DNA from: an uncultured delta proteobacterium
GTDB lineage: Bacteria > Desulfobacterota > Binatia > Binatales > Binataceae
Assembly: GCA_963765675.1 (NCBI GenBank)
Contig: CAVXXK010000001.1
Location: forward strand, 864,001 to 928,000
Reading direction: 5' to 3'
DNA length: 64,000 bases
The translations under genes were made by a program, and so were the position numbers. Numbering within the stretch: the stretch's first letter is position 1; each line of letters begins with the position of its first letter. Shown here piece by piece: positions 1 to 64,000 of the stretch. The notes below the pieces were generated by a model. It worked only from the letters and a program-made list of their open reading frames with translations. It did no database searches and had not been told where the DNA came from.

Positions 1-193
1 AATCGCAACCTCGCTTCGGGAGCTCAATCGCGCGCTGGCAAAGCTAAAGGGCGACACGGTCGAAGAACTAACCGCCGCGCTGCGCGCGCCAGGCGCATAC
101 GCCCTGACGCTGAAAACGACCGGCTGCCAACTGATAATCCGCTTCGAGCCATCCGGCGTCCGCGTAGAATCGGTAGAACTGGCGCTGGACTAA
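1..193 (+). CDS. 3' end of a hypothetical protein (runs off the window start)
   Basis: Open frame from base 2 (IATSLRELNRAL...VESVELALD) to TAA at 191-193, with GC-rich codon usage; not in the ORF track because it has no start. Confidence 0.55.
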   Translation, partial: IATSLRELNRALAKLKGDTVEELTAALRAPGAYALTLKTTGCQLIIRFEPSGVRVESVELALD

Positions 194-272
194 TCCTGCC
201 TTCTGGATTGCGGTGTACCCGTGCAGTTTGCCCGGATTCCGCGTTATGTCAATCTTTGATATACAGGAGTCA

Positions 273-524
273 ATGGCTACCAACGTTCACCTCACAGAGG
301 AACTCGAGCGCTTTGCACGTAAGTGCGTGAAGAGCGGCCGCTACAATAGTGTGAGCGAGGTGGTTCGTTCAGGACTCCGATTGTTGCAAGAGGCAGACGA
401 TCGCCGCCGCCAGTTTCAAGCGATGCTGCGGGAGACCGAGTCGGAAGCCGAGCGTGATGGAACGTTCACTGTCGAAAGCGCTCTCGCCGAGGCTGACCGA
501 ATCATCAATGAAACACGCAGATGA
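273..524 (+). CDS. Type II antitoxin, ParD/ribbon-helix-helix family
   Basis: MATNVHLTEELERF...SGRYNSVSEVVRSGLRLL motif; AGGAG RBS before the ATG at 273; overlaps the toxin gene (ATGA). Confidence 0.85.
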   Translation: MATNVHLTEELERFARKCVKSGRYNSVSEVVRSGLRLLQEADDRRRQFQAMLRETESEAERDGTFTVESALAEADRIINETRR

Positions 525-829
525 GCGCGGCAATCGCTGCGGCGCTTTCGCCTCGCGCCCGGCGCGATTTGCTGGCCGCCGTACGCTGGATTGCTCGGGA
601 CAATCCAGCCGCTGCCCGCGCGCTTCGCAACTCTGTTGCCACGGCGGCCAAACGCATTGCGCGTCACGTCCAGATTGGCAGCATACGCCTCGATTGGGCG
701 GACGATCATTATCGGTTTCTGAGCCTGACTGGCTTCCCTTACGTGATCATCTACAATGCCGATCGCAACCCGCCCTTGATCGTTCGTATTCTCCATGGAG
801 CGCGGGACCTACCGGAAGAGCTGAAATAG
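521..829 (+). CDS. Type II toxin, RelE/ParE family
   Basis: LSPRARRDL...WIARDNPAAA...FPYVIIY...IVRILHGARDL pattern; coupled to the antitoxin. Confidence 0.85.
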   Translation: MSAAIAAALSPRARRDLLAAVRWIARDNPAAARALRNSVATAAKRIARHVQIGSIRLDWADDHYRFLSLTGFPYVIIYNADRNPPLIVRILHGARDLPEELK

Positions 830-953
830 CGTCAGCAAAGACACCGCGTTGACGCGCACCGTCGCGGGATTCCTGATCGAACCGCGAGACATCGCGTGGT
901 AGAGTTTTTCTTCGTGGCCGCGTGATACTCATCTATCCGCGACTATCTCGCTG

Positions 954-3167
954 ATGGACCCAAAGAACTGCCACTCAAGGTTTTTGCCGATGCCGCGAGT
1001 GTGCGCGCTAATCGCCATGATCAGCGCGGCGCTCGCGCTCGTGATCATTCCGGCGCGCTCGATTCGTGCCGCGTCGCCGACTCCGGTGGTTAGCTCGTCT
1101 TCCGCCCAGGGCAAGGCCACCACGCGAGCGCAGGCCTCCGCGATGCCGAACGCGCAGCCTTCCGTCGCGAACGCGCTCAAGGCAGTGACCGCGCCCGCAT
1201 CGCAATCCGCGATGCCCTCGGCGGCGGCGACGCCCGCGCCGGCAGACGCCACCGCGATCATCGCCTACCTAAGCGACGTCATAAGCTGGTATCGGCATCT
1301 CACCGTGGAAGCGCAGCTTATTCGCGAGCCAGAAGAGACCCTTTTCTATTCCAACGACGTCCAGACCGCCAATCAGGTCATCTCACTCGCATTCGTCTAT
1401 GCGCGCGCGCAAGTCGCGTACAACGCGAAAGTCGAGCCCGAAGCGCCGCAACCCGCCGCGCATGCGGGGTCGTTGGGCTTGAGTGATCTGCGGCAGAAAT
1501 CCGCGCAGGCCACCGCGGCCGTGGCGGCGGCACAGAAGCGCTTGAAGGATTTGCAGGCTGGCCTGGCCAAGGCTTCCGCGAGCAATCGCGCGACACTGAA
1601 CTCGCAGATCGCCGCGGTGCAGAGTGAGGTCGAGCTCGCACAGGCGCGCGCCGACGCGCTCTCCGCGATGGCCGAGTTTGTCGCGGGCAGCTCTAAGTCG
1701 GCGGGCGACGGGACCGGGCTGGCGGCGCAAATCGACGAGCTCGAACAGTCCGTTCCGCAGGTGAATGCCGCCGCCAACAAAGTCGTCCCGCAGACCGCAG
1801 AGCAGCCAGGGATAGGCGGAATAATCGGCATGACCTCGAATCTGCTCGACCTGCAGAATCAATCCCAATCCCTCGAGGCGACTGCCGCGCTCACCACCCA
1901 GCTACTGCAGCGGGTCAATGCGATGCGCGCGCCGCTGATCGCAGTGCTCCAGAACCTGGACAGGCGCGGCGTGGACCTTGCCAATCTGGCCAAGACCGGC
2001 AATCTGAACGATTTCCGCGAGCGCAGCACCAGCTACCAGAGACTGATCGACGCCCACAAACAGATTACCGCCACTCTTGTTCCGCTCAGCAAGCAGCAGG
2101 TGTTGCTGGCACTCTACGGCGATAACCTCTCGCGATGGCGCGCGTCAGTCGATCGGCGCGCGAGCCAGGAACTGCGTAGCCTCGTCGTCCGCCTGGTCGG
2201 ATTGCTCGCGATCCTCGGGCTGATCCTGGGCGGCGCATATCTGTGGCGCTACTTCACGGTGCGGTTCGTCGCCGATCCGCGCCGTCGTCATCAGCTTCTC
2301 GCCGCACGACGGCTGGTGATGTGGGTTCTGATTGTTTTCGTAATCCTGCTGAACTTCGCCAACCAGATAAGCTCGTTCGCCACTATCATGGGCTTCGCCG
2401 CGGCGGGTATCGCGGTCGCGCTGCAGAACGTGATCCTCTCGGTCGCTGGATATTTCTTTTTGATCGGACGCTTTGGAATCCGCGCCGGCGACCGGGTGCA
2501 GATAGGCACCGTGACCGGCGACGTGATCAGTATCGGCCTGGTCAAGCTCACCCTGATGGAGTTGGCCGGCTCCGACCGCCAGCCGACCGGCCGCGTGGTG
2601 GTCTATTCCAACGCGATCGTATTTCAACCCAGCGGCAATTTCTTCAAACAGGCTCCAGGAATGAGTTTCGTGTGGAACGAGGTGCGCCTGACCCTCGCAC
2701 CGGACTGCGACTATCGGCTCGCGGAAAAGCGCCTGATGGACGCGGTGGATGAGGTCTTCGCACGCTACCGTGACAAAGTGCAGGGCGACTTCCGCCATCT
2801 CGAATCCGATCTGCACGTCCTGCTCGATATTCCGCGTCCGAGCTCGCGGATGACGCTCACTTCCAACGGCCTCGAGATAATCATCCGCTATCCCGCCGGC
2901 GTGCGCACTTCATCGCAGGTGGCGGACGAGGTCACGCGTCGCGTGCTCGACGCGATTCGCCGCGAGCCGGCGCTAAAACTGGTCGCACCCGGAATTCCGA
3001 ATATCCAGCCGATCGAGGTTTCCGATCATGACGAGGCGGTTATCCCGAACGCGGGCGACAACGGCGACACCGCAGTAAAGACTATCGCGGCCGCCGCCGA
3101 ACGTCCCGATGACGTCGACGCCGCGCGCGCTGCTGCTGCGGCGAAAGCGCCGGGCGCGAAAAGCTAA
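954..3167 (+). CDS. Mechanosensitive ion channel (MscS family) with a large periplasmic coiled-coil N-terminus
   Basis: Signal/TM segment, helical region, TM helices, GIAVALQN...GDRVQIG..TGDV MscS signature; start uncertain. Confidence 0.85.
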   Translation: MDPKNCHSRFLPMPRVCALIAMISAALALVIIPARSIRAASPTPVVSSSSAQGKATTRAQASAMPNAQPSVANALKAVTAPASQSAMPSAAATPAPADATAIIAYLSDVISWYRHLTVEAQLIREPEETLFYSNDVQTANQVISLAFVYARAQVAYNAKVEPEAPQPAAHAGSLGLSDLRQKSAQATAAVAAAQKRLKDLQAGLAKASASNRATLNSQIAAVQSEVELAQARADALSAMAEFVAGSSKSAGDGTGLAAQIDELEQSVPQVNAAANKVVPQTAEQPGIGGIIGMTSNLLDLQNQSQSLEATAALTTQLLQRVNAMRAPLIAVLQNLDRRGVDLANLAKTGNLNDFRERSTSYQRLIDAHKQITATLVPLSKQQVLLALYGDNLSRWRASVDRRASQELRSLVVRLVGLLAILGLILGGAYLWRYFTVRFVADPRRRHQLLAARRLVMWVLIVFVILLNFANQISSFATIMGFAAAGIAVALQNVILSVAGYFFLIGRFGIRAGDRVQIGTVTGDVISIGLVKLTLMELAGSDRQPTGRVVVYSNAIVFQPSGNFFKQAPGMSFVWNEVRLTLAPDCDYRLAEKRLMDAVDEVFARYRDKVQGDFRHLESDLHVLLDIPRPSSRMTLTSNGLEIIIRYPAGVRTSSQVADEVTRRVLDAIRREPALKLVAPGIPNIQPIEVSDHDEAVIPNAGDNGDTAVKTIAAAAERPDDVDAARAAAAAKAPGAKS

Positions 3168-3173
3168 GCGGAC

Positions 3174-3545
3174 CTAATGCGCCGCGGTCTGGTTGAAGAC
3201 GTTATCGACGATATCGGCCAGCTCGGGAATTCGATATCGCTCGCCGCTGTACGCCTTGTAGATCAGGAACAGCCAGAAAATCGCCAACACGATGTTGACC
3301 AGATCGAGGATCACTCCCAGGAGCGCGCCCAGCGCATGCGGTAGCACCGCGATAAATACGCCAAACACAATCTCGACCGCGAACCACAGCACCGAGAATC
3401 CTATGGATTGGCGCGCATGGAACCTCACGTAGTCGTCCTGGCTGTAGGGTTCCAGGTACAAGAAGATGATTCCGGTCACGAAGAAGCCCAGATAGGTCAC
3501 CGCCGCAATTACGTTGTTCGGTTGTCGGGATGCTTCCCCACTCAT
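3174..3545 (-). CDS. DUF4870-like membrane protein
   Basis: Three TM segments with VRFHARQS and KAYSGERYRIP motifs; GGAGG RBS. Confidence 0.75.
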   Translation of the reverse strand: MSGEASRQPNNVIAAVTYLGFFVTGIIFLYLEPYSQDDYVRFHARQSIGFSVLWFAVEIVFGVFIAVLPHALGALLGVILDLVNIVLAIFWLFLIYKAYSGERYRIPELADIVDNVFNQTAAH

Positions 3546-3728
3546 CGCCAATCCTCCTTGCAAACTCAGCGAACTCACCGCTCCCGAGGAATCTTCGCCA
3601 TAGTCTGTTGAGACGAATATGTGTACTCAAAGCATCGCATGCAACGCAATCGCGCGATGCAGCCCCTTGATGGCAGCGCGCCCCGGTGCCATGAATTGGA
3701 ACATCTCCACGAGGAGGACCATTGTGCG

Positions 3729-3908
3729 ATGGCGATAGAAGTCACCTATGACCGCAAGATCTGCATCCATTCGGGAAACTGCGTGAAGACTCTGCCGCAG
3801 GTGTTCAAAGTCGAAAACGGAAAATTCGTAATCGACACCTCCGCTGCCGAAGAATCAAAGGTGCGGGCAACCGTGGCCGCCTGCCCCTCCCACGCGCTCA
3901 AGATCTGA
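3729..3908 (+). CDS. Divergent 4Fe-4S mono-cluster protein (YjdI/Fer4_19-like)
   Basis: CIHSGNCV...CPSHAL; GAGGAGG RBS upstream. Confidence 0.8.
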   Translation: MAIEVTYDRKICIHSGNCVKTLPQVFKVENGKFVIDTSAAEESKVRATVAACPSHALKI

Positions 3909-3923
3909 CTCCTTCTCCATTAC

Positions 3924-4209
3924 CTCTCCCTCCCGGAGAGCTTTGCATAACCTGCCGGAAGAGTGTGCCGGTGCGGAGGGCGAGATTCTTCGCGGTTGCT
4001 GCCATTCGACGGGACGCGCACCTCACCATCTGCATCGCTTGTACGCGCTCGGAATGACAATTCCTCCTGGCTTTGTGTCATTCCGAGCCGCCGAGACAGT
4101 GCACCTCGTTCCATCCACATCACGTTGAACGGCAAGAGTTGCGAGGAATCTCGCCCTCCCCACCGGCACACTTTGCCGAAGAATTACGAAAAGGTCTCCT
4201 CCGAAAGAG
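3924..4209. repeat. Long imperfect inverted repeat between convergent genes (GTCATTCCGAGC-type repeat pair)
   Basis: Outer arms AGTGTGCCGGTGCGGAGGGCGAGATTC / GAATCTCGCCCTCCCCACCGGCACACT; inner arms GCTCGGAATGACA / TGTCATTCCGAGC. Confidence 0.8.
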
Positions 4210-4249
4210 TGCGACGGGGCGCGCAGGCGAGGGGGCTGCTCTGCGGCCG

Positions 4250-4702
4250 CTACTTTCTGTGCTTGCCCATCGAGTCTTCGAACCGCGTGAGCGTTGCGTC
4301 TGTATGACGGCCGGTCGCGACCGCTTCGAGCTGGGTGCGGATGCGATTTGCCAGTTGATGCCGAAATACCGGCTTCGCCAGGAAGTCGCTGACACCCAGA
4401 CGGATTCCTTCCGCGCGCGCGTCCAGATCGTCGCGGGCGGTGATCATGATGATTGGAATTTCGGCGGTGTCCGGATTGTTCTTGAGCGCCTTGCACACCT
4501 GAAAACCGTCCATTCCCGGCATCATCAGGTCGAGCAGGATCAAATCGACGTCTTTCTCGAGTACTATTTTGAGGCATTCCGGACCCGAACTGGCCTCGAG
4601 CGGCACAAATCCCTCGCGCTCCAGATGACGCGCCAGAATTGTGACAGTGTCCGGATCGTCGTCGACCACGAGAATTTGGGGCAACTGATTCGATTCGTCC
4701 AT
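4250..4702 (-). CDS. Single-domain response regulator (receiver)
   Basis: ILVVDDD, DLILLDLMMPGMDG, ITA and KP receiver motifs. Confidence 0.9.
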   Translation of the reverse strand: MDESNQLPQILVVDDDPDTVTILARHLEREGFVPLEASSGPECLKIVLEKDVDLILLDLMMPGMDGFQVCKALKNNPDTAEIPIIMITARDDLDARAEGIRLGVSDFLAKPVFRHQLANRIRTQLEAVATGRHTDATLTRFEDSMGKHRK

Positions 4703-4718
4703 TTTCGTCTTAGGACCT

Positions 4719-5756
4719 TCAAGCTTCTTCGCTTTCGTCCGAAGAGGCTTGCGCTATCACGCCGCAACGCCGCAGCTTGGCCGCAAAAGTTGTGCGCTTG
4801 AGGCCCAGCAGCTTCGCGGCCGCCTGCTTGTTCCCGCCGGTCTGCTTCAGCGCCTCATTGATCAATCTACCTTCCAATTCCCGTACCAGAGCCGGAAGAT
4901 TGACGCCTCCGTTGGCCAATGATTCCGGTATCGCGGGCAATTCCGGACGCGGCTTCGAGAGCATCGCCGGCGGCAGAATACCGATGTCGATCACCGGACC
5001 GTCGCACAGGATCGCCAGCCGCTCGACCAGGTTTTCGAGTTCGCGCACATTGCCGGGCCAGTCATAGGACCATAGATGAACCATCGCCTCGCGGCTGACG
5101 GTCAACTGGCGGCCGGGAGCGCGCGAGCGGATGCGTTCGAGGAAGTGTTCGATCAAAAGCGGGATATCGGCGCGGCGCTCGCGCAGCGGAGCAATAACTA
5201 TCGGGACCACCTGGAGCCGGTAGAAAAGATCTTCGCGAAACGCGCCGCGTTTGACCGCGCCCGCCAGGTCGCTGTTGCTGGCGGCGATCAGGCGCGCGTC
5301 GATTCGGATCCCGCGGTCGGAGCCGACCGGCCGCACGATTCCGTCTTCGAGCACGCGCAAGAGCTTGGCCTGCAGTGCAAGCGGCATCTCGCCAATTTCG
5401 TCGAGGAAAATCGTGCCGCCGTCGGCGCTACTGAACAATCCATGGCGCGAGCCTGCCGCGCCGGTGAAGGCGCCGCGCTCATGCCCGAACATCTCGGACT
5501 CGAGCAGATCGTGCGGAATCGCCGCACAGTTTACCGGAACAAAAGCCCGCGCGCGGCGCGGCGCACGCGCATGAATCGCCTGCGCTACTACTTCTTTGCC
5601 GGTGCCGCTCTCGCCTGTAATCAGCACCGTCGCGTCGGTCGGTGCCACACGCTCGACCAGCGCGCGCAGCTTTACGATCGTCGGATGCGATCCGATCAGA
5701 ACCTGCTCGAGCGCGGGCGTCTGGCCCTGCTCGGCAATGTTGGCGCGTGAAGCCAC
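4719..5756 (-). CDS. Sigma-54-dependent transcriptional activator (AAA+ plus Fis HTH) with no N-terminal sensor domain
   Basis: GESGTGKE Walker A, GAFTGA, FLDEIGE, WPGNVREL, C-terminal HTH. Confidence 0.9.
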   Translation of the reverse strand: MASRANIAEQGQTPALEQVLIGSHPTIVKLRALVERVAPTDATVLITGESGTGKEVVAQAIHARAPRRARAFVPVNCAAIPHDLLESEMFGHERGAFTGAAGSRHGLFSSADGGTIFLDEIGEMPLALQAKLLRVLEDGIVRPVGSDRGIRIDARLIAASNSDLAGAVKRGAFREDLFYRLQVVPIVIAPLRERRADIPLLIEHFLERIRSRAPGRQLTVSREAMVHLWSYDWPGNVRELENLVERLAILCDGPVIDIGILPPAMLSKPRPELPAIPESLANGGVNLPALVRELEGRLINEALKQTGGNKQAAAKLLGLKRTTFAAKLRRCGVIAQASSDESEEA

Positions 5757-5815
5757 CCCTTTTCCTTCTGACGGCCCTGCTCGCGCCGGTCACCATCATT
5801 CAGGAATAAATTGTG

Positions 5816-6388
5816 TCACGCCCGTCGCATAGTTGACAAGCAGTTAACAAATCGATGCGAAGAAAAGCGCGCGGCGGCGCGCCTAATCACGGCTGGTGCG
5901 ATTTTCTGACGATAGATCGCGGCCTGACCCGGCCCTTCCGCAACCGAAATTTCAAGAGTGGTAGCGTCGGAAAGCGCACCGCGAGCAGCGAGCGCATCAT
6001 GAAGTTCATTCCAGATATAGCGCGCAAGCTCCTCGGCCGAGCTATGCACGATCGGCGCAAGGAAGACGTCGGCAGCGGGAAAAATAAATTCGTCGCGCTC
6101 GTAGATCACGCGAATCTTTGCACCGGGCAAGTGATCGATCTTTAGACAATCGCTCTTTTCCGGGATGATCGTGTGCTCGTCGAGACGGTCGAGAATTTCC
6201 TTGGTGAGCTTTTTTATCAGACCGAAATCGATCACGTAGCCGGTCGCCAAAAGCGGCCCCTCGACGCGCACTCCGACCTGGTAGTTATGTCCGTGCAGCG
6301 GCTCGCGAAACCCCGGATAGGCGATAAAATGCGCGGACGAGAACTTGAGCCTCTCCTTCGCCACGTGAATCGAGAACTCGCTCGCCAT
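5816..6388 (-). CDS. 6-pyruvoyl-tetrahydropterin synthase / QueD-like T-fold protein
   Basis: FSSAHF...LHGHNY, VIDFG, SSAEELA and EGPGQ motifs. Confidence 0.85.
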   Translation of the reverse strand: MASEFSIHVAKERLKFSSAHFIAYPGFREPLHGHNYQVGVRVEGPLLATGYVIDFGLIKKLTKEILDRLDEHTIIPEKSDCLKIDHLPGAKIRVIYERDEFIFPAADVFLAPIVHSSAEELARYIWNELHDALAARGALSDATTLEISVAEGPGQAAIYRQKIAPAVIRRAAARFSSHRFVNCLSTMRRA

Positions 6389-6398
6389 GTTTCGACTC

Positions 6399-7316
6399 TT
6401 ATCCGACGCTCACCCGGTTGAGAAGCGCGAGGATCGGCTCGAGCGCCGGATCAATTCCGCTCGCGCCGAACCGCTCGTGATAGGCATGCGTCGCGAGCGA
6501 GGTCGCGGCGGCGAAACGCTCAGTCTCGCCAGCCGCGGCGATACGAAGGCATTCGCCAAGCTCTCGCGTCCAATCCGAATCCGCGTCGAACTCCTGGGCC
6601 AGATCGCCAACCGCAAGTCCGTGCAATCCGCCTATCAGGCATTCTGCGTAATAGCCAATCTGGCCCGCGCGATCGATTTCGAGCGATTTGATCGCAAGCG
6701 CCGAGCCGAGCGAATGCATCCGATCGATGCCGAATTCGCGCCGGCGCGAGACCACGGTATCGTCGCCGCTGCCGTCGAAGCCGGAACCGATCGCAACGAT
6801 CGCGACACGCCCGTCCGAGATAGGCACCGGATGGAACACGTAGCCGGGAGAGGTGTAGCCGACGAGATCGCGCAGCGCGCGGCGGTATTCGAGCAAATCG
6901 AACCGGGTTTCTTGCGCGATGCGCATGAGGAAATCACCAAGGCGGGCGCCGGCGGCATCTGCAAGCGCGATCAGGCGCTGGAACATCGCGGGATCATATT
7001 CCTCGCGCCGCGCGATCATCGCGGCCGAGCTGCGTTCGAAGGTCAGCAGGAGCCCGCCAAATTCGTGTTCAGCTCCGCGGCCGCGGCCCGCACGTGCGCT
7101 GATCGGAGCCGCGCGATCGATGGGCTCGATATCCATCGCAAGGTAGCTGCCATGGCTCGAAGGCTTGGCGAGTCCGCGGCGCGCGTTGCTGACGAGCGCA
7201 GGCTCGGCGTCGATCGCGGTCAGGCGGCTTGCTCCGCCGCGACGCTTGGCCATCAGGCCGTACCCGCTCAGCAGCGAGCCGTATCCAAGGACGAGGAGGC
7301 GCGCGTTCGGTTCCAC
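6399..7316 (-). CDS. Hypothetical protein with a gamma-glutamylcyclotransferase-like N-terminus
   Basis: VLGYGSLL and IARREEY resemble GGCT/ChaC motifs; abuts both neighbours, so likely operonic. Confidence 0.55.
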   Translation of the reverse strand: MEPNARLLVLGYGSLLSGYGLMAKRRGGASRLTAIDAEPALVSNARRGLAKPSSHGSYLAMDIEPIDRAAPISARAGRGRGAEHEFGGLLLTFERSSAAMIARREEYDPAMFQRLIALADAAGARLGDFLMRIAQETRFDLLEYRRALRDLVGYTSPGYVFHPVPISDGRVAIVAIGSGFDGSGDDTVVSRRREFGIDRMHSLGSALAIKSLEIDRAGQIGYYAECLIGGLHGLAVGDLAQEFDADSDWTRELGECLRIAAAGETERFAAATSLATHAYHERFGASGIDPALEPILALLNRVSVG

Positions 7317-8432
7317 TCAGATATCTTCGACCGGCGGATAATATTTTTTGTCGCCGAGTTCGTCGACTGCGTTCCAGAATTCGGCGCCCGACGCACTCAT
7401 CGGATTGGTCGGATCCTTCAGAGACATCGCCTGCCGCTTGTAGTTCCAGCTCTCCGGGCGCAACCCGCGCGCAACCGCGAAATATTTCTGCGCGGCTTCC
7501 GCGTACCCGGATTCGTTCAGATATTCGCCGAGCCGGAAATTCGCCGCCGCACGCACCTCGTTGTCTCCAGGCGTATGCATCCGGCGCAGGACCTCGGCCT
7601 CGCTGAGCGCGAACTTGCTCGCGGCTCCCTTGGCGACCCAGTCGCGGATCGCGTTCTGGTAGGCCAGGCGCTTGGCCTGCATCTCCTTCATCGATTCCTC
7701 GGGCATCGCGAAGGTTTTGCGATCGAGCGTGCGAAACGCGTCGGTCGAGCCCGCCGCCTCGCTCGGCCGCACGATACGTCCGCGCTCATCGATCCACACG
7801 GCGGTCGGCACGTTCACCATGTCGTAGAGTTCCGCAACAATATGGCGCATATCGATCACGCAGGGATATGTCGGCTTTGCGGCGGTAATCCACGGCTCGA
7901 CCGCCTGTTTTCCGCCACTATCGAATGCCACCGCTATCGGAACGAAGCCTTTGCTCCCCAGTTCCTCGTACATCGCCTGCCACACGGGCAGGTCCATTCG
8001 GCATCCTCACCAAGAGGCCCACGAGACGAGCAGAACTTTCCTGCCGCGATAATCCGACAGTGAATGCATCCGGCCCGCGAGATCCGGCAGCGAGAAATCC
8101 GGCGCCTCGAGCGATTTGAGCGCGCGTGTGCGTTCGGCCGCCGCCTCTCCGACGCACCACGCATGATGCTCCTGGTCGGCGACGATTGGCTGTCCGAGCA
8201 ACTCTGCAATTGCGGCAAGGTTGAAGCGGTTGCCATCTGCGAATTCGCCCGCACGCGCGGGAGGCACCGGAACGCACACTGCGCCCTTGCAGAAACCCTC
8301 GGGCTTGAAAATCCATCCCGTCGCGCGCTCGAGGTCGTCGGCCCGAAGCCACGGCGCAGCGCCGCGAACCTCGGCCGGAACACCCGTCGTCAGGCGTTCG
8401 CCATAGATTAAATTGATTGGAGTGTCAGCCAT
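7317..8432 (-). CDS. TlpA/AhpC-TSA (Prx-like) thiol oxidoreductase with an in-frame UGA, probable selenocysteine (WASW-U-GC)
   Basis: ORFs 8007-8465 and 7317-7997 are in the same frame, separated only by TGA GGA TGC CGA; TGA falls at the redox-Cys position; hairpin just downstream; AGGAG RBS before the ATG at 8432. Confidence 0.8.
7976..7992 (-). promoter_or_regulatory. Putative bacterial SECIS stem-loop
   Basis: mRNA CCUGCC-CGUGU-GGCAGG begins 14 nt after the UGA; G at loop position 2. Confidence 0.6.
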
Positions 8433-8491
8433 CGAAACTCTCCTGGACTCGCTACCGAGCCGCAATTATTTTAGCGCCCGCACCGCCGTGG

Positions 8492-11400
8492 TCATATCCA
8501 TAGTATCACGCCGCTTGCGGGTCTTCGGGTCGCGGCGCGGACTGCGCGCAGATAAATTGCGACCTGTGCGCGATATTCAGGAAGCCGCGCGGACAAGTCG
8601 GCATCGGTTTTGAAATCGACGATCGTCCAACTCGCATCGCCGCCCGTGCCGGTGCGAAACGCGAGGTCCGCGATTCCCTCGGCGGTAGCGCCGTCGTCGA
8701 GCGTCGCGAGGACGGGGTACTCGCGGCGGACTTCGCTCGCGCTCGCCGCGGCGCGAAGCACCGGCGAGCCGAGTGCGCTCGCGACCGCTCCAGAAGCCGC
8801 CTCGGCGTCGTCCGCGCCCGCACCGATCATCCGCGCGACGCTCGACACGACGCGTTCGATCTCCGCGCGTGGCGCATCGAAACGTATTCGCAGCATCGTC
8901 TCGTGCACCAGCGTGCCGAAGAGCTTGAGCCGCGCGCGCGACCGGTCGCGCGCGATCTGCTCGATCCGAATTTCGCCGCCGCCCAGGGCAATCGCTGTGC
9001 CTGACTCCGCCGCTGTCGTCGCGCTGACAACCCGCAGCGTCGGCGCGGCTCCACGCGCGAGCGCTCCGGCGCGAGTCTCGCTCCAAGCGCGATGCGCCTC
9101 GTCGCCGCGCTTAGAGATCTCGCCGCTCTGGTCGGCTTCGAGCAGCACGCTTTGCCTGAGCCCCATCGCTTCTTTCACATCCAGGATGAGCTTGCTCGGA
9201 TCCCACCAGACGACACGATGCGCTCCCGCCTGCGCGCGATACGACCCCGGCGCAACCGAGCGCGTCGGCGCCGGCGCGCGCGACGGGCGGACGCGCACGG
9301 AGTCCTCGCCGAACTCGGGACATCCCGCAGGCTTGCGGCTGAGCGGCGCGCGCCGATCCTTCTGTTCCGGATAGATGACGGGGTTGAGCCTCGCGAGCCA
9401 TCCGTCATACGCGCCGTCACCAAGCGTCGGAACGATCAGCAAATCGCGCGCGCGGGTGGTCGCGACGTAGAGCAGGCGAATCGCCTCCTCGACGTCGCGG
9501 CGATGCTCTTCCTCCTGATGCTCCAGCAGCTCGTGCGGAGCGCATCCTGCGATTTGCAGCGCTGCCAGTCCGCGCTCCGGATCGATATAGCGCGTCGCCT
9601 CGCCGCGGGTTTCGTTGCAGGTCAGGTCGGCCAGGATCACAACCGGGAATTCGAGTCCCTTCGCGCGATGCACCGTCATGATGCGGACGCCTTCGGTACC
9701 CTCTTCGGCCAGCGGCGTTTCGCTTGCCTCGTCGCGTTCGGCGCGCGCTTCGAGTTCATCGACGAAGCCGCGAAACGAAGTTGGGCGGCTGCGCGCCTCG
9801 TAGCGCCGCGCCTGATCCATCAGGCGCATGATATTCGCAAGCGCTTGATCTCCCGTCGGCCAGATCGCGACGCCCGCATGCGCACGAGTCTGCGCCAGCG
9901 CGCGCGCCAGGGTCTGAGCGATAGGACGGCGATTGCGCTCGCGATGCAGCTCGAGAATGATTTCGCGAGCGCCTCGCACTGCACGCAGGCTCCCCTCGGC
10001 GTCGGCGGGCGGATTGCGCCACAGGCTGAAGCCGCCGGCGGCCTCTCGATATTCGAGCAGAAGATCGTCGCCAAGCGAGAAGAACGCGCCGCGAAGAGTC
10101 GCGAACACTGCGAGCTCGTCGTCCGGCCGCTCGATCGCGGCGAGCAGATTGCGCACCGAGGTAACTTCCTCGCGGTCGTTGAATGATCCGCCCTTCACCA
10201 GCACGTGTGGCAGATGCCGTGCTTCGAGTGCGCGCAAATACGGGCGCGTCACGTCGCGTCCGTACGAATTCAGGCGGCGAAACAGAATACAGATGTGGCG
10301 CGGGGCGATCGCGACCCGGCGCTCGGGCGCCTCCCGCTCGGTCACCGTCCATCCGCTTTCCTTCACCATCCATTTCGCGAACGCCGCGATCGCGTCGGGC
10401 AGCGATTCCTCGATCCTCCAATCCGTGACGCGGCCATAGTCGCCATACGGATCCGGCACCGGCAGCGCTACGATCGAGGGCTGCGCCTGCGCGTCCGGCC
10501 GCGTCGACACCAGCGGCGCGTATCGCGGCTGCGTCGGCGAATCCTCCGGCATCAGCGGCGCGAACGCGGAGTTAATCATCGCGTGCAGCTCCGGCGTAGC
10601 GCGGAAACTCACCGTCAGATAAAGCAGGCGCGCGCCCTTGCTGACGAGGCTGCGCTTGACCTCCTGGTACAGCGCGACGTCGGCGCGGCGGAAGCGGTAG
10701 ATCGATTGCTTGGGGTCGCCCACGATGAAAAGTTTGCCGGGAACCGGACGCGCCTCGCGCCAGTCGTGCGCGGCGGGATCGTCGGCGGCGAGCAGCAGCA
10801 GAATCTCTGCCTGCAGCGGATCGGTATCCTGAAACTCGTCGATAAAAATATGCGTGAAACGGTTCTGCAACTCGGCGCGCACGACAGCGTTGTCACGGAC
10901 CAGGTCGCGCGCAACCAGCAACAGATCGAGGAAGTCCAGTTGCCCCTCGCGGCGTTTGATTTCGTCATAGATCTGGACGATTGGCCACAACTCTTCGCGC
11001 AGGAGCGGCGCCAGGTTCGCGCCGGCATCGCGACGCATTCGCAAAAGCCGCGCGCGCAGCTCGCCGCGGCGGCGAAAAACCTCCTCGCGCTCAATTCCGC
11101 CCATCGCGCCGCCGAAACCCCTCCAATCCCAGCGCCTGCCGCTGCCGAGCGTCAGCAGCACCGCCTCGAGCGCGTCGTAGTCGCGGCCACGCACGGCCTC
11201 GAGGCGCATCGCTTCGAGGACCGGCCGCGAAATTTCTTCGAGGCTCTTCGCGAGCCAGTCGCCGGGCTCGCCGTCGCGGGCGAGGTTCGCGAGCGCCGTG
11301 ATCTCGGCGACGATCGCGTCGATCTCGCGGTCGCGCGCGAAAGCCTGCGGCGCCCATCGCGCGGTAAAGTCGCGCCACGCGAGCAACTCCTCTGCGGCGC

Positions 11401-11944
11401 GGCGCGCGATCGCGCGCGGTCCGTCGCGGCTGACCGATTCGCGCCGCCGCAGTAGCCGGCGCATCCCTTCGCCCGGATTGGCCAGCGCCGTCTCGAACCA
11501 TTTTGAAAACGCCAATTCGAGGATCGCGTCCGCGGTGTCTTCGGCCGCAACTTCGAACATCGGATCGACGCGCGCCTGCACCGGCCGCTCGCGCAACAGA
11601 TCGGCGCAGAAGGAGTGGATCGTTCCGATACTCGCCTGTTCGAGCTCGCGCAGCGCACCGCTCAGGCGATCACGCGACTTTTTATCGAGTGACGGATCAT
11701 TGCGCGCCCGCTCGATCTCGGCGCGCAGTCTGAGCTTCAGCTCGCCGGCGGCTTTTTCGGTGAACGTCACCGCGGCAATCCGGGCCAGTGTGCCGCGCCC
11801 CGATGCGATCACCGCGACGATCCTGCTCACCAGCGCCGTGGTCTTGCCGGTTCCCGCCGCGGCCTCAACTACCAGCGTGACGTCGAGCTCGCGCGCAATC
11901 GCGTCGCGCGCATCTTGGTCGGCGACTGTTCGGTTCGTGCTCAT
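8492..11944 (-). CDS. addA: AddA-like UvrD helicase/nuclease
   Basis: AAAGTGKT, VTFTEKAA, DEFQD, VGDPKQSIYRFR, TVHRAKGLEF, YVATTRA, C-terminal DFK nuclease; start overlaps the addB stop (ATGA). Confidence 0.9.
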   Translation of the reverse strand: MSTNRTVADQDARDAIARELDVTLVVEAAAGTGKTTALVSRIVAVIASGRGTLARIAAVTFTEKAAGELKLRLRAEIERARNDPSLDKKSRDRLSGALRELEQASIGTIHSFCADLLRERPVQARVDPMFEVAAEDTADAILELAFSKWFETALANPGEGMRRLLRRRESVSRDGPRAIARRAAEELLAWRDFTARWAPQAFARDREIDAIVAEITALANLARDGEPGDWLAKSLEEISRPVLEAMRLEAVRGRDYDALEAVLLTLGSGRRWDWRGFGGAMGGIEREEVFRRRGELRARLLRMRRDAGANLAPLLREELWPIVQIYDEIKRREGQLDFLDLLLVARDLVRDNAVVRAELQNRFTHIFIDEFQDTDPLQAEILLLLAADDPAAHDWREARPVPGKLFIVGDPKQSIYRFRRADVALYQEVKRSLVSKGARLLYLTVSFRATPELHAMINSAFAPLMPEDSPTQPRYAPLVSTRPDAQAQPSIVALPVPDPYGDYGRVTDWRIEESLPDAIAAFAKWMVKESGWTVTEREAPERRVAIAPRHICILFRRLNSYGRDVTRPYLRALEARHLPHVLVKGGSFNDREEVTSVRNLLAAIERPDDELAVFATLRGAFFSLGDDLLLEYREAAGGFSLWRNPPADAEGSLRAVRGAREIILELHRERNRRPIAQTLARALAQTRAHAGVAIWPTGDQALANIMRLMDQARRYEARSRPTSFRGFVDELEARAERDEASETPLAEEGTEGVRIMTVHRAKGLEFPVVILADLTCNETRGEATRYIDPERGLAALQIAGCAPHELLEHQEEEHRRDVEEAIRLLYVATTRARDLLIVPTLGDGAYDGWLARLNPVIYPEQKDRRAPLSRKPAGCPEFGEDSVRVRPSRAPAPTRSVAPGSYRAQAGAHRVVWWDPSKLILDVKEAMGLRQSVLLEADQSGEISKRGDEAHRAWSETRAGALARGAAPTLRVVSATTAAESGTAIALGGGEIRIEQIARDRSRARLKLFGTLVHETMLRIRFDAPRAEIERVVSSVARMIGAGADDAEAASGAVASALGSPVLRAAASASEVRREYPVLATLDDGATAEGIADLAFRTGTGGDASWTIVDFKTDADLSARLPEYRAQVAIYLRAVRAATRRPASGVILWI

Positions 11945-14900
11945 TTCATTTTGCGCAGACGTGTCAGCGCTTCCAGCCGGGCATGCGGCTTGACGTCTTT
12001 GACCCGCCGCTCTTCGTACGGACCGCACACGCGGCGGTAGTCGCACCATTCGCATTCGCGTTCCGCGGGGGCGGCGGGCAGAAAACCATCACTCAGCGCC
12101 TGTCCGACGATCGCGGCGAATTCACGCTCGGCCGTGCGCGCGGCGTCGTCAACCGCGACGATCCGCTCCTCGTAACCGCCCGCCGCCGTGCAGTAATAGA
12201 GCCTGCCGAGCCCGATCGATTCGCCGAGCACGCGTTCAGCCGCGAGCGCGTAAAGAACCGGCTGAAGATACTTTCCGCCGCCGATCACGAAATCGTTTGC
12301 AGCACGGACGCGGCCGGTTTTGTGATCAGTCACACGCAGACGTCCGTCGGGCGCGCGCTCGATCAGATCGATCGAGCCCCTCAGCATCAGGCCGCCGTCC
12401 AGCGCACTGGGCTCGGGCGAGCTTTTGGGGTCGGCTTGCGCGCGATCGGCGAGTCCGAAGGCCAGCTCGAAACGTTCCGGCCGCCAGCGCTCGGGATCCT
12501 CGGCCGCGCGCCGCAGCCATTCGCGCAAGTCAGCGCGGATCGATTCGATTCCGTCGAGCCATACGCGCTCGATCGCGGGCGCAAGCTCCTCGCGCCACTG
12601 GGTCGCGACTTCGTCGAGCGTTTGATCGAGCAGCGCGCTTGCCGCCTCGAGCGTCGCGGGCGTGACCGGCAGCGCCTCGGCGGCGCGCAACCGTGACAGG
12701 ATTTCGTACTGAACTTCCGCAAACAGGCCGCCGCGCGTCAGCGGATCGATCACCTCGATCGCGACCGCTTCATCGCGTGGCTCGAGCCGATGAATCGCCT
12801 GCAGGAAAAATCGGTACGGACACTCCGCGAAATGCTGCAGCGAGGTCGGCGAATACGAGCGCGCCGAAAGCTGATGCCGCCCGAGCGCGGCAAGCGCCGC
12901 CGGTTCAGGATCAACCAGGCCATCCGCCGTGGTCCATCGCCTAAGCCATCTGCGCGCTCGTGTGCGCAGCGCGCGCCCGAGATACTCGTTCGCGCCGAGC
13001 AGATAATGCGCTGCGCCGCGCGTCGCTTCCGGATCGCGGCCGGCGAGTTTTTCCAGAACCGCGAGGTCGAATTCGGCGTCGTCGATCGCTTCCGACGGAT
13101 CCTCGGGCGCGGGCCAGCTCGGTCCCGCTGCGGACCCGGACGCGCGCCGCGCCAGCTCGTCGAAACCGGGCAGCCGCCCTTCGGCGGCGCGCAGAACTTC
13201 AAGCGCATAGAACGACGGCACACGCGGACGCCCCTGATCCAAATCGACCCGCGGATACGAGAACATCACGCGCTTCTCCGCCGCTCCCACCGCGATTCTG
13301 AGCGCAAGCCGCTCGCTGGCTACGCGATCCTCGTTGCGGATCAGGTCCGCGCCCAGCTCCGCTCGCGAGGCGTCGAGCAGAATCGGATCCTCGGTCACCT
13401 TCTGCGGAAAAATTCGCTCCGCCAAGCCCGGAACGATCACTACCTCGAACGACATCGCGCGCGCGCGATGCGGCGACGCGACAAAGACCGCTCCGTAGCG
13501 GCGCGGCGCTGGCGGATCCTCGAGCTTCGCCAGGCGCTCGGCCAGGACGTGGCGCACCTCGTCGAGACCGACCGGTCCGACCGGCGCCATCGCGTCCAGC
13601 TCTCCCAGCGCCGCAAGGATCTCGTCCCGATCGCGAATCGCCGCCGCGGTGATCGAGCGGATCCGCTCGAGCCACTCGCCCCACAACGCGCGCGCCGGCA
13701 GCGCCGCCAGCATCGCAATATGCGGGAGCGCGGTTTCCCTGAGATGCCGCAGGTCGGCGATCTTGTGCTCGAGCGCCGCGGCCTGCGCGGTATCGTCGTC
13801 GAGTTCGGCGCGGCGATGCTCCAGTTCGTGCTCCAATCCGTCCAGCCGCCGCGCCCATCGCTCGGCGCTTCCGATCACGGCGGCATCGACGATTATCTGC
13901 TCCCATCGTCTCGGCGCACGCGAGCGGTCTTCAGTCACGGGCGCCGCGGATGCCGCGGCACGATCTAGCAGATCACGGCTAAGCGAGCTCGCGGATAGTT
14001 CACTATCTAGCGCGGCGTCGCGCGGCGCCTCGGCCTGCGCGCGGCTGGGCACCTGCGCGAGTGAAAGATATTCCGCGTAGCGCCGCGCGGAGAGATTCTC
14101 GGCCGCGCAAGCAAGCAGCGCGAGCAGCGCGCGCCCTCCGGGCCGTGGACGCCGCGCCCCGAGCGCAAAATAGGCGGGAATATCGGCGCGATCGAGCGCC
14201 TCTTGCAGGCACGGCAGGTAGCGCACCGGGTCGTGAAGGAGAATCGCGATTCGATCGAAGCGCACGCCGGCGCGCGCCTCGCGATCGATTCGCCGCGCGA
14301 TCTCGACGCATTCGTGCATCTCGCCCGGCGCCGAATTTATCGTGACGGTGTCATCAAGATCGCGCGCGGATGGAGTCAGGTCGCCAAACAGATGGTCCTG
14401 CATCCGCGCCAGAGAGGTCGCGTCACCGCCGCTGTTCGCCGGCGCGGCGCGCGTCCCGACACCGAGCAATTTGGACAGCATCCGCACCGTGCGCTCGTCG
14501 CCCGCGGGAACGGTCGCGAAGAAATCCGGCGCGCGCGCGGCCAGCGCCGCGACCAACGCGCCCTCGCGACGGGTATCGAGCGGCACGTCGAGCAGCAAAG
14601 TCGCGATCGCGGCGAAGCGCGGCGGAGCATCGGCGCGTACCGCCTCGGCCGCGAGCGCCAGGATCATCGCGCGATCGGCTAGCTTCGCGTCGGCCAATTC
14701 AGCCTCGAACCGCACGAGCATCGCGCCAAGCTCGGCGCCGGCCGCGCCGTGCCGCGCAAGCTCGTCGGCGGATACGTCGGCGAGGCGCAGTTCCTCGAGC
14801 GTGCGCGCGAGCGCGTTGGCGAATCCGGGCTGATCGATCACCGGCGCGAAGTACTGAAGCCGCGCTGACGGCCGCAGATGAAACACCGCGCGCGCCGCGA

Positions 14901-15177
14901 CCGCGCGCGCCGCGAGCGCGGAGGCAGGCGCAAGGCCGAGCGCGGCCATCTGGTCCGCGGCAAGCAGACCCGCCAGGCGATTGAATGTCAGGCGATAAAT
15001 TCCCGCTATCGCACCGCGCTCGGCCGCGAGCGCGCGAACCAGATCGTCGGCGCCTGCCCGCGCCGGCGCGATCACGATCGCCTCCGCTCCCGGTTCGAGC
15101 GCACGCAGCCATTCGCGTGCCGCCGCGATTCGTTCGGCGGCGCGAGCCGAGGTGATTATCTGTCGCGAATCAGGCAT
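11941..15177 (-). CDS. addB: AddB-like PD-(D/E)XK nuclease subunit with Fe-S staple
   Basis: SPTSLQHFAECPY, GSIDLIE...DHKTG, C-terminal CEWCDYRRVC; upstream of addA. Confidence 0.85.
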   Translation of the reverse strand: MPDSRQIITSARAAERIAAAREWLRALEPGAEAIVIAPARAGADDLVRALAAERGAIAGIYRLTFNRLAGLLAADQMAALGLAPASALAARAVAARAVFHLRPSARLQYFAPVIDQPGFANALARTLEELRLADVSADELARHGAAGAELGAMLVRFEAELADAKLADRAMILALAAEAVRADAPPRFAAIATLLLDVPLDTRREGALVAALAARAPDFFATVPAGDERTVRMLSKLLGVGTRAAPANSGGDATSLARMQDHLFGDLTPSARDLDDTVTINSAPGEMHECVEIARRIDREARAGVRFDRIAILLHDPVRYLPCLQEALDRADIPAYFALGARRPRPGGRALLALLACAAENLSARRYAEYLSLAQVPSRAQAEAPRDAALDSELSASSLSRDLLDRAAASAAPVTEDRSRAPRRWEQIIVDAAVIGSAERWARRLDGLEHELEHRRAELDDDTAQAAALEHKIADLRHLRETALPHIAMLAALPARALWGEWLERIRSITAAAIRDRDEILAALGELDAMAPVGPVGLDEVRHVLAERLAKLEDPPAPRRYGAVFVASPHRARAMSFEVVIVPGLAERIFPQKVTEDPILLDASRAELGADLIRNEDRVASERLALRIAVGAAEKRVMFSYPRVDLDQGRPRVPSFYALEVLRAAEGRLPGFDELARRASGSAAGPSWPAPEDPSEAIDDAEFDLAVLEKLAGRDPEATRGAAHYLLGANEYLGRALRTRARRWLRRWTTADGLVDPEPAALAALGRHQLSARSYSPTSLQHFAECPYRFFLQAIHRLEPRDEAVAIEVIDPLTRGGLFAEVQYEILSRLRAAEALPVTPATLEAASALLDQTLDEVATQWREELAPAIERVWLDGIESIRADLREWLRRAAEDPERWRPERFELAFGLADRAQADPKSSPEPSALDGGLMLRGSIDLIERAPDGRLRVTDHKTGRVRAANDFVIGGGKYLQPVLYALAAERVLGESIGLGRLYYCTAAGGYEERIVAVDDAARTAEREFAAIVGQALSDGFLPAAPAERECEWCDYRRVCGPYEERRVKDVKPHARLEALTRLRKMK

Positions 15178-15301
15178 CGGAAGCGGCGCGCAGGCCGCTT
15201 ATCGATAGTTCGCCGCAAGCGCAGCCGGGAGCAAGAGGGCGTCCGGGCAGTATCCACAGCCGCCGTCAGCGGTTGTCATCGCACCGAAGTTACAGCGAGT
15301 C

Positions 15302-16147
15302 CTACTTCAGCAGGTAAACCGGATCCCCGATGCGCACCGTGCCGGAGGCGCCGATCGCGGCGAAGACGCCGACGTTGTTGCGATGATGCCTGGCCGAGGT
15401 CCGCAACACGTCGAAATCGCGTGGAAGATCATCCTGCGGGTGCGTCGTCATCACGCAGCGCAGCGCGGGAACCATCTCGGTGACTTTCACGCTCGAACCT
15501 ACCAGCAGTTCGCCGCCCACCCATTCGTCTTCGACAAAGCGGTCGTCGCCGGGGCCGCTATCGACAAACAGCGTGGGACGGAAGCGGCGCGGATCAAAGA
15601 TCGATTTCATTCCGGCGAGCTTCGCCAGATGACGCAGCGTACCGGTCGCGATCACATGCATCACGGCGGTGTCGAAAAACGAGCCGGGCGAGAGCGAAAA
15701 TTCCGGCGGCAGATTTTCGGCCGAGAGTCCGGGAATCACCTGCTCGATCGGCACATCGGCGAAAACCGTTTTCGGATCGATTCCCGCGCGCTCGCGCACC
15801 GCGGTTTCCGCGCGCTCGAGCGTGACCTTGCGGCCGAGTTGGGCGCTGATTTGTTCGGCGGCTTCCGGATCGCTCGGATGAATCGTGCGCCCGTCAGGCA
15901 TGCGGATAGTGATCGGCGAGCCGTTTCCGGCCTCGAGCGGATCATCATACTTGGCGCGGAAGTCGAACAGCCCCGCGAATTTCTTGGCGCTCGCGATTCG
16001 CCGCGTCGCCGTCTCGCGCAGCGCCCACGCGCGATCGCCCACCGCGCCGCGCTCCGTGATCTCGACCTGCGCGAGCTGCTCGCCGAGCATCGATTTCACC
16101 GGATGCCGCCAAATCGCGGCGAGCACGCCAATCTGCTTTTGGGACAT
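15302..16147 (-). CDS. MOSC domain protein
   Basis: IWRHPVKSM, GDRAWA, RRFRP and RCVMT motifs; AGGAGG RBS. Confidence 0.88.
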   Translation of the reverse strand: MSQKQIGVLAAIWRHPVKSMLGEQLAQVEITERGAVGDRAWALRETATRRIASAKKFAGLFDFRAKYDDPLEAGNGSPITIRMPDGRTIHPSDPEAAEQISAQLGRKVTLERAETAVRERAGIDPKTVFADVPIEQVIPGLSAENLPPEFSLSPGSFFDTAVMHVIATGTLRHLAKLAGMKSIFDPRRFRPTLFVDSGPGDDRFVEDEWVGGELLVGSSVKVTEMVPALRCVMTTHPQDDLPRDFDVLRTSARHHRNNVGVFAAIGASGTVRIGDPVYLLK

Positions 16148-16523
16148 TACTATCCTCCTGCCTGCCACGCGCGGCGCGAGCCGCACCGATCCTGAGTGTT
16201 ACACGAGCGCGACAGCATGGCGCAATGCCGTTGTTTGGGCAATAAGATTTGCCTAAATGCGGGCGGTCAAGAGGATGCGGCCGAGGGCGATAAAAAATCG
16301 AATCGCGCGAAGCATTTCTCATCGTAGGCAAGCCAAGAACAATCGTGGGCCGCGGAACCCGCGTATCCACGTATGGACGATGAATACAGCACGTATCGGC
16401 TAACGTCTAAAGTTTGAAACCGTCCGGTCTTTCGGCGCAACCGAGCGGCGCCAATTCCACTAAAAATTGACGCGCGGCGATGCGCCGTCCCTTTGCGGGT
16501 TCGCCGCGCAGACGGAGGTTTTT

Positions 16524-17201
16524 ATGTTACGACCGGGAAGAGACAAAGGGCTTGCCACACCAATTCCATTAGGGCTGGCTGCGCTCGCGACCACGACATT
16601 TCTGCTTGGAGCTGCACTTATCTTCCAGCCCGCGACGGCTTGGGGACCGTATGTTCTCCAGGCCCTGATGTTTGGCGGGCTGGTTGAGTTGCTGGCCGGG
16701 ATGTGGTCGTTCCCATTCGGCGATCCGCTGGCGGCAACCACTTTTTCGTTTTTGGGAGTGTTCTTTCTTTGGTGGGGAATGGCCCACATGACCGTTCTCG
16801 GACTTCATGCTGCGGCGGCTCCGATGATGGACAGCATGGCGATGGTGTTCATCGTAAGCGGTGTCGTCACACTCTATTTGTGGATCGCATCGTTCTATGA
16901 ATTCACGGCATTCAATCTGGTCCTGCTGTTTCTGTGGATCTCCTTCGGACTTATCGGCATCGCGACGTTCACCGGAGTGGAAAGCCTGACGATGCTTGGT
17001 GGAATCGCGGCGCTCATCTCCGGTCTGATCGCCGCCTACGGCTCGTTCGCTGGGATTTACAATGCGACGAGCTTGACGGACACGGTCCCGCTCGGCGAAT
17101 CGAAAATGGTGCGTGACCGCGCCGAGAATGACGAAATGGAACGCATTCGCCGGACTCATCCAGGTGCTGCGCTACACAACGAAGCCGGCGCCCACGCCTG
17201 A
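16524..17201 (+). CDS. Acetate uptake transporter (SatP/GPR1/FUN34/YaaH family)
   Basis: ATPIPLGL..ATTTFLL, FGGLVELLAG, six TM segments; GGAGG RBS. Confidence 0.8.
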   Translation: MLRPGRDKGLATPIPLGLAALATTTFLLGAALIFQPATAWGPYVLQALMFGGLVELLAGMWSFPFGDPLAATTFSFLGVFFLWWGMAHMTVLGLHAAAAPMMDSMAMVFIVSGVVTLYLWIASFYEFTAFNLVLLFLWISFGLIGIATFTGVESLTMLGGIAALISGLIAAYGSFAGIYNATSLTDTVPLGESKMVRDRAENDEMERIRRTHPGAALHNEAGAHA

Positions 17202-17212
17202 GTAGCATCCGT

Positions 17213-17264
17213 AGAAATAGCGCGCGGAAGCCCTTGCCTGCGGCTTCCGCGCGCGCCTATTTCT
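17213..17264. terminator. GC-rich hairpin between convergent genes, probable bidirectional terminator
   Basis: AGAAATAGCGCGCGGAAGCC...GGCTTCCGCGCG(CGC)CTATTTCT inverted repeat. Confidence 0.6.
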
Positions 17265-17289
17265 CGCGTTCAAGCCCGGCGCCAGGGAT

Positions 17290-18456
17290 CTAATGCTCGC
17301 GCGGATGAGTCGCGTTGTAGTCGCGGATCGCTTTTAAGATCGCGCCGCTGGCTTTTTCCATCAACTCGCCCTGGTTCGCGGTGACGCGGGCAGCCGAAGC
17401 CTCGATCGGCTTGATCAGTCCCTGGCAGCGCGGCATCACGTAGCGCGCGATCATCTCATAAGTTCGCAACGCCTGCTCGCGATTGGTCCAATCATGCGCG
17501 AAGCAGAGAATGGTGCCGAAGCCGCCCGATAGCTCCTGCAGCCGCGCGATCCGATCGAGCGCGTCATCGGGCGTGCCGATAATCGCGCCGCCATAGTCGG
17601 ACATCCGCTTGGCCGCGGCGTAGCCGTCGTCAAACCGCGGGCGCTGCGGAGTGCCGAGAATCCCGACGATATATTCGTTCTGCCATTTCTTGAGGCCTTC
17701 GGCGACTTCGCGCAGCGCCTGCTCTTTCGAATCCGCCAGATGAAACGGCATCACGATTCGCCAGTTGCTGCGATCGATATGCTGCCCATGCTCGCGCGCC
17801 GAGGTCTCGCCGAAGTTCCACTGCGTCGGCAGCGCCATCAGCCCCTCTTCGGAATACGACGCGACCGACAGCACGCCGATCCCGTACTTGCCCGCGCATT
17901 TCATCCCCGACGGCGAGATCGTTGAGGCGGTCGCGACCGGAATCCGCTCCTGCAGCGGACGAATCTGCAACGCCGCGTTGTGGAGCTCGAACCACGAGCC
18001 TTTGTAGCTGAACGGCTCGTCGGTCGTGAGCAGGCGCAGGATCACGCCCAGCCCTTCGTCCATCCGCTCGCGCTGCGTCATCGGATCGATCCCGAGCATC
18101 ACCGCGTCCGACGGCAGCGCTCCCGGACCGACGCCCAGCATCGCGCGCCCGTGGCTCAGATGATCGAGCATCACGATCCGCTGCGCCACGTTGAACGGGT
18201 GATGATAAGGAATCGAGACGACTCCGGTGCCGAGCTTGATCCGCTTGGTGCGCTCGGCCGCCGCGACCAGGAACATCTCGGGCGACGCGATCGTCTCCCA
18301 TCCCGCCGAGTGATGCTCCCCCACCCAGAATTCGTCATAGTGAAGTTGGTCGAGCCACTGCGCCAGTTCCAGATCGCGCTGAAACTGAAGCGTCGGGTGC
18401 TCGCCAATCGGATGATGCGGCGCCAGAAATGCGCCGAAGCCGAGCCGTTTAGTCAT
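17290..18456 (-). CDS. LLM-class flavin-dependent oxidoreductase
   Basis: WVGEHHS, IKLGTGV, LDHLSHGR...GVGPG luciferase-like motifs. Confidence 0.9.
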   Translation of the reverse strand: MTKRLGFGAFLAPHHPIGEHPTLQFQRDLELAQWLDQLHYDEFWVGEHHSAGWETIASPEMFLVAAAERTKRIKLGTGVVSIPYHHPFNVAQRIVMLDHLSHGRAMLGVGPGALPSDAVMLGIDPMTQRERMDEGLGVILRLLTTDEPFSYKGSWFELHNAALQIRPLQERIPVATASTISPSGMKCAGKYGIGVLSVASYSEEGLMALPTQWNFGETSAREHGQHIDRSNWRIVMPFHLADSKEQALREVAEGLKKWQNEYIVGILGTPQRPRFDDGYAAAKRMSDYGGAIIGTPDDALDRIARLQELSGGFGTILCFAHDWTNREQALRTYEMIARYVMPRCQGLIKPIEASAARVTANQGELMEKASGAILKAIRDYNATHPREH

Positions 18457-18514
18457 CGAAGAAACTCCTTGTCGATTCGTTTATACAAGCCGCGCACGCG
18501 TGGGCCGCTTACAG

Positions 18515-18907
18515 CTAGCCGCGCAGCGCCGCTATTTGCGCACTATCGAGATACTCGTCCAGTCGCGTGATTTTTCCGGACTCGACGATACCCACCATAC
18601 ATCCTGCGATCGCGATTGCTTTGCCCGAGGCCTTCACGCGTCCCTGCAACACGTGCTGCTGCACGAATCCGGTCGGCGTCGGCTGACGCTTGATATCGGA
18701 GTAAGCAATTTCCGCGAGATTGCCGACCATCCATTCGAGCAGCGAGAGATTTTCCTCGGCCGTCTGGGTCGCGCCGTCGAAGTTGTGCCAGATTTTTATG
18801 TTCGGCGCATAGAGGCCGCGAACCGCGGCCACGTCGCCATGCTCGATCGCTTTGAACAATCGATCGGCCGCCTCGAGCGATTGTTTCTCTGATACCTTCG
18901 GTTCCAT
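18515..18907 (-). CDS. NTF2/SnoaL-like protein
   Basis: IWHNFD...FVQQH...GKITRLDEYLDS pattern. Confidence 0.8.
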   Translation of the reverse strand: MEPKVSEKQSLEAADRLFKAIEHGDVAAVRGLYAPNIKIWHNFDGATQTAEENLSLLEWMVGNLAEIAYSDIKRQPTPTGFVQQHVLQGRVKASGKAIAIAGCMVGIVESGKITRLDEYLDSAQIAALRG

Positions 18908-18937
18908 GGTCTTGCAGCCTCGAACAAAACTATATCA

Positions 18938-19585
18938 TTACATTTTGGTCGGTGACGCGGTCGCGGTTGTCGTCGGCCAGGGCGTCATCTTAGGAGCATC
19001 AGACGCCGCCGCCGAGGCTGCCGCGGACGGCGCCGCGCTGGGAAGCGGCGTCGGCACCGCGACGCTCGGAATCGGCGTCGGGCTCATCGACGCACCCGGA
19101 GACGGCGCGGCTTCTGCTCGCTGCGGTGCGGTCCCAACTCCGTAGTCATAAACCAACTCGCCGCCAAGATGTCCCTGGTAGCAAATCGCCACCACCCCAA
19201 TCACTGCGACGATCAAATAGATCGCGCGCGTCCGCGCCATCGCGGTCAGTCCCTGGATCAGGATCCGCCATAACGCGAGGATGCCGAAGGCGTACATCAG
19301 AATTGTGCCGAGCTCCGCGTGCCGATGCATCAGCGGCTTCGCGACCGGAGGGATAGTCTTCCAAACCCACTCCGGCTGCAGCTTTCCGCCCGTCACCCAC
19401 GAACCTGCGGCTGCGATTGCGCCGAGGATCATCAGCGTGAGCGCCATGTAGCGCGGCCAGATCCGGTTCGGCACCAGGCTCGCGACGAGATCGATAATCA
19501 CCGCGACGATGATCAGCGCGATCGAGAAGTGATCGACCACCGGATGAATCTGCAGGGATGTGATCCAAGCGAGGACGTTTGCCAT
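18938..19585 (-). CDS. DUF2231-like membrane protein with a Pro/Ala/Ser tail
   Basis: HPVVDHFSIAL, H..LG, GHLGGELVY.YGVG motifs. Confidence 0.75.
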   Translation of the reverse strand: MANVLAWITSLQIHPVVDHFSIALIIVAVIIDLVASLVPNRIWPRYMALTLMILGAIAAAGSWVTGGKLQPEWVWKTIPPVAKPLMHRHAELGTILMYAFGILALWRILIQGLTAMARTRAIYLIVAVIGVVAICYQGHLGGELVYDYGVGTAPQRAEAAPSPGASMSPTPIPSVAVPTPLPSAAPSAAASAAASDAPKMTPWPTTTATASPTKM

Positions 19586-19739
19586 CGGCTCTCCTGAAGG
19601 GCGCTGCGCTCGAGGCGCTCGAGCGGCGCGTTACGCGACCCAACTTTTATCGCAGAGCCTGCCCGTTCAGGCAATTCGATTTATGGCATTGGAAAGCTTT
19701 GTTGATCGCAAATCGAAGAAAAGGCGAAGCGCGACGCGC

Positions 19740-21566
19740 TCACTTTTTCGGTGATGGCGATGCCGATGGCGACGGACTCGCGGACGCCGTCGGCGATTCC
19801 GTCGGCGTTGGCGATGCGCTCGGCGTCGCAGATGCGGTCGCGGTGGAAATCGGCGTCGCGGTCGCCGAGGACGTTGCTACAGGCGCGGGCGTCGGAGCAG
19901 CGCTCGGGGGCTGGCGCACGTCGATCGCGAGATCATTAATCTCGACCGCGCTCCACGCGTGCGCGGTCAACATGAAGCGCGCGGCATTCGCTGGCGTGAG
20001 CTTGCTGAAATCGGGCTTCCAGCTTTCTTCAAATCCAAACTGAAAGTTGGTCTCTGTATCCGCCGATGCGACGGAAGCAGCCCTTGTCGCGACGACGGTC
20101 GCGGCCGCGGGATCAACCGACGGCGCGAGCGCGCGCAGGTACCACCCGATCGCGGGCGCGTCGCCCGGCAAATCGGCAGTCGCACCCGAACCGGCCAACT
20201 TTATCGCGCCCTCGCATTCCGCACGGGTCTGAATTGTCGTCGCGGGTCCGTTCCACAACAGCGACGCGCGCCGCTCCCACTGCGCCTCGCTCGCGTTTGG
20301 CGCCGCGATCACCGCGCTGGTCACGAACTGCGCGTACATCGCGAGTATTGCGATCGCGGCCGCCGGATAGCGCACGATGTCCCATCCTTCGAGCTCATGC
20401 AGCCACTGGATTCCCCACGCGCCCAGAAGCGCCATCGGCACGAGGAATCCGAGCGCGAACTCGGCGCCATACGGCCGTGCGATCGTCCACACCGCCGCGC
20501 TCACGATCGTCCAGACCAGGCACCACCCGGCGAAGTACGACTTGATCCGCCGCGCGAGGACTGCGATCACGCCCGCAAGCGCCGCAAGCACGATCGCGAA
20601 TTCATAGAAGCCGGCGATCGCGAGATATAAACGCGGCGCCGAGATCGCAGACGGGCTGACCGCGTCAGCGAGCGGCGCAAGCAACGCCGCGAACCGAACC
20701 CGAAGCGCCTCGGCGCTGAGCATCTCGATAATAACCACCCACACCGCGACGAACGCGATCGCGCCCGCAACCAGCAGCCATCCGCGCCGCGTCCACCATA
20801 CGCGGATGCGCAAGACCGTGTTGCCGCCTGCGATCGCGTTGATAACTCCGACGATCGCCAGCGCGAGTATCGCCGTAAGCACATCGATCGCGCCTGCCGG
20901 CCCTGCGCTGATCGCAAGCGCGAGAGCGATCGCAAGAGCTGCCGCGCGCGTCGCTGTCGGCCGGCGAACGAGCGCCATCGCGATCGCGACCGCGAGCATC
21001 ACCAGTGCGATTGCGGCGCTGGCGGTGGTCCCGAAGCTCGAAAAGTAAAGCATCGCCGGCGAGATCGCGAACATCGCGGCCGTCGCGAGCGCCCCCGCGC
21101 GCCCAATCGCACCGCGCAGCGCGAACGCCGCGCACAGCAACAGCAACGCGCCGAGCGCCGCGACAACGCGCGCGCTCATATCCGACGCGCCGAGCGCGTG
21201 AAAGATTCCAATCTGCGCAAACCCGATCCATCCGAGCGCCCGATCCGCCGCGGCCGGATACTGCCGGCCGGCCGCCAGCGCGTATTCGCCGAGCGCGCGC
21301 GCCGCCTCGCCCGGGAACATCGGACGCGTGCTGAGCGCGGCGATCCGCGTCAGGATCGTGTATGCCGCGACAAGAATCCATCCGAGATGCTCCGCCGTGA
21401 CCACGAACAGCGGACGCTCGAGCCGACGGGCGCTGCGAACGCCGCCGTGCTGCGCCTGCGGCGGCGCGAGCGGCGGCAAAGGCACAGGTTCGACGCGATT
21501 GTGCAGATCGTGCGGATCGATTCCCAGCCGCCAGTCGTCGGACCCGCGATGTTCGTCACCAACCAT
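19740..21566 (-). CDS. Polytopic membrane protein, PMT/GT-C glycosyltransferase-like, with a Ser/Pro/Thr tail
   Basis: Many TM helices; LGASDMSAR and AISPAMLYFS resemble ArnT/PMT-family loops. Confidence 0.55.
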   Translation of the reverse strand: MVGDEHRGSDDWRLGIDPHDLHNRVEPVPLPPLAPPQAQHGGVRSARRLERPLFVVTAEHLGWILVAAYTILTRIAALSTRPMFPGEAARALGEYALAAGRQYPAAADRALGWIGFAQIGIFHALGASDMSARVVAALGALLLLCAAFALRGAIGRAGALATAAMFAISPAMLYFSSFGTTASAAIALVMLAVAIAMALVRRPTATRAAALAIALALAISAGPAGAIDVLTAILALAIVGVINAIAGGNTVLRIRVWWTRRGWLLVAGAIAFVAVWVVIIEMLSAEALRVRFAALLAPLADAVSPSAISAPRLYLAIAGFYEFAIVLAALAGVIAVLARRIKSYFAGWCLVWTIVSAAVWTIARPYGAEFALGFLVPMALLGAWGIQWLHELEGWDIVRYPAAAIAILAMYAQFVTSAVIAAPNASEAQWERRASLLWNGPATTIQTRAECEGAIKLAGSGATADLPGDAPAIGWYLRALAPSVDPAAATVVATRAASVASADTETNFQFGFEESWKPDFSKLTPANAARFMLTAHAWSAVEINDLAIDVRQPPSAAPTPAPVATSSATATPISTATASATPSASPTPTESPTASASPSPSASPSPKK

Positions 21567-21701
21567 CGATGCAAATCGCTATGTTCCCCCGCCCTGCGTG
21601 TCAACGCCGCCGCTGCGATAGTTACGAGCCCATGAAAGATCTGTTTCACACTTGTGCGACACGCTCATCCGATTATGCTTGAGTCGTTTGGGGCGGTTGC
21701 G

Positions 21702-23435
21702 ATGGCAGACGACAAGATCACTCCGGTCCGGCGCCTGTTTGGCGCGACCGTGTCATTCCTCGCGCTGGCGGCGATCATCGCGTTGTTCTTTGCCTATCGC
21801 GAGCGCGTCGCCCTGCCGATCCATCCGCCGAAATTCTCAACCTCGATCGAGCATCTTCCCTACTACGCCCTCTGCTCTTTCTACCGGATGCTGGCCGCTT
21901 ATATCGTCGCGCTGTTTTTTTCGATCGGATACGGGATGCTGGCGGCGCGCGGCGGAGTGTGGGAGCGCGTACTGATTCCGACCGTCGATATCGCGCAGTC
22001 GGTGCCGGTGGTCGGTTTCTTTCCCGCCGCGATTTTCTTTTTCGTCGCGCTCGCGCATGGCCATCAGATCGGCGTCGAGATGGCCGCGATCTTTCTCATC
22101 TTCACCAGCCAGGCATGGAACATGACGCTCGGCGTGTACGAGGCGGTGAAGACTCTTCCCGGCGATTCGAAAGAAGCGCTCGAGGCGTTCGGCGTCTCCG
22201 GATGGCTGCGGTTCAAGCGCCTGTGGATGCCGGCGTGCGTGCCCAAGCTGGTTTACAACTCGATCCTGTCGTGGGTCGCCGGATGGTATTACCTGATCGA
22301 GTGCGAGATTATCGCGGTCGGCCCGGCCAATTACCGCCTGCCGGGACTCGGCAGCTTTCTGATGGACGCCGCCGAACACGGCGCGTGGATCGAGCTCACC
22401 GCCGGGCTGCTGATCCTGCTCGTCATAATCGTGCTGATGGACGCGATCGTATGGCAGCCGCTAACGATCTGGTCCGACAAATTCCGCTACGAGTTTGCCG
22501 CGTCCTCGCAGACCGCGCGCTCGCTAGGGATGCTCGATGCGCTCGGCGGTATCGGACCCGCGATGACGCGTGCGCTGCGCGTCGTGCTGGTGCCGCCCTA
22601 TCGCGCGATCGCGCGGGCGACGGCGAAAATACCGCGCGTGACGATCGCTTCGACTCCCGCGGCGCGGCGCGCGGGGCAGTTCGTGCGGACGTTTCTGATC
22701 GCATCGGTCATCGTATTTTTTGCCTACGCGATCGGCGCCGGACTGGTTGCGCTGGCCCGCGCGCTGATCAAGCCGTGGCCCGCGGAGGCCAAGCAGATTC
22801 CGGTTGCGACGCTCGCCTCGTTTATGAGGATGGTTATCGCTTACGCGATATCGCTCGCGTGGACGGTCCCGTGCGCTCTGGCAGCCAGCGAGAGCCCGCG
22901 CTTCAACCGCTTTCTCGCGCCCGCAGCGGAGATCGTCGGTGCGATGCCCGCGACCGCGCTGTTCCCGCTGATCGTGGTGTTCGTGATCCGCGTGACCGGC
23001 CAGATGAACCTCGCGTCGATTCTGCTGATCCTGACCGGGATGCAGTGGTACCTGCTGTTCAATCTTTTGGCCGGCGTTAACCAGGTGCCCGAGGATTTGA
23101 AAGAAGCCGCGCGCGTCTTCGGACTCTCGCGCACCGCGACCTGGCGCAAGCTGATCCTTCCCGCCTCGCTGCCCTCGCTTATCACCGGCAGCCTGACCGC
23201 GTGGGGCGGAGGCTGGAATGCGCTGATCGTTTCCGAGTATTTCGTCTTCCGCGGCGATACTTATAAGGTTACCGGTCTTGGCGCGCTGCTCGATATGGCG
23301 ACCTATCAGACCCGCAACGGCACCATGATCCTTTTGAGCCTGCTGTCGATGGTCGCGGTCGTGTTAGTCTTGAATCGACTCGTCTGGCGGCGGCTATATA
23401 ACGTAGCAACCGAGCGCTACCGGCTGGACTACTAA
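21702..23435 (+). CDS. NitT/TauT-family ABC transporter permease (two domains)
   Basis: DIAQSVPVVGF, FTSQAWN, QWYLLFN, AWGGGWNALIVSE; start uncertain (21654-21702). Confidence 0.88.
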   Translation: MADDKITPVRRLFGATVSFLALAAIIALFFAYRERVALPIHPPKFSTSIEHLPYYALCSFYRMLAAYIVALFFSIGYGMLAARGGVWERVLIPTVDIAQSVPVVGFFPAAIFFFVALAHGHQIGVEMAAIFLIFTSQAWNMTLGVYEAVKTLPGDSKEALEAFGVSGWLRFKRLWMPACVPKLVYNSILSWVAGWYYLIECEIIAVGPANYRLPGLGSFLMDAAEHGAWIELTAGLLILLVIIVLMDAIVWQPLTIWSDKFRYEFAASSQTARSLGMLDALGGIGPAMTRALRVVLVPPYRAIARATAKIPRVTIASTPAARRAGQFVRTFLIASVIVFFAYAIGAGLVALARALIKPWPAEAKQIPVATLASFMRMVIAYAISLAWTVPCALAASESPRFNRFLAPAAEIVGAMPATALFPLIVVFVIRVTGQMNLASILLILTGMQWYLLFNLLAGVNQVPEDLKEAARVFGLSRTATWRKLILPASLPSLITGSLTAWGGGWNALIVSEYFVFRGDTYKVTGLGALLDMATYQTRNGTMILLSLLSMVAVVLVLNRLVWRRLYNVATERYRLDY

Positions 23436-23472
23436 CTACTCCAATGTGCGAAGACGCTGACCCCGCAGACCC

Positions 23473-24231
23473 ATGCCTCTCCTCGAGCTCCGCAACGTCT
23501 CCAAAAGCTTCTCGATCCCCAAGGGGATTCTGCTGGTGCTCGACGATATTTCGTTCACGGTCGAGGAAGGTGAGTTCGTCGCGCTGGTCGGACCGTCGGG
23601 ATGCGGCAAGTCCACGCTCCTGCGCCTGATCAATGGGATCATCCCGCTTACCTCCGGGCAAGTGCTCTATTGCGGCAAGCAGGTTGACGGGATCAATCTC
23701 GAATCGGCCCTGGTGTTCCAGTCCTTTGCGCTGCTGCCGTGGCTCTCGGTGAAAGCCAACGTCGAGATGGGCCTCGAGGCGCGAGGTCTCAGCCTGGAAG
23801 AACGCGAGAAGCGCGCGAGTATTTATATCGACAAGGTCGGCCTCGACGGCTTCGAAGAGGCCTACCCGCGCGAGCTCTCCGGCGGGATGAAACAGCGCGT
23901 CGGCTTCGCGCGCGCGATGGCGGTAGAGCCGCGCGTGCTCTTGATGGATGAGCCGTTCTCCGCGCTCGACGCCCTGACCGCGATCACGCTGCGCGAGGAA
24001 TTGCTCGATATCTGGCAGGCACCGGACATGTCGGTGAAGACGATCATCATGGTCACGCATATTATCGAAGAAGCGATCGAGCTTGCGGACCGGATTATCG
24101 TGCTCGGCTCGAGTCCGGGCCGCGTGGTCGCCGATCTCAAGGTCGATCTGCCGCGTCCGCGCGATCGCCGCTCAGACCCCTTCAACGTGTGGACCGATAA
24201 AGTCTTCTCGCTGATCGAGGAGCGCGGCTGA
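23473..24231 (+). CDS. NitT/TauT-family ABC transporter ATP-binding protein
   Basis: GPSGCGKST, LSGGMKQR, LMDEPFSALD. Confidence 0.92.
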   Translation: MPLLELRNVSKSFSIPKGILLVLDDISFTVEEGEFVALVGPSGCGKSTLLRLINGIIPLTSGQVLYCGKQVDGINLESALVFQSFALLPWLSVKANVEMGLEARGLSLEEREKRASIYIDKVGLDGFEEAYPRELSGGMKQRVGFARAMAVEPRVLLMDEPFSALDALTAITLREELLDIWQAPDMSVKTIIMVTHIIEEAIELADRIIVLGSSPGRVVADLKVDLPRPRDRRSDPFNVWTDKVFSLIEERG

Positions 24232-24716
24232 TGCCGGTAAATATCATCCCGATTCCGGACTGCCAGCTCACCTGGGTCTTCGGCCTGCTCGAGCTGCTCG
24301 AAGACCGCGGCGGCCGCGAGGACGGCTACAAGATCGCGCGCGACCTGCAGTTCAAATTCGGTGATCTGCTCAAGGTGATGAAGGCCGCCGAAATTCTGGG
24401 CCTGGTCTCCACTCCTGCCGGCGACGTCGTGCTCGATCCGCTCGGCAAGCAGTTTCTCGACAGCGACATGAACCAGCGCAAGCTGCTCATCCGCGAGCAA
24501 CTGAAAAAGCATCCGCTGTTCAGCTACCTGGTGCGCCTGCTGCGCGGACAGGAGGACCGTTCGCTCGCCAAGGAAGTCGTGCTCGAGCATCTGGCGATGC
24601 TCTTGCCGAGCGAACCGCCGCAGCGGATGTTCCAAACGATTGTAAATTGGGGGCGCTTCGCCGAGCTGTTCGGCTATAACAAGGACGAGGACCGGTTCTA
24701 TCTCGATCACGAATAA
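24231..24716 (+). CDS. Stand-alone AAA-associated C-terminal domain protein
   Basis: GLLELL...AAEILGL...GDVVL...WGRFAELFGY; coupled to the ATPase by a TGATG overlap. Confidence 0.75.
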   Translation: MPVNIIPIPDCQLTWVFGLLELLEDRGGREDGYKIARDLQFKFGDLLKVMKAAEILGLVSTPAGDVVLDPLGKQFLDSDMNQRKLLIREQLKKHPLFSYLVRLLRGQEDRSLAKEVVLEHLAMLLPSEPPQRMFQTIVNWGRFAELFGYNKDEDRFYLDHE

Positions 24717-24752
24717 GCGCGCCGCGAGCGTGCATACTGGAGGATCCAACCC

Positions 24753-25130
24753 ATGGCCGAATCAAGCTACGAAGTCGTCGAGCGCTTTTGCAAAGCGTGG
24801 AAAAATCACAACCTTGACGAAGTGATGGCGTTCTTCACCGACGACGCCGAATACCAGAACGTCCCCGTCGGACCGGGCGCAAAGGGCAAAGCGGCGGTCA
24901 AAGGCGTGATCGACACGTTCTGGGCGACGGCCAAATCGATCGAGTTCAAAGTCCTGCGCGCCGCCGCCAACGGCAACACGGTACTTAACGAACGACTCGA
25001 TATCTTCGATCTCGGCAACGGCAAGAAGATCGAGCTACCGGTCGCCGGCGTGTTCGAAGTCCGCAGCGGAAAAATCGCGCTGTGGCGCGACTACTTCGAC
25101 CTCGCGATGTACACCAAACAAATGAGTTGA
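24753..25130 (+). CDS. Limonene-1,2-epoxide hydrolase family protein
   Basis: Y.NVP, VLNERLD, LPVAGVFEV..GKI..WRDYFD. Confidence 0.88.
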   Translation: MAESSYEVVERFCKAWKNHNLDEVMAFFTDDAEYQNVPVGPGAKGKAAVKGVIDTFWATAKSIEFKVLRAAANGNTVLNERLDIFDLGNGKKIELPVAGVFEVRSGKIALWRDYFDLAMYTKQMS

Positions 25131-25135
25131 AGAGA

Positions 25136-25821
25136 CAGGCGGCCACGAAGACACCAAGACACGAAGGAGAAGCGGGGCGTTTCCAGTAGGAAAGCCTCGC
25201 TAGTTTTCTTTGTGTCTTCGTGTCTTAGTGGCCGCCTGATTTTTAACTGCCGCGCAATCTCTCCTCTCCGCCAGTAGGGCCGCCGTCCCGGCGGCCGACG
25301 CGAAGCATCTCTTTTCTGTCAGTGGATGCCGACGGCCCGTCGGCCGACGCGAAGCGTCATCTGCTCTGATCCCTCGCCCTGAAAGGGAGAGGCCAGGTGA
25401 GGGACCGAATTCAGCGCGACGCGCAGCGCCGCGCGATTATAAAGAGGAATGTTGATCGAGCCAGCGCGAGAGACGGGCGGCTCCCGAGCCGCCCCTACGA
25501 AGATCGATTTCAAGAAGACCGATTGAATTCGTAGGGGCGCGTCGCGACGCGCCCGTCTGCGCACGGCAATGATATCGCAGCATCTTGCTCATACCTTCCG
25601 CCCCCGCCGGGACAGAGCCTGTCTGCCCCTCTCCCCCCGGGAGAGGGCGGCGCGGCGCGATGCTTGCGCTTCTTTCGCAAGCATCGTGACGCGCGGGTGA
25701 GGGCGGCCTTGCTCGATCGCGGATCGGGCTTAATACCCAGATTCCTCTTTATAATCGCGCGGCGCTGCGCGCCGCGCTGATTAAGGTCCCTCACCTAACC
25801 TCTCCCTTTCAGGGCGAGGGA
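25136..25821. repeat. Intergenic mosaic of REP-like repeats, including a nested element with ~80-bp terminal inverted repeats (25371-25821)
   Basis: CCACGAAGACACCAAG hairpin, GTGGATGCCGACGGCCCGTCGG, a GTAG-REP pair (25475-25554) and a CCCTCTCCC..GGGTGAGGG unit (25627-25703); all recur elsewhere in the window. Confidence 0.85.
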
Positions 25822-25842
25822 TAAGACTCGTGCCGAGCGCCC

Positions 25843-26913
25843 CTATCCCAAAAACCGCACCGCGATTATCACGTTCGACACCACGAACGCCGCCGGCACC
25901 AGGATCCGCGACCAGTCGCGCACCTTGAGTCCGAGATCGCGCCGCCGATCCGATCTGTGCGTCACGTGCACGATCATGATCTCCAGGAACGCCAGGAACA
26001 CGAACACGTAGCATTGCAAAAAGAACGCATCGATATACGTCAGGTAGGGCACCCGCGGCATGCTCGACGAGATCGCGAACGCAAACGCGATCACGGTCAG
26101 GATGGTGGTGACCGAAACCGCAATCTGCGAGTTCAGATCGTGCGGCTCGATCCAGAATACTCCCCACGATACGCACACCATCAGGACCAGCGGCACGAAC
26201 ACCTTCCAGATGTAATACGTCGAGCGCCGCGTCACCCGCATCCCGAAGCGGACCCCGTTGAGCACCCCCGAGGCCTCATGATGCGTATGCAAAACGGGCG
26301 GCAGAACCTGCAAATCCCACTGCGCCAGCGAACTGTAAGTATTGAACTCGCTCGCCGCCCAGACCTCGGCATGGCTCAGCGTGAATATGATCTGGTTGGC
26401 GTCGGGAAGGAACGGATGAATAAAAATTTCCAGGGTCTGAGTGTCGAACGGATAGCGCTTGAGCTCGAAACGTGCCGACAACTCCGCGTTGAAACGCTCG
26501 ACGTAGGTGACGTCGCCATTGGGCGCGACGCTGATCGACGTGTCGTGGCGCTCGCGCGGCGCGGTCGCATTGACGATCTCGAGCCGCGGATTCCAGATTT
26601 CCCCCGGTTTGTAACTGCGCACCAGGTCGTCAGGTCCCTTCGATACAAACGCGAGCCGCGGATCGTTCCAGCGCGTGAACAGATACCCGTCGATATCGAA
26701 GTGCTGCGCCGAATCGTCGATCTTCGACAGGTTGATCACGTGCAGGCTGACCGACACGGTCACCGGCTTGCCGCCGACGATCGGCGGCTCCGCGCTCGGG
26801 TCGTGGTCATACGGCGGCAGCGTGGATTCAGTGGCTGCCGCCGCAATCGGGATCGCCACCATCAGCATCGCGAGCATCACCATCACTGCCACACCCGCCC
26901 ATCGCCGCATCAC
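25843..26913 (-). CDS. Prokaryotic pentameric ligand-gated ion channel (ELIC/GLIC-like)
   Basis: Signal peptide; WNDPRL, WNPRLEIVN, YPFDTQ (Pro-loop), RRSTYY, four TM helices with PRVPYLTYID. Confidence 0.88.
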   Translation of the reverse strand: MMRRWAGVAVMVMLAMLMVAIPIAAAATESTLPPYDHDPSAEPPIVGGKPVTVSVSLHVINLSKIDDSAQHFDIDGYLFTRWNDPRLAFVSKGPDDLVRSYKPGEIWNPRLEIVNATAPRERHDTSISVAPNGDVTYVERFNAELSARFELKRYPFDTQTLEIFIHPFLPDANQIIFTLSHAEVWAASEFNTYSSLAQWDLQVLPPVLHTHHEASGVLNGVRFGMRVTRRSTYYIWKVFVPLVLMVCVSWGVFWIEPHDLNSQIAVSVTTILTVIAFAFAISSSMPRVPYLTYIDAFFLQCYVFVFLAFLEIMIVHVTHRSDRRRDLGLKVRDWSRILVPAAFVVSNVIIAVRFLG

Positions 26914-26964
26914 GCCTGATCCTCCCCGCCGCTTTTCGGTCCCCCTGAGTCCTCTATATTCCTC

Positions 26965-28383
26965 TCAATCTTCTGGCCCGAGCATCTTGTTCACCTGCAC
27001 CAGCCGATCGAACTCTTCGCCCTTGAGAAACCCGAGCGCGACACACGCCTCGCGCAGCGTCGTGCCCTCGGCGTGCGCTTTCTTCGCCACCTTGGCCGCC
27101 TTGTCGTAGCCAATATGCGGGCTCAGCGCCGTCACCAGCATCAACGAGTTGCCGACGTTGCGCGCGAGCTGCTCGCGATTCGGCTCGATCCCCTCGACGC
27201 AGTATTTGCTGAACGAGACGCACGAGTTGGCCAGCAGGCTCGCCGAATGCATGAAGTTGTGGATGATGATCGGTTTGAAAACGTTGAGCTCGAAATTTCC
27301 CTGGGTGCCGGCCGCCGCGATCGCGGTGTCGTTGCCCAGCACCTGCAGGCACACCATCGTCATCGCCTCGCTCTGCGTCGGATTGACCTTGCCCGGCATG
27401 ATCGACGATCCCGGCTCATTCTCGGGCAACGACAATTCGCCCAGCCCGCAGCGCGGTCCCGAGCCCATCCATCGGATGTCGTTGGCGATCTTCATCAGCG
27501 AGCACGCAAGCGTCCGAAGCGCTCCGGAAGCCATCACCAGCGCGTCGTGCGCGGCCAGCGCGGCGAACTTGTTCGGCGCCGAGGTAAAAGGCAAGCCGGT
27601 ATAGCTCGAGATTTTCGCCGCAACTCGCCCGGCGAATTCGCGATACGTATTCAATCCGGTCCCGACTGCCGTGCCGCCGATCGCGAGCTCGTAGATATCG
27701 GGCAGCACCATCTCGATCCGTTTCAGATCGGCGTCGAGCTGCGCCACGTAGCCCGAGAACTCCTGCCCGAGCGTAAGCGGCACCGCATCCATCAGATGCG
27801 TCCGTCCGATCTTTACGATTGCTCCGAATTCCTTGGACTTCCGCGCGAGCGCGTCACGCAAAACCTTGACCGCGGGGATCAGCTGATGCACCAGCTCCTC
27901 GGCCGCCGCTATATGCATCGCGGTCGGGAACGTGTCGTTCGAGGATTGCGCCATGTTGACGTCGTCGTTGGGATGGATCGGCTTCTTGCTGCCGAGGACT
28001 CCGCCGGCCAGCTCGATCGCGCGGTTCGAGATGACTTCGTTGGCGTTCATGTTGGTCTGCGTACCGCTGCCGGTCTGCCAGATGCGCAGCGGAAAATGCT
28101 CGTCGAGCTTTCCCGCGATCACCTCGTCGGCGGCCGCGATCATCAGCCGCGCCTTTTCCTCGGGCAGCTTTTTCAGATCGCGATTAACCTCGGCCGCGGC
28201 TTTTTTCAAAAGCCCAAAGGCGCGAATCACTCCGCGCGGCATCCGGTCATTGCCGATCGCGAAATGCAGCAGCGAGCGTTCAGTCTGCGCGCCCCAGTAG
28301 CGATCGCTCTTGACCTCGATCGCGCCCATCGAATCCGTCTCGACCCGCACCGATCCGCCCGCCTTGTTATGCGTGGTGCTCAT
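26965..28383 (-). CDS. fumC: Class II fumarate hydratase
   Basis: [38 protein letters not shown] signature. Confidence 0.97.
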
Positions 28384-28429
28384 CTCAATCTTCCTTTCCC
28401 AGGTATTTCCTTTCTGCGCCTGCCATGTC

Positions 28430-28619
28430 TGTCATTCCCGCACGCGTCAGGAATCCCCCTCTTATACCCTCTCCCTCCGGGAGAGGGCGGCGCGGCGCGA
28501 TGCTTGCGCTTTCTTCGCAAGCATCGTGACACGCGGGTGAGGGTGCTGCTCTGCCGTCCGCCGCGCCATTGCAATCCGGGATTCCTCGCGCGCGGCAGCC
28601 ACGCACGCGGGAATGACAC
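28430..28619. repeat. GTCATTCC-type inverted pair enclosing a CCCTCTCCC..GGGTGAGGG repeat
   Basis: TGTCATTCCCGC..GGAATCC / GGATTCC..GCGGGAATGACA flank unit 28467-28543. Confidence 0.75.
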
Positions 28620-28780
28620 ACCGGATGCCGAGCGCCCGGGTCTCGCCACTATGATCCATATGCTTCATGAACGATTGCTCCGCCGGCCGTTTGCAGACCT
28701 TTCTTGACAGCTCATGCCGATGTAGCTTATGGACCGTACGCTCCTCAACGGGAGAAGCAAGACAAGAGGATTGACGACCC

Positions 28781-29140
28781 ATGCCCTGGACCATCACACG
28801 GCTCTGCCGCGATTGCCTTGATACCGGATGCGTTAGCGTATGCCCGGTTGACTGCATCTATGAGTACGTCGGCGCCGACAAGGAGAAATTTCCCAACCAG
28901 CTATACATCAATCCCGACGAGTGTATCGACTGCGGCGCGTGCGAACCCGAATGCCCCTGGCAGGCAATTTTCGAGGAACCCGCCGTTCCAGAAGTCTTGA
29001 AGGACGACATCGATCTGAACCACGCGATGCTGGATATCATGGACCAGTTCAAGGTCAAGCTCTTCGTCCAGACCGAGCATCCGACCTCCGAGCAAGTCGC
29101 CGAAAACAAGAAAAAGTGGGGCGTCGACCCCAACTCCTGA
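28781..29140 (+). CDS. Dicluster ferredoxin (FdxA-like)
   Basis: [17 protein letters not shown] and [12 protein letters not shown]. Confidence 0.92.
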
Positions 29141-29229
29141 AGCACAGACCAATCGGCCACTAAGGCACAAAGACACTAAGAAAAATTTCTTTTCGTGTCT
29201 TCGTGTCTTTGTGGCCGCTTGGCTCTTTC

Positions 29230-30066
29230 TTACTCCATCGGCCATTCGCGCGTGTAGAACGCGACCATCTTCTCCTCGACTTGCGGCGGAAATTCCAGCC
29301 CGTAGCGCTCGAACGCCGCCCGTCCGAGCTTGCAGATCGTCCGGAAGATCTCGACGTGCACGTCGCGCATCGTGGCGCGATCGCCCGCGCGCATCGCGGC
29401 GCATATCTGATCGATAATCCGGCCGCACAACGCCTGCTCGTCGGGCGAGATCAGCTTTGCTCGAGTGAACATGTTGCGATGGAATGCGCGGCGGTCCTTC
29501 TCCAGCAGCATCAGCGGGATAATCGCCGTCTCAACCAGCAGGATCTCGTTGAACAGGAACGTATTGACTTGTCCGCGCGCGAGAATCCGGACCGGCCACG
29601 TCGCTCCTTGCAAAAATCCCAGGATATTGAAACGCAGCGCCCCCTTGATCGCGGCCTCACCGCGATCTTCTCCAATCTTGAGCTGCGAGTAGATTCGTTC
29701 CGGGCCCCAAAGCCGCTTCACCTTGATCCGCTGATGCCCCCCGATGACGCTCTCGCGCTCGAAAAACACGTCGAGCTTGACCGGCCCTTCGACCAAGCAT
29801 CCGACTCCGGTCAGCCCCGCTATATCGGTTGATACGAGGAGCGGCGCGAAGGTCCCGATTACCTTCATCCGATTCGCCCAGACCTCGTCCCACGCTTTGT
29901 CATCGACGCACAGGTAGAGATCGATATCGGAATACGAATCCGCCGATCCGTCGGCAAGGCTGCCTTCGAGCCATCCCGCTGGGAACCGCGAATCAGCGCT
30001 GAGAATTTCTCTTGCGCGAGCAATCAGCTCGCTGCGGCGAACCTCGAACGGCACCGTCTGGTTCAT
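29230..30066 (-). CDS. Nucleotidyltransferase-domain protein
   Basis: GSLADGSADSYSDIDL Pol-beta NTase motif. Confidence 0.75.
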   Translation of the reverse strand: MNQTVPFEVRRSELIARAREILSADSRFPAGWLEGSLADGSADSYSDIDLYLCVDDKAWDEVWANRMKVIGTFAPLLVSTDIAGLTGVGCLVEGPVKLDVFFERESVIGGHQRIKVKRLWGPERIYSQLKIGEDRGEAAIKGALRFNILGFLQGATWPVRILARGQVNTFLFNEILLVETAIIPLMLLEKDRRAFHRNMFTRAKLISPDEQALCGRIIDQICAAMRAGDRATMRDVHVEIFRTICKLGRAAFERYGLEFPPQVEEKMVAFYTREWPME

Positions 30067-30128
30067 GGCCTCAGAATGACTCGCGAGCCTTCTCGAGTCA
30101 CGTCACGCGCAAGCTTGGTTCCACCTAA

Positions 30129-30237
30129 CCGACACCGTGTCGGAAAGTTTTTGGAAATTTTGTGCCTAACACTTATTCAACATCTGTGATTTATTAATGT
30201 ATCGGAGGTTGGATGCCAGCTACCGACACGATGTCGG
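30129..30237. promoter_or_regulatory. Two CCGACA-N3-TGTCGG palindromes, putative operators
   Basis: CCGACACCGTGTCGG at 30129-30143 and CCGACACGATGTCGG at 30223-30237; the motif recurs at 31899 and 31973. Confidence 0.6.
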
Positions 30238-30381
30238 GAACCATCCGTGATGCGATCCCTTCTTCAGTCTCGATCGCACAAATCTCCTTGTGAAATCAGT
30301 AGAATTTTAAAATCTTCATTAGTTGTTCTTCTTGAGAAAACAATGTTATCGAATCTTATAAACGAGCTATATTGTGAAAGT

Positions 30382-30468
30382 TTGACAAATCACGTCAGTT
30401 TCTCTAATGGTGACCATCCGGGGAATACCGCGGCAATCACGCCGCCATTAATCTTTCGGAGGCGGTTC
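30382..30468 (+). promoter_or_regulatory. Conserved promoter and 5' leader of DUF1329 paralogue 1
   Basis: TTGACA-N17-TAATGG, TTGACA 87 nt before the ATG, as in paralogues 2 and 3. Confidence 0.65.
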
Positions 30469-31782
30469 ATGCGAAAGCTTTGGAGAACGTCGTCATTGCG
30501 AGTGACGGTCGTCGCGGCTCTGTCGCTGTTCGCGTTCGGTGCCATGGGCATCACCGTTCACGCACAGGTCAAGCCTGGCGACTTCATCACGCCGGAAAGC
30601 TCGGCCAAGGTTAGGGACCTCGTTTCGCCGGGCGTCTACTATAAGGTCCAGCACGGGATGGAGATGAAGATCGTCCCGACCGAGCGGGTCGATTGGCCGC
30701 CGCCCTACAAGGACGCGACCGAAAAGTACTCGTCCCAGGTCCGGCTCACACAAGACCATCGCAGCCTGGTCGGTTTTGTCGCGGGCCAGCCCTTCCCGCT
30801 GATTGATTCAAACGATCCCGACGTCGCGGTCAAGGTTATCTGGAACAACGTGTTCCGCCCCATCACCAGCGACGATTACGATCTCCGCTTCTATGATTGC
30901 GACTCCAGTTACCAACGCCTGGGTCCGCAGCAGATGCAAATCGAGTATTTCCAGATCGGCCATTACGCCGGCTACGACCTGGTCGGCCGCACCGAAGTCG
31001 AGCCGCTGCCAATCGATCCGGACTTCAAGTCCACCGGTCGCTACTGGCTGTTCGGGCTCTATCCGCTCCTGGCGCCCGACGATATCCGCGGCACCGGCTT
31101 TATCCGCTGGCGTTACGCAGAACCAGGCCGCGGCGACGATATCTGGTCGCTCGACGCCGGCTCGCGGCGCGTACGCCGGGTCAATGAATCGATCATGAGC
31201 AGCTCGACCACCAGCGGTACTTCTGCCCACACTTGGGACCCCGATCACTACTCCGGCTTCAATCCCAAAACCGAAGAGTACGATTATAAGTACTTGGGCG
31301 AGAAAAACATGCTTGGATGCGCGCACGCCGCGCACTCGCCTGAAGTCCGTTGCCTCACCGACGGCGGCACCAGCGCCTGCCCCGAGAACTGGGAGATGCG
31401 CCATCTTTACGTCATTCAGGCCCTTCCGCGACGCAGCAAGATCAACGCACTCGATTCCAAGACGATCATCTATCTCGACAGCGAAATGTGGTTCGAGCCC
31501 TACATCGATACCTACGATCGAAGGGGTCAGTTGTTCCGCAGCCACATCTATTGGGTCGCGACGCGCGATCGTCCGGTCCCCGACGCCAAGGTCGCGATCT
31601 ATCCATTCAAGCGCTCGTTTGTCGTGGGCGCGGTGTCGACCGATGTGCAATCCGGACTGGCAACGATGTGTTATCTGCCGGGAATTGAAACGCCAGAGCG
31701 CGAATGCTGGTACATCAACATGGGCGCGGTGGACAAGACCTTTTTCACCACTGACGCGATGGTGCGCGCCGCGGCGTTCTGA
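30469..31782 (+). CDS. DUF1329-family secreted (LolA-like) protein, paralogue 1
   Basis: Signal peptide ending AQ; PPPYKDATEKYS, AGQPFP.ID.NDP, RRVRR, YLGEKNML; GGAGG RBS (true start 30469, not 30247). Confidence 0.8.
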   Translation: MRKLWRTSSLRVTVVAALSLFAFGAMGITVHAQVKPGDFITPESSAKVRDLVSPGVYYKVQHGMEMKIVPTERVDWPPPYKDATEKYSSQVRLTQDHRSLVGFVAGQPFPLIDSNDPDVAVKVIWNNVFRPITSDDYDLRFYDCDSSYQRLGPQQMQIEYFQIGHYAGYDLVGRTEVEPLPIDPDFKSTGRYWLFGLYPLLAPDDIRGTGFIRWRYAEPGRGDDIWSLDAGSRRVRRVNESIMSSSTTSGTSAHTWDPDHYSGFNPKTEEYDYKYLGEKNMLGCAHAAHSPEVRCLTDGGTSACPENWEMRHLYVIQALPRRSKINALDSKTIIYLDSEMWFEPYIDTYDRRGQLFRSHIYWVATRDRPVPDAKVAIYPFKRSFVVGAVSTDVQSGLATMCYLPGIETPERECWYINMGAVDKTFFTTDAMVRAAAF

Positions 31783-31835
31783 ACGCGCATAGGTTTTGCG
31801 AATCCGCTGCCGGTACGCCGGTAAGCAGAACAGAA

Positions 31836-31863
31836 GCGGGCCCTTCCATCTGGAAGGGCCTGC
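31836..31863 (+). terminator. Hairpin downstream of paralogue 1
   Basis: GCGGGCCCTTCCATCTGGAAGGGCCTGC; no U-tract. Confidence 0.5.
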
Positions 31864-31898
31864 GAGCCACGAACAGCGTCGGGAACCGGTTCCTGCTA

Positions 31899-31987
31899 CC
31901 GACACTGTGTCGGGAACGCTGCTTCATCTAGATATGCGGCCGGCTAATGCTGGACCAGCCCTGACCTGACTACCGACACCGTGTCGG
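31899..31987. promoter_or_regulatory. Two CCGACA-N3-TGTCGG palindromes, putative operators
   Basis: CCGACACTGTGTCGG at 31899-31913 and CCGACACCGTGTCGG at 31973-31987, both in a TA...GAA context. Confidence 0.6.
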
Positions 31988-32132
31988 GAAGCGCGCTCGA
32001 CACGAGCGATCTTTTCGGCTCGATCGCGCAGATCTCCTTGTAAAATCGATAGAATATCGAATTCGACATTAGGCGCTCTTGTATATGAGAACGGTGTTAC
32101 CGAATCTGTCGAATCAGCTCGATTGTGAAAGT

Positions 32133-32219
32133 TTGACAAATCTTCCTAGTTCCCCTAATGATCGCCCTTCGGGGAGTACCGCGGCAATTTCGCCGCCATC
32201 AACCTTTCGGAGGCGGTTC
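32133..32219 (+). promoter_or_regulatory. Conserved promoter and 5' leader of paralogue 2
   Basis: TTGACA-N17-TAATGA, 87 nt before the ATG. Confidence 0.65.
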
Positions 32220-33539
32220 ATGCGAAAGCCCTGGAGAACGTCGTCATGGCGAGTGACGGTCGTCGCGGCTCTGTCGGTGTTCGCGTTTGGTGCCACGGGC
32301 ATCACCGTTCACGCACAAGTAAAGCCTGGCGACTTCATCACTCCTGAAAACTCGTACAAAGTTAAGGATCTGGTCTCACCGGGAGTCATGTACAAGGTCG
32401 AACACGGGATGGAGATGAAGATCACCCCGACTGAGCGGGTGGACTGGCCGCCCCCGTATAAAGACGCGACCGAAAAATATTCCTCGCAGGTCCGCTTGAC
32501 CCAGAATCATAAGAGCCTGGTCGGGTATGTTGCGGGTCAGCCCTTCCCGCTGATCGACCCGAACGACCCCGATGTCGCCGTCAAGATCATCTGGAACAAC
32601 GTGTTCCGCCCCATCACCACCGACGACTACGATCTGCGCTTCTATGACTGCGATTCCTCATACGAAAAGAAAGGCCAGCCGCAGTCCGGCCAGATCGAGT
32701 ACTTCCAGATCGGCCACTACGCCGGCTACGATTTGGTCGGCCGCACCGAAGTCGATCCGATCCCGGCCGATCCCGACTTCAAGACCACCGGACGCTACTG
32801 GCTGTTCGGGCTCTATCCGCTGCTCTCGCCCCAGGAGATTCGCGGCACCGGCTTCATCCGATGGCGCTACGCCAACCCCAACGAGGGTGACGCGATCTGG
32901 AGCCTCGGCGCCGGCTCGCGCCGTATCCGCCGCGTCGACGAGTCGATCATGAGCTCTTCGACCACCGCTGGAGGAACCTCCGCGCACACTTGGGATCCCG
33001 ATCATTATTCGGGCTTCAATCCCAAAACCGAGGAGTACAACTACAAGTTCCTGGGCGAGAAGAACATGCTCGGCACCATCCACGCGATCCACTCGCCTGA
33101 GCAGCGTTGCCCGACCGACGGCGGCACCAGCGCCTGCCCTGAGGCTTGGGAAATGCGCCACCTCTATGTCGTCCAGGCTCTCCCTAATCGGAAAGAAGTC
33201 AACGCGCTCGATTCCAAGACCATCATCTATCTGGACGGCGAAATGTGGTTCGAGCCCTACATCGACACTTACGACCAGAGGGGAAACCTCTTCCGCAGCC
33301 ACATCTACTGGCTGGCGACGCGCGATCGTCCGGTTCCGGATGCGAAAGTCGCAATCTATCCCTTCAAGCGTTCGTTCGTCGTAGGCGCGGTTTCGACCGA
33401 CGTGCAATCCGGCCTCGCGACGATGTGCTATCTGCCGGGCATCGAGACGCCGGAGCGCGAATGCTGGTACATCAACATGGGCGCGGTGGATCGTTCCTTC
33501 TTCACCACCGACGCGATGGTGCGCGCGGCCTCGTTCTAA
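32220..33539 (+). CDS. DUF1329-family secreted protein, paralogue 2
   Basis: Collinear with and highly similar to paralogues 1 and 3. Confidence 0.8.
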   Translation: MRKPWRTSSWRVTVVAALSVFAFGATGITVHAQVKPGDFITPENSYKVKDLVSPGVMYKVEHGMEMKITPTERVDWPPPYKDATEKYSSQVRLTQNHKSLVGYVAGQPFPLIDPNDPDVAVKIIWNNVFRPITTDDYDLRFYDCDSSYEKKGQPQSGQIEYFQIGHYAGYDLVGRTEVDPIPADPDFKTTGRYWLFGLYPLLSPQEIRGTGFIRWRYANPNEGDAIWSLGAGSRRIRRVDESIMSSSTTAGGTSAHTWDPDHYSGFNPKTEEYNYKFLGEKNMLGTIHAIHSPEQRCPTDGGTSACPEAWEMRHLYVVQALPNRKEVNALDSKTIIYLDGEMWFEPYIDTYDQRGNLFRSHIYWLATRDRPVPDAKVAIYPFKRSFVVGAVSTDVQSGLATMCYLPGIETPERECWYINMGAVDRSFFTTDAMVRAASF

Positions 33540-33608
33540 GCGCGCATTAGCTCGTAGCCTCGGCGGCTAATCAAACCACCAGGGCACGAAGAAAAAACCC
33601 GAAGCAGA

Positions 33609-33648
33609 AGCGGGTCCTTCCGAAAGGAAGGACCCGCTCTCTTTTTTT
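33609..33648 (+). terminator. Rho-independent terminator
   Basis: AGCGGGTCCTTCC-GAAA-GGAAGGACCCGCT followed by a T-tract. Confidence 0.75.
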
Positions 33649-33962
33649 CCTGTCGCCTTTGGTGCCTTTCCTGGGGTCTTGGTTTCTTGGCGTTTTGATT
33701 CTTGCTGTTCTGATTTCTCTCCAAATGGTTTGATCTCCGCCGCGCGCAATTTTCATCGCGAATAAGCCGCCCACCTTATGCTCGTCCGGGATCAACCTCG
33801 AAAAATCCGCCGAATCCGAAAAAATATTTTTCCCGCGTGTTCGCCGCCGCGTAATTTCATAAACTTTACTGAATAAGCGCCAAATTCTTTAAGCTGCATT
33901 AGCAATCCTTTCCGACAGTGCGTCGATAACTAAATCCACTGAACGATCGGTATGGTAAAAGT

Positions 33963-34049
33963 TTGACAAGTTTCTCGGACTTCCCTAATGATTGCCGTCC
34001 ATAGCGTGCTGCGGCAATTTCGCCGCGGTCAACTTTTCGGAGGCGGTTC
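33963..34049 (+). promoter_or_regulatory. Conserved promoter and 5' leader of paralogue 3
   Basis: TTGACA-N17-TAATGA, 87 nt before the ATG. Confidence 0.65.
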
Positions 34050-35369
34050 ATGCGAAAGCTCTGGAGAACGTCGTCATTGCGAGTGACGATCGTCGCGGCT
34101 CTGTCGCTGTTCGCGTTCGGCGCCATCGGCGGTGCCGCTCACGCGCAGGTAAAACCGGGCGATTTCATCACTCCTGAAAACTCCTACAAGGTTAAGGATC
34201 TGGTCGCGCCAGGAGTCATGTACAAGGTCGAGCACGGGATGACGATGAAGATCGTCCCGACCGAGCGGGTGGATTGGCCGCCCCCGTATAAAGACGCGAC
34301 CGAAAAATATTCCTCGCAGGTCCGCCTGACCCAGGATCGCAAGAGCCTGATCGGCTATGTCGCCGGCCAGCCGTTTCCGCTGATCGATCCGAACGATCCC
34401 GACGTCGCGGTCAAAATCATCTGGAACAACGTGTTCCGCCCCATCACCACCGACGACTACGATCTGCGCTTCTATGACTGCGACTCTTCTTACGAAAAGA
34501 AGGGCCAGCCGCAGTCCGGCCAGATCGAGTACTTCCAGATCGGCCACTACGCCGGCTACGACCTGGTCGGCCGCACCGAGGTCGAGCCGCTGCCGACCGA
34601 TCCCGACTTCAAGGCCACCGGACGCTACTGGCTGTTCGCGCTCTATCCACTGCTTTCGCCCCAGGAGCTCCGCGGCACCGGCTTTATCCGATGGCGCTAC
34701 GCCGCTCCGCAGGAGGGTGACGCTATCTGGAGCCTCACGGCAGGTTCGCGCCGTATCCGCCGCGTCGACGAATCCATCATGAGCTCATCGACAACTTCCG
34801 GCGGAACCTCCGCCCACGCCTGGGATCCCGATCATTATTCGGGCTTCAATCCCAAAACCGAGGAGTACAACTACAAGTTCCTGGGCGAGAAGAACATGCT
34901 CGGCACGATCCACGCGATCCATTCTCCCGAGCAGCGCTGCCCGACCGACGGCGGCACCAGCGCCTGCCCTGAGGCTTGGGAAATGCGCCACCTCTATGTC
35001 GTCCAGGCTTTCCCTAATCGGAAAGAAGTCAACGCGCTCGATTCCAAGACCGTCATCTATCTGGACGGCGAAATGTGGTTCGAACCCTACATCGACACCT
35101 ACGACCAGAGCGGACACCTCTTCCGCAACCACATCTACTGGTTGGCGACGCGCGATCGTCCGGTTCCCGACGCCAGAGTCGCGATCTATCCGTTCAAGCG
35201 TTCGTTCGTCGTAGGTGCGGTCTCGACCGACGTGCAATCCGGCCTCGCCACGATGTGCTATCTGCCGGGCATCGAGACGCCGGAGCGCGAATGCTGGTAC
35301 ATCAACATGGGCGCGGTGGATCGTTCCTTCTTCACCACCGACGCGATGTTCCGCGCAGCCTCGTTCTAG
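34050..35369 (+). CDS. DUF1329-family secreted protein, paralogue 3
   Basis: Collinear with and highly similar to paralogues 1 and 2. Confidence 0.8.
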   Translation: MRKLWRTSSLRVTIVAALSLFAFGAIGGAAHAQVKPGDFITPENSYKVKDLVAPGVMYKVEHGMTMKIVPTERVDWPPPYKDATEKYSSQVRLTQDRKSLIGYVAGQPFPLIDPNDPDVAVKIIWNNVFRPITTDDYDLRFYDCDSSYEKKGQPQSGQIEYFQIGHYAGYDLVGRTEVEPLPTDPDFKATGRYWLFALYPLLSPQELRGTGFIRWRYAAPQEGDAIWSLTAGSRRIRRVDESIMSSSTTSGGTSAHAWDPDHYSGFNPKTEEYNYKFLGEKNMLGTIHAIHSPEQRCPTDGGTSACPEAWEMRHLYVVQAFPNRKEVNALDSKTVIYLDGEMWFEPYIDTYDQSGHLFRNHIYWLATRDRPVPDARVAIYPFKRSFVVGAVSTDVQSGLATMCYLPGIETPERECWYINMGAVDRSFFTTDAMFRAASF

Positions 35370-35421
35370 GCGCCGATGAATCTCTGAACCAGCTGCCGTA
35401 AATCCGGCAAGCAAAAACACA

Positions 35422-35459
35422 AGCGGGCTCTTCCACCAGGAAGGGCCCGCTCTTTTTTT
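35422..35459 (+). terminator. Rho-independent terminator
   Basis: AGCGGGCTCTTCC-ACCA-GGAAGGGCCCGCT followed by a T-tract. Confidence 0.7.
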
Positions 35460-35729
35460 CCCGTCGGCCTCCGTGTCTTTCTCCGCGACTGCTGGCTGCC
35501 GCACACCGCGGCGATTGAAAAGCGTCGTTGCGGGTGTAGTTGATTCTCAGTCAATCGACCTGATCCCCTACGCGCTCTGGCGAGATACTTCCCCAGGGTC
35601 CGATCAAAGCGAACACATAGATCTGCTGCGTAGGTTAATCAAAAGTCTCTTGAATTAATTCATCACCGAAAGCATTGTGACGATAGCAGAGTGATTCGCA
35701 GCCGCGCAGCAAAATTACCGAGCGATGTC

Positions 35730-36401
35730 ATGCCCAGTCGGCAATCTGCATTGCAAAAGTATCGATCAAAACGCGTCCGGGCGGTTTTTGATCGACGAAG
35801 AACCGATGGTCCAGTTTGGCAGAGAAGGTTCGAGGAATTCCTCCAGTTGAGTGAACGATGCATCGCCAGCCTTCGACTCACGACTGGCGACACGGTCTTG
35901 GACGTGGGATGCGGAGGTGGCCGGAATTTCGCCGAGCTCGAAAACAGAGTCGGTGCCAACGGAAGAATCATCGGTATCGAGCAGAGTCCAGAGCAACTGG
36001 CCGCGGCACGAGAGCTGGTAGAGCGCAGCCGATGGAGCAACGTTGTGCTGATCAACACGCCAATCGAGGACGCTGAGATACCTTTTGTCGCGGACGCCGC
36101 GCTCTTTTCCTTCACTCACGATATAATGCGTACTCCGTCGGCGTTGCGGAACGTGATCAAACACTTGAAGCCTGGTGGACGCATCGCCGCGATCGGCGTG
36201 AAATGGGCTCCGTGGTGGCATCTCATCACCAATTGGAGAACTTGGCGGGGTTCCAAAGACTTCGTGACCACGTTCGAGGGTTTCAACAAGCCCTGGAGCC
36301 ATTTGGAGAACCTGGTCTCGTCACTGGAAGTCGAATGCACGACTGCCCCGACGCCCGTGATTGGGAGAGCGGGTCTCTACATGGCGGCCGCGGAAAAGTG
36401 A
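35730..36401 (+). CDS. Class I SAM-dependent methyltransferase
   Basis: VLDVGCGGG, GRIIGIEQS, LKPGGR; start uncertain. Confidence 0.8.
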   Translation: MPSRQSALQKYRSKRVRAVFDRRRTDGPVWQRRFEEFLQLSERCIASLRLTTGDTVLDVGCGGGRNFAELENRVGANGRIIGIEQSPEQLAAARELVERSRWSNVVLINTPIEDAEIPFVADAALFSFTHDIMRTPSALRNVIKHLKPGGRIAAIGVKWAPWWHLITNWRTWRGSKDFVTTFEGFNKPWSHLENLVSSLEVECTTAPTPVIGRAGLYMAAAEK

Positions 36402-36580
36402 AACGAGGACACACCGAACGACTTTAATGTCCAATATTTCTCCCTAGCCCTGCTGCGGCCTATGTGACGAGACGATGCTTCATAATGGACCGGAGCGCTT
36501 CGATCTGATGGCGCACCTGAACGCGAAAGTTCGCAAGCTCTGCAAAGATTCTCCGTGGCGTCCTTGTTAGGTTGCCCGGT

Positions 36581-37441
36581 GTGAAACCGGTCACGGAGAC
36601 CGACTACCGCGCCCGTATCGAACGCGTGATCAGGGCACTCTCGGATGAGCCCGAGGCGCCGCACACCCTCGACCAACTCGCGCGTATCGCGCACTTCTCC
36701 CCCTTCCACTTCCATCGCATCTATCGCGCGATCGTGGGGGAGAGCGTGATCGAGACCGCGCGCCGGCTTCGTCTGGCGCGTGCTGCGCTGCTTCTCGCGA
36801 CGACTGATTCACCGGTGACAGAAGTCGCGATGAACTCCGGGTATGAAAGTGTGCAGACGTTCTCGCGCGCGTTCCGAAACCTCACCAACGTTTCACCCAG
36901 GGAGTTTCGAGATCGCGGGATGCAGTTGGCGCAGCTGGTGGTCGGTCCGCGACCAAGCAAACGCGGAGGAAGCATTATGCAAGTCGAGATTGTCGAGCGC
37001 AGCCCGATCAAAGCCTGGACGATGCGCCTTCAAGGGGCGATGACGCCGGAGAACTTCAAGGATGCCTACACGCGCCTGTGGCAATGGCAGATCGATCACG
37101 GAATCGCAGGCCGCACCAGGGAAGCGATCGGCATCTTCTACGGTGACAGCGAGGGCGGCGATAACGCGTTTCGCTACTACGCCGGAGTCATCTGGGATGA
37201 GCCGCTCAAGGCGGACGGCGGAATCGAAGTGCTGGAAGTGCCCGGCGGCAAGTACGCCTCGTATCGATTGGTCGGGTCCTATCACGGAATTCCCGCGGCG
37301 TTCCAGCGCCTGTACGGCGAGTGGCTGCCGAAGAGCGGATTCGTTCCTGACGATCGGCCGGCGCTGGAGATCTATCGCAACAATCCTTTCGATACGCCGG
37401 CCAACGAATTGATCACCGATCTGTTAATTCCGCTTCGATAG
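36581..37441 (+). CDS. AraC-family regulator with a C-terminal GyrI-like domain
   Basis: SPFHFHRIYR...GES, GYESVQTFSRAF; PGGKYA...WLPKSG...EIYRNNP. Confidence 0.9.
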   Translation: MKPVTETDYRARIERVIRALSDEPEAPHTLDQLARIAHFSPFHFHRIYRAIVGESVIETARRLRLARAALLLATTDSPVTEVAMNSGYESVQTFSRAFRNLTNVSPREFRDRGMQLAQLVVGPRPSKRGGSIMQVEIVERSPIKAWTMRLQGAMTPENFKDAYTRLWQWQIDHGIAGRTREAIGIFYGDSEGGDNAFRYYAGVIWDEPLKADGGIEVLEVPGGKYASYRLVGSYHGIPAAFQRLYGEWLPKSGFVPDDRPALEIYRNNPFDTPANELITDLLIPLR

Positions 37442-37449
37442 AGAGAGCG

Positions 37450-37755
37450 GCTTGGCGCGTCGCGACGCGCCCGTCTCCGCACGCCGACGATCCCGCGCCT
37501 CGTGCTGATGCTAATCAAACCACCAAGACACCAAGGCAAAATCGAACCACCAAGACACGAAGGCACCAAGAAAGACACGAAGGCAGACAAAGACAAGAGC
37601 GGGTCCTTCCTTCGGGAAGGACCCGCTCCCGCTTGGTGTCTTTCTTTGTGTCTTAGTGTCTTGGTGGTTTGATTTTACCTTTGTCTTTGCCTTTGTGTTT
37701 TGACTGTCGATTTCAATTTTTGTTTTCAAGTGGCACAGGCTTCGGCCTGTGTCTT
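37450..37755. repeat. Intergenic REP mosaic
   Basis: GCGCGTCGCGACGCGC, ACCAAGACACCAAG inverted array with a GAGCGGGTCCTTCC hairpin, GTGGCACAGGC REP at 37730-37751. Confidence 0.8.
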
Positions 37756-37791
37756 CGGATACGCTTACGGCCAAGGATGAACGAAAAGGCG

Positions 37792-38812
37792 ATGCGGTTT
37801 GGAATCTTCGGCGGCGCACAAGCCGGCAGCACGCGACCCGGCGCGGTCATGGGACAGGGCTTTCATGATTTCATCGACTTCAACGTCGAGGCCGAGGCGC
37901 TCGGATATCACAGCACGTTTCTGGTCGAGCACCATTTCACCGGATGGAATCAAGTCTCGGCGCCTCTCACTCTGCTGACATGGCTCGCAGCGCGCACCCG
38001 CACGCTCCGCCTCGGCACTGCCGTGATAGTGCTGCCGTGGCACAATCCTGTCCTTCTCGCCGAGCAGGCCGCAACGCTCGATCTGATGTCAGGAGGCCGC
38101 CTCGATTTCGGAATCGGCAAAGGCTACCGCCACAGCGAGTTCAAGGGCTTCGCCATCGCGCTGGAGGAAGCCGACGCGCGCTTCGAGGAAGCCCTCGAGG
38201 TAATCTTGCACGGGTGGACCTCCGAGCAGCGCTTCTCGCATCGCGGCCGCTTTTGGCACTTCGACGATATCGTGGTCGAGCCCCCGCCCCGCCAGCAACC
38301 GCATCCTCCAATCTGGATGGCGGCCGCCAGCGCGCAATCAATCCGCAAAGTAGCAGCGCGCGGTTTCAATCTGATGCTCGATCAATTCGCCTCGATCGAA
38401 GTAATCGCCGAGCGCTTAGCCCTCTATCGAGCCGAGGTCGAATCGCACGGCCAGATTTTCGATCCAGGTAAGGTGTGCGTAGCCCGCGACATCATACGTA
38501 GCCCGCGATGAAACCGAAACCCGCGCCGCCCACGAGCGCAACGACAAAGAGTACGAGCGCATCCTGTCAGTCGCGCGATGGCCCGATCATCAAGGCGGCT
38601 CGCACGTCCTCGCCTACGCGCATTCAGACGAATCGCGCGCCAACACCCTAATCGGCCCCGCCGCTGAAATCACCGCCAAACTGGAAGCGCTCCGCGACAT
38701 CGGCGTGACGTACGTAATCCTGAATCACAACGGCTCGAGCGAATCGCTCCGCCGCTTCGCCCACGAAATCATGCCGTCGCTATCGCGCATCTCCACGCCC
38801 AACCTGGCATAG
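37792..38812 (+). pseudogene. LLM-class flavin-dependent oxidoreductase, frameshifted by a 1-nt insertion near 38494
   Basis: FLVEHHF, LRLGTAV, LDLMSGGRLDFGIG; removing one A in GAC ATC A TAC GTA restores a frame ending IG...LRRFAHEIMP to TAG at 38812; could be a sequencing error. Confidence 0.75.
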
Positions 38813-38827
38813 CATCCCCTGCTTTAT

Positions 38828-39330
38828 ACCCTCTCCCTCCGGGAGAGGGCGGCGCGGCGCGATGCTTGCGCTTTTTTCGCAAGCATCGTGACGCGCGGGT
38901 GAGGGTGCTGCTGCTCCGCCGAACTTCGCCTCAGAACACAGGCTAAAGCCTGTGCCACTTAAAGCAAATCACAGTCTCTCCCTCTGAAGTGGCACAGGCT
39001 TCAGCCTGTGTCTCCACTCTCTACCACCTCGTTGCCCCGCGAGCTGTGAGCGACTACCGGAAAAACCAACGCCTCGAAGACGGGCGGCCCCCGAGCCGCC
39101 TCTACGAAAACAAATTCAATTCGTAGGGGCGCGTCGCGACGCGCCCGTCTCCGCACGCCGATGATCCCCCACCTCGTGCTGACTCTCCACCTCGCGCGAA
39201 GAAATGCGATGCCCGCGGCGCCGCGAATCTGAAATACCCTCGCCCTCCGGGAGAGGGCGGCGCGGCGCGATGCTTGCGCTTTTTTCGCAAGCATCGTGAA
39301 ACGCGGGTGAGGGTGCTGCTCCGCCGCCCG
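38828..39330. repeat. REP mosaic, left copy of a ~320-bp direct repeat shared with 41908-42250
   Basis: CCCTCTCCC unit, GTGG-REP pair (38937-39010), shared spacer, GTAG-REP pair (39082-39146), second CCCTCGCCC unit. Confidence 0.88.
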
Positions 39331-39370
39331 CCAATCCTGGGCCCTTTTAAGCCCGTCAGCGATCGGTGAT

Positions 39371-39913
39371 CTACTTTCTGACTATTCCTCTCATGTCAGA
39401 GAGGTCACGTAGAAAAATCTCTCGAAGTCCATCCAACGTCAAATGACCCATCGGATAAGGACTACCCGATCGCTGCTCATAGAGTCTGTTCAACGTGCGC
39501 CAAACACTCTCGATCGCCCAAATGACTTCGTTCGCAACGAGATTAGCCTCCCGGTAGACAGCATCTGGATCGAAAACGAAATCCTTGTCTATGTGCACGA
39601 AGGTTTTGTCGCGGATGAATTTGACCTTGTCGGAAAACACCTCTAAACGAAAGATGTCTATATCTTTCTTGACGTTGTCTCGTTCGCACCTGTAGAGGTA
39701 CCAGAACGTCGCGGTATCACCGCTATTCTCGAAGATCCGAACTAAGCGGATTAGTCGGTCTCCCAGAAGCGCACTGAATGAGGTGGCCAAGATGACTCCC
39801 GTTCTGGAGTCCAGCAACGCCTCAAGGGCGGCTTGCACGGACATCAGGTTGTAAGTCTCGGCGAGTAACCGCTTGAGGGTCCTCTCAAAACGGTCACGAT
39901 AGTCGGCGTTCAT
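39371..39913 (-). CDS. HEPN-domain protein, AbiU2-like (putative RNase/defence)
   Basis: Helical protein with RDKTFVH (R-x5-H HEPN motif); lower GC than the core genes. Confidence 0.55.
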   Translation of the reverse strand: MNADYRDRFERTLKRLLAETYNLMSVQAALEALLDSRTGVILATSFSALLGDRLIRLVRIFENSGDTATFWYLYRCERDNVKKDIDIFRLEVFSDKVKFIRDKTFVHIDKDFVFDPDAVYREANLVANEVIWAIESVWRTLNRLYEQRSGSPYPMGHLTLDGLREIFLRDLSDMRGIVRK

Positions 39914-39946
39914 CGTCAGGTTATCCTTTTTCGATCAATATGTTGA

Positions 39947-39988
39947 TTCTTCACCACCGACTCCATGGCGCGCGCAGCTTCTTTCTAA
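39947..39988 (+). pseudogene. Orphan 3'-terminal fragment of a DUF1329 paralogue
   Basis: Translates FFTTDSMARAASF*, versus FFTTDAMVRAASF* in paralogue 2; followed by a decayed copy of the paralogue terminator. Confidence 0.75.
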
Positions 39989-40183
39989 ATTTCCTCTGAG
40001 TCCTCTGCCGACATAGTCGCAGGTGGCGGGCGCCGCCAACCAAGATGGACGCTCTTTTCTTTTTCGTGGTGTTAGGGGCTTTGGTTGCAGAGGGATTTGT
40101 AAAAATGACATCCTCGGGCCCGACCATGCACCATCACTACGATTTCCGGTGCAGAATGCAAAAAACTGCATCCTATCGAATCG

Positions 40184-41342
40184 TTACACCATCATTTCGA
40201 TGCACTCGTATAATAGTTCTTGCCGTCTCTCACGACGCGCAGGATGAGTTGTTTGTCTAGCTGCTAAGCTCTCTGTATTCCTCAATCAACTTCTTTATTT
40301 TACGAGGCGTGGGATCGGCGCCGTCTATAATTCGACCTGCCGCAGCGATTCGTCGCATCAGAGACGCCTCGCCAAATCTCTCTACGAGATCATCCGACAA
40401 AAGCAAGGTAATAAGAGTATAAAATTGAGGTTGGTCTGTTGCGAGCTTACTATCCTTCAAGGCTGGATGGCGACGGTACGCCTTTGCAAGAAAATCGAAG
40501 GCTTTGCGGAACGGCTGGCGTTCACGTCTGGTAAGAGCGCTATTCCTAGAAGCTTCAAGCTTGATGAAGGCCTTCAGAATCTCGGTTGGCGCGCGATGTT
40601 TTTTGGACCGCGAAAACAAGGCAATCTTCCGTCAATCGTTCCCAGATTCGATCGACTTGCGAATTCCTGTCTGGCAGTCGGCGGACGATGTTCAATCTCT
40701 TCATAACAAATACAAAGCTATTATTTTTCGCTTTGTAGAAATGGTTCGATGTCGTGTTTGCTTTAGTGCAATAAACTCAAAAATCTGCTTGAATAACGGG
40801 TCCTTGCCCAAAGCTTTAACAACATCGAAACGACTAACCTTGACGCCCTGCTGATTTATATCGATGAATAGATTTATTATCTCATCTATTGCCGTATTCT
40901 CATCGTCAAGATCGATCTCGATTGTCGGGATAGCATATTCTCGAAAGGTGCGGACCAATTGGATTTCGAGGTCTTTGAACCCGATCTGCTCGCCGTCTAG
41001 TTCTATATGGAAGTTAGCATTGTTCGCCGCTGGATTGTCGAAAAAATAGCTCGTGACGTTATTGACTTTCAGGTCCAATCGCTCGTCGCCGACAAATAGA
41101 ATCAGACTCTCGAGCCGCTGTTTACCGTCCAAAATGTTGTAAGCAAATTGTGCTCCGTCCGCCTGTTTATAAAGAAATACGGCTGGAATTGGCCGCGCTT
41201 GAATCATGTTAGCTATGAGTTTTTGGCGAGTTGCAAGATTCCATACCGTCCCTCGCTGAAACGGCGGGATCAGATTGATCTTTTGCGTATTGAAATATCC
41301 AATTATTTGGTCAATTTTCATCTCTCGATTGACGTATTTCAT
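40184..41342 (-). pseudogene. DUF262 (GmrSD/ParB-like) protein with about three frameshifts
   Basis: PPFQRGTVW, ILDGKQRL, FIDINQQG motifs; plausible coding continues in shifted frames (near 40737, 40627, 40259) to TAA at 40184. Confidence 0.7.
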
Positions 41343-41541
41343 TGATGGTTCCCCTTTTCCGTCGGGGCAGTTTGCCCCCGCACAGCGGCCTTACCATACC
41401 CTCTTCGAGACTACCGGTCATGCGCGGCTTCACTGATTTTCCGGCCCTTCAGGTCGATCGATTCTGCACCGTTTTTGAGCAGCAGGTTGGCGCCTAAATT
41501 CAGAACACTACGTGTCTTCGTGGCCAATTGATTCTTCGCCG

Positions 41542-41630
41542 CTATGCACCCGCACCCGACGCTCGCACCTGTCCGACCAGCGCGATGCGAGCGCGGTCAA
41601 ATCATTCTCGTCGTAGTAGCCCAATTCTAT
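41542..41630 (-). pseudogene. Diverged duplicate of the parB 3' end
   Basis: IELGYYDENDLTALA..LVGQVRASGAGA* (one-base slip) versus native IELDYYDENDLTALAASLVGQTRASGGSA*. Confidence 0.8.
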
Positions 41631-41641
41631 GCAGCCGTCGA

Positions 41642-41828
41642 TCAGGTTTTCACAGAAAGCTCGGTTCCGCCCCTGAGCGGCAGGAGAGTCGAAACAAAGC
41701 CGTTGGCCGGGCGCCGCACAAAGTCCAGATAGTCGACGAAGCTTTTCGGAAAATGGCCCACATTATCGCAGACGACGATCGCGCCCTTGCGTAGCTGCGG
41801 CGCTATCAATTCGATTATTGGTCTGGCG
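41642..41828 (-). pseudogene. 3' fragment of an O-methyltransferase gene
   Basis: ARPIIELIAPQLRKGAIVVCDNV...YLDFVRRPANGFVSTLLP..GGTELSVKT* with no start. Confidence 0.65.
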
Positions 41829-41907
41829 GATCCCTTCCGTCACCACCAGACCATGCACCGTCCGCTGACGAGTAGTCCTGAGTGCAAGGGATCTTGCCGG
41901 GGGGGGG

Positions 41908-42303
41908 GCGGCGCCGCAAATCTGAAATACCCTCGCCCACCGGGAGAGGGCGGCGCGGCGCGATGCTTGCGCATCTTTTTCGCAAGCATCGTGACGCGCG
42001 GGTGAGGGTGCTGCTGCTCCGCCGAACTTCGCCTGAAAACACAGGCTAAAGCCTGTGCCACTTAAAGCAAATCACAATCTCTCCCTCTGAAGTGGCACAG
42101 GCTTCAGCCTGTGTCTTCCACTCTCTACCACCTCGTTGCCCCGCGAGCTGTGAGCGACTACCGGAAAACCCAACGCCTCGAAGACGGGCGGCTCCCGAGC
42201 CGCCCCTACGAAAAACTGATTCGCTCGTACGGGCGCGCCGAGACGCGCCCAGCTCTTCACACCCTCCCTTCCTTCGTGTCTTTGTGTCTTAGTGGCCGGT
42301 TGA
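41908..42303. repeat. REP mosaic, right copy of the direct repeat
   Basis: Near-identical to 38828-39146, spacers included; GTGG-REPs at 42040-42061 and 42092-42113. Confidence 0.88.
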
Positions 42304-42308
42304 TTCTG

Positions 42309-43244
42309 CTATGCACTTCCGCCCGACGCGCGAGTCTGCCCCACGAGCGACGCCGCGAGCGCGGTCAAATCATTCTCGTCGTAATAGTCCAATTCTATCC
42401 GGCCGGGATTCTTTCCTCGACGGCGCACAATCCTGACCTTGCGCTTGAGTGCGCGCTGGATTCCTTCCGCCAATGCGTTAAGATTCGCGTCATTTGCCGG
42501 ATGCGACGATCGCGACGCGCCGGGGCGTTTGCGCCGATGCTCCCCCGCTAACGCCTCGGCGCCGCGGGCGGTGATTTTGCCTGCTACGATCTCGGCCGCC
42601 GCGATGAGTTGCTCTTCTTCCGACGCGAGCGACAGCAACGGACGCGCCTGGCCCGCGCTCAGCTCGCCGCGCACCATCATTTCGAGAACATCGATCGGCA
42701 GTTCCAGAAGACGAATCGCGTTGCTGACGTAGGGACGGCTCTTGCCGATTCGCGCCGCGATTTCTTCGTGCTGAATCTGGAATTCGGTATGCAGCCGCTT
42801 GAACGCCCGCGCCTCCTCGACCGCGTTCAGATCCTCGCGCGACAGATTCTCGACGATCGACATTTCGAGCGCGCCGCGATCGTCGAGCTCGCGAATCACC
42901 ACCGGCACCGCGTCGAGTCCCGCGATCTTCGCCGCGCGCAGCCTCCTCTCTCCCGCGATCAGCTCGTAGCGCTGCGGACCGGATACGGGAGCGGCGCCGC
43001 TTGCGAGCCGCACGATCAGCGGCTCGATCACGCCCTGGCTCGCGATCGCGCGCGCCAGCTCCTGGAGCCGTTCGGAATCGAAGACGAGCCGCGGCTGAAA
43101 CGGACCCGGCGAAATCTGCTCGAGCGGCGCCATCACGATTCGCGCGCCGCTCTCCTGCGCCGCATTCTCTACTGACGCAGCGTCGGCAACCGTATTTTCG
43201 ATCAGCGCGTCCAGTCCGCGGCCGAGCGGTCGTCGATTAAGCAT
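42309..43244 (-). CDS. parB: Chromosome partitioning protein ParB
   Basis: LGRGLDAL, QPR, IAGERRLRAA, ENLSREDLN, GKSRPYVSN. Confidence 0.96.
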   Translation of the reverse strand: MLNRRPLGRGLDALIENTVADAASVENAAQESGARIVMAPLEQISPGPFQPRLVFDSERLQELARAIASQGVIEPLIVRLASGAAPVSGPQRYELIAGERRLRAAKIAGLDAVPVVIRELDDRGALEMSIVENLSREDLNAVEEARAFKRLHTEFQIQHEEIAARIGKSRPYVSNAIRLLELPIDVLEMMVRGELSAGQARPLLSLASEEEQLIAAAEIVAGKITARGAEALAGEHRRKRPGASRSSHPANDANLNALAEGIQRALKRKVRIVRRRGKNPGRIELDYYDENDLTALAASLVGQTRASGGSA

Positions 43245-43250
43245 CGTGGG

Positions 43251-44072
43251 TCATCCTCCTGCGGGCGCCGGCGCGACGCCTTCGATTCGTTCGATAATTT
43301 CCGCGGCGAGCGTGCGGTAGCCCTCGGCGCCTGACGAGCGCGGGTCGTACTCGATCGCGGACAGGCCATGGCTCGGGCTTTCGGACAGGCGCACGTTGCG
43401 CGGAATCACGCTGCGAAAAACCTTGTCTGGAAAATGCTGCCGCACCTCGCGCGCGATTTCATGCGACAGCCGGTTGCGCGAATCGAACATCGTCAGCACC
43501 AGCCCCTCGATTTCGAGACCCGGACTGAGCGCGAGCTTGACCTTGCGAATCGTCGCGAGCAGCGAGCTCAGCCCCTCGAGCGCGTAGTACTCGCACTGCA
43601 TCGGAACCAGAACCGAGTCGGCGGCGACGAGTGCATTGAGGGTGAGAATGCCGAGCGAGGGCGGCGAGTCGATTAAAACATAGTTATATTCTAATGCGAC
43701 CGCTTCCAACAACAACCGCAAACGCCGTTCTCGCCCCTCCATCGTCGCCAACTCGATCTCGGCGCCGACCAGGTCGCCTCCCGACGGCGCGAGGAACAGG
43801 TTCGGGCGCATCTCGCATACCACTTCGCCGAGCGGAGCGCCAAGGACCAGCGAGTCGTAGATTGTCTTCTGCGGCGATGGCGCGGGCTCAGATTCCTTGC
43901 CGGGATCCGGTTCCCTAACGATCGTTAGGCCAGAGGTGGCGTTGCCCTGCGGATCGAGATCGACCAGCAGCACGCGCCGGCCGCTCTGTGCGAGCGCCAC
44001 CGCGAGATTGATCGCAGTGGTGGTCTTTCCGACTCCGCCTTTCTGATTGGCAATTGCGATAACCCGCCCCAC
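43251..44072 (-). CDS. parA: Chromosome partitioning ATPase ParA/Soj
   Basis: ANQKGGVGKTTT, DLDPQGNAT, PMQCEYYALEG, IPRNVRLSESPS. Confidence 0.96.
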   Translation of the reverse strand: MGRVIAIANQKGGVGKTTTAINLAVALAQSGRRVLLVDLDPQGNATSGLTIVREPDPGKESEPAPSPQKTIYDSLVLGAPLGEVVCEMRPNLFLAPSGGDLVGAEIELATMEGRERRLRLLLEAVALEYNYVLIDSPPSLGILTLNALVAADSVLVPMQCEYYALEGLSSLLATIRKVKLALSPGLEIEGLVLTMFDSRNRLSHEIAREVRQHFPDKVFRSVIPRNVRLSESPSHGLSAIEYDPRSSGAEGYRTLAAEIIERIEGVAPAPAGG

Positions 44073-44092
44073 AGCCAGCCCACCTCGTGCGA

Positions 44093-44108
44093 CGTTTCAC
44101 GTGAAACG
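44093..44108. promoter_or_regulatory. parS: parS site
   Basis: CGTTTCACGTGAAACG, within a perfect 22-bp palindrome (44090-44111) upstream of parA; matches the TGTTTCACGTGAAACA consensus. Confidence 0.9.
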
Positions 44109-44209
44109 TCGACGGGTCCATTAGACGCCGCGCGATCGCGAAAAGCAAAGCGCGCGCACGGCGGGAATCCACAGCTATCGCAAGTCAGGCGAGATCTGAT
44201 CGAGCGCGG

Positions 44210-44932
44210 TCAGCTCTCTTTGAGCCAGAGGGCGAGGGCGCGGACGATTTTCTCACCGCCACGAGAGAGCTCGTAACGCGGCGACAAGAGACCGGTCAAT
44301 CCTGCGGCCGAGGCAGCGTCGTTGTCGACCTCCTGCCCGGCTGCGAGGTAGGCCAACGCGATCCCGCCAGGTCTGAGCGCCATCCGCGCGAGCTCAAAAA
44401 ATTCGGGCATCACGCCGACCGCGCGGATCGTGATCAGATCGAACCCGCCGACCGATAGACCGGTTGGCGTTCCTCGCGTATGGACAATCGTCACGTTCGG
44501 CAACTCCATCGCGGCGGCGGCGGTCTCGAGGAAGCTCACGCGCTTGCGTCGCGCCTCTATCAGCACGGTCTCGAGCCCAGTTGCGGCGGCGAGAATCAGA
44601 CCGGGGAAGCCGGCACCGCTGCCTACATCTATCAGTCGGCAGCCTGGGCTGAGCACGCGCCCGAGGACGGAGTCGGGCTGCTTCCTGGCCATCCAGAAGG
44701 GGGCGAGCGAATCCATCACGTGGAACAGAATCTCGTCCGGGTTCTTCGGCGAGGCGGTCAGGTTGATTTTCTGCCCCCACAGCGCCAGATGGGACGCGAA
44801 TGTCCCGACCTTTTCGGACAGTGTTACAGAGACATCGTCGAAGCCGGCATCGAGCAGGATGCGCTCAAGCTTGCTCCGGACGACGTGGCCGATTTGGTTG
44901 ACGTCGGGATCATTTGGCGGTCGACGTTTCAC
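44210..44932 (-). CDS. rsmG: 16S rRNA m7G527 methyltransferase RsmG (GidB)
   Basis: INLTA, HVMDSL, DVGSGAGFPG, RRKRVSFL; syntenic position. Confidence 0.92.
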   Translation of the reverse strand: MKRRPPNDPDVNQIGHVVRSKLERILLDAGFDDVSVTLSEKVGTFASHLALWGQKINLTASPKNPDEILFHVMDSLAPFWMARKQPDSVLGRVLSPGCRLIDVGSGAGFPGLILAAATGLETVLIEARRKRVSFLETAAAAMELPNVTIVHTRGTPTGLSVGGFDLITIRAVGVMPEFFELARMALRPGGIALAYLAAGQEVDNDAASAAGLTGLLSPRYELSRGGEKIVRALALWLKES

Positions 44933-44940
44933 GTGAAACG
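44925..44940. promoter_or_regulatory. parS: parS site overlapping the predicted rsmG start
   Basis: CGTTTCACGTGAAACG. Confidence 0.9.
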
Positions 44941-44944
44941 TGGG

Positions 44945-46822
44945 TCAGGGCGCGCGAAAGGCTCGCTCGCGGCCGCCTTTGATATGGACCGCCAAGAGCG
45001 AGATCGCGGCTGGCGTGACCCCGGGCATCCGCGCTGCCTGCCCGAGCGATTGCGGGCGCACCGCCGACAGGCGCTCGCGCACCTCCGTCGAGAGGCCGGT
45101 CACGGCAGCGAAGTCGACCCAGTCGGGGATAGCGGCATCCTCGAGGCGCTTGAAGCGCTCGATCGCTTCGGCCTGGCGCTTCACGTAGCCATCATACTTG
45201 ACGTCGATTTCGAGCTCGGCAGCTTCGTCGAGCGTCAGCATGACCGACTCGTCGAGCATCCTCATCAGGGTCGAGTACGAAATTTCTGGCCGACGCAGAA
45301 GCTCGATCGCTCGTGACGGATGCACGATCGGCGTCGAGTCGGCAGCCGCTAGCATCGCGTTGACGCGGTCGCTTGCGGGGACGGTGACCGAGTTGAGCCT
45401 CGCGAGCTCCGCCGCCACGTCCGAGGCCTTAGCCTCGACCCGGTCGCCCGCACGCGCGTCGAGGAGCCCGAGCCGCGCGCCGATCGCGGAGAGGCGGCGG
45501 TCGGCATTGTCCTCGCGCAGGAGGAGCCGGTACTCGGCGCGGGACGTGAACATCCGGTACGGCTCGCCGCCGATTCCACGTGTAACAAGATCATCGATCA
45601 TGACGCCGATGTATGCCTGGTCGCGACGAAGGAGCATCGGAGGTTCGCCACGGACCGCTAGCGTAGCGTTAATTCCCGCTACTAAACCTTGTGCAGCAGC
45701 CTCTTCATATCCTGTCGTGCCATTGAGCTGTCCAGCAAAATATAAGCCATTTAAGAGCTTGGTCTCTAGGCTAGAGTTCAATTGAGTAGGGTCAGAGAAA
45801 TCATATTCGATCGCGTAACCGGGCCGCATTATTTCGGCATTCTCGAGGCCTGCAATCGAATGAACCATCGCGACCTGAACGTCGAGCGGCAGGCTGGTCG
45901 ACAGACCGTTGGGATAAACCTCGACGGTGTCGCGCCCCTCGGGCTCGAGGAAAATCTGATGGCGCTCCTTGTCGCGAAAACGCATCACCTTGTCCTCAAC
46001 CGAGGGGCAGTAGCGCGGGCCGCGGCTCTGGATCACGCCGGAGTACATCGGCGAGCGGTCGATTCCCGCTCGGATAATCTCATGGGTGCGCGCGTTGGTG
46101 TAGGTGAGATGACACGGGATCTGCGGCTGCGTGATTCGCTCGGTGCGAAACGAGAACGGGGGCGGCGGCTCGTCGCCGGGCTGAGTCTCCAGCGCGGAGT
46201 AGTCGATCGTTCGCGCGTCGAGGCGCGGGCAAGTGCCCGTCTTGAGGCGGCCGATCCGGAAACCGTGACGCCCGAGGTCGTCGCTCAGTCCCATCGCGGC
46301 GAAATCGCCAGCGCGGCCCGCGTTGTAGTTTCGCAACCCGATATGGACGAGCCCCTTCAGGAAGGTGCCGGTCGTGAGGATCACGGTGGCGGCTTCGAAG
46401 ACCTCTCCGATTTGCGATTCGACGCCGCGCACTTGCCGCCCTTCGACAACCAGGCGCTCGACGCTCGCCTGGCGAATCGTCAGGTTATCTACAGACTCGA
46501 GTACGCGCTTGCTGCGTGCGCGATAGGCAGCCTTGTCGGCCTGCGCGCGGCGCGCGCGCACGGCGGGACCTTTGCGGGTATTGAGGAAGCGGAACTGGAT
46601 TCCGGTCTCGTCGATCGCGAGGCCCATCTCGCCGCCGAGCGCGTCGATTTCGCGCACGAGGTGGCCCTTGCCGATTCCGCCGATCGCGGGATTACAGGAC
46701 ATCTGGCCGATATGGTCGAGGTTGAGCGTGAGCATCAGCGTGCGCGCGCCCATCCGAGCGGCGGCGAGTGCGGCTTCGATTCCGGCGTGTCCTGCGCCGA
46801 CGATTATGACGTCATACTGCAT
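44945..46822 (-). CDS. mnmG: tRNA modification enzyme MnmG (GidA)
   Basis: YDVIIVGAGHAG, MSCNPAIGG, GPRYCPS, AGQLNGTTGYEEAAAQG, YRMFTSRAEYR; start at 46822 (the ORF-track extension runs into a repeat). Confidence 0.97.
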   Translation of the reverse strand: MQYDVIIVGAGHAGIEAALAAARMGARTLMLTLNLDHIGQMSCNPAIGGIGKGHLVREIDALGGEMGLAIDETGIQFRFLNTRKGPAVRARRAQADKAAYRARSKRVLESVDNLTIRQASVERLVVEGRQVRGVESQIGEVFEAATVILTTGTFLKGLVHIGLRNYNAGRAGDFAAMGLSDDLGRHGFRIGRLKTGTCPRLDARTIDYSALETQPGDEPPPPFSFRTERITQPQIPCHLTYTNARTHEIIRAGIDRSPMYSGVIQSRGPRYCPSVEDKVMRFRDKERHQIFLEPEGRDTVEVYPNGLSTSLPLDVQVAMVHSIAGLENAEIMRPGYAIEYDFSDPTQLNSSLETKLLNGLYFAGQLNGTTGYEEAAAQGLVAGINATLAVRGEPPMLLRRDQAYIGVMIDDLVTRGIGGEPYRMFTSRAEYRLLLREDNADRRLSAIGARLGLLDARAGDRVEAKASDVAAELARLNSVTVPASDRVNAMLAAADSTPIVHPSRAIELLRRPEISYSTLMRMLDESVMLTLDEAAELEIDVKYDGYVKRQAEAIERFKRLEDAAIPDWVDFAAVTGLSTEVRERLSAVRPQSLGQAARMPGVTPAAISLLAVHIKGGRERAFRAP

Positions 46823-46907
46823 GGCGATGAAGGCAGGATTATTGCGCGGCGGAGCGCCCGGCGCAAAGCGCGGAGAGTGGTGGCGATGGCGGGGATCGGC
46901 GCAGTGC

Positions 46908-46985
46908 GCCCTCACCCTGCGTGTCACGGCGATTGCAAAAAAGAGCAATCGCCGCGCCACGCTGCCCTCTCCCGGAGGGAGAGGG
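46908..46985 (-). repeat. CCCTCTCCC..GGGTGAGGG-type repeat (inverted copy)
   Basis: CCCTCACCC...CGATTGC..GCAATCG...CCCTCTCCC..GGGAGAGGG. Confidence 0.7.
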
Positions 46986-47028
46986 TATCAGTAGAGGCTG
47001 ACTTAAAGAGGTAACCGCCTCCAAATTA

Positions 47029-48402
47029 TTATTTGCCGATGCAGAATTCGCGGAAGATTGCGTCGAGTATTTCCTCGCCGGTTACTTCGCCCGTGATCGC
47101 GCCAAGTGCTTCTGCCGCAGCGGTTATATCGACGGCGGAGATCTCGGGCGGCATCCGCGCGAGCACGCTCGCGCGCGCGGCGCGCAGCGAGGAGAGCGCG
47201 CGCTCGAGCGCGTCGCGATGGCGGTCGCGCGAAATCGCGAGCTCGCTCGCGCCGTCGGGAGCGCCGAGCGAATCGACGGCGTGGGCGAGCTCGTCGCGCA
47301 AGGCGGGAAGTCCGTCGCCGGCGAGTGCCGAGATCGCAAGAATCGGCATCGCGATTCCCACCTCTCGCAGCTCCGCGGCTCCGGAGATTTGGGGCAGGTC
47401 CGACTTGTTGAGCAGCGCAACACCGGCGCGTCCGGCGCACAGCCGGGCGACAGCCAAGTCTTCATCGTCGAGTGGACGCGACGAATCGAACACCGCGATC
47501 ACCAGGTCGGCGTCGCCGAGCGCGGCGCGCGAGCGCTCGATACCGAGCCGCTCGATCTCGTCGGGGCTGGCGCGGATTCCAGCGGTATCGAGCAGGGTTA
47601 TCGCGTGGGCGCCGAGCTGGACGACGTCTTCGATCACGTCGCGAGTGGTCCCAGGAATCGCTGTGACGATCGCGCGCTCGGTCCCAAGCATGAGGTTGAG
47701 CAGGCTGGACTTGCCGACGTTGGGCTTGCCGATAATCGCAGCTCGCGCGCCCTCGCGAACGACTCTGCCACGCGAGAAGGAGTCGTGCAAAACGGCAACA
47801 TCGCCGATCACATGCTCGATCTCCTCGGTCATCGCGTGACGCGACGGCATCGCGATATCTTCGTCGGAGAAATCGATCTCGACTTCAAGATGCGCCCGGA
47901 TGTTGACGATTTTCTTTCGTAATTCTTTTACTTTCTTCGACAGATTACCGGAAAGCTGAGCAAGCGCCTGTCTGAGACCGGACTCGCTGCGAGCGGAAAT
48001 CAGATCAGCGACAGCTTCCGCCTCAGCGAGATCGATCCGTTCATTCAGAAATGCACGGCGGGTGAACTCTCCCGGTTCGGCGATTCGCGCTCCGTGCGAA
48101 ATTGCCACGGCGACGATCTGGCGCGTAAGGTAGCTGCCGCCATGGCAGTGCAACTCCGCAACGTCTTCTCCAGTGAAAGATTTAGGCTTGGGGAAGACGA
48201 CGGCCATCGCGCGATCGAGGTTTACTCCAGTCGCGGGGTCGATGACGTCCCCGATGACCAGCTCGCGAGGATTGCCTTCGCGCGCGGGATGCCAAATCGC
48301 ACGGAGGATTTCGAACGCTCGCGGGCCGGAGAGCCGGATGATCGCGACGGCGCCAATTCCCGGCGCGGTGGCGGGCGCAACGATTGTATCGGGCAGGTAC
48401 AT
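47029..48402 (-). CDS. mnmE: tRNA modification GTPase MnmE (TrmE)
   Basis: SFTGEDVAE, GKPNVGKSSL, GTTRD, DTAG, NKSD, FCIGK terminus. Confidence 0.97.
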   Translation of the reverse strand: MYLPDTIVAPATAPGIGAVAIIRLSGPRAFEILRAIWHPAREGNPRELVIGDVIDPATGVNLDRAMAVVFPKPKSFTGEDVAELHCHGGSYLTRQIVAVAISHGARIAEPGEFTRRAFLNERIDLAEAEAVADLISARSESGLRQALAQLSGNLSKKVKELRKKIVNIRAHLEVEIDFSDEDIAMPSRHAMTEEIEHVIGDVAVLHDSFSRGRVVREGARAAIIGKPNVGKSSLLNLMLGTERAIVTAIPGTTRDVIEDVVQLGAHAITLLDTAGIRASPDEIERLGIERSRAALGDADLVIAVFDSSRPLDDEDLAVARLCAGRAGVALLNKSDLPQISGAAELREVGIAMPILAISALAGDGLPALRDELAHAVDSLGAPDGASELAISRDRHRDALERALSSLRAARASVLARMPPEISAVDITAAAEALGAITGEVTGEEILDAIFREFCIGK

Positions 48403-48475
48403 CGCGTGGTTAGGTTAGCATCGCGGCCGGGGATGGTACGATGCGTGCGCGCGATATGGCATCGAAGATAAGAGA

Positions 48476-48581
48476 CACAGGCTAAAGCCTGTGACACTTC
48501 CAGGCAAAAATCTCTTAGGTGCCATGGCTTTGAGACTGTGCCAGAGACGATTTTCTTAAGTGGCACAGGCTTTAGCCTGTG
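48476..48581. repeat. GTGG-REP doublet upstream of the RAYT
   Basis: GTGG-CACAGGC-TTTA-GCCTGTG hairpins in inverted orientation at 48476-48497 and 48560-48581, plus a degenerate middle copy. Confidence 0.85.
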
Positions 48582-48630
48582 TTCTTGGAATTTCGGAAGC
48601 TGGGTATAATTCCCTGCGAGCAAGGGATTC

Positions 48631-49149
48631 ATGGGAAGGAAAGAACCTTCGGACACCGATCCTCATCACTTTCAGGAAATTGATCCCTGGAAGTCCGAAG
48701 ACCTTGTCGCGAAGCACCGCAATCTGCCGCACTTCGAGGTGCCCGGAGCTACATACTTCGTAACCTTTCGGTGCCGCTCGAAGATCACGCTTCTGCCTGA
48801 GTCACGTGATCTGGTCATGGAGACAATCCGGACATGCGACCGCACGGTCATCGAGTTGGATGCGGCCGTCGTGATGCCGGATCACGCGCACGTAATTTTC
48901 AGGCTCATTGATACCCGCACGCTCAGCCAGGTTGTTCAGCGGATCAAGGGTCGATCGGCCCGTCAGATCAATCAGGTCCTTGGGACCGAGGGTGCGGTCT
49001 GGATGGACGAGAGTTTCGACCACATCATTAGGCATGAGGCGGAGCTGGAAGAGAAAATCGAATACATCAGGCAAAATCCGGTCAAGCGAGGGCTTGCGGT
49101 GCGGCCGGAAGATTACAGGTGGTTGTTTGTGAGAGAAGACACAGGCTAA
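48631..49149 (+). mobile_element. REP-associated tyrosine transposase (RAYT/TnpA-REP, Y1 HUH)
   Basis: RNLPHF, TYFVTF, VVMPDHAH (HUH), FDHIIR, YIRQNPVKRGL; flanked on both sides by inverted GTGG-REPs; stop codon lies inside a REP. Confidence 0.9.
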
Positions 49150-49316
49150 AGCCTGTGCCACTTAAAACAAAAATCTAAATCACTTAGAACAAAAATCTGA
49201 ATCTCGGAGGTGGTAAAGGCTCCGGCTTCTGTTAAGAGGACTTTTTCATGTGGCACAGGCTCTGGCCGTCTATAGGGGGAGGAACAGTTCCTAAGTGGCA
49301 CAGGCTTTAGCCTGCG
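49140..49316. repeat. GTGG-REP cluster downstream of the RAYT
   Basis: Copies at 49140-49161, 49250-49270 (degenerate) and 49295-49316. Confidence 0.85.
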
Positions 49317-49338
49317 TTCTGAGGAAGCGGAATTGATC

Positions 49339-49776
49339 ATGAAGACGGGAAATGGATTCGTCGCTTACCTTCCTGGATTCAAAGGTTCGGACGCCCTACT
49401 GATTTTGGCGGATTCCGAGACGATCGATTGGCTGATGGCACAGTTCGGCCAGCTTGCGAGCGCTCCAGTTGGATCCGTCTGTCCGGCTTTTCTCATCGGA
49501 GACGGAAATCCGATCGAATCGGATGGCCTTTGTCTTCTGGTAGTAGAACCGGAAAATCAGGCAGAAGGCAGCCGCCTTATCCGAGATTCTGACGGGACAT
49601 TCAGGTGGAGTGTCTCGCGGCTATCGGCGGGTCATTATCGCGAGCTGCTTTCTGGCATATCAGGGCCGCATCCGGCGCATCAGTATCTCGATCCCAACAA
49701 CAGCCCTCCCGCGCCAGTGGTTATCATTTCCCGGGACGAATATGACGCCGAAACTTTCCGTCGTCCGAAGAACTAG
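49339..49776 (+). CDS. Hypothetical protein whose first 37 codons form the repeated left arm
   Basis: GAGGAAG RBS; 145-aa ORF with a C-terminal HQYLD motif. Confidence 0.65.
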   Translation: MKTGNGFVAYLPGFKGSDALLILADSETIDWLMAQFGQLASAPVGSVCPAFLIGDGNPIESDGLCLLVVEPENQAEGSRLIRDSDGTFRWSVSRLSAGHYRELLSGISGPHPAHQYLDPNNSPPAPVVIISRDEYDAETFRRPKN

Positions 49777-49819
49777 GTGCCTGATACGGGGAGTTATATC
49801 GCGTCGTCACGTAAGCATC

Positions 49820-50240
49820 GCGGCGGGGAAGACACAGGCTAAAGCCTGTGCCACTTAAGACGAAAACGGAAGCAGCAGCCAAAATGCCAAGGCACCGCGT
49901 CACAAAAAAAACACCAAGGCACCAGAAAAAGAGAGCGGGGACTTGCTTTTGGGAAGGACTCGCTTCTGCTTCGTGTCTGTTCTTCGTGCCTTGGTGATTT
50001 GATTGGCTCGCGGAGGGTCAGCACGAGGGGCGGGAGTACCGGCTTGCGGAGACGGGCGCGTCGCGACGCGCCCCTACGAATCTGATTCTTATTCGTAGGG
50101 GCGGCTCGGGAGCCGCCCGTCTTCGCAGGGCTGAACAGAACCCCTGCGTGTAGATCTTTCGCCTCCTGCCAAGATGGCAATTCAAACCGCCATGACACTT
50201 CGCGTCGGCCGACGGGCCGTCGGCATCCACTGACAGTAGG
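49820..50240. repeat. REP mosaic (GTGG-REP, ACCAAGGCACC array, GTAG-REP pair, GTGGATGCCGACGG)
   Basis: Copies at 49833-49854, 50054-50118 and 50206-50230. Confidence 0.85.
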
Positions 50241-50459
50241 AAGCTGCTGGCCACAGGCGATCGGGCTCTCGGCTACATTGCGCGGGGGGCGATCGAGGAT
50301 GTCAGGCTTTAGCCTGCGTTCTGAGGAAGCGGAATTGATCATGAAGACGGGAAATGGATTCGTCGCTTACCTTCCTGGATTCAAAGGTTCGGACGCCCTA
50401 CTGATTTTGGCGGATTCCGAGACGATCGATTGGCTGATGGCACAGTTTGGGTAGCGATG

Positions 50460-50590
50460 GTGTGTCGTGGAGTCGGCCAACCCGCGCTGCGTGCGTAGGT
50501 AGCTCTCATACTCGTCACGCAGGAAGCCCTCATCTCTGTCCTTTCGCAACCGCTGCTGCGCACCGCAATTGCTCGACGGGGCGATACCAT
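50460..50590 (-). pseudogene. Fragment of a tyrosine recombinase (RIT-element type)
   Basis: LRDEYESYLRTQRGLADST resembles the core-binding domain start of RIT integrases; truncated at the left arm. Confidence 0.5.
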
Positions 50591-50599
50591 TGATCGGCG

Positions 50600-50626
50600 T
50601 TGACTAGACCGACCGGTTGGTATACT
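50600..50626 (+). promoter_or_regulatory. Promoter with an overlapping TetR-type palindromic operator
   Basis: TTGACT-N15-TATACT spanning TAGACCGACCGGTTGGTA (NemR-box-like); spacer is short. Confidence 0.55.
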
Positions 50627-50638
50627 CGATCACAGACA

Positions 50639-51283
50639 ATGGCCGAAAGTCCATCACGAACGAGCATTCTTAAGACGGCCGGCGATCTGATGCTCAAGTA
50701 CGGCTATGCCGCAACGTCGATCGACGACATTTGTTCCAAAGCGCGGGTAACAAAGGGGAGCCTGTACCACTTTTTTGAAACCAAGGAAGAACTCGGGCTC
50801 GCGGTCCTGAACGGATTCTACGAGCGAGGCGTCGCGCGCGTGGCAAGTGGCGCATACATGGGGATGAATGACCCGTACCAGCGTCTGCTCGGTCTGTTCG
50901 ATCATCTCGAGACGATTGGACCGGACCTCTGGCGCCACGGATGCCTGATGGGGAACTTCGCCTGCGAGTTCGCCGAGTCGAGCCAAACTATACGGCGCCG
51001 CGTAGCCGGGATGTTCGAAGAGCTGGTGAATAGGTTGTCGCCGATCTTCGGGCCGATCGCGCGCGACCGAAAGGAAGCGGACGAGCTGGCGGAGCAAACG
51101 CTCATGGTGATCGAGGGTGCGGTCGTTATGGCAAGGGCGCACGACGATCCGAGTCGCATAGCCTCAGGCGTGCGCCGCTTTCGGCGCACGATCGAGGCCC
51201 AGATCGGGAAGTCGAGAACAGCTACGGAGAAAATAAACCGAGGGCGAGCAAGTTCGCCCCTGCAACACAAGGGAGGAGAATAG
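50639..51283 (+). CDS. TetR/AcrR-family regulator (NemR-like)
   Basis: GYAATSIDDI..VTKGSLYHFFETKEEL, HGCLMGN. Confidence 0.9.
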   Translation: MAESPSRTSILKTAGDLMLKYGYAATSIDDICSKARVTKGSLYHFFETKEELGLAVLNGFYERGVARVASGAYMGMNDPYQRLLGLFDHLETIGPDLWRHGCLMGNFACEFAESSQTIRRRVAGMFEELVNRLSPIFGPIARDRKEADELAEQTLMVIEGAVVMARAHDDPSRIASGVRRFRRTIEAQIGKSRTATEKINRGRASSPLQHKGGE

Positions 51284-51285
51284 CC

Positions 51286-51888
51286 ATGTCCGAGTCGTGG
51301 ACCCTTAAAGGATCGTACTTCGAAACCTGCAACTGCGAGACCGCCTGCCCGTGTGTCTTTTTGAGCCCTCCCACCGAAGGCGATTGCACCGTGCTTGTCG
51401 CCTGGCACGTTGACGAAGGCCGCTTCGGTGAAGTCGCGCTCAATGGCCTCAACGTGGCGCTTGCGGTCCACAGTCCGGGCCACATGGCAGAGGTTAAGTG
51501 GAAGGCGGCGCTTTACCTCGACGAACGCGCCTCCGGAGAGCAGCAAGAAGCCCTAACGAAAATCTTCAGCGGTCGGGCGGGGGGTCATCCTGGCCGTGTC
51601 GCCCAGCATATTGGCGAAGTGCTTGGGGTCAGAAGCGTACCGATCGAGTATAAGGCGGACGGTAAGCGACGCTCAGTTCGAGTGGGCAATGTGGCGGATG
51701 CGACGATTCAAGCGATCGCGGCGCCGGCGGGCGACGTAACCGTCAGCGGTCATCCGCTGGCGCTAGCGCCCGGCTTCCCGGCGGTCGCGGCACGGTCGGA
51801 AAGGCTCCGCTACCAGGATCACGGCTATAGTTGGGAGATCTCGAAAAAGAACGGGTTCTATTCTCCGTTCCAGTACGCCAATGGGTGA
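51286..51888 (+). CDS. DUF1326-family protein
   Basis: GSYFETCNCETACPC...PTEGDC, YLDERA..EQ.EAL.KIFSG.AGG. Confidence 0.85.
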   Translation: MSESWTLKGSYFETCNCETACPCVFLSPPTEGDCTVLVAWHVDEGRFGEVALNGLNVALAVHSPGHMAEVKWKAALYLDERASGEQQEALTKIFSGRAGGHPGRVAQHIGEVLGVRSVPIEYKADGKRRSVRVGNVADATIQAIAAPAGDVTVSGHPLALAPGFPAVAARSERLRYQDHGYSWEISKKNGFYSPFQYANG

Positions 51889-52684
51889 CTCGACCCTGAA
51901 GGTGCGAGATCCAATCACCGCCCTGCTGCGCCGCGATCGCTGGGTGGTTCTGGGCGGCTTGGCCGCACTGACTCTCTTCACCGCCGTCGAAAGCCGGTCG
52001 GTCGGAGATGCGATGATGCGCACCCCATCGCCTTTGTTGTGTGTATTTCTCTCGGCCCGATGGGGACCCGCCGAGCTGGCGACAATCGCGCTGATGTGGA
52101 GCGTGATGATGGTCGCCATGATGACGCCGACCGCATCGCCGATGGTGTTGGCGTTCGCCGGGCTTGAGCGTCGGCGTATCGGCGGCACAGGCGCTCCTTG
52201 GGGAACGACGAGCACTTTTCTTAGCGGATATCTGCTGGTCTGGATGGGCTTCAGCGTACTGGCGACGCTCGCCCAGTGGGGTCTTCATTCCGCAGCGATG
52301 TTATCGGCTGGCGGAATGAAGATGGCGAGCTCTTCGGTCGCTGCGGTGCTTCTGGTGAGCGCGGGAGTCTTTCAGTTCTCGTCAGCGAAATCAGCCTGCC
52401 TGAAGCATTGCCGCACACCGGTCGGCTTCCTGCTCTCCGAGTGGCGCGAGGGAATGGGTGGCGCGCTTGTGATGGGCGTTCGTCACGGGCTGTACTGCGT
52501 CGGCTGTTGCTGGCTATTGATGCTGCTTTTGTTCGTCGTCGGCGTGATGAACGCAGCGTGGTGCGCGGCGCTTGCCACTCTCGTTCTTGCAGAAAGGGTT
52601 TTGCCCGGCGGGCTGTGGCTCGCGCGCACAGTGGGTATCGTACTCGCTCTGTCAGGTGGCGCTTTGGCCGCCGGCATCTGGTAG
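51881..52684 (+). CDS. DUF2182 metal-binding integral membrane protein
   Basis: MWSVMMVAMMTP, KSACLKHCRTP, GLYCVGCCWLLM; usual partner of DUF1326. Confidence 0.85.
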   Translation: MGDSTLKVRDPITALLRRDRWVVLGGLAALTLFTAVESRSVGDAMMRTPSPLLCVFLSARWGPAELATIALMWSVMMVAMMTPTASPMVLAFAGLERRRIGGTGAPWGTTSTFLSGYLLVWMGFSVLATLAQWGLHSAAMLSAGGMKMASSSVAAVLLVSAGVFQFSSAKSACLKHCRTPVGFLLSEWREGMGGALVMGVRHGLYCVGCCWLLMLLLFVVGVMNAAWCAALATLVLAERVLPGGLWLARTVGIVLALSGGALAAGIW

Positions 52685-52707
52685 CGGCCACCGCCGGTGT
52701 TGTGTAA

Positions 52708-53100
52708 CGCGTCGGCCGACGGGCCGTCGGCATCCACTGATTCTTATTCGTAGGGGCCGCTCGGGAGCCGCCCGTCTGGGAAGAGCCAAAGATAGCCGAT
52801 CCGTGTAGAGCTTTCCCCTTTTGTTCATGATGGCAATTCAAACCGCGATGACGCTTCGCGTTGGCCGACGGGCCGTCGGCATCCACTGACAGAAGGGAGC
52901 TTGCGGAGACGGGCGCGTCGCGACGCGCCCCTACGAATCTGATTCTTACTCGTAGGGGCGGCTCGGGAGCCGCCCGTCTGGGAAGAGCCGAAGATAGCCG
53001 ATCCGTGTAGAGCTTTCCCCTTTTGTTCACGTTGACAATTCAAACCGCGATGACGCTTCGCGTCGGCCGACGGGCCGTCGGCATCCACTGACAGAAGCAA
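52708..53100. repeat. Tandemly duplicated REP mosaic (~200-bp period)
   Basis: 52740-52895 is nearly identical to 52942-53097, with a related copy at 50084-50236. Confidence 0.85.
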
Positions 53101-53367
53101 CAGCTGGCCACAGGCAATCGGGCTCTCGGCTACATTGCGCGGGGGCGATCGAGGATGTCAGGCTTTAGCCTGTGTTCTGAGGAAGCGGAATTGATCATGA
53201 AGACGGGAAATGGATTCGTCGCTTACCTTCCTGGATTCAAAGGTTCGGACGCCCTACTGATTTTGGCGGATTCCGAGACGATCGATTGGCTGATGGCACA
53301 GTTCGGAAGGCGGCAAAACACTAGCCTGTGGTGGTGTATTTCAGGTCGGGACCTTGCTTGAGAAGAC

Positions 53368-54093
53368 TCACTTTACGTCCAATTCCTTGAGTTTTGCCGC
53401 TGCCGTTCCGTAGTTGCCAAGATGAAAAACAGATGCTCCTGACGGAGAGAAGGTGAAATCCTCAAACGGTGCTGCGACCATCTTTTTCAGGTAATCCACC
53501 GGCGCAAGGCCGGTGGTAACGTGCAGCTCTAAATGCTCGCCGGAATGCTCCGGCACATATACCTCGATGTAGTGAATCGTCGCCTCATTAATATCCGGGG
53601 CAGCGGGAGTGGTGACGAATGCGGCCGCGGTTCCGGTCCGCACCGTGTAAGGCGCCACGGCGTCAATCAAATCCTTCTGCAGCTTCACCAATTCCGGAGT
53701 CGTCTCCACCACGATGCCCGATAAGCCTAAGCCCGGCAGCGACGGAGAGGTAAGGTAGTAATATTTGTAGGCCTTCAATTTAAAACTGGCAATATTGTAG
53801 CTTTCGAAGACTTTGCCGGCGGCGGCGTAAATCTTGTCGAGGTCCGCCGTGCGGACGTAACGCTGCAACATCGAGATGTGCGGATGATGCGTCGCGTCGA
53901 GCGAAAAGCCCTTCGGGAACACCGAGCGCAGGCGAGCGTTCACGGCTTGCGCGTGATGCACCATCGTGGCATCCGGCTCCAGCGCTATGTCGATGGCAGT
54001 GATGGGACTTGGTTGTGCCATCGCTGCGCCCCAATAGCCCAGCAACGATGCCAGGAAAACGACGATTGAGGCGGCCTTCGCGAATCTGTTCAT
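53368..54093 (-). CDS. Secreted protein, probable 2H-phosphoesterase fold
   Basis: Signal peptide (..AAMA-Q); two Hx[ST] motifs, PHISM and LHVTTG. Confidence 0.6.
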   Translation of the reverse strand: MNRFAKAASIVVFLASLLGYWGAAMAQPSPITAIDIALEPDATMVHHAQAVNARLRSVFPKGFSLDATHHPHISMLQRYVRTADLDKIYAAAGKVFESYNIASFKLKAYKYYYLTSPSLPGLGLSGIVVETTPELVKLQKDLIDAVAPYTVRTGTAAAFVTTPAAPDINEATIHYIEVYVPEHSGEHLELHVTTGLAPVDYLKKMVAAPFEDFTFSPSGASVFHLGNYGTAAAKLKELDVK

Positions 54094-54151
54094 GCAATGC
54101 TCCGCTTATTGGATAGGAGTAAAAACCGTCCGCGGACGTCTCGAATCGTCT

Positions 54152-55177
54152 TCATTTGTCAAAAGTGAAAATTCGCTTCCAGTCATTCTTCATGCTGATC
54201 ACGTTCCAGCCCCTGGACTTGGCCTCATCGTAGAGCGCCTGCGTGAACGTCCCGACTTTGGTGTCCGGTAGACCATCGGCAGGGCCGTATGCGTACTCGC
54301 GTGCGGGATCATCGTGCAACACCAACATCATCAACCGTGCGCCGTCGCCCGCCTGGGTCCATTCCAGCATCTGCTTGTCGCCGGGCGAGTTGCCAAACGC
54401 CGCGTAGGGCCGCTTGCCGATAAACAGGTTGATCCCGACGGGCTTGCCGGCATTGTCGTCGATGAAGAACACTTTGGGCTCGCGCATCAGTACCGGTTTG
54501 CCGTCCCGGTACTCGAATTTGGTCAGGATGCTCGATCCCACGACCTGCTCGGGCGGGACACCATAGACACTTTCGCTGTATACCCGCACGAACTCCTGGC
54601 CGCCGCCAGTGACGATGTAGGTTTTGAATCCATTAGCGCGCAGGTAATCCATGACCTCGAGCATCGGCTGGTAGACGAGGGCCGCGTACGGCTGATGAAA
54701 TCTCGGATCTCTGGCGGTTGCCAACCACTGCTTCACAAGCTGCTGGAACGCTTCGGTCGTCATTCCGGCATGGGTCGCTGCGAGGATAATTTCCCAGTCC
54801 GATTCCGAGAACTTGCCGATCGCCGCACGATCGTTCGTGAGAACCGCCTTGAACGGATCGCGTTCTTTCCATTCGGGATGCTGCGGGGCCAGCTCGTGCA
54901 CGCGGGCTAGCGCAAACGTAGCCTGAGTATACAGGGGATGTTCGACCCAAAGGGTGCCATCCTGATCGAAGGTGGCAATGCGATCCTGAGGTTCGACGTA
55001 TTTGGTGCCAGACTTGTCTGTAACTTCTTTGACGAAAGAAACGATCGCCTGTTTCGCCGGCCCGTCGTTCCACGATGCAAGCGCTGGTGTCTGAGCGTTT
55101 GCGTGGAGACTCAACGCCAGAAACATGACGATGACGAAAGCGCCGGGCAGCTTCGGGATCTTCCGACGAGAGTTCAT
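54152..55177 (-). CDS. Secreted HAD-family phosphatase (nonspecific acid phosphatase-like)
   Basis: FDQDGTLW, YQPMLEV, IVTGGG, AFGNSPGD. Confidence 0.88.
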   Translation of the reverse strand: MNSRRKIPKLPGAFVIVMFLALSLHANAQTPALASWNDGPAKQAIVSFVKEVTDKSGTKYVEPQDRIATFDQDGTLWVEHPLYTQATFALARVHELAPQHPEWKERDPFKAVLTNDRAAIGKFSESDWEIILAATHAGMTTEAFQQLVKQWLATARDPRFHQPYAALVYQPMLEVMDYLRANGFKTYIVTGGGQEFVRVYSESVYGVPPEQVVGSSILTKFEYRDGKPVLMREPKVFFIDDNAGKPVGINLFIGKRPYAAFGNSPGDKQMLEWTQAGDGARLMMLVLHDDPAREYAYGPADGLPDTKVGTFTQALYDEAKSRGWNVISMKNDWKRIFTFDK

Positions 55178-55428
55178 TGCGCTCCTTATCGAACGATTCT
55201 CGATTAACTTTGGTCAAATCGACGCTCCGACTCTATTGTACCTTGGTACAAGGAGGACGGTCTCCCTCGCGCTCCCCCTGTTCAGGGGCGCGGTGGGGCT
55301 GTTGCGGTGTCGGCTATGGGGCGCAAGCATCGCAAACCGCGATGACGCTTCGCGTCGGCCGACGGGCCGTCGGCATCCACTGACAGGAAAAAGACCGCTG
55401 GCGCGCCATAGGCGCTCGAGCTTTCGCG

Positions 55429-56670
55429 CTACATTGCGCGGAGGCGGTCGAGGATGTCTTCGGAGAATAGTTCTGCGGGAAGTAGCTCGGGGCCTACGAA
55501 GGCGGCGGGACCGAGATCGGGAAGGGCGTTGCGGGCGCGCGCTTCGCGGACTTTGATTCGGCGCGCGCGCGCATCGGGGCCGAACTCTACGTTCAAGATC
55601 GACAGGGTCGAGGCGGTCAGGCGCAGCCGGCGCATCCGCTCGCGCCGCTCCTCGGCGTAGGGACGGAAAATCTCCGGAGTCCAGTCGCGATTCTCGAGCA
55701 TCAGGTCGCGCACGATTCGCACGTCGCGATAGGTGATCGAAAGCCCCTGCCCGATAATCGGATCGTTGTGGCCGGCGGCGTCGCCGATCAGAACCACACC
55801 GGGCGCGTACGGCGTGTCGGTCCAGGTGTCCTCGTTACCGTAGGAGTTGCAGGGCCCGGCAGGGGTCGCGTTCGCAAGATACTCGCTCGCGGGGACGTAT
55901 CCGAGTTTGAACGCGTCGAGGAAGCGCGCCTGGTTGTCGGCGCCGGCGAACCGGCGGCGGTCTTCGAGCGCATAGCAGATGTACAGCCGGACCCGGCTCG
56001 CCGATTGCGGAAACGCGAGAAAGTTGATCGTGTTTTCGGTTCCGAAGATTTGCAGGTCCTCGGGCCATCCGTCGGTGTCGTCAACCAGAAGCCCCGCCAT
56101 CAGATGGTGCGAAGGATCGCGATGATACTCGATACCGGCCTGGCCGCGGACGATCGAGTTGCGGCCGTCGGCGCCGATCACGATGCGCGGGTTGTATTCG
56201 GTAAGGCGGCCGTCGTCGCGAAATCGCACTGCGGGCGAGGCGCCGGGGGTGACTGCGACGTCGGTGACGCCCCGGATGAGCACCGCTCCTCGCGAGGTCG
56301 CGGCGGCATTGAGGAGATCGCACATCTCGGGATGACGCATGCATAGCGGAGGCGGCAGGCCTATCGACTCGAACGCGGTGAGGTCGAGCGTCTGGCTTTC
56401 GGCGCTGGCGCGATCGAGATCGTCGCCGTAGGGGATGTGGCGCTTGAGGTGATGCCCGCCCGCTTTTTTAAGGAGATCATACAATCCGAGCCGCTTGGTC
56501 TCGGCGACTCCCCACGGAGCGATCCACTCGCCGCGCACGTGATCGACGTGGACGGTGGATTTCTCGAGGATGGTCGTCGCGATTCCGGCTTGCGCGAGGC
56601 TGGCGGCGAGTGCGCTGCCGCCGATTCCTCCGCCGATTATCACGACGTCGGGATTGTTTTGGTTGGGCAT
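55429..56670 (-). CDS. FAD-dependent monooxygenase/oxidoreductase
   Basis: IIGGGIGG, GADGRNS, LIGDAAG.NDP..GQG. Confidence 0.9.
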   Translation of the reverse strand: MPNQNNPDVVIIGGGIGGSALAASLAQAGIATTILEKSTVHVDHVRGEWIAPWGVAETKRLGLYDLLKKAGGHHLKRHIPYGDDLDRASAESQTLDLTAFESIGLPPPLCMRHPEMCDLLNAAATSRGAVLIRGVTDVAVTPGASPAVRFRDDGRLTEYNPRIVIGADGRNSIVRGQAGIEYHRDPSHHLMAGLLVDDTDGWPEDLQIFGTENTINFLAFPQSASRVRLYICYALEDRRRFAGADNQARFLDAFKLGYVPASEYLANATPAGPCNSYGNEDTWTDTPYAPGVVLIGDAAGHNDPIIGQGLSITYRDVRIVRDLMLENRDWTPEIFRPYAEERRERMRRLRLTASTLSILNVEFGPDARARRIKVREARARNALPDLGPAAFVGPELLPAELFSEDILDRLRAM

Positions 56671-56714
56671 CGTACGAGCGATGATAAGCACAAAATCGGC
56701 GATGTTGTCAGGAG

Positions 56715-56885
56715 GCGGCGGAAGACACAGGCTAAAGCCTGTGCCACTTAAAACAAAGATTCAAATCAACAGTCAAAACACCAAGGCACCAAGGAAAGAC
56801 ACCAAGGCACCAAGAAGAAAGGAAAAAGAGAGCGGGCCTTCCTTTGTGTCTTGGTGTCTTGGTGGTTTGATTGGGCACAGGCTGC
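56715..56885. repeat. REP mosaic related to 49820-50005
   Basis: GTGG-REP at 56726-56747 followed by an ACCAAGGCACCAAG inverted array. Confidence 0.8.
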
Positions 56886-57028
56886 GCAGCACGGTGCTTG
56901 CTCGGGGGGCGCTGGTGTGGTTGCATGGCGGATCGGGCGCGGAAGACTTTGCGATGCGTCGCGCCCGCTATGATCGAAATCTTAAAGCGCGCCAGTTCTC
57001 TGGCGCGGTATAAAGTTGGCTCCGACCG

Positions 57029-57187
57029 ATGAAAAGGACCTACCAGCCGCACAATCGCCGCCGCAAACGAACCCACGGATTCCTTGCCCGGATGGCCTCG
57101 CCGGGAGGACGCGCAGTTCTGAAACGCCGCCGCGCCAAGGGCCGCAAACGCCTGACTCCCACGATTCCGCGCAAGCAGCCGGGCTGA
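57029..57187 (+). CDS. rpmH: 50S ribosomal protein L34
   Basis: [22 protein letters not shown]...GRKRL, 52 aa, read directly (below the ORF-track cutoff). Confidence 0.95.
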
Positions 57188-57218
57188 TCCGCGCTCATCT
57201 AGAGATGAGCTCTCCAAG

Positions 57219-57626
57219 ATGAGCTTCGGGGCTGCGAGCTTCGGAGCCGCCGACCGGCTGCATCGAAGCGCGGAGTTCCTGCGCCTTCAGCGCCGGGGAA
57301 TCCGGCTGCAGGCCAAGCACTTCGTTCTCTATGCGGGCAGAATTGACTATGCGGGCGATCATGCGGGCAAACACGAATCCGCCGCGAGTCCGCGCAAACG
57401 GCTCGGGATTACCGTCTCGCGACGGGTGGGCAACGCAGTGGTCCGAAATCGGGTCAAACGCCGCGTGCGTGAATGCTTTCGGCAGATGCTGCGGGAGCGA
57501 CTTGACGAGGGGATGTCGCTAGTGGTGATTGCGCTGGTGGGGGCGGGTAATCTTGAGCAGACGGCTATCAATGCCGAGCTTCTGACTGCTACTTTGAACC
57601 TCGCCGGAAGGCGGCCACGCCGATGA
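57219..57626 (+). CDS. rnpA: Ribonuclease P protein component
   Basis: [25 protein letters not shown] motif. Confidence 0.93.
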
Positions 57627-58009
57627 GTTTTCGCAAGGGCGACAATATCTATCAATTAGCCGGCCGCCTCGCGGCCAGCGGATTCCAATTAGCCGGCCGC
57701 CTCGCGGCCATCGGATTTGGATTCGCGATGCGCGGGATTTCCGCGATCGCCCGCGCACTCGCGCTCGCGATGATCGCGATCTATCGGCTGGCGATATCGC
57801 CCTTGCTGGTCGCGATGTTCGGGCGGGCTTGCCGCTTCGAGCCGACCTGCTCGGAGTACGCCGCGCTCGCGATCAGGCGGCATGGGATCGTGCGCGGAGG
57901 CGCGATGGCGGCCAGAAGGCTCGCGCGATGCCATCCACTGGGAGCGCATGGCTACGACCCGGTTCCCGCCGCGAGTGACGGGCGGGGAAATACCTCAGGA
58001 AGAATTTAA
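57623..58009 (+). CDS. yidD: Membrane protein insertion efficiency factor YidD
   Basis: YRLAISP...[10 protein letters not shown]...RCHP.G..GYDPVP; a 33-bp tandem duplication (57652-57715) lies in the N-terminal extension; start uncertain. Confidence 0.88.
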
Positions 58010-59767
58010 TTGGATTCGAGTCGCGTACTGATCGCCGTCATCCTGTCGCTGGGATTGATCTTCGCTTACCAGGAACTGGTTCTGAAGCGGGTCTATCCGC
58101 CGCCGGGAAATCAGAACGCCGAAGGCACTCCAAAGGCGACCGCCGAAGGGGCACTTCCGAGCGCGAACGCCTCGCGCGCGGCGCAATCTGCCGCGGCGGC
58201 GTCGATTGCGGCGGCCGCGGCGGCCTCTTCCGCGGCTACGTCTTCGATTCCAGGCGCGCCGTCGGCCGCTTCGACAGCAATTGCGAGGCCGGTTCCGGCG
58301 CAGTCGCTGGCGGCGGCAAAGTCGGGCGCGCCGCCGCGATCGATCACGATCGAAACCTCACTTTATACGGCAACGATTACAACGCTCGGCGCGCGCCTTT
58401 CGAGCTTCACGCTCAAGCGCTACTTCGCGACGGCGGCTCGTAACAGCGGTCCATACCAGATGGTTCCGCAGACCGATGCGCGCTATCCGCTGGGGGTCAC
58501 GCTCGCGCGCGAGGGCAAGCTCGCCAACGATTCGGAGCTCGAGTACTCATGCTCTGGGCCGAGCGCGATCGACGTGCCGGGGACGGGGACCGCTACGATC
58601 GATTGCGTCGCGACCGCGGCCGACGGGACGAAAATCGACAAATCAATCGAGTTTCACGGCGAATCATACGCGTTCGCGCTGAACGTCGCGGTCAGCGGCG
58701 GCTCCAAGCTCGACGGGATCGGCCTGGCAATGAGCGAGCCGATGGCGGCGCACGAGGGTTATCGCGACGTGCCCGCGGTGCAGGCGTACGTGCAGGGCAA
58801 GACGATCAGCGACTACGAATCGACGCTCAAGAAGGGCACGCCCGCGGCTGCCGGCAAGATCACGTACGCGGGTTTCGGCGACCGTTATTTCCTGTCGGCC
58901 TACCTGCCGCGAAATCCGACCGAGGGCGTGCTGTCGATGGCGCTGGAGCCAGGCGACAACGCGTTCGCGCGGATCCTGTTCGGACCGAGCGCCACGCTTT
59001 CGGCCGAGGTGTACATGGGGCCGAAGCTGCTCGAGGCGCTCGAGACGGTCGATCCGGCGCTGAACAAATCGATCGACTTTGGCTACTCGGGGATTATCGC
59101 GCTGCCGTTTTTGCGCGTGCTCAAGCTGTTCCATCTGATCGCGCCGAACTGGGGCTGGGATATCGTGCTGCTGACGCTGGCGCTGCGGATCCTGCTGCTG
59201 CCGATGTCGATCAAGAGCCAGCGCTCGATGATGAAGATGCAGCGGCTGTCTCCGCAGATGGAAAAAATCCGCGAGAAGTTCAAGGACGACAGCGAGCGCC
59301 AGCAGAAAGAGATGGTCGATCTCTACAAGCGCAACCACGTCAACCCGGTCGGCGGATGCCTGCCGATGGCGATCCAGTTCCCGATCTTTATCGGGTTGTA
59401 CGAAGCGCTGCTGAACGCGGTCGAGCTGCGCCACGCGCCGTTCATGCTCTGGATCCGCGACCTGTCGGCGCCCGACTGCCTGCCGCTCTCGTGGATGCCG
59501 CGGATTCCGTATATCGATTGCCACGGACTGCCGGTGCTGGTGCTGCTGATGGGCGCGAGCACGTTTTTGCAGCAGTGGATGTCGCCGACTTCGCCCGATC
59601 CGAATCAGCAGCGCATGATGATGCTGACGCCGATTATCTTCACCGTGATGTTCGTGAACTTTCCCGCTGGACTCTCGCTGTACTATTTTGCCTCAAACGT
59701 GCTCGGCGTCGTCCAGCAGGTGTTTCTAAACCGCGAATTCAAAGCGTATAGCCCGGCCACCGCATGA
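58010..59767 (+). CDS. yidC: Membrane protein insertase YidC
   Basis: YMGPK, IDFG, NWG, NPVGGCLP, ELRHAPF.LWI.DLS, PAGLSLY. Confidence 0.95.
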   Translation: MDSSRVLIAVILSLGLIFAYQELVLKRVYPPPGNQNAEGTPKATAEGALPSANASRAAQSAAAASIAAAAAASSAATSSIPGAPSAASTAIARPVPAQSLAAAKSGAPPRSITIETSLYTATITTLGARLSSFTLKRYFATAARNSGPYQMVPQTDARYPLGVTLAREGKLANDSELEYSCSGPSAIDVPGTGTATIDCVATAADGTKIDKSIEFHGESYAFALNVAVSGGSKLDGIGLAMSEPMAAHEGYRDVPAVQAYVQGKTISDYESTLKKGTPAAAGKITYAGFGDRYFLSAYLPRNPTEGVLSMALEPGDNAFARILFGPSATLSAEVYMGPKLLEALETVDPALNKSIDFGYSGIIALPFLRVLKLFHLIAPNWGWDIVLLTLALRILLLPMSIKSQRSMMKMQRLSPQMEKIREKFKDDSERQQKEMVDLYKRNHVNPVGGCLPMAIQFPIFIGLYEALLNAVELRHAPFMLWIRDLSAPDCLPLSWMPRIPYIDCHGLPVLVLLMGASTFLQQWMSPTSPDPNQQRMMMLTPIIFTVMFVNFPAGLSLYYFASNVLGVVQQVFLNREFKAYSPATA

Positions 59768-60882
59768 GTATCACCGAACCAATCGAAGTCACCGCCGCAA
59801 CGGTGGAAGAAGCGATCAAGCAGGCGCTCACAGAGCTCGGTGCGCATCGAGACGGCGTCACGGAAGATGACGTGACGATCGAGGTGCTGGCGACGCCGCG
59901 CGCGGGCGTGCTCGGCCTCGGCGCGCGGCCGGCGAAGATCCGCGTCACGCTGCGTCCGCAGGCGGCTGCGACCTCGGGCGTGCAGTCGCCTCCTCCCGCG
60001 CCGCCAAGGCCCTCGCAACCGCCGCCGCGCGAGCGCAGGGAAGATCGTCGAGATGACCGGCGCCAAGATCATAGAGAAGATCATAGAGAAGACCGTAGAG
60101 ATGACCGCAGAGATGAGCGGCGCGGCGCGCGTCCTCAACAGCAGTCCTCGCGATCGCAGACCCAGCAGCAGCAGCCGAGGCCGGCGCGGGAACCTCGCGA
60201 AGATCGCGAGCACAGCGGCGACAGCGACGAGAATCCTGACGCTCCGCGCCGCAGCGCCAACCTCGATCAGCAAGCCGCCGAGGCAACCGAGATCCTCGCG
60301 CGAATCCTGGAGCTGATGGGCGAGAAGGGGCAGGTCACGCGCGTGGTCGAAACCGATCCCGACTCGCTCGAGCTCGAAATCAAGGGCGACGGCTCCGGGA
60401 TTCTGATTGGGCGGCATGGGCAGACGCTCGACGCGCTGGAATATATCGTCAACCGGATTGTCGCGCGGCGAATCCGCGACGCGGCGCCGATCATGCTTGA
60501 GACCGAGGCCTACCGCGCGCGCCGCCGCCAGCAACTGCATCGCATGGCGCTGTCGATGGGCGAGCGGGCCAAGCGCGAGCACGAGAGCGTGACGCTCGAG
60601 CCGATGCCGCCGCGCGACCGGCGCGTAATCCATCTGGCGCTCAAGGAAGATCCGATGCTGACGACGCGATCGTCGGGCGACGGCTTTCTGCGCGCGATCG
60701 AGATCGTCCCGGTCGGCGCCCCGCGTCAGGGCCGCGGCGGCGACGGACCCGGACCGTCTTCCGGACCGGGCCGAGGCGGCCGCAGTCGCGAGCGCGACAA
60801 TCGCGAGAAGCCGCGCGAGCGTCCAAACGACGCACTGGGCGAGCAAGGCGGCTTCAAGCACGGTCAAAAACGCATCGTGTAG
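59764..60882 (+). CDS. jag: RNA-binding protein Jag/KhpB (EloR), KH plus R3H
   Basis: Jag N-domain, LIGRHGQTLDALEY, PMPPRDRRVIH; charged linker with 12-bp repeats (60040-60123). Confidence 0.9.
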   Translation: MSITEPIEVTAATVEEAIKQALTELGAHRDGVTEDDVTIEVLATPRAGVLGLGARPAKIRVTLRPQAAATSGVQSPPPAPPRPSQPPPRERREDRRDDRRQDHREDHREDRRDDRRDERRGARPQQQSSRSQTQQQQPRPAREPREDREHSGDSDENPDAPRRSANLDQQAAEATEILARILELMGEKGQVTRVVETDPDSLELEIKGDGSGILIGRHGQTLDALEYIVNRIVARRIRDAAPIMLETEAYRARRRQQLHRMALSMGERAKREHESVTLEPMPPRDRRVIHLALKEDPMLTTRSSGDGFLRAIEIVPVGAPRQGRGGDGPGPSSGPGRGGRSRERDNREKPRERPNDALGEQGGFKHGQKRIV

Positions 60883-60900
60883 CAGTCCGGCGCGGCAGTT

Positions 60901-61209
60901 TCAGGCGACCTTCACGATTGGATGGACCCTTGCTTTAGGACGCACGCTGATCCTCACGTCCTGGTCCAGCGCGTTCAAGAAACGGACGAGCCGGTCCATC
61001 GAGAATCCCTCCAATCGACCATGGAGCAGCGCGGAGATTTTGGGCTGCGTGACTTTCAGCACACTGGCCGCCTGCATTTGAGTCAGGCCGCGTTTCTCGA
61101 TCAGCACCGAGACCTGATGCACGAGATCAGCCTTGGCCTGCAAAAGATCCGCATCGGCCAGACCGAGGTCCCGGAAAACATTGCCGCTGCCTTTGGTCAC
61201 CTGAATCAT
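60901..61209 (-). CDS. XRE/HTH antitoxin
   Basis: GSGNVFRDLG, GLTQ..AA..L..TQPKIS, FSMDRL. Confidence 0.85.
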   Translation of the reverse strand: MIQVTKGSGNVFRDLGLADADLLQAKADLVHQVSVLIEKRGLTQMQAASVLKVTQPKISALLHGRLEGFSMDRLVRFLNALDQDVRISVRPKARVHPIVKVA

Positions 61210-61251
61210 GATGAGAGCTCCGTATAGTCGGTAGATCCTGATCGCTCAGGA

Positions 61252-61629
61252 CTAATGATTCGTTGCTTTGAGTGCGTTATAAATCCCCTCGGCAAATTTG
61301 TAGCGCGCTTTCACTAGATCAAGAGCGCTCTTCGGCGTTTCGATCCCTTTCTTCGATTTCTTCTTGAACGCGTGCAGCACGTAAACAATATCCTCAAACT
61401 TCACCGTATAGATCGCGCGATATGTGTCGCCGTCGAAATCGTCGACAATTTCCAAAACTCCGGCGCCATGGAACCCTCTCAGTGGCTTTGCGGCCGGATG
61501 TTTTCCGCCCAGTTGCGCCGAGTTCAGCGCGACTCCCATTACGGTTCTAACTTCTTTGGGGAATGCCCGCAGGTCGTCTCTCGAACTTCCGATGAAGTCC
61601 AAGGGCTTGCGTCTCAGCGGGGCCGCCAC
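61252..61629 (-). CDS. RelE-like (Gp49/DUF891) toxin
   Basis: SSRDDLRAFP, GVLEIV...TYRAIY, VLHAFKKKS; toxin-first order. Confidence 0.85.
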   Translation of the reverse strand: MAAPLRRKPLDFIGSSRDDLRAFPKEVRTVMGVALNSAQLGGKHPAAKPLRGFHGAGVLEIVDDFDGDTYRAIYTVKFEDIVYVLHAFKKKSKKGIETPKSALDLVKARYKFAEGIYNALKATNH

Positions 61630-61706
61630 GTCTTAACTATCCCAATTTAGGTATATTTGGTCAAGTCCGACAGGCCGGTTCATTGACGCGGGCGCCATGC
61701 CGGAAA

Positions 61707-62288
61707 TCAGGCGACGATGCGGTCGGAGAAGCCGGTTACGTCGTGGGTCATTATCAGGAGATCGCGGGGGTGGCCTTTGCGATCCTCTACCCAGTCGGTA
61801 AGCACCGCTTCCACCTGGAAGCCCAGGTGCTCGAAGGCGGTGCGCGCGGCGGTCTGATCGGGCGTCATCTGGGCGGTCAGCTTCTTGACGCCGAGTCCGC
61901 GCGCGAGGTCGAAAATCTCGGCGGTGAGGTGGCGGCCGAGTCCGAGCCCGCGATATTTCGACGACGCGTTGACGCGCAATTCGCCGATCCTGCGAGTCCA
62001 TCGCGCGGGCTCGACGTGGACGCTCGCGTAGGCGGCCAGGTCGCCGTCCACTTCGGCGAGGATCGTGACGGTGTTGCCCTTCTTGAGGTTCTCGATCCAT
62101 TCGCCGATGACGGCCTTGTCGGTGATGTCGGTGCGCAGGAAGAGCAGGTCGTCGCCGGGGAGCCTCGCGGCGAACTTGAGGATCGCGTCCTTATCCGAGG
62201 GCTGCATGATGCGGATAGTCGCTTCGCGGCCGTCGCGCAGTTTCAGATGCATCGGAAATTTGCTTTCGCCCTTCGCCTTTTGCGCCAT
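61707..62288 (-). CDS. GNAT-family N-acetyltransferase
   Basis: LRDGR...IR, YRGLGLG, F..LGF..EA; GGAGG RBS. Confidence 0.8.
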   Translation of the reverse strand: MAQKAKGESKFPMHLKLRDGREATIRIMQPSDKDAILKFAARLPGDDLLFLRTDITDKAVIGEWIENLKKGNTVTILAEVDGDLAAYASVHVEPARWTRRIGELRVNASSKYRGLGLGRHLTAEIFDLARGLGVKKLTAQMTPDQTAARTAFEHLGFQVEAVLTDWVEDRKGHPRDLLIMTHDVTGFSDRIVA

Positions 62289-62464
62289 CGTAAACCCTCC
62301 GCGACGCCGGTCGCGGCCATGCCGCGCGGTCAGCGAACATCCTTGCAGCATCGCCATATTTCCAGCAAGCGCACCAGCGCGTGATTCGGTTTGCAGTTGA
62401 TCGTTGATGCCTGCCAAGGTTGAGCCTAACCTGCCGCGCGCGATTTCAGCGCGACACTGGAGGT

Positions 62465-64000
62465 ATGGCGATGGCTTCCGAGATCCTCGGCGGCGGCACC
62501 CAGAGCTACCGCCTGTCCACTCAGGACGCGACGTTCATCTACGCCGAGTCTCAAAACGGTCCGCTGCATATCGGGTCGATCGGGATGCTCGAAGGGCGGA
62601 TCGATTTCGAGGATATCCTGCGCCATGTCGAAAGCCGGATTCATCTGATCCCGCGCTATCGCCAGCGGCTTGCGCCGGTGCCGTTCAATCTCGCGCACGC
62701 GATGATGGAAGATGATCCGGAGTTCGCGGTCGCAAGTCACGTCTTCAATCACGAGTTGCCGCCCGGAACCAGCGAGGCCGACGCACTCAGCATCATCATG
62801 CGCGGCTACGAAACGCCGCTTAATCGCGCGCGTCCACTGTGGGACATGCATTGCTACCAGGGGATGGAAGGCGGACGCACCGCGATCGTCTGGCGAGTGC
62901 ATCACTGCCTGGTCGATGGAGTCTCGGGCGTCGAGCTATTGAAGGTGATGTACGATTTTCGGCCCGACCCCGAGCCGGTCGCGCCGCCGGAGACGCCGTG
63001 GGTGCCGAATCCGCCGTCGTCGGGCGTCGCGCGATTTATCGAAGGTGCTCGCGCGCAGTTCCGCACGACGATCGAGGGCGCGCAGGCGAGCGCGCGCGAG
63101 ATGATGAACGACCCGGGCGCCGCGGCGAAAAACGCGCAGGCGCTCGCGTCGGCGGCGCGCACGATGACCGAGCTGGCGACCCGGCGAATCGCGCAGACGC
63201 CGTGGAACGCGGGCGTCGCGACCGAGCGGCGCGAGATCGCGTGGACGCGCCAATCGTTTGCCGATTTTCGCGCGATCCGGCAGGCCTTCGGTGGGTCGGT
63301 CAACGACGTCGTCCTGACGATTCTGACTGAGGGCGCGGCGCGATATCTCGACCATCATGGCTACAAGGGACAGGGCGAGGAGTTGTGCATCGGATGCCCC
63401 GTCAACGTGCGCCATCGCGAGGAGCGCGGTGCGCTGGGTAATCGGGTCTCGATGATGTTTCCGACCGCGCCGGCCGCGCCGATGGACGTGGTCGAGCGGC
63501 TGCATCTGATTTCCGCCGAGACCGAGCGGATCAAGGAGTCGGGCAGCGCGCAGGCGCTCGAGTCATTCATGCGGCTGGCGGAGGGAGTTCCGCCGACTCT
63601 GGTCGCGATCGGATCGCGGATGGCGACTGGTGCGATGGACGCGGCGGCGGCGCTTGCGAAAGTCAGCGGATGGAAGCCGACGCCGGGCGGACTCGCACTG
63701 CCGGCCACGATGATCAATTTTATCGCGACCAACGTGCCGGGCGTGCAGGTACCGCTGTATCTTTTGGGGCATCGATGCCTCGACATGATTCCGCTGGTGC
63801 CGCTGGGGATGACGCTCGGCTATGGGGTCGCGATACTCAGTTACAATCAGAGTCTGTATTTCGGAATGATGTCGGAGCCGCGCCTGATGCCCGACGTCGC
63901 GCTGATGCGCGCGTTTGTGGACGACGCCTTTGCCGATCTGCGCCGCCGCGGCCAGGAGCGCGCGGGAGTAGCAGAGCGCGTGATGGCGGGAGTGGCGGCC
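62465..64000 (+). CDS. Wax ester synthase/diacylglycerol acyltransferase (WS/DGAT), runs off the window end
   Basis: RLSTQDATFIYAE, RPLWD, HHCLVDGVSG (HHxxxDG), SVNDVV, TNVPG; GGAGG RBS. Confidence 0.9.
   Translation, partial: MAMASEILGGGTQSYRLSTQDATFIYAESQNGPLHIGSIGMLEGRIDFEDILRHVESRIHLIPRYRQRLAPVPFNLAHAMMEDDPEFAVASHVFNHELPPGTSEADALSIIMRGYETPLNRARPLWDMHCYQGMEGGRTAIVWRVHHCLVDGVSGVELLKVMYDFRPDPEPVAPPETPWVPNPPSSGVARFIEGARAQFRTTIEGAQASAREMMNDPGAAAKNAQALASAARTMTELATRRIAQTPWNAGVATERREIAWTRQSFADFRAIRQAFGGSVNDVVLTILTEGAARYLDHHGYKGQGEELCIGCPVNVRHREERGALGNRVSMMFPTAPAAPMDVVERLHLISAETERIKESGSAQALESFMRLAEGVPPTLVAIGSRMATGAMDAAAALAKVSGWKPTPGGLALPATMINFIATNVPGVQVPLYLLGHRCLDMIPLVPLGMTLGYGVAILSYNQSLYFGMMSEPRLMPDVALMRAFVDDAFADLRRRGQERAGVAERVMAGVAA

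Follow-up and report, generated by a model that had tools for sequence, protein, structure and literature searches.

Within the window, the 64,000-nt stretch of DNA that we analysed, an intact gene for a RAYT (REP-associated Y1 HUH transposase) lies between mnmE and an array of repeated arms and accessory genes, which ends at a gene for an FAD-dependent monooxygenase (Table 1). The host is a soil bacterium, and the RAYT is called a domesticated, enigmatic enzyme. Its translation carries the HAH motif and the catalytic tyrosine (in IEYIRQNP), its stop codon lies inside a REP, and the copy on a second contig of the same assembly (C10) is 100% identical. In the doublet downstream of the gene, the minus strand carries the functional form of the REP at 49139-49164 and the plus strand that of the REP at 49296-49319 (GTGG followed by a 7-bp stem), with a degenerate REP at 49243-49275; the tag is GTGG here, as in the consensus of 43 copies. 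Composite REP clusters recur in the neighbourhood: the REP-A/'caccaagg' composite of 49828-50016 is found again at 56721-56900, and a 325-bp module at 38826-39146 and 41927-42250 (93.8% identical).

Table 1. Features of the RAYT locus and its array (positions in the window).
Feature	Position	Strand	Remarks
mnmE (tRNA modification GTPase), left neighbour of the RAYT locus	47029-48402	-	Pfam MnmE_helical E 2.4e-55, TrmE_N E 1.4e-41
REP doublet (REPIN) upstream of RAYT	48475-48582	.	Inverted REP-A pair 58 nt apart; I14, 25 nt, 96% complementary; REP-A matches
RAYT	48631-49149	+	Pfam Y1_Tnp, E 1.7e-9
REP doublet downstream of RAYT	49139-49319	.	I11, 26 nt, 96%; REP-A consensus, 43 genome copies
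Arm copy 1 (D)	49302-49448	+	Contiguous with full gene; half REP, RBS, ~37 codons
Conserved hypothetical gene, source of arm	49333-49776	+	147 aa from TTG 49333, or 145 aa from ATG 49339
REP-A and 'caccaagg' hairpin element	49828-50016	.	Families D5, D7, D9, I2, I9
Junction module J1	50040-50450	+	REP-C 50050-50127, REP-B 50191-50236, spacer, monooxygenase tail (T) 50272-50303, arm copy 2 50304-50450
Cargo 2	50451-52707	+	Recombinase-like stump, TetR, DUF1326, PpoB2/DUF2182 (Pfam; stump by eye)
Cargo 2 stump	50451-50590	-	~46-codon N-terminal piece of tyrosine-recombinase-like ORF, by eye only
TetR	50600-51283		Pfam
DUF1326	51286-51888		Pfam
PpoB2 (formerly DUF2182)	51881-52684		Pfam
REP-B/REP-C cluster after cargo 2	52708-52896	.	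Family D4, 96%
Junction module J2	52897-53306	+	REP-C, REP-B, spacer, T 53129-53159, arm copy 3 53160-53306
Cargo 3	53307-55260	-	241-aa secreted-looking protein and HAD-family hydrolase
241-aa secreted-looking protein	53368-54093	-	Weak 2H-like match: Pfam 2_5_RNA_ligase2, E 0.032, sub-threshold
HAD-family hydrolase	54152-55177	-	Pfam
Native REP-B, spacer, native tail	55341-55458	+	Spacer of different allele type; 31-bp T 55428-55458
FAD-dependent monooxygenase, right neighbour, source of T	55429-56691	-	Pfam FAD_binding_3 E 6e-22

We confirmed that three head-to-tail units, which hold different genes and are connected by identical joints, lie next to the RAYT gene. Firstly, a 147-bp arm occurs three times, as an earlier note on this DNA had described. 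It comprises half a REP, an RBS and the opening ~37 codons of a genuine gene of 147 aa, and does begin, as that note had it, within the RAYT-adjacent REP, 3 nt into the 7-bp stem (GTGG CAC/AGGC TTTA GCCTGCG; here and below, a slash marks the boundary). Only two positions differ among the three copies: position 14 is a T in copy 3, and position 145 a T in copy 2 (50448, 3 nt before the end of the copy). The claim that the copies end at the same base holds for copy 3, whose maximal exact homology reaches 53306, but only to within 3 nt for copy 2, where it stops at 50447. Secondly, the two internal joints are indeed identical, GAGGATGTC being followed directly by AGGCTTTAG at 50303/50304 and at 53159/53160. 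Each joint is preceded by 31-32 bp that form the end of the monooxygenase gene; the joint GATGTC/AGGC is present twice, with a microhomology of 1 nt only, a C. Thirdly, the units had been said to end with REPs and this ~31-bp tail; the tail is present, but the repeated module is larger, ~409 bp (50042-50450 versus 52899-53306, 92.6% identical), and runs in the order REP-C, REP-B, gene tail, arm. Its copies J1 and J2 differ at 32/265 positions in the REP half (87.9% identity) versus 2/147 in the arm half (p 5e-5), and over ~200 bp at the joint (spacer end, tail and arm) at ~4 positions only. The REP cluster that follows cargo 2 lies within a 202-bp tandem duplication (52737-52895 / 52939-53097).

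The source gene of the arm has 26 homologues of 141-166 aa (43-90% identity), and no Pfam domain was detected in its 147-aa product. Behind arm copies 2 and 3 there are truncated pseudo-ORFs of 58 and 68 aa, and the genes of cargo 3 run antisense to the arm. Pfam bears out the earlier TetR, DUF1326, DUF2182 (now PpoB2) and HAD calls. The supposed 2H protein has only the sub-threshold match, and the supposed integrase fragment has no Pfam match, but does resemble by eye the N-terminus of a tyrosine recombinase.

The array is strain-variable and lies in the flank of a REPtron, that is, a RAYT gene together with its REPs. It comes from a metagenome bin whose contamination is 4.3% and whose small contigs C8, C10, C11 and C13 repeat parts of the large contigs as strain variants. 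C10 carries the array in a two-unit form with the same joints: compared with C1, exactly unit 1 (1002 bp) is absent, so that unit number varies between two co-assembled strains, which supports the earlier note. The REP-to-tail part of J2 is identical to its C10 copy at 263/263 aligned positions. In both strains, the arm copy that has the full gene (copy 1) reads C at position 145 and copy 2 reads T, which fits the arrival of unit 1 with its own arm. The tail and spacer of J1 and J2 are of the allele type native to a sister species (G003), unlike the type beside the monooxygenase gene of this genome (G000), indicating that the units arrived with their own tail.

The layout is not fixed among relatives. 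The RAYT gene directly abuts the monooxygenase gene, 140-200 bp apart, in G009 and G005, two genomes of the same genus that lack the array; the 6.3-kb array is therefore a lineage-specific insertion. The RAYT orthologues of G009 and G005 each carry a different 1-nt frameshift just before the catalytic tyrosine, and the REP-A/'caccaagg' composite also lies between RAYT and monooxygenase in G009. Across the genus, where 7/11 genomes have a monooxygenase orthologue, the mnmE-monooxygenase interval is variable with or without a RAYT; G001, which has no RAYT there, holds an APH-like kinase. The proposal that cargo is interchangeable gains support: cargo 2 (50519-52717) is 93% identical to DNA at another chromosomal locus in G003, for which this genome has an empty site, and the HAD gene of cargo 3 is found elsewhere in G001. 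A 152-bp remnant of cargo 3 in G003 (53306-53457, 97.4%) starts at the arm-cargo 3 boundary. All five arm matches in this genome belong to this array or to C10. No arm was found in any other public contig: two scans gave 11 loci, each a chance match of 20-27 nt. These contigs gave no further cargo types with such arms either.

Two other genomes of the family (G005 and G079) showed the same geometry, in which a RAYT is followed by a REP doublet and then, on both sides of cargo, by 148-260 bp of a neighbouring gene's 5' end in duplicate. In G005, ~260 bp of mnmE, the truncated copy deriving from the genome's own lineage rather than a foreign one, surround 2.6 kb with an alpha/beta hydrolase; in G079, where the doublet has a GTAG tag, 148 bp of an ABC-ATPase gene surround 1.9 kb, within which a 24-nt third remnant of the duplicated segment separates two cargo segments. 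G115 provides the empty site for the G079 insert, and no integrase was found in either cargo. The three loci, in three species, agree in orientation, the duplication lying 3' of the plus-strand-functional REP, and their boundaries are C-first, in keeping with the REP tag. The duplication starts with CA in G005 and CT in G079 (CA on the minus strand of the latter), and the arm, by maximal homology, with CA (plus strand) and CC (minus strand). C comes first at 5/5 clear boundaries (p ~0.003 at 31% C) and at the three outside the discovery locus (p 0.03), under a rule that permits a one-base shift and was formulated after the first joint had been seen. The clean geometry occurred in only 2/25 other windows examined. 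By the criteria set for the control, direct repeats were present in 4/25 RAYT or other Y1-homologue windows (5 instead of 4 if L132, a 7.4-kb contig, is included) versus 16/218 tiled 20-kb windows of G000, not a significant enrichment in what is a weak test (Fisher p 0.13; p 0.07 for 4 of the first 20). In addition, a REP-free G000 locus (C1:1743981/1746327) has a gene-tail duplication around a 491-aa ORF that is also bounded C...G.

The earlier gene-capture interpretation thus survives in part: we observe the anatomy of the array, its insertion, its variation between strains, the relocation of its cargo and the recurrence of its geometry, but not membership of an integron-like class. Our preferred reading, offered tentatively as falling a little short of probable, is that three fixed breakpoints by the REP doublet of the RAYT were reused and that the units were then stacked and lost by homologous recombination between strains, cargo 2 being a decayed integrase island. 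Catalysis of the joints by the RAYT, and the order of events, are inferred. Breakpoint (a) would fall on the plus strand in the REP adjoining the RAYT gene (GGCAC/AGGC), breakpoint (b) on the plus strand 31 bp into the monooxygenase gene (GATGTC/TTCGG) and breakpoint (c) on the minus strand at codon ~37 of the hypothetical gene (GGC/CGAAC); all three can be read as C/N, the published signature of TnpAREP cleavage and strand transfer. The RAYT would cut single-stranded DNA at C/T or C/A near REPs and join any 3'-C end. Cuts at (a) and (b) could release or circularise the contents of the RAYT-monooxygenase interval, and pasting the released segment back at (a) would give the tail-arm joint, an IS608-like peel-and-paste of a segment without a transposase. 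A cut at (c) and joining to the distal end would then give arm-cargo joints ending on the same base. The units would stem from related strains with different accessory genes in this interval, and homologous recombination between the 147-409-bp repeats would add and remove them.

According to PMC8266576, the base at the attacking 3' end must be C and becomes joined to the T of C/T, a group-3 enzyme also cleaves C/A, and changing GTAG to GTGG leads to cleavage at CA and CC; with a GTGG tag and CA/CC arm starts, the joints here fit this chemistry. Several points speak against the RAYT: breakpoint (a) lies within the REP stem, whereas published cuts flank the hairpin on its 5' or 3' side; no REP-A lies within 80 nt of breakpoints (b) and (c); C...G bounds also occur at the REP-free locus; and homologous recombination alone suffices for gain and loss of units. 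If the RAYT did cut and paste these joints, an enigmatic enzyme would gain a role in gene shuffling.

It is rather unlikely, in our view, that the RAYT is an uninvolved neighbour in a REP-rich hot spot, where one illegitimate recombination of the monooxygenase tail to a REP gave a tandem duplication, accessory DNA entered by its own integrase, by transformation or by single-crossover integration of circularised fragments, and homologous recombination stacked or removed units. This would agree with the variability of the interval with or without a RAYT, the integrase stump of cargo 2, the few differences between J1 and J2 at the joint (compatible with one origin), the REP-free duplication elsewhere in G000 and the non-significant enrichment, and a crossover in 145 identical bases explains C10 versus C1. 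However, duplication and recombination would not make two different cargos meet the arm at one and the same base, or no more than 3 nt apart; the shared orientation and tag-matched boundaries at three loci, and a joint microhomology consisting of the very C that the enzyme requires, also favour the RAYT. Less likely still is a dedicated, selected gene-capture platform, with the RAYT as recombinase, the REP doublet as attachment site and cassettes entering RAYT-proximally to be stockpiled for the benefit of the host. Fixed sites are reused, C10 lacks the proximal unit, the G079 insert is split by its remnant and the cargo consists of accessory genes; but the clean geometry was seen at this locus and only two of 25 others examined, cargo orientation is inconsistent and pseudo-ORFs follow the arms, the units are whole inter-site intervals with REP clutter rather than compact cassettes, and public contigs added no cargo types. 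We consider it very unlikely that the ~410-bp module (REP cluster, tail and arm) is a non-autonomous mobile element inserted twice into a pre-existing row of genes: its copies do share a left edge (CTTGCGGAGACGGG, the start of REP-C) and a right edge, and composite REP clusters recur nearby as modules, but the module is confined to this array, the sequence left of J2 is not continued in the G003 flank left of cargo 3, and the REP half is far more diverged than the arm half. Concatenation of strain variants at repeats, the misassembly that the earlier note had named as a possible refutation, is barely credible even for a contaminated bin with strain-variant contigs, since C10 independently holds the joints, J1 is distinct from J2 (unit 1 is thus not a collapsed copy), a switch at the 31-bp tail would be required, and short-read contigs of other runs span the arm-cargo 3 joint (X1, 53150-53469) and the REP-arm joint (X3, 49288-49445); the array is neither due to chance nor an obvious misassembly.

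Some integrative elements duplicate the end of their target gene, as prophages do in icd. The counterparts of the array in G005 and G079 resemble these in that a direct gene-end repeat flanks cargo, leaving the neighbouring gene intact (mnmE in G005, the ABC ATPase in G079), but differ in the absence of integrase from their cargos and in the own-lineage origin of the truncated G005 copy. In IS200/IS605 elements (IS608, ISDra2), a guide tetranucleotide determines where a Y1 HUH enzyme cuts the two ends, both on one strand; the circle junction links right end to left end, and insertion occurs 3' of a fixed short target, which makes repeated insertion at one site possible. Here, by contrast, the moved segment has neither transposase gene nor right-end hairpin, the left cut is in a REP stem and the units are ordinary chromosomal intervals. 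With ISCR1 complex class 1 integrons and IS91 one-ended rolling-circle capture, a fixed end abuts varied cargo at one base, a partial duplicate of the flanking conserved segment follows the cargo, and homologous recombination stacks the units. The array shares these three traits; however, ISCR has its own Y2 transposase inside the fixed arm, whereas here the arm is 147 bp of REP and gene 5' end, with a single copy of the enzyme gene in trans. The integron-like label of the earlier note does not hold. The array is like an integron in being head-to-tail beside a recombinase gene, with heterogeneous cargo and a proximal unit that varies between strains, but it has no integrase (IntI), attI, attC-like sites, Pc promoter or shared promoter logic, and its 1.0-2.9-kb units combine, in both orientations, several genes with REP clusters and pseudogene stumps. 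Cargo 3 is antisense to the arm and cargo 2 begins with a reversed integrase stump. We rejected the arms as dedicated recombination sites because the left one is the 5' end of a gene with homologues and the right one the monooxygenase tail.

The closest likeness is to the REPtron/BIME models of TnpAREP (PMC3333891, PMC8266576): a Y1 HUH enzyme that is present in single copy between its own REPs cuts C/T or C/A near or distant from a REP and transfers strands to any 3'-C end, and excised single-strand circles and the sequestering of flanking genes or gene fragments were proposed. ISCR1/IS91 is named as a parallel in PMC3333891, where Ton-Hoang et al. reasoned that TnpAREP, by cutting at a distance, could sequester such genes or fragments. 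That these enzymes might take up neighbouring genes is therefore an idea already published; what stands is that our literature search, within the text of the sources available, found no RAYT with an adjoining array of units that bear genes and share fixed joints. The models treat copies of REPs and BIMEs, whereas the units here bear genes.

The array of three head-to-tail units between the RAYT gene and the FAD-monooxygenase gene is a real and unusual structure. It lies in G000, a metagenome bin of 16 contigs (95.6% complete, 4.3% contaminated), of which the window is C1:864001-928000. The 147-bp arm (half a REP, an RBS and a gene start) is present in three copies, as the earlier note had claimed, and only its positions 14 and 145 vary among them. 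The note was also right that the arm starts within a REP, 3 nt into the stem, and includes an RBS followed by some 37 codons of an ORF; this ORF is a genuine gene, since it has 26 homologues (141–166 aa, 43–90% identity), and it contains no Pfam domain. The two internal joints are identical, as had been described (both ..GAGGATGTC|AGGCTTTAG..), and the 31–32 bases ahead of each are indeed the end, or tail, of the FAD-monooxygenase gene. The joints are embedded in a repeated module, J, of about 409 bp, composed of REP-C, REP-B, a spacer, the gene tail and the arm. Between its two copies, J1 and J2, the REP-to-tail part shows 32 differences over 265 positions and the arm 2 over 147 (p 5e-5); the differences cluster in the REP spacers, with only about 4 falling within the roughly 200 bp around the joint. 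The spacer and tail of both copies are of the allele type native to the relative G003, while the type flanking G000's own monooxygenase gene is a different one, common to the relative G001. The array units came with a tail of their own.

Coordinates of the features (window positions unless a contig or locus is named)
Feature	Location	Strand	Remarks
RAYT ORF, 172 aa	48631-49149		Pfam Y1_Tnp, E 1.7e-9
Arm, first copy	49302-49448
Arm, second copy	50304-50450
Arm, third copy	53160-53306
ORF begun in the arm	49333-49776
Module J, copies J1 and J2	50042-50450; 52899-53306		92.6% identical
Cargo 2 (interior of unit 2), matched part	50519-52717		93% identical to G003 DNA
FAD-monooxygenase gene	55429-56691	minus	native copy of tail at 55428-55458
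Strain contig C10, left match	C10 4850-12205; window 42090-49445		97.8%
Strain contig C10, right match	C10 12061-18568; window 50303-56809		99.05%
Palindromic element, ~80 bp	46907-46989		more than 100 other places in G000
Composite REP cluster, 325 bp	38826-39146; 41927-42250		93.8% identical, 3.1 kb apart
Direct repeat, 1.4 kb	32122-33543; 33952-35373		90.6% identity, 1.8 kb apart
Distant Y1 homologues in G000	C7:68748; C1:652472		first with stop
Duplication in G000, 264 bp	C1:1743981-1744244; 1746327-1746590		93.6%, no high-copy repeats nearby
Perfect tandem repeat in G000, ~1.2 kb	C1:98142-99349		6-nt period
APH-family phosphotransferase gene	L088 (G001:C117) 1680-2681		Pfam APH, E 2.8e-17
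331-aa protein of G079	L123 11359-12354		Nuc_deoxyrib_tr, E 1.1e-5, 26 bits against a cut-off of 28.8
Direct repeat beside a RAYT homologue, 199 bp	L132 (G255:C230) 6389-6587; 7044-7241		86%

The identification of the RAYT was borne out. Its translation keeps both the HAH motif and the Tyr of IEYIRQNP, and its gene is flanked on both sides by inverted REP pairs (I3, I14 and I11). Its own repeat, REP-A, has 43 copies in G000 with the consensus GTGG + CACAGGC TT(T/C)A GCCTGTG, and the gene occurs once per haplotype (on C1, the contig of the window, and on C10, a strain variant); the remaining Y1 matches of G000 are 38–41% identical, and distant homologues are listed in the table. On all three counts tested, the RAYT and its REPs are an ordinary REPtron. 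RAYTs are single-copy genes, inherited vertically; to our knowledge, their activity is known only as the cutting and rejoining of REP DNA in vitro. The window also holds a very abundant palindromic element (CCCTC..GGGAGAGGG.. type) that belongs to none of the families REP-A, REP-B and REP-C.

In G009 and G005, two relatives of the same genus, a REP and a hairpin element are all that separates the orthologous RAYT from the monooxygenase gene, a distance of 140–200 bp. The array is an insertion that differs between strains. The 19.5-kb contig C10, from the same bin, matches the window to 49445 and then again from 50303, and hence lacks exactly unit 1 (1002 bp); it carries the joint of REP-arm to cargo 2, and the arm variants specific to each copy agree between the C1 and C10 strains. 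In a comparison across relatives, of the kind that the earlier note had proposed, the arm part of J had no match outside G000 among the 61 relatives searched, and the 147-aa protein of the ORF begun in the arm matched in 2 of the 61, namely G000 and, through a weak 35-aa match, G005. The unpublished genomes G010, G091 and G116 enter the relatives' counts, one comparison and one alignment row, and no claim depends on them.

Further variation was seen around these genes. In G009 and G005, the two genomes that lack the array, a 1-nt frameshift precedes the catalytic Tyr of the RAYT orthologue by a few codons, and it is not the same one in both (a deletion in an A run at about 4245–4250 of locus L061 in G009; an inserted C at about 9680–9700 of locus L105 in G005). 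The genes may truly be inactivated, or the shifts may be homopolymer errors of long-read sequencing. C10 ceases to match C1 exactly at the second REP doublet (42090), and C10:1-4850 has no C1 counterpart. The 325-bp composite cluster found twice in this region combines REP-C and a REP-A doublet with the abundant ~80-bp element, and a few small ORFs lie between its copies; this is another variable segment bounded by REPs. The 1.4-kb direct repeat is probably a tandem paralogous gene pair.

The cargoes have relatives elsewhere in the genus. In G003, the DNA resembling cargo 2 lies between matches to G000:C1:2271197-2277371 and 2277523-2289204, where G000 holds a 152-bp empty site. Left of the TetR gene, cargo 2 retains a minus-strand ORF stump of about 46 codons, which resembles the N-terminus of a tyrosine recombinase; in G003, the corresponding sequence departs from it past 'DEGFL'. 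For this stump, the integrase fragment of the earlier note, a Pfam search returned no match. Cargo 2 is, in our reading, an integrase island that has decayed and been severed by the arm joint; the idea that the arm end served as attB for this integrase was dropped, as the joint runs through the integrase ORF. The HAD gene of cargo 3 has its sole genus homologue in G001 (81% nucleotide identity), where the locus corresponds to G000:C1:1.834 Mb. In G003, the monooxygenase gene is adjoined by a cargo 3 remnant of 152 bp (97.4% identity); its homology begins exactly at the arm|cargo-3 boundary, next to 26 unlike bases, which match nothing in G003, G000 or G001, and then the contig end. A REP-like split hairpin spanning the arm|cargo-3 joint was considered and dropped, its stem being just 5 bp. 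The mnmE-monooxygenase interval of G001 contains an APH-family kinase gene and no RAYT. This interval is a hot spot.

We compared the joints with published RAYT chemistry. According to the available text of PMC3333891, TnpAREP cleaves at C|T, 5' or 3' of the REP and also at a considerable distance, and exchanges strands, the models including excised single-strand circles. The accessible part of PMC8266576 reports that only C can serve as the attacking 3' base, its partner in the new joint being the T of C|T, that a group-3 enzyme cuts CT and CA, and that a change from GTAG to GTGG gives cleavage at CA and CC. In G000, GGCAC|AGGC and GATGTC|TTCGG are the native sites, against ..GTC|AGGC.. at the joint; the other end of the arm reads GGC|CGAAC on the minus strand of the native gene, and the cargo strands joined there finish in C. 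Judged by their bases, the joints (C|A, C|T, C|C; tag GTGG) appear to match the prediction of the guide model. Against action of the RAYT, the left cut falls within the REP stem and not next to the REP.

Self-comparison of 25 other Y1/RAYT windows (11 + 9 + 5) revealed two clean cases of the same geometry. In G005, the RAYT and a REP doublet are followed by a truncated mnmE copy of about 260 bp, which covers the upstream region and the initial ~75 codons; next come 2.6 kb of cargo including an alpha/beta-hydrolase gene, and intact mnmE. The truncated copy bears G005-specific variants and is therefore not foreign. In G079, from another genus, the RAYT and a GTAG-tagged REP doublet precede a 148-bp copy of an ABC-ATPase gene (upstream region and first ~36 codons), 1.9 kb of cargo and the intact gene. 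This cargo holds two ORFs, one of 194 aa that belongs to no family and one for a 331-aa protein, whose nucleoside 2-deoxyribosyltransferase-like match (Nuc_deoxyrib_tr) stays below the threshold; a third remnant of the duplicated segment (24 nt) lies between both ORFs, and the corresponding empty site is present in the relative G115. In G000, G005 and G079 alike, the duplicated segment lies 3' of the REP functional on that strand, 0–39 nt away. By maximal homology the duplications start with CA in G000 and G005 (GTGG tags) and CT in G079 (GTAG tag), and on the opposite strand with CC in G000 and CA in G079; the fuzzy right boundary in G005 was left out of the scoring. All five clear boundaries are thus C-first (post hoc p about 0.003 at 31% C), three of them outside the discovery locus (post hoc p 0.03).

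Direct repeats also occur away from RAYTs, and their frequency speaks against the RAYT reading. Repeats of at least 100 bp and at least 85% identity, 300–6000 bp apart, occur in 4 of the 25 Y1/RAYT windows (5 including the 7.4-kb contig of L132) and in 16 of 218 tiled G000 windows, the discovery window excluded (Fisher p 0.13; 0.07 for 4 of the first 20). Among the four, G009 has merely REP elements and G129 (L122) is not clean, its 122-bp gene-tail repeat lying 2 kb from the RAYT and flanked by two large similar propeller-protein genes. The REP-free 264-bp duplication of G000, the 3' end of a 547-aa gene on either side of a 491-aa minus-strand ORF, is likewise bounded C...G, which counts against a role for the RAYT. 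Two other low-copy repeats of G000, at C1:424264 and C1:1904865, were set aside as conserved 5' parts of adjacent paralogues (signal peptide; sulfatase motif). The repeat in L132 lies on both sides of a RAYT homologue, and G000 also holds a long perfect tandem repeat.

Public data added partial coverage. A scan with the 20-mer of the arm's 3' end gave 6 loci in metagenome_contigs and 5 in genome_contigs, collections which may omit the window's own genome records; all 11 were chance matches of 20–27 nt, and this lack of the arm in other public contigs counts against the RAYT reading. None of the 20 sequencing runs listed contained half of the query words. Among the fragmentary contigs of the 4 runs examined (depth 2–7), REP|arm is spanned in X3 and arm|cargo 3 in X1, and no contig among the matches listed covers the tail|arm joint with at least 31 letters on either side. 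A 454-nt contig of X2 links 52862 to 55357, REP-B to REP-B, skipping 2494 bases; its 30 shared letters equal the assembler's k-1, the joint may be a graph artefact, and the contig was not counted as a variant without unit 3. We found no description of an array of gene-bearing units with fixed joints beside a RAYT in the available portions of the literature on RAYT/REPIN, TnpAREP/BIME, cassettes, integrons and gene capture.

The best-supported mechanism, ahead of a history without the RAYT, is that three fixed C|N sites next to the RAYT were used again and again; we propose it tentatively, at slightly less than even odds. The whole RAYT-to-monooxygenase interval of related strains would have moved by peel-and-paste, the fixed-site joints would have been made in the hypothetical gene, and homologous recombination would afterwards have shaped unit number. 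That the array arose independently of the RAYT is rather unlikely: such a history would account for everything except that the arm copies end alike and that boundaries matching the tag recur. Improbable, in our view, is that the RAYT and REP doublet act together as a platform for recombining single-strand DNA, which captures, stacks and exchanges gene-bearing segments of related strains; fixed C|N sites in the RAYT's flank would be cut, incoming 3'-C-ended DNA ligated there and captured segments stacked at the RAYT-proximal site. Such a platform would be an HUH-based functional analogue of the integron and would give domesticated RAYTs a host-level function. Plain tandem amplification is rejected, as one junction is common but the interiors of the three units are unrelated.

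As for repeated C|N-site use, the locus offers three predicted cleavage sites testable with oligonucleotides, and the G000, G005 and G079 loci provide concrete natural joints bearing the published enzyme signature. If confirmed, RAYT flanks would be an unrecognised route for inserting, duplicating and shuffling accessory genes in bacterial chromosomes, and the 2012 suggestion of gene sequestration by TnpAREP, a concept already present in the available text of PMC3333891, would gain its first worked example. If refuted, the locus would still be a clear case of a recombination hot spot that is rich in REPs and whose units vary at strain level.

The array had been called integron-like, a description that fails on the integrase, on attC/attI and on common promoter logic. 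No ORF of 47–57 kb contains an integrase domain, the only trace being the stump in cargo 2. Integron cassettes close with attC, with attI in addition, whereas the array units, judged by their repeats, end in REP-B/REP-C clusters and a 31-bp gene tail. Integron cassettes are promoterless and share a common promoter; here, the opposite strand encodes the genes of cargo 3 as well as the stump in cargo 2, and the ORFs opened by the second and third arm copies are only 58 and 68 aa long. ISCR and IS91 elements encode a Y2 HUH transposase of about 400–500 aa with oriIS and terIS, and no ORF of this type was found in 46–59 kb. In IS200/IS605 elements, the transposase lies inside a mobile unit, between left-end and right-end hairpins, and several copies occur, whereas the RAYT is single-copy and stands outside the repeated units; their cleavage sites are set by a guide tetranucleotide, and their joints form without target duplication.
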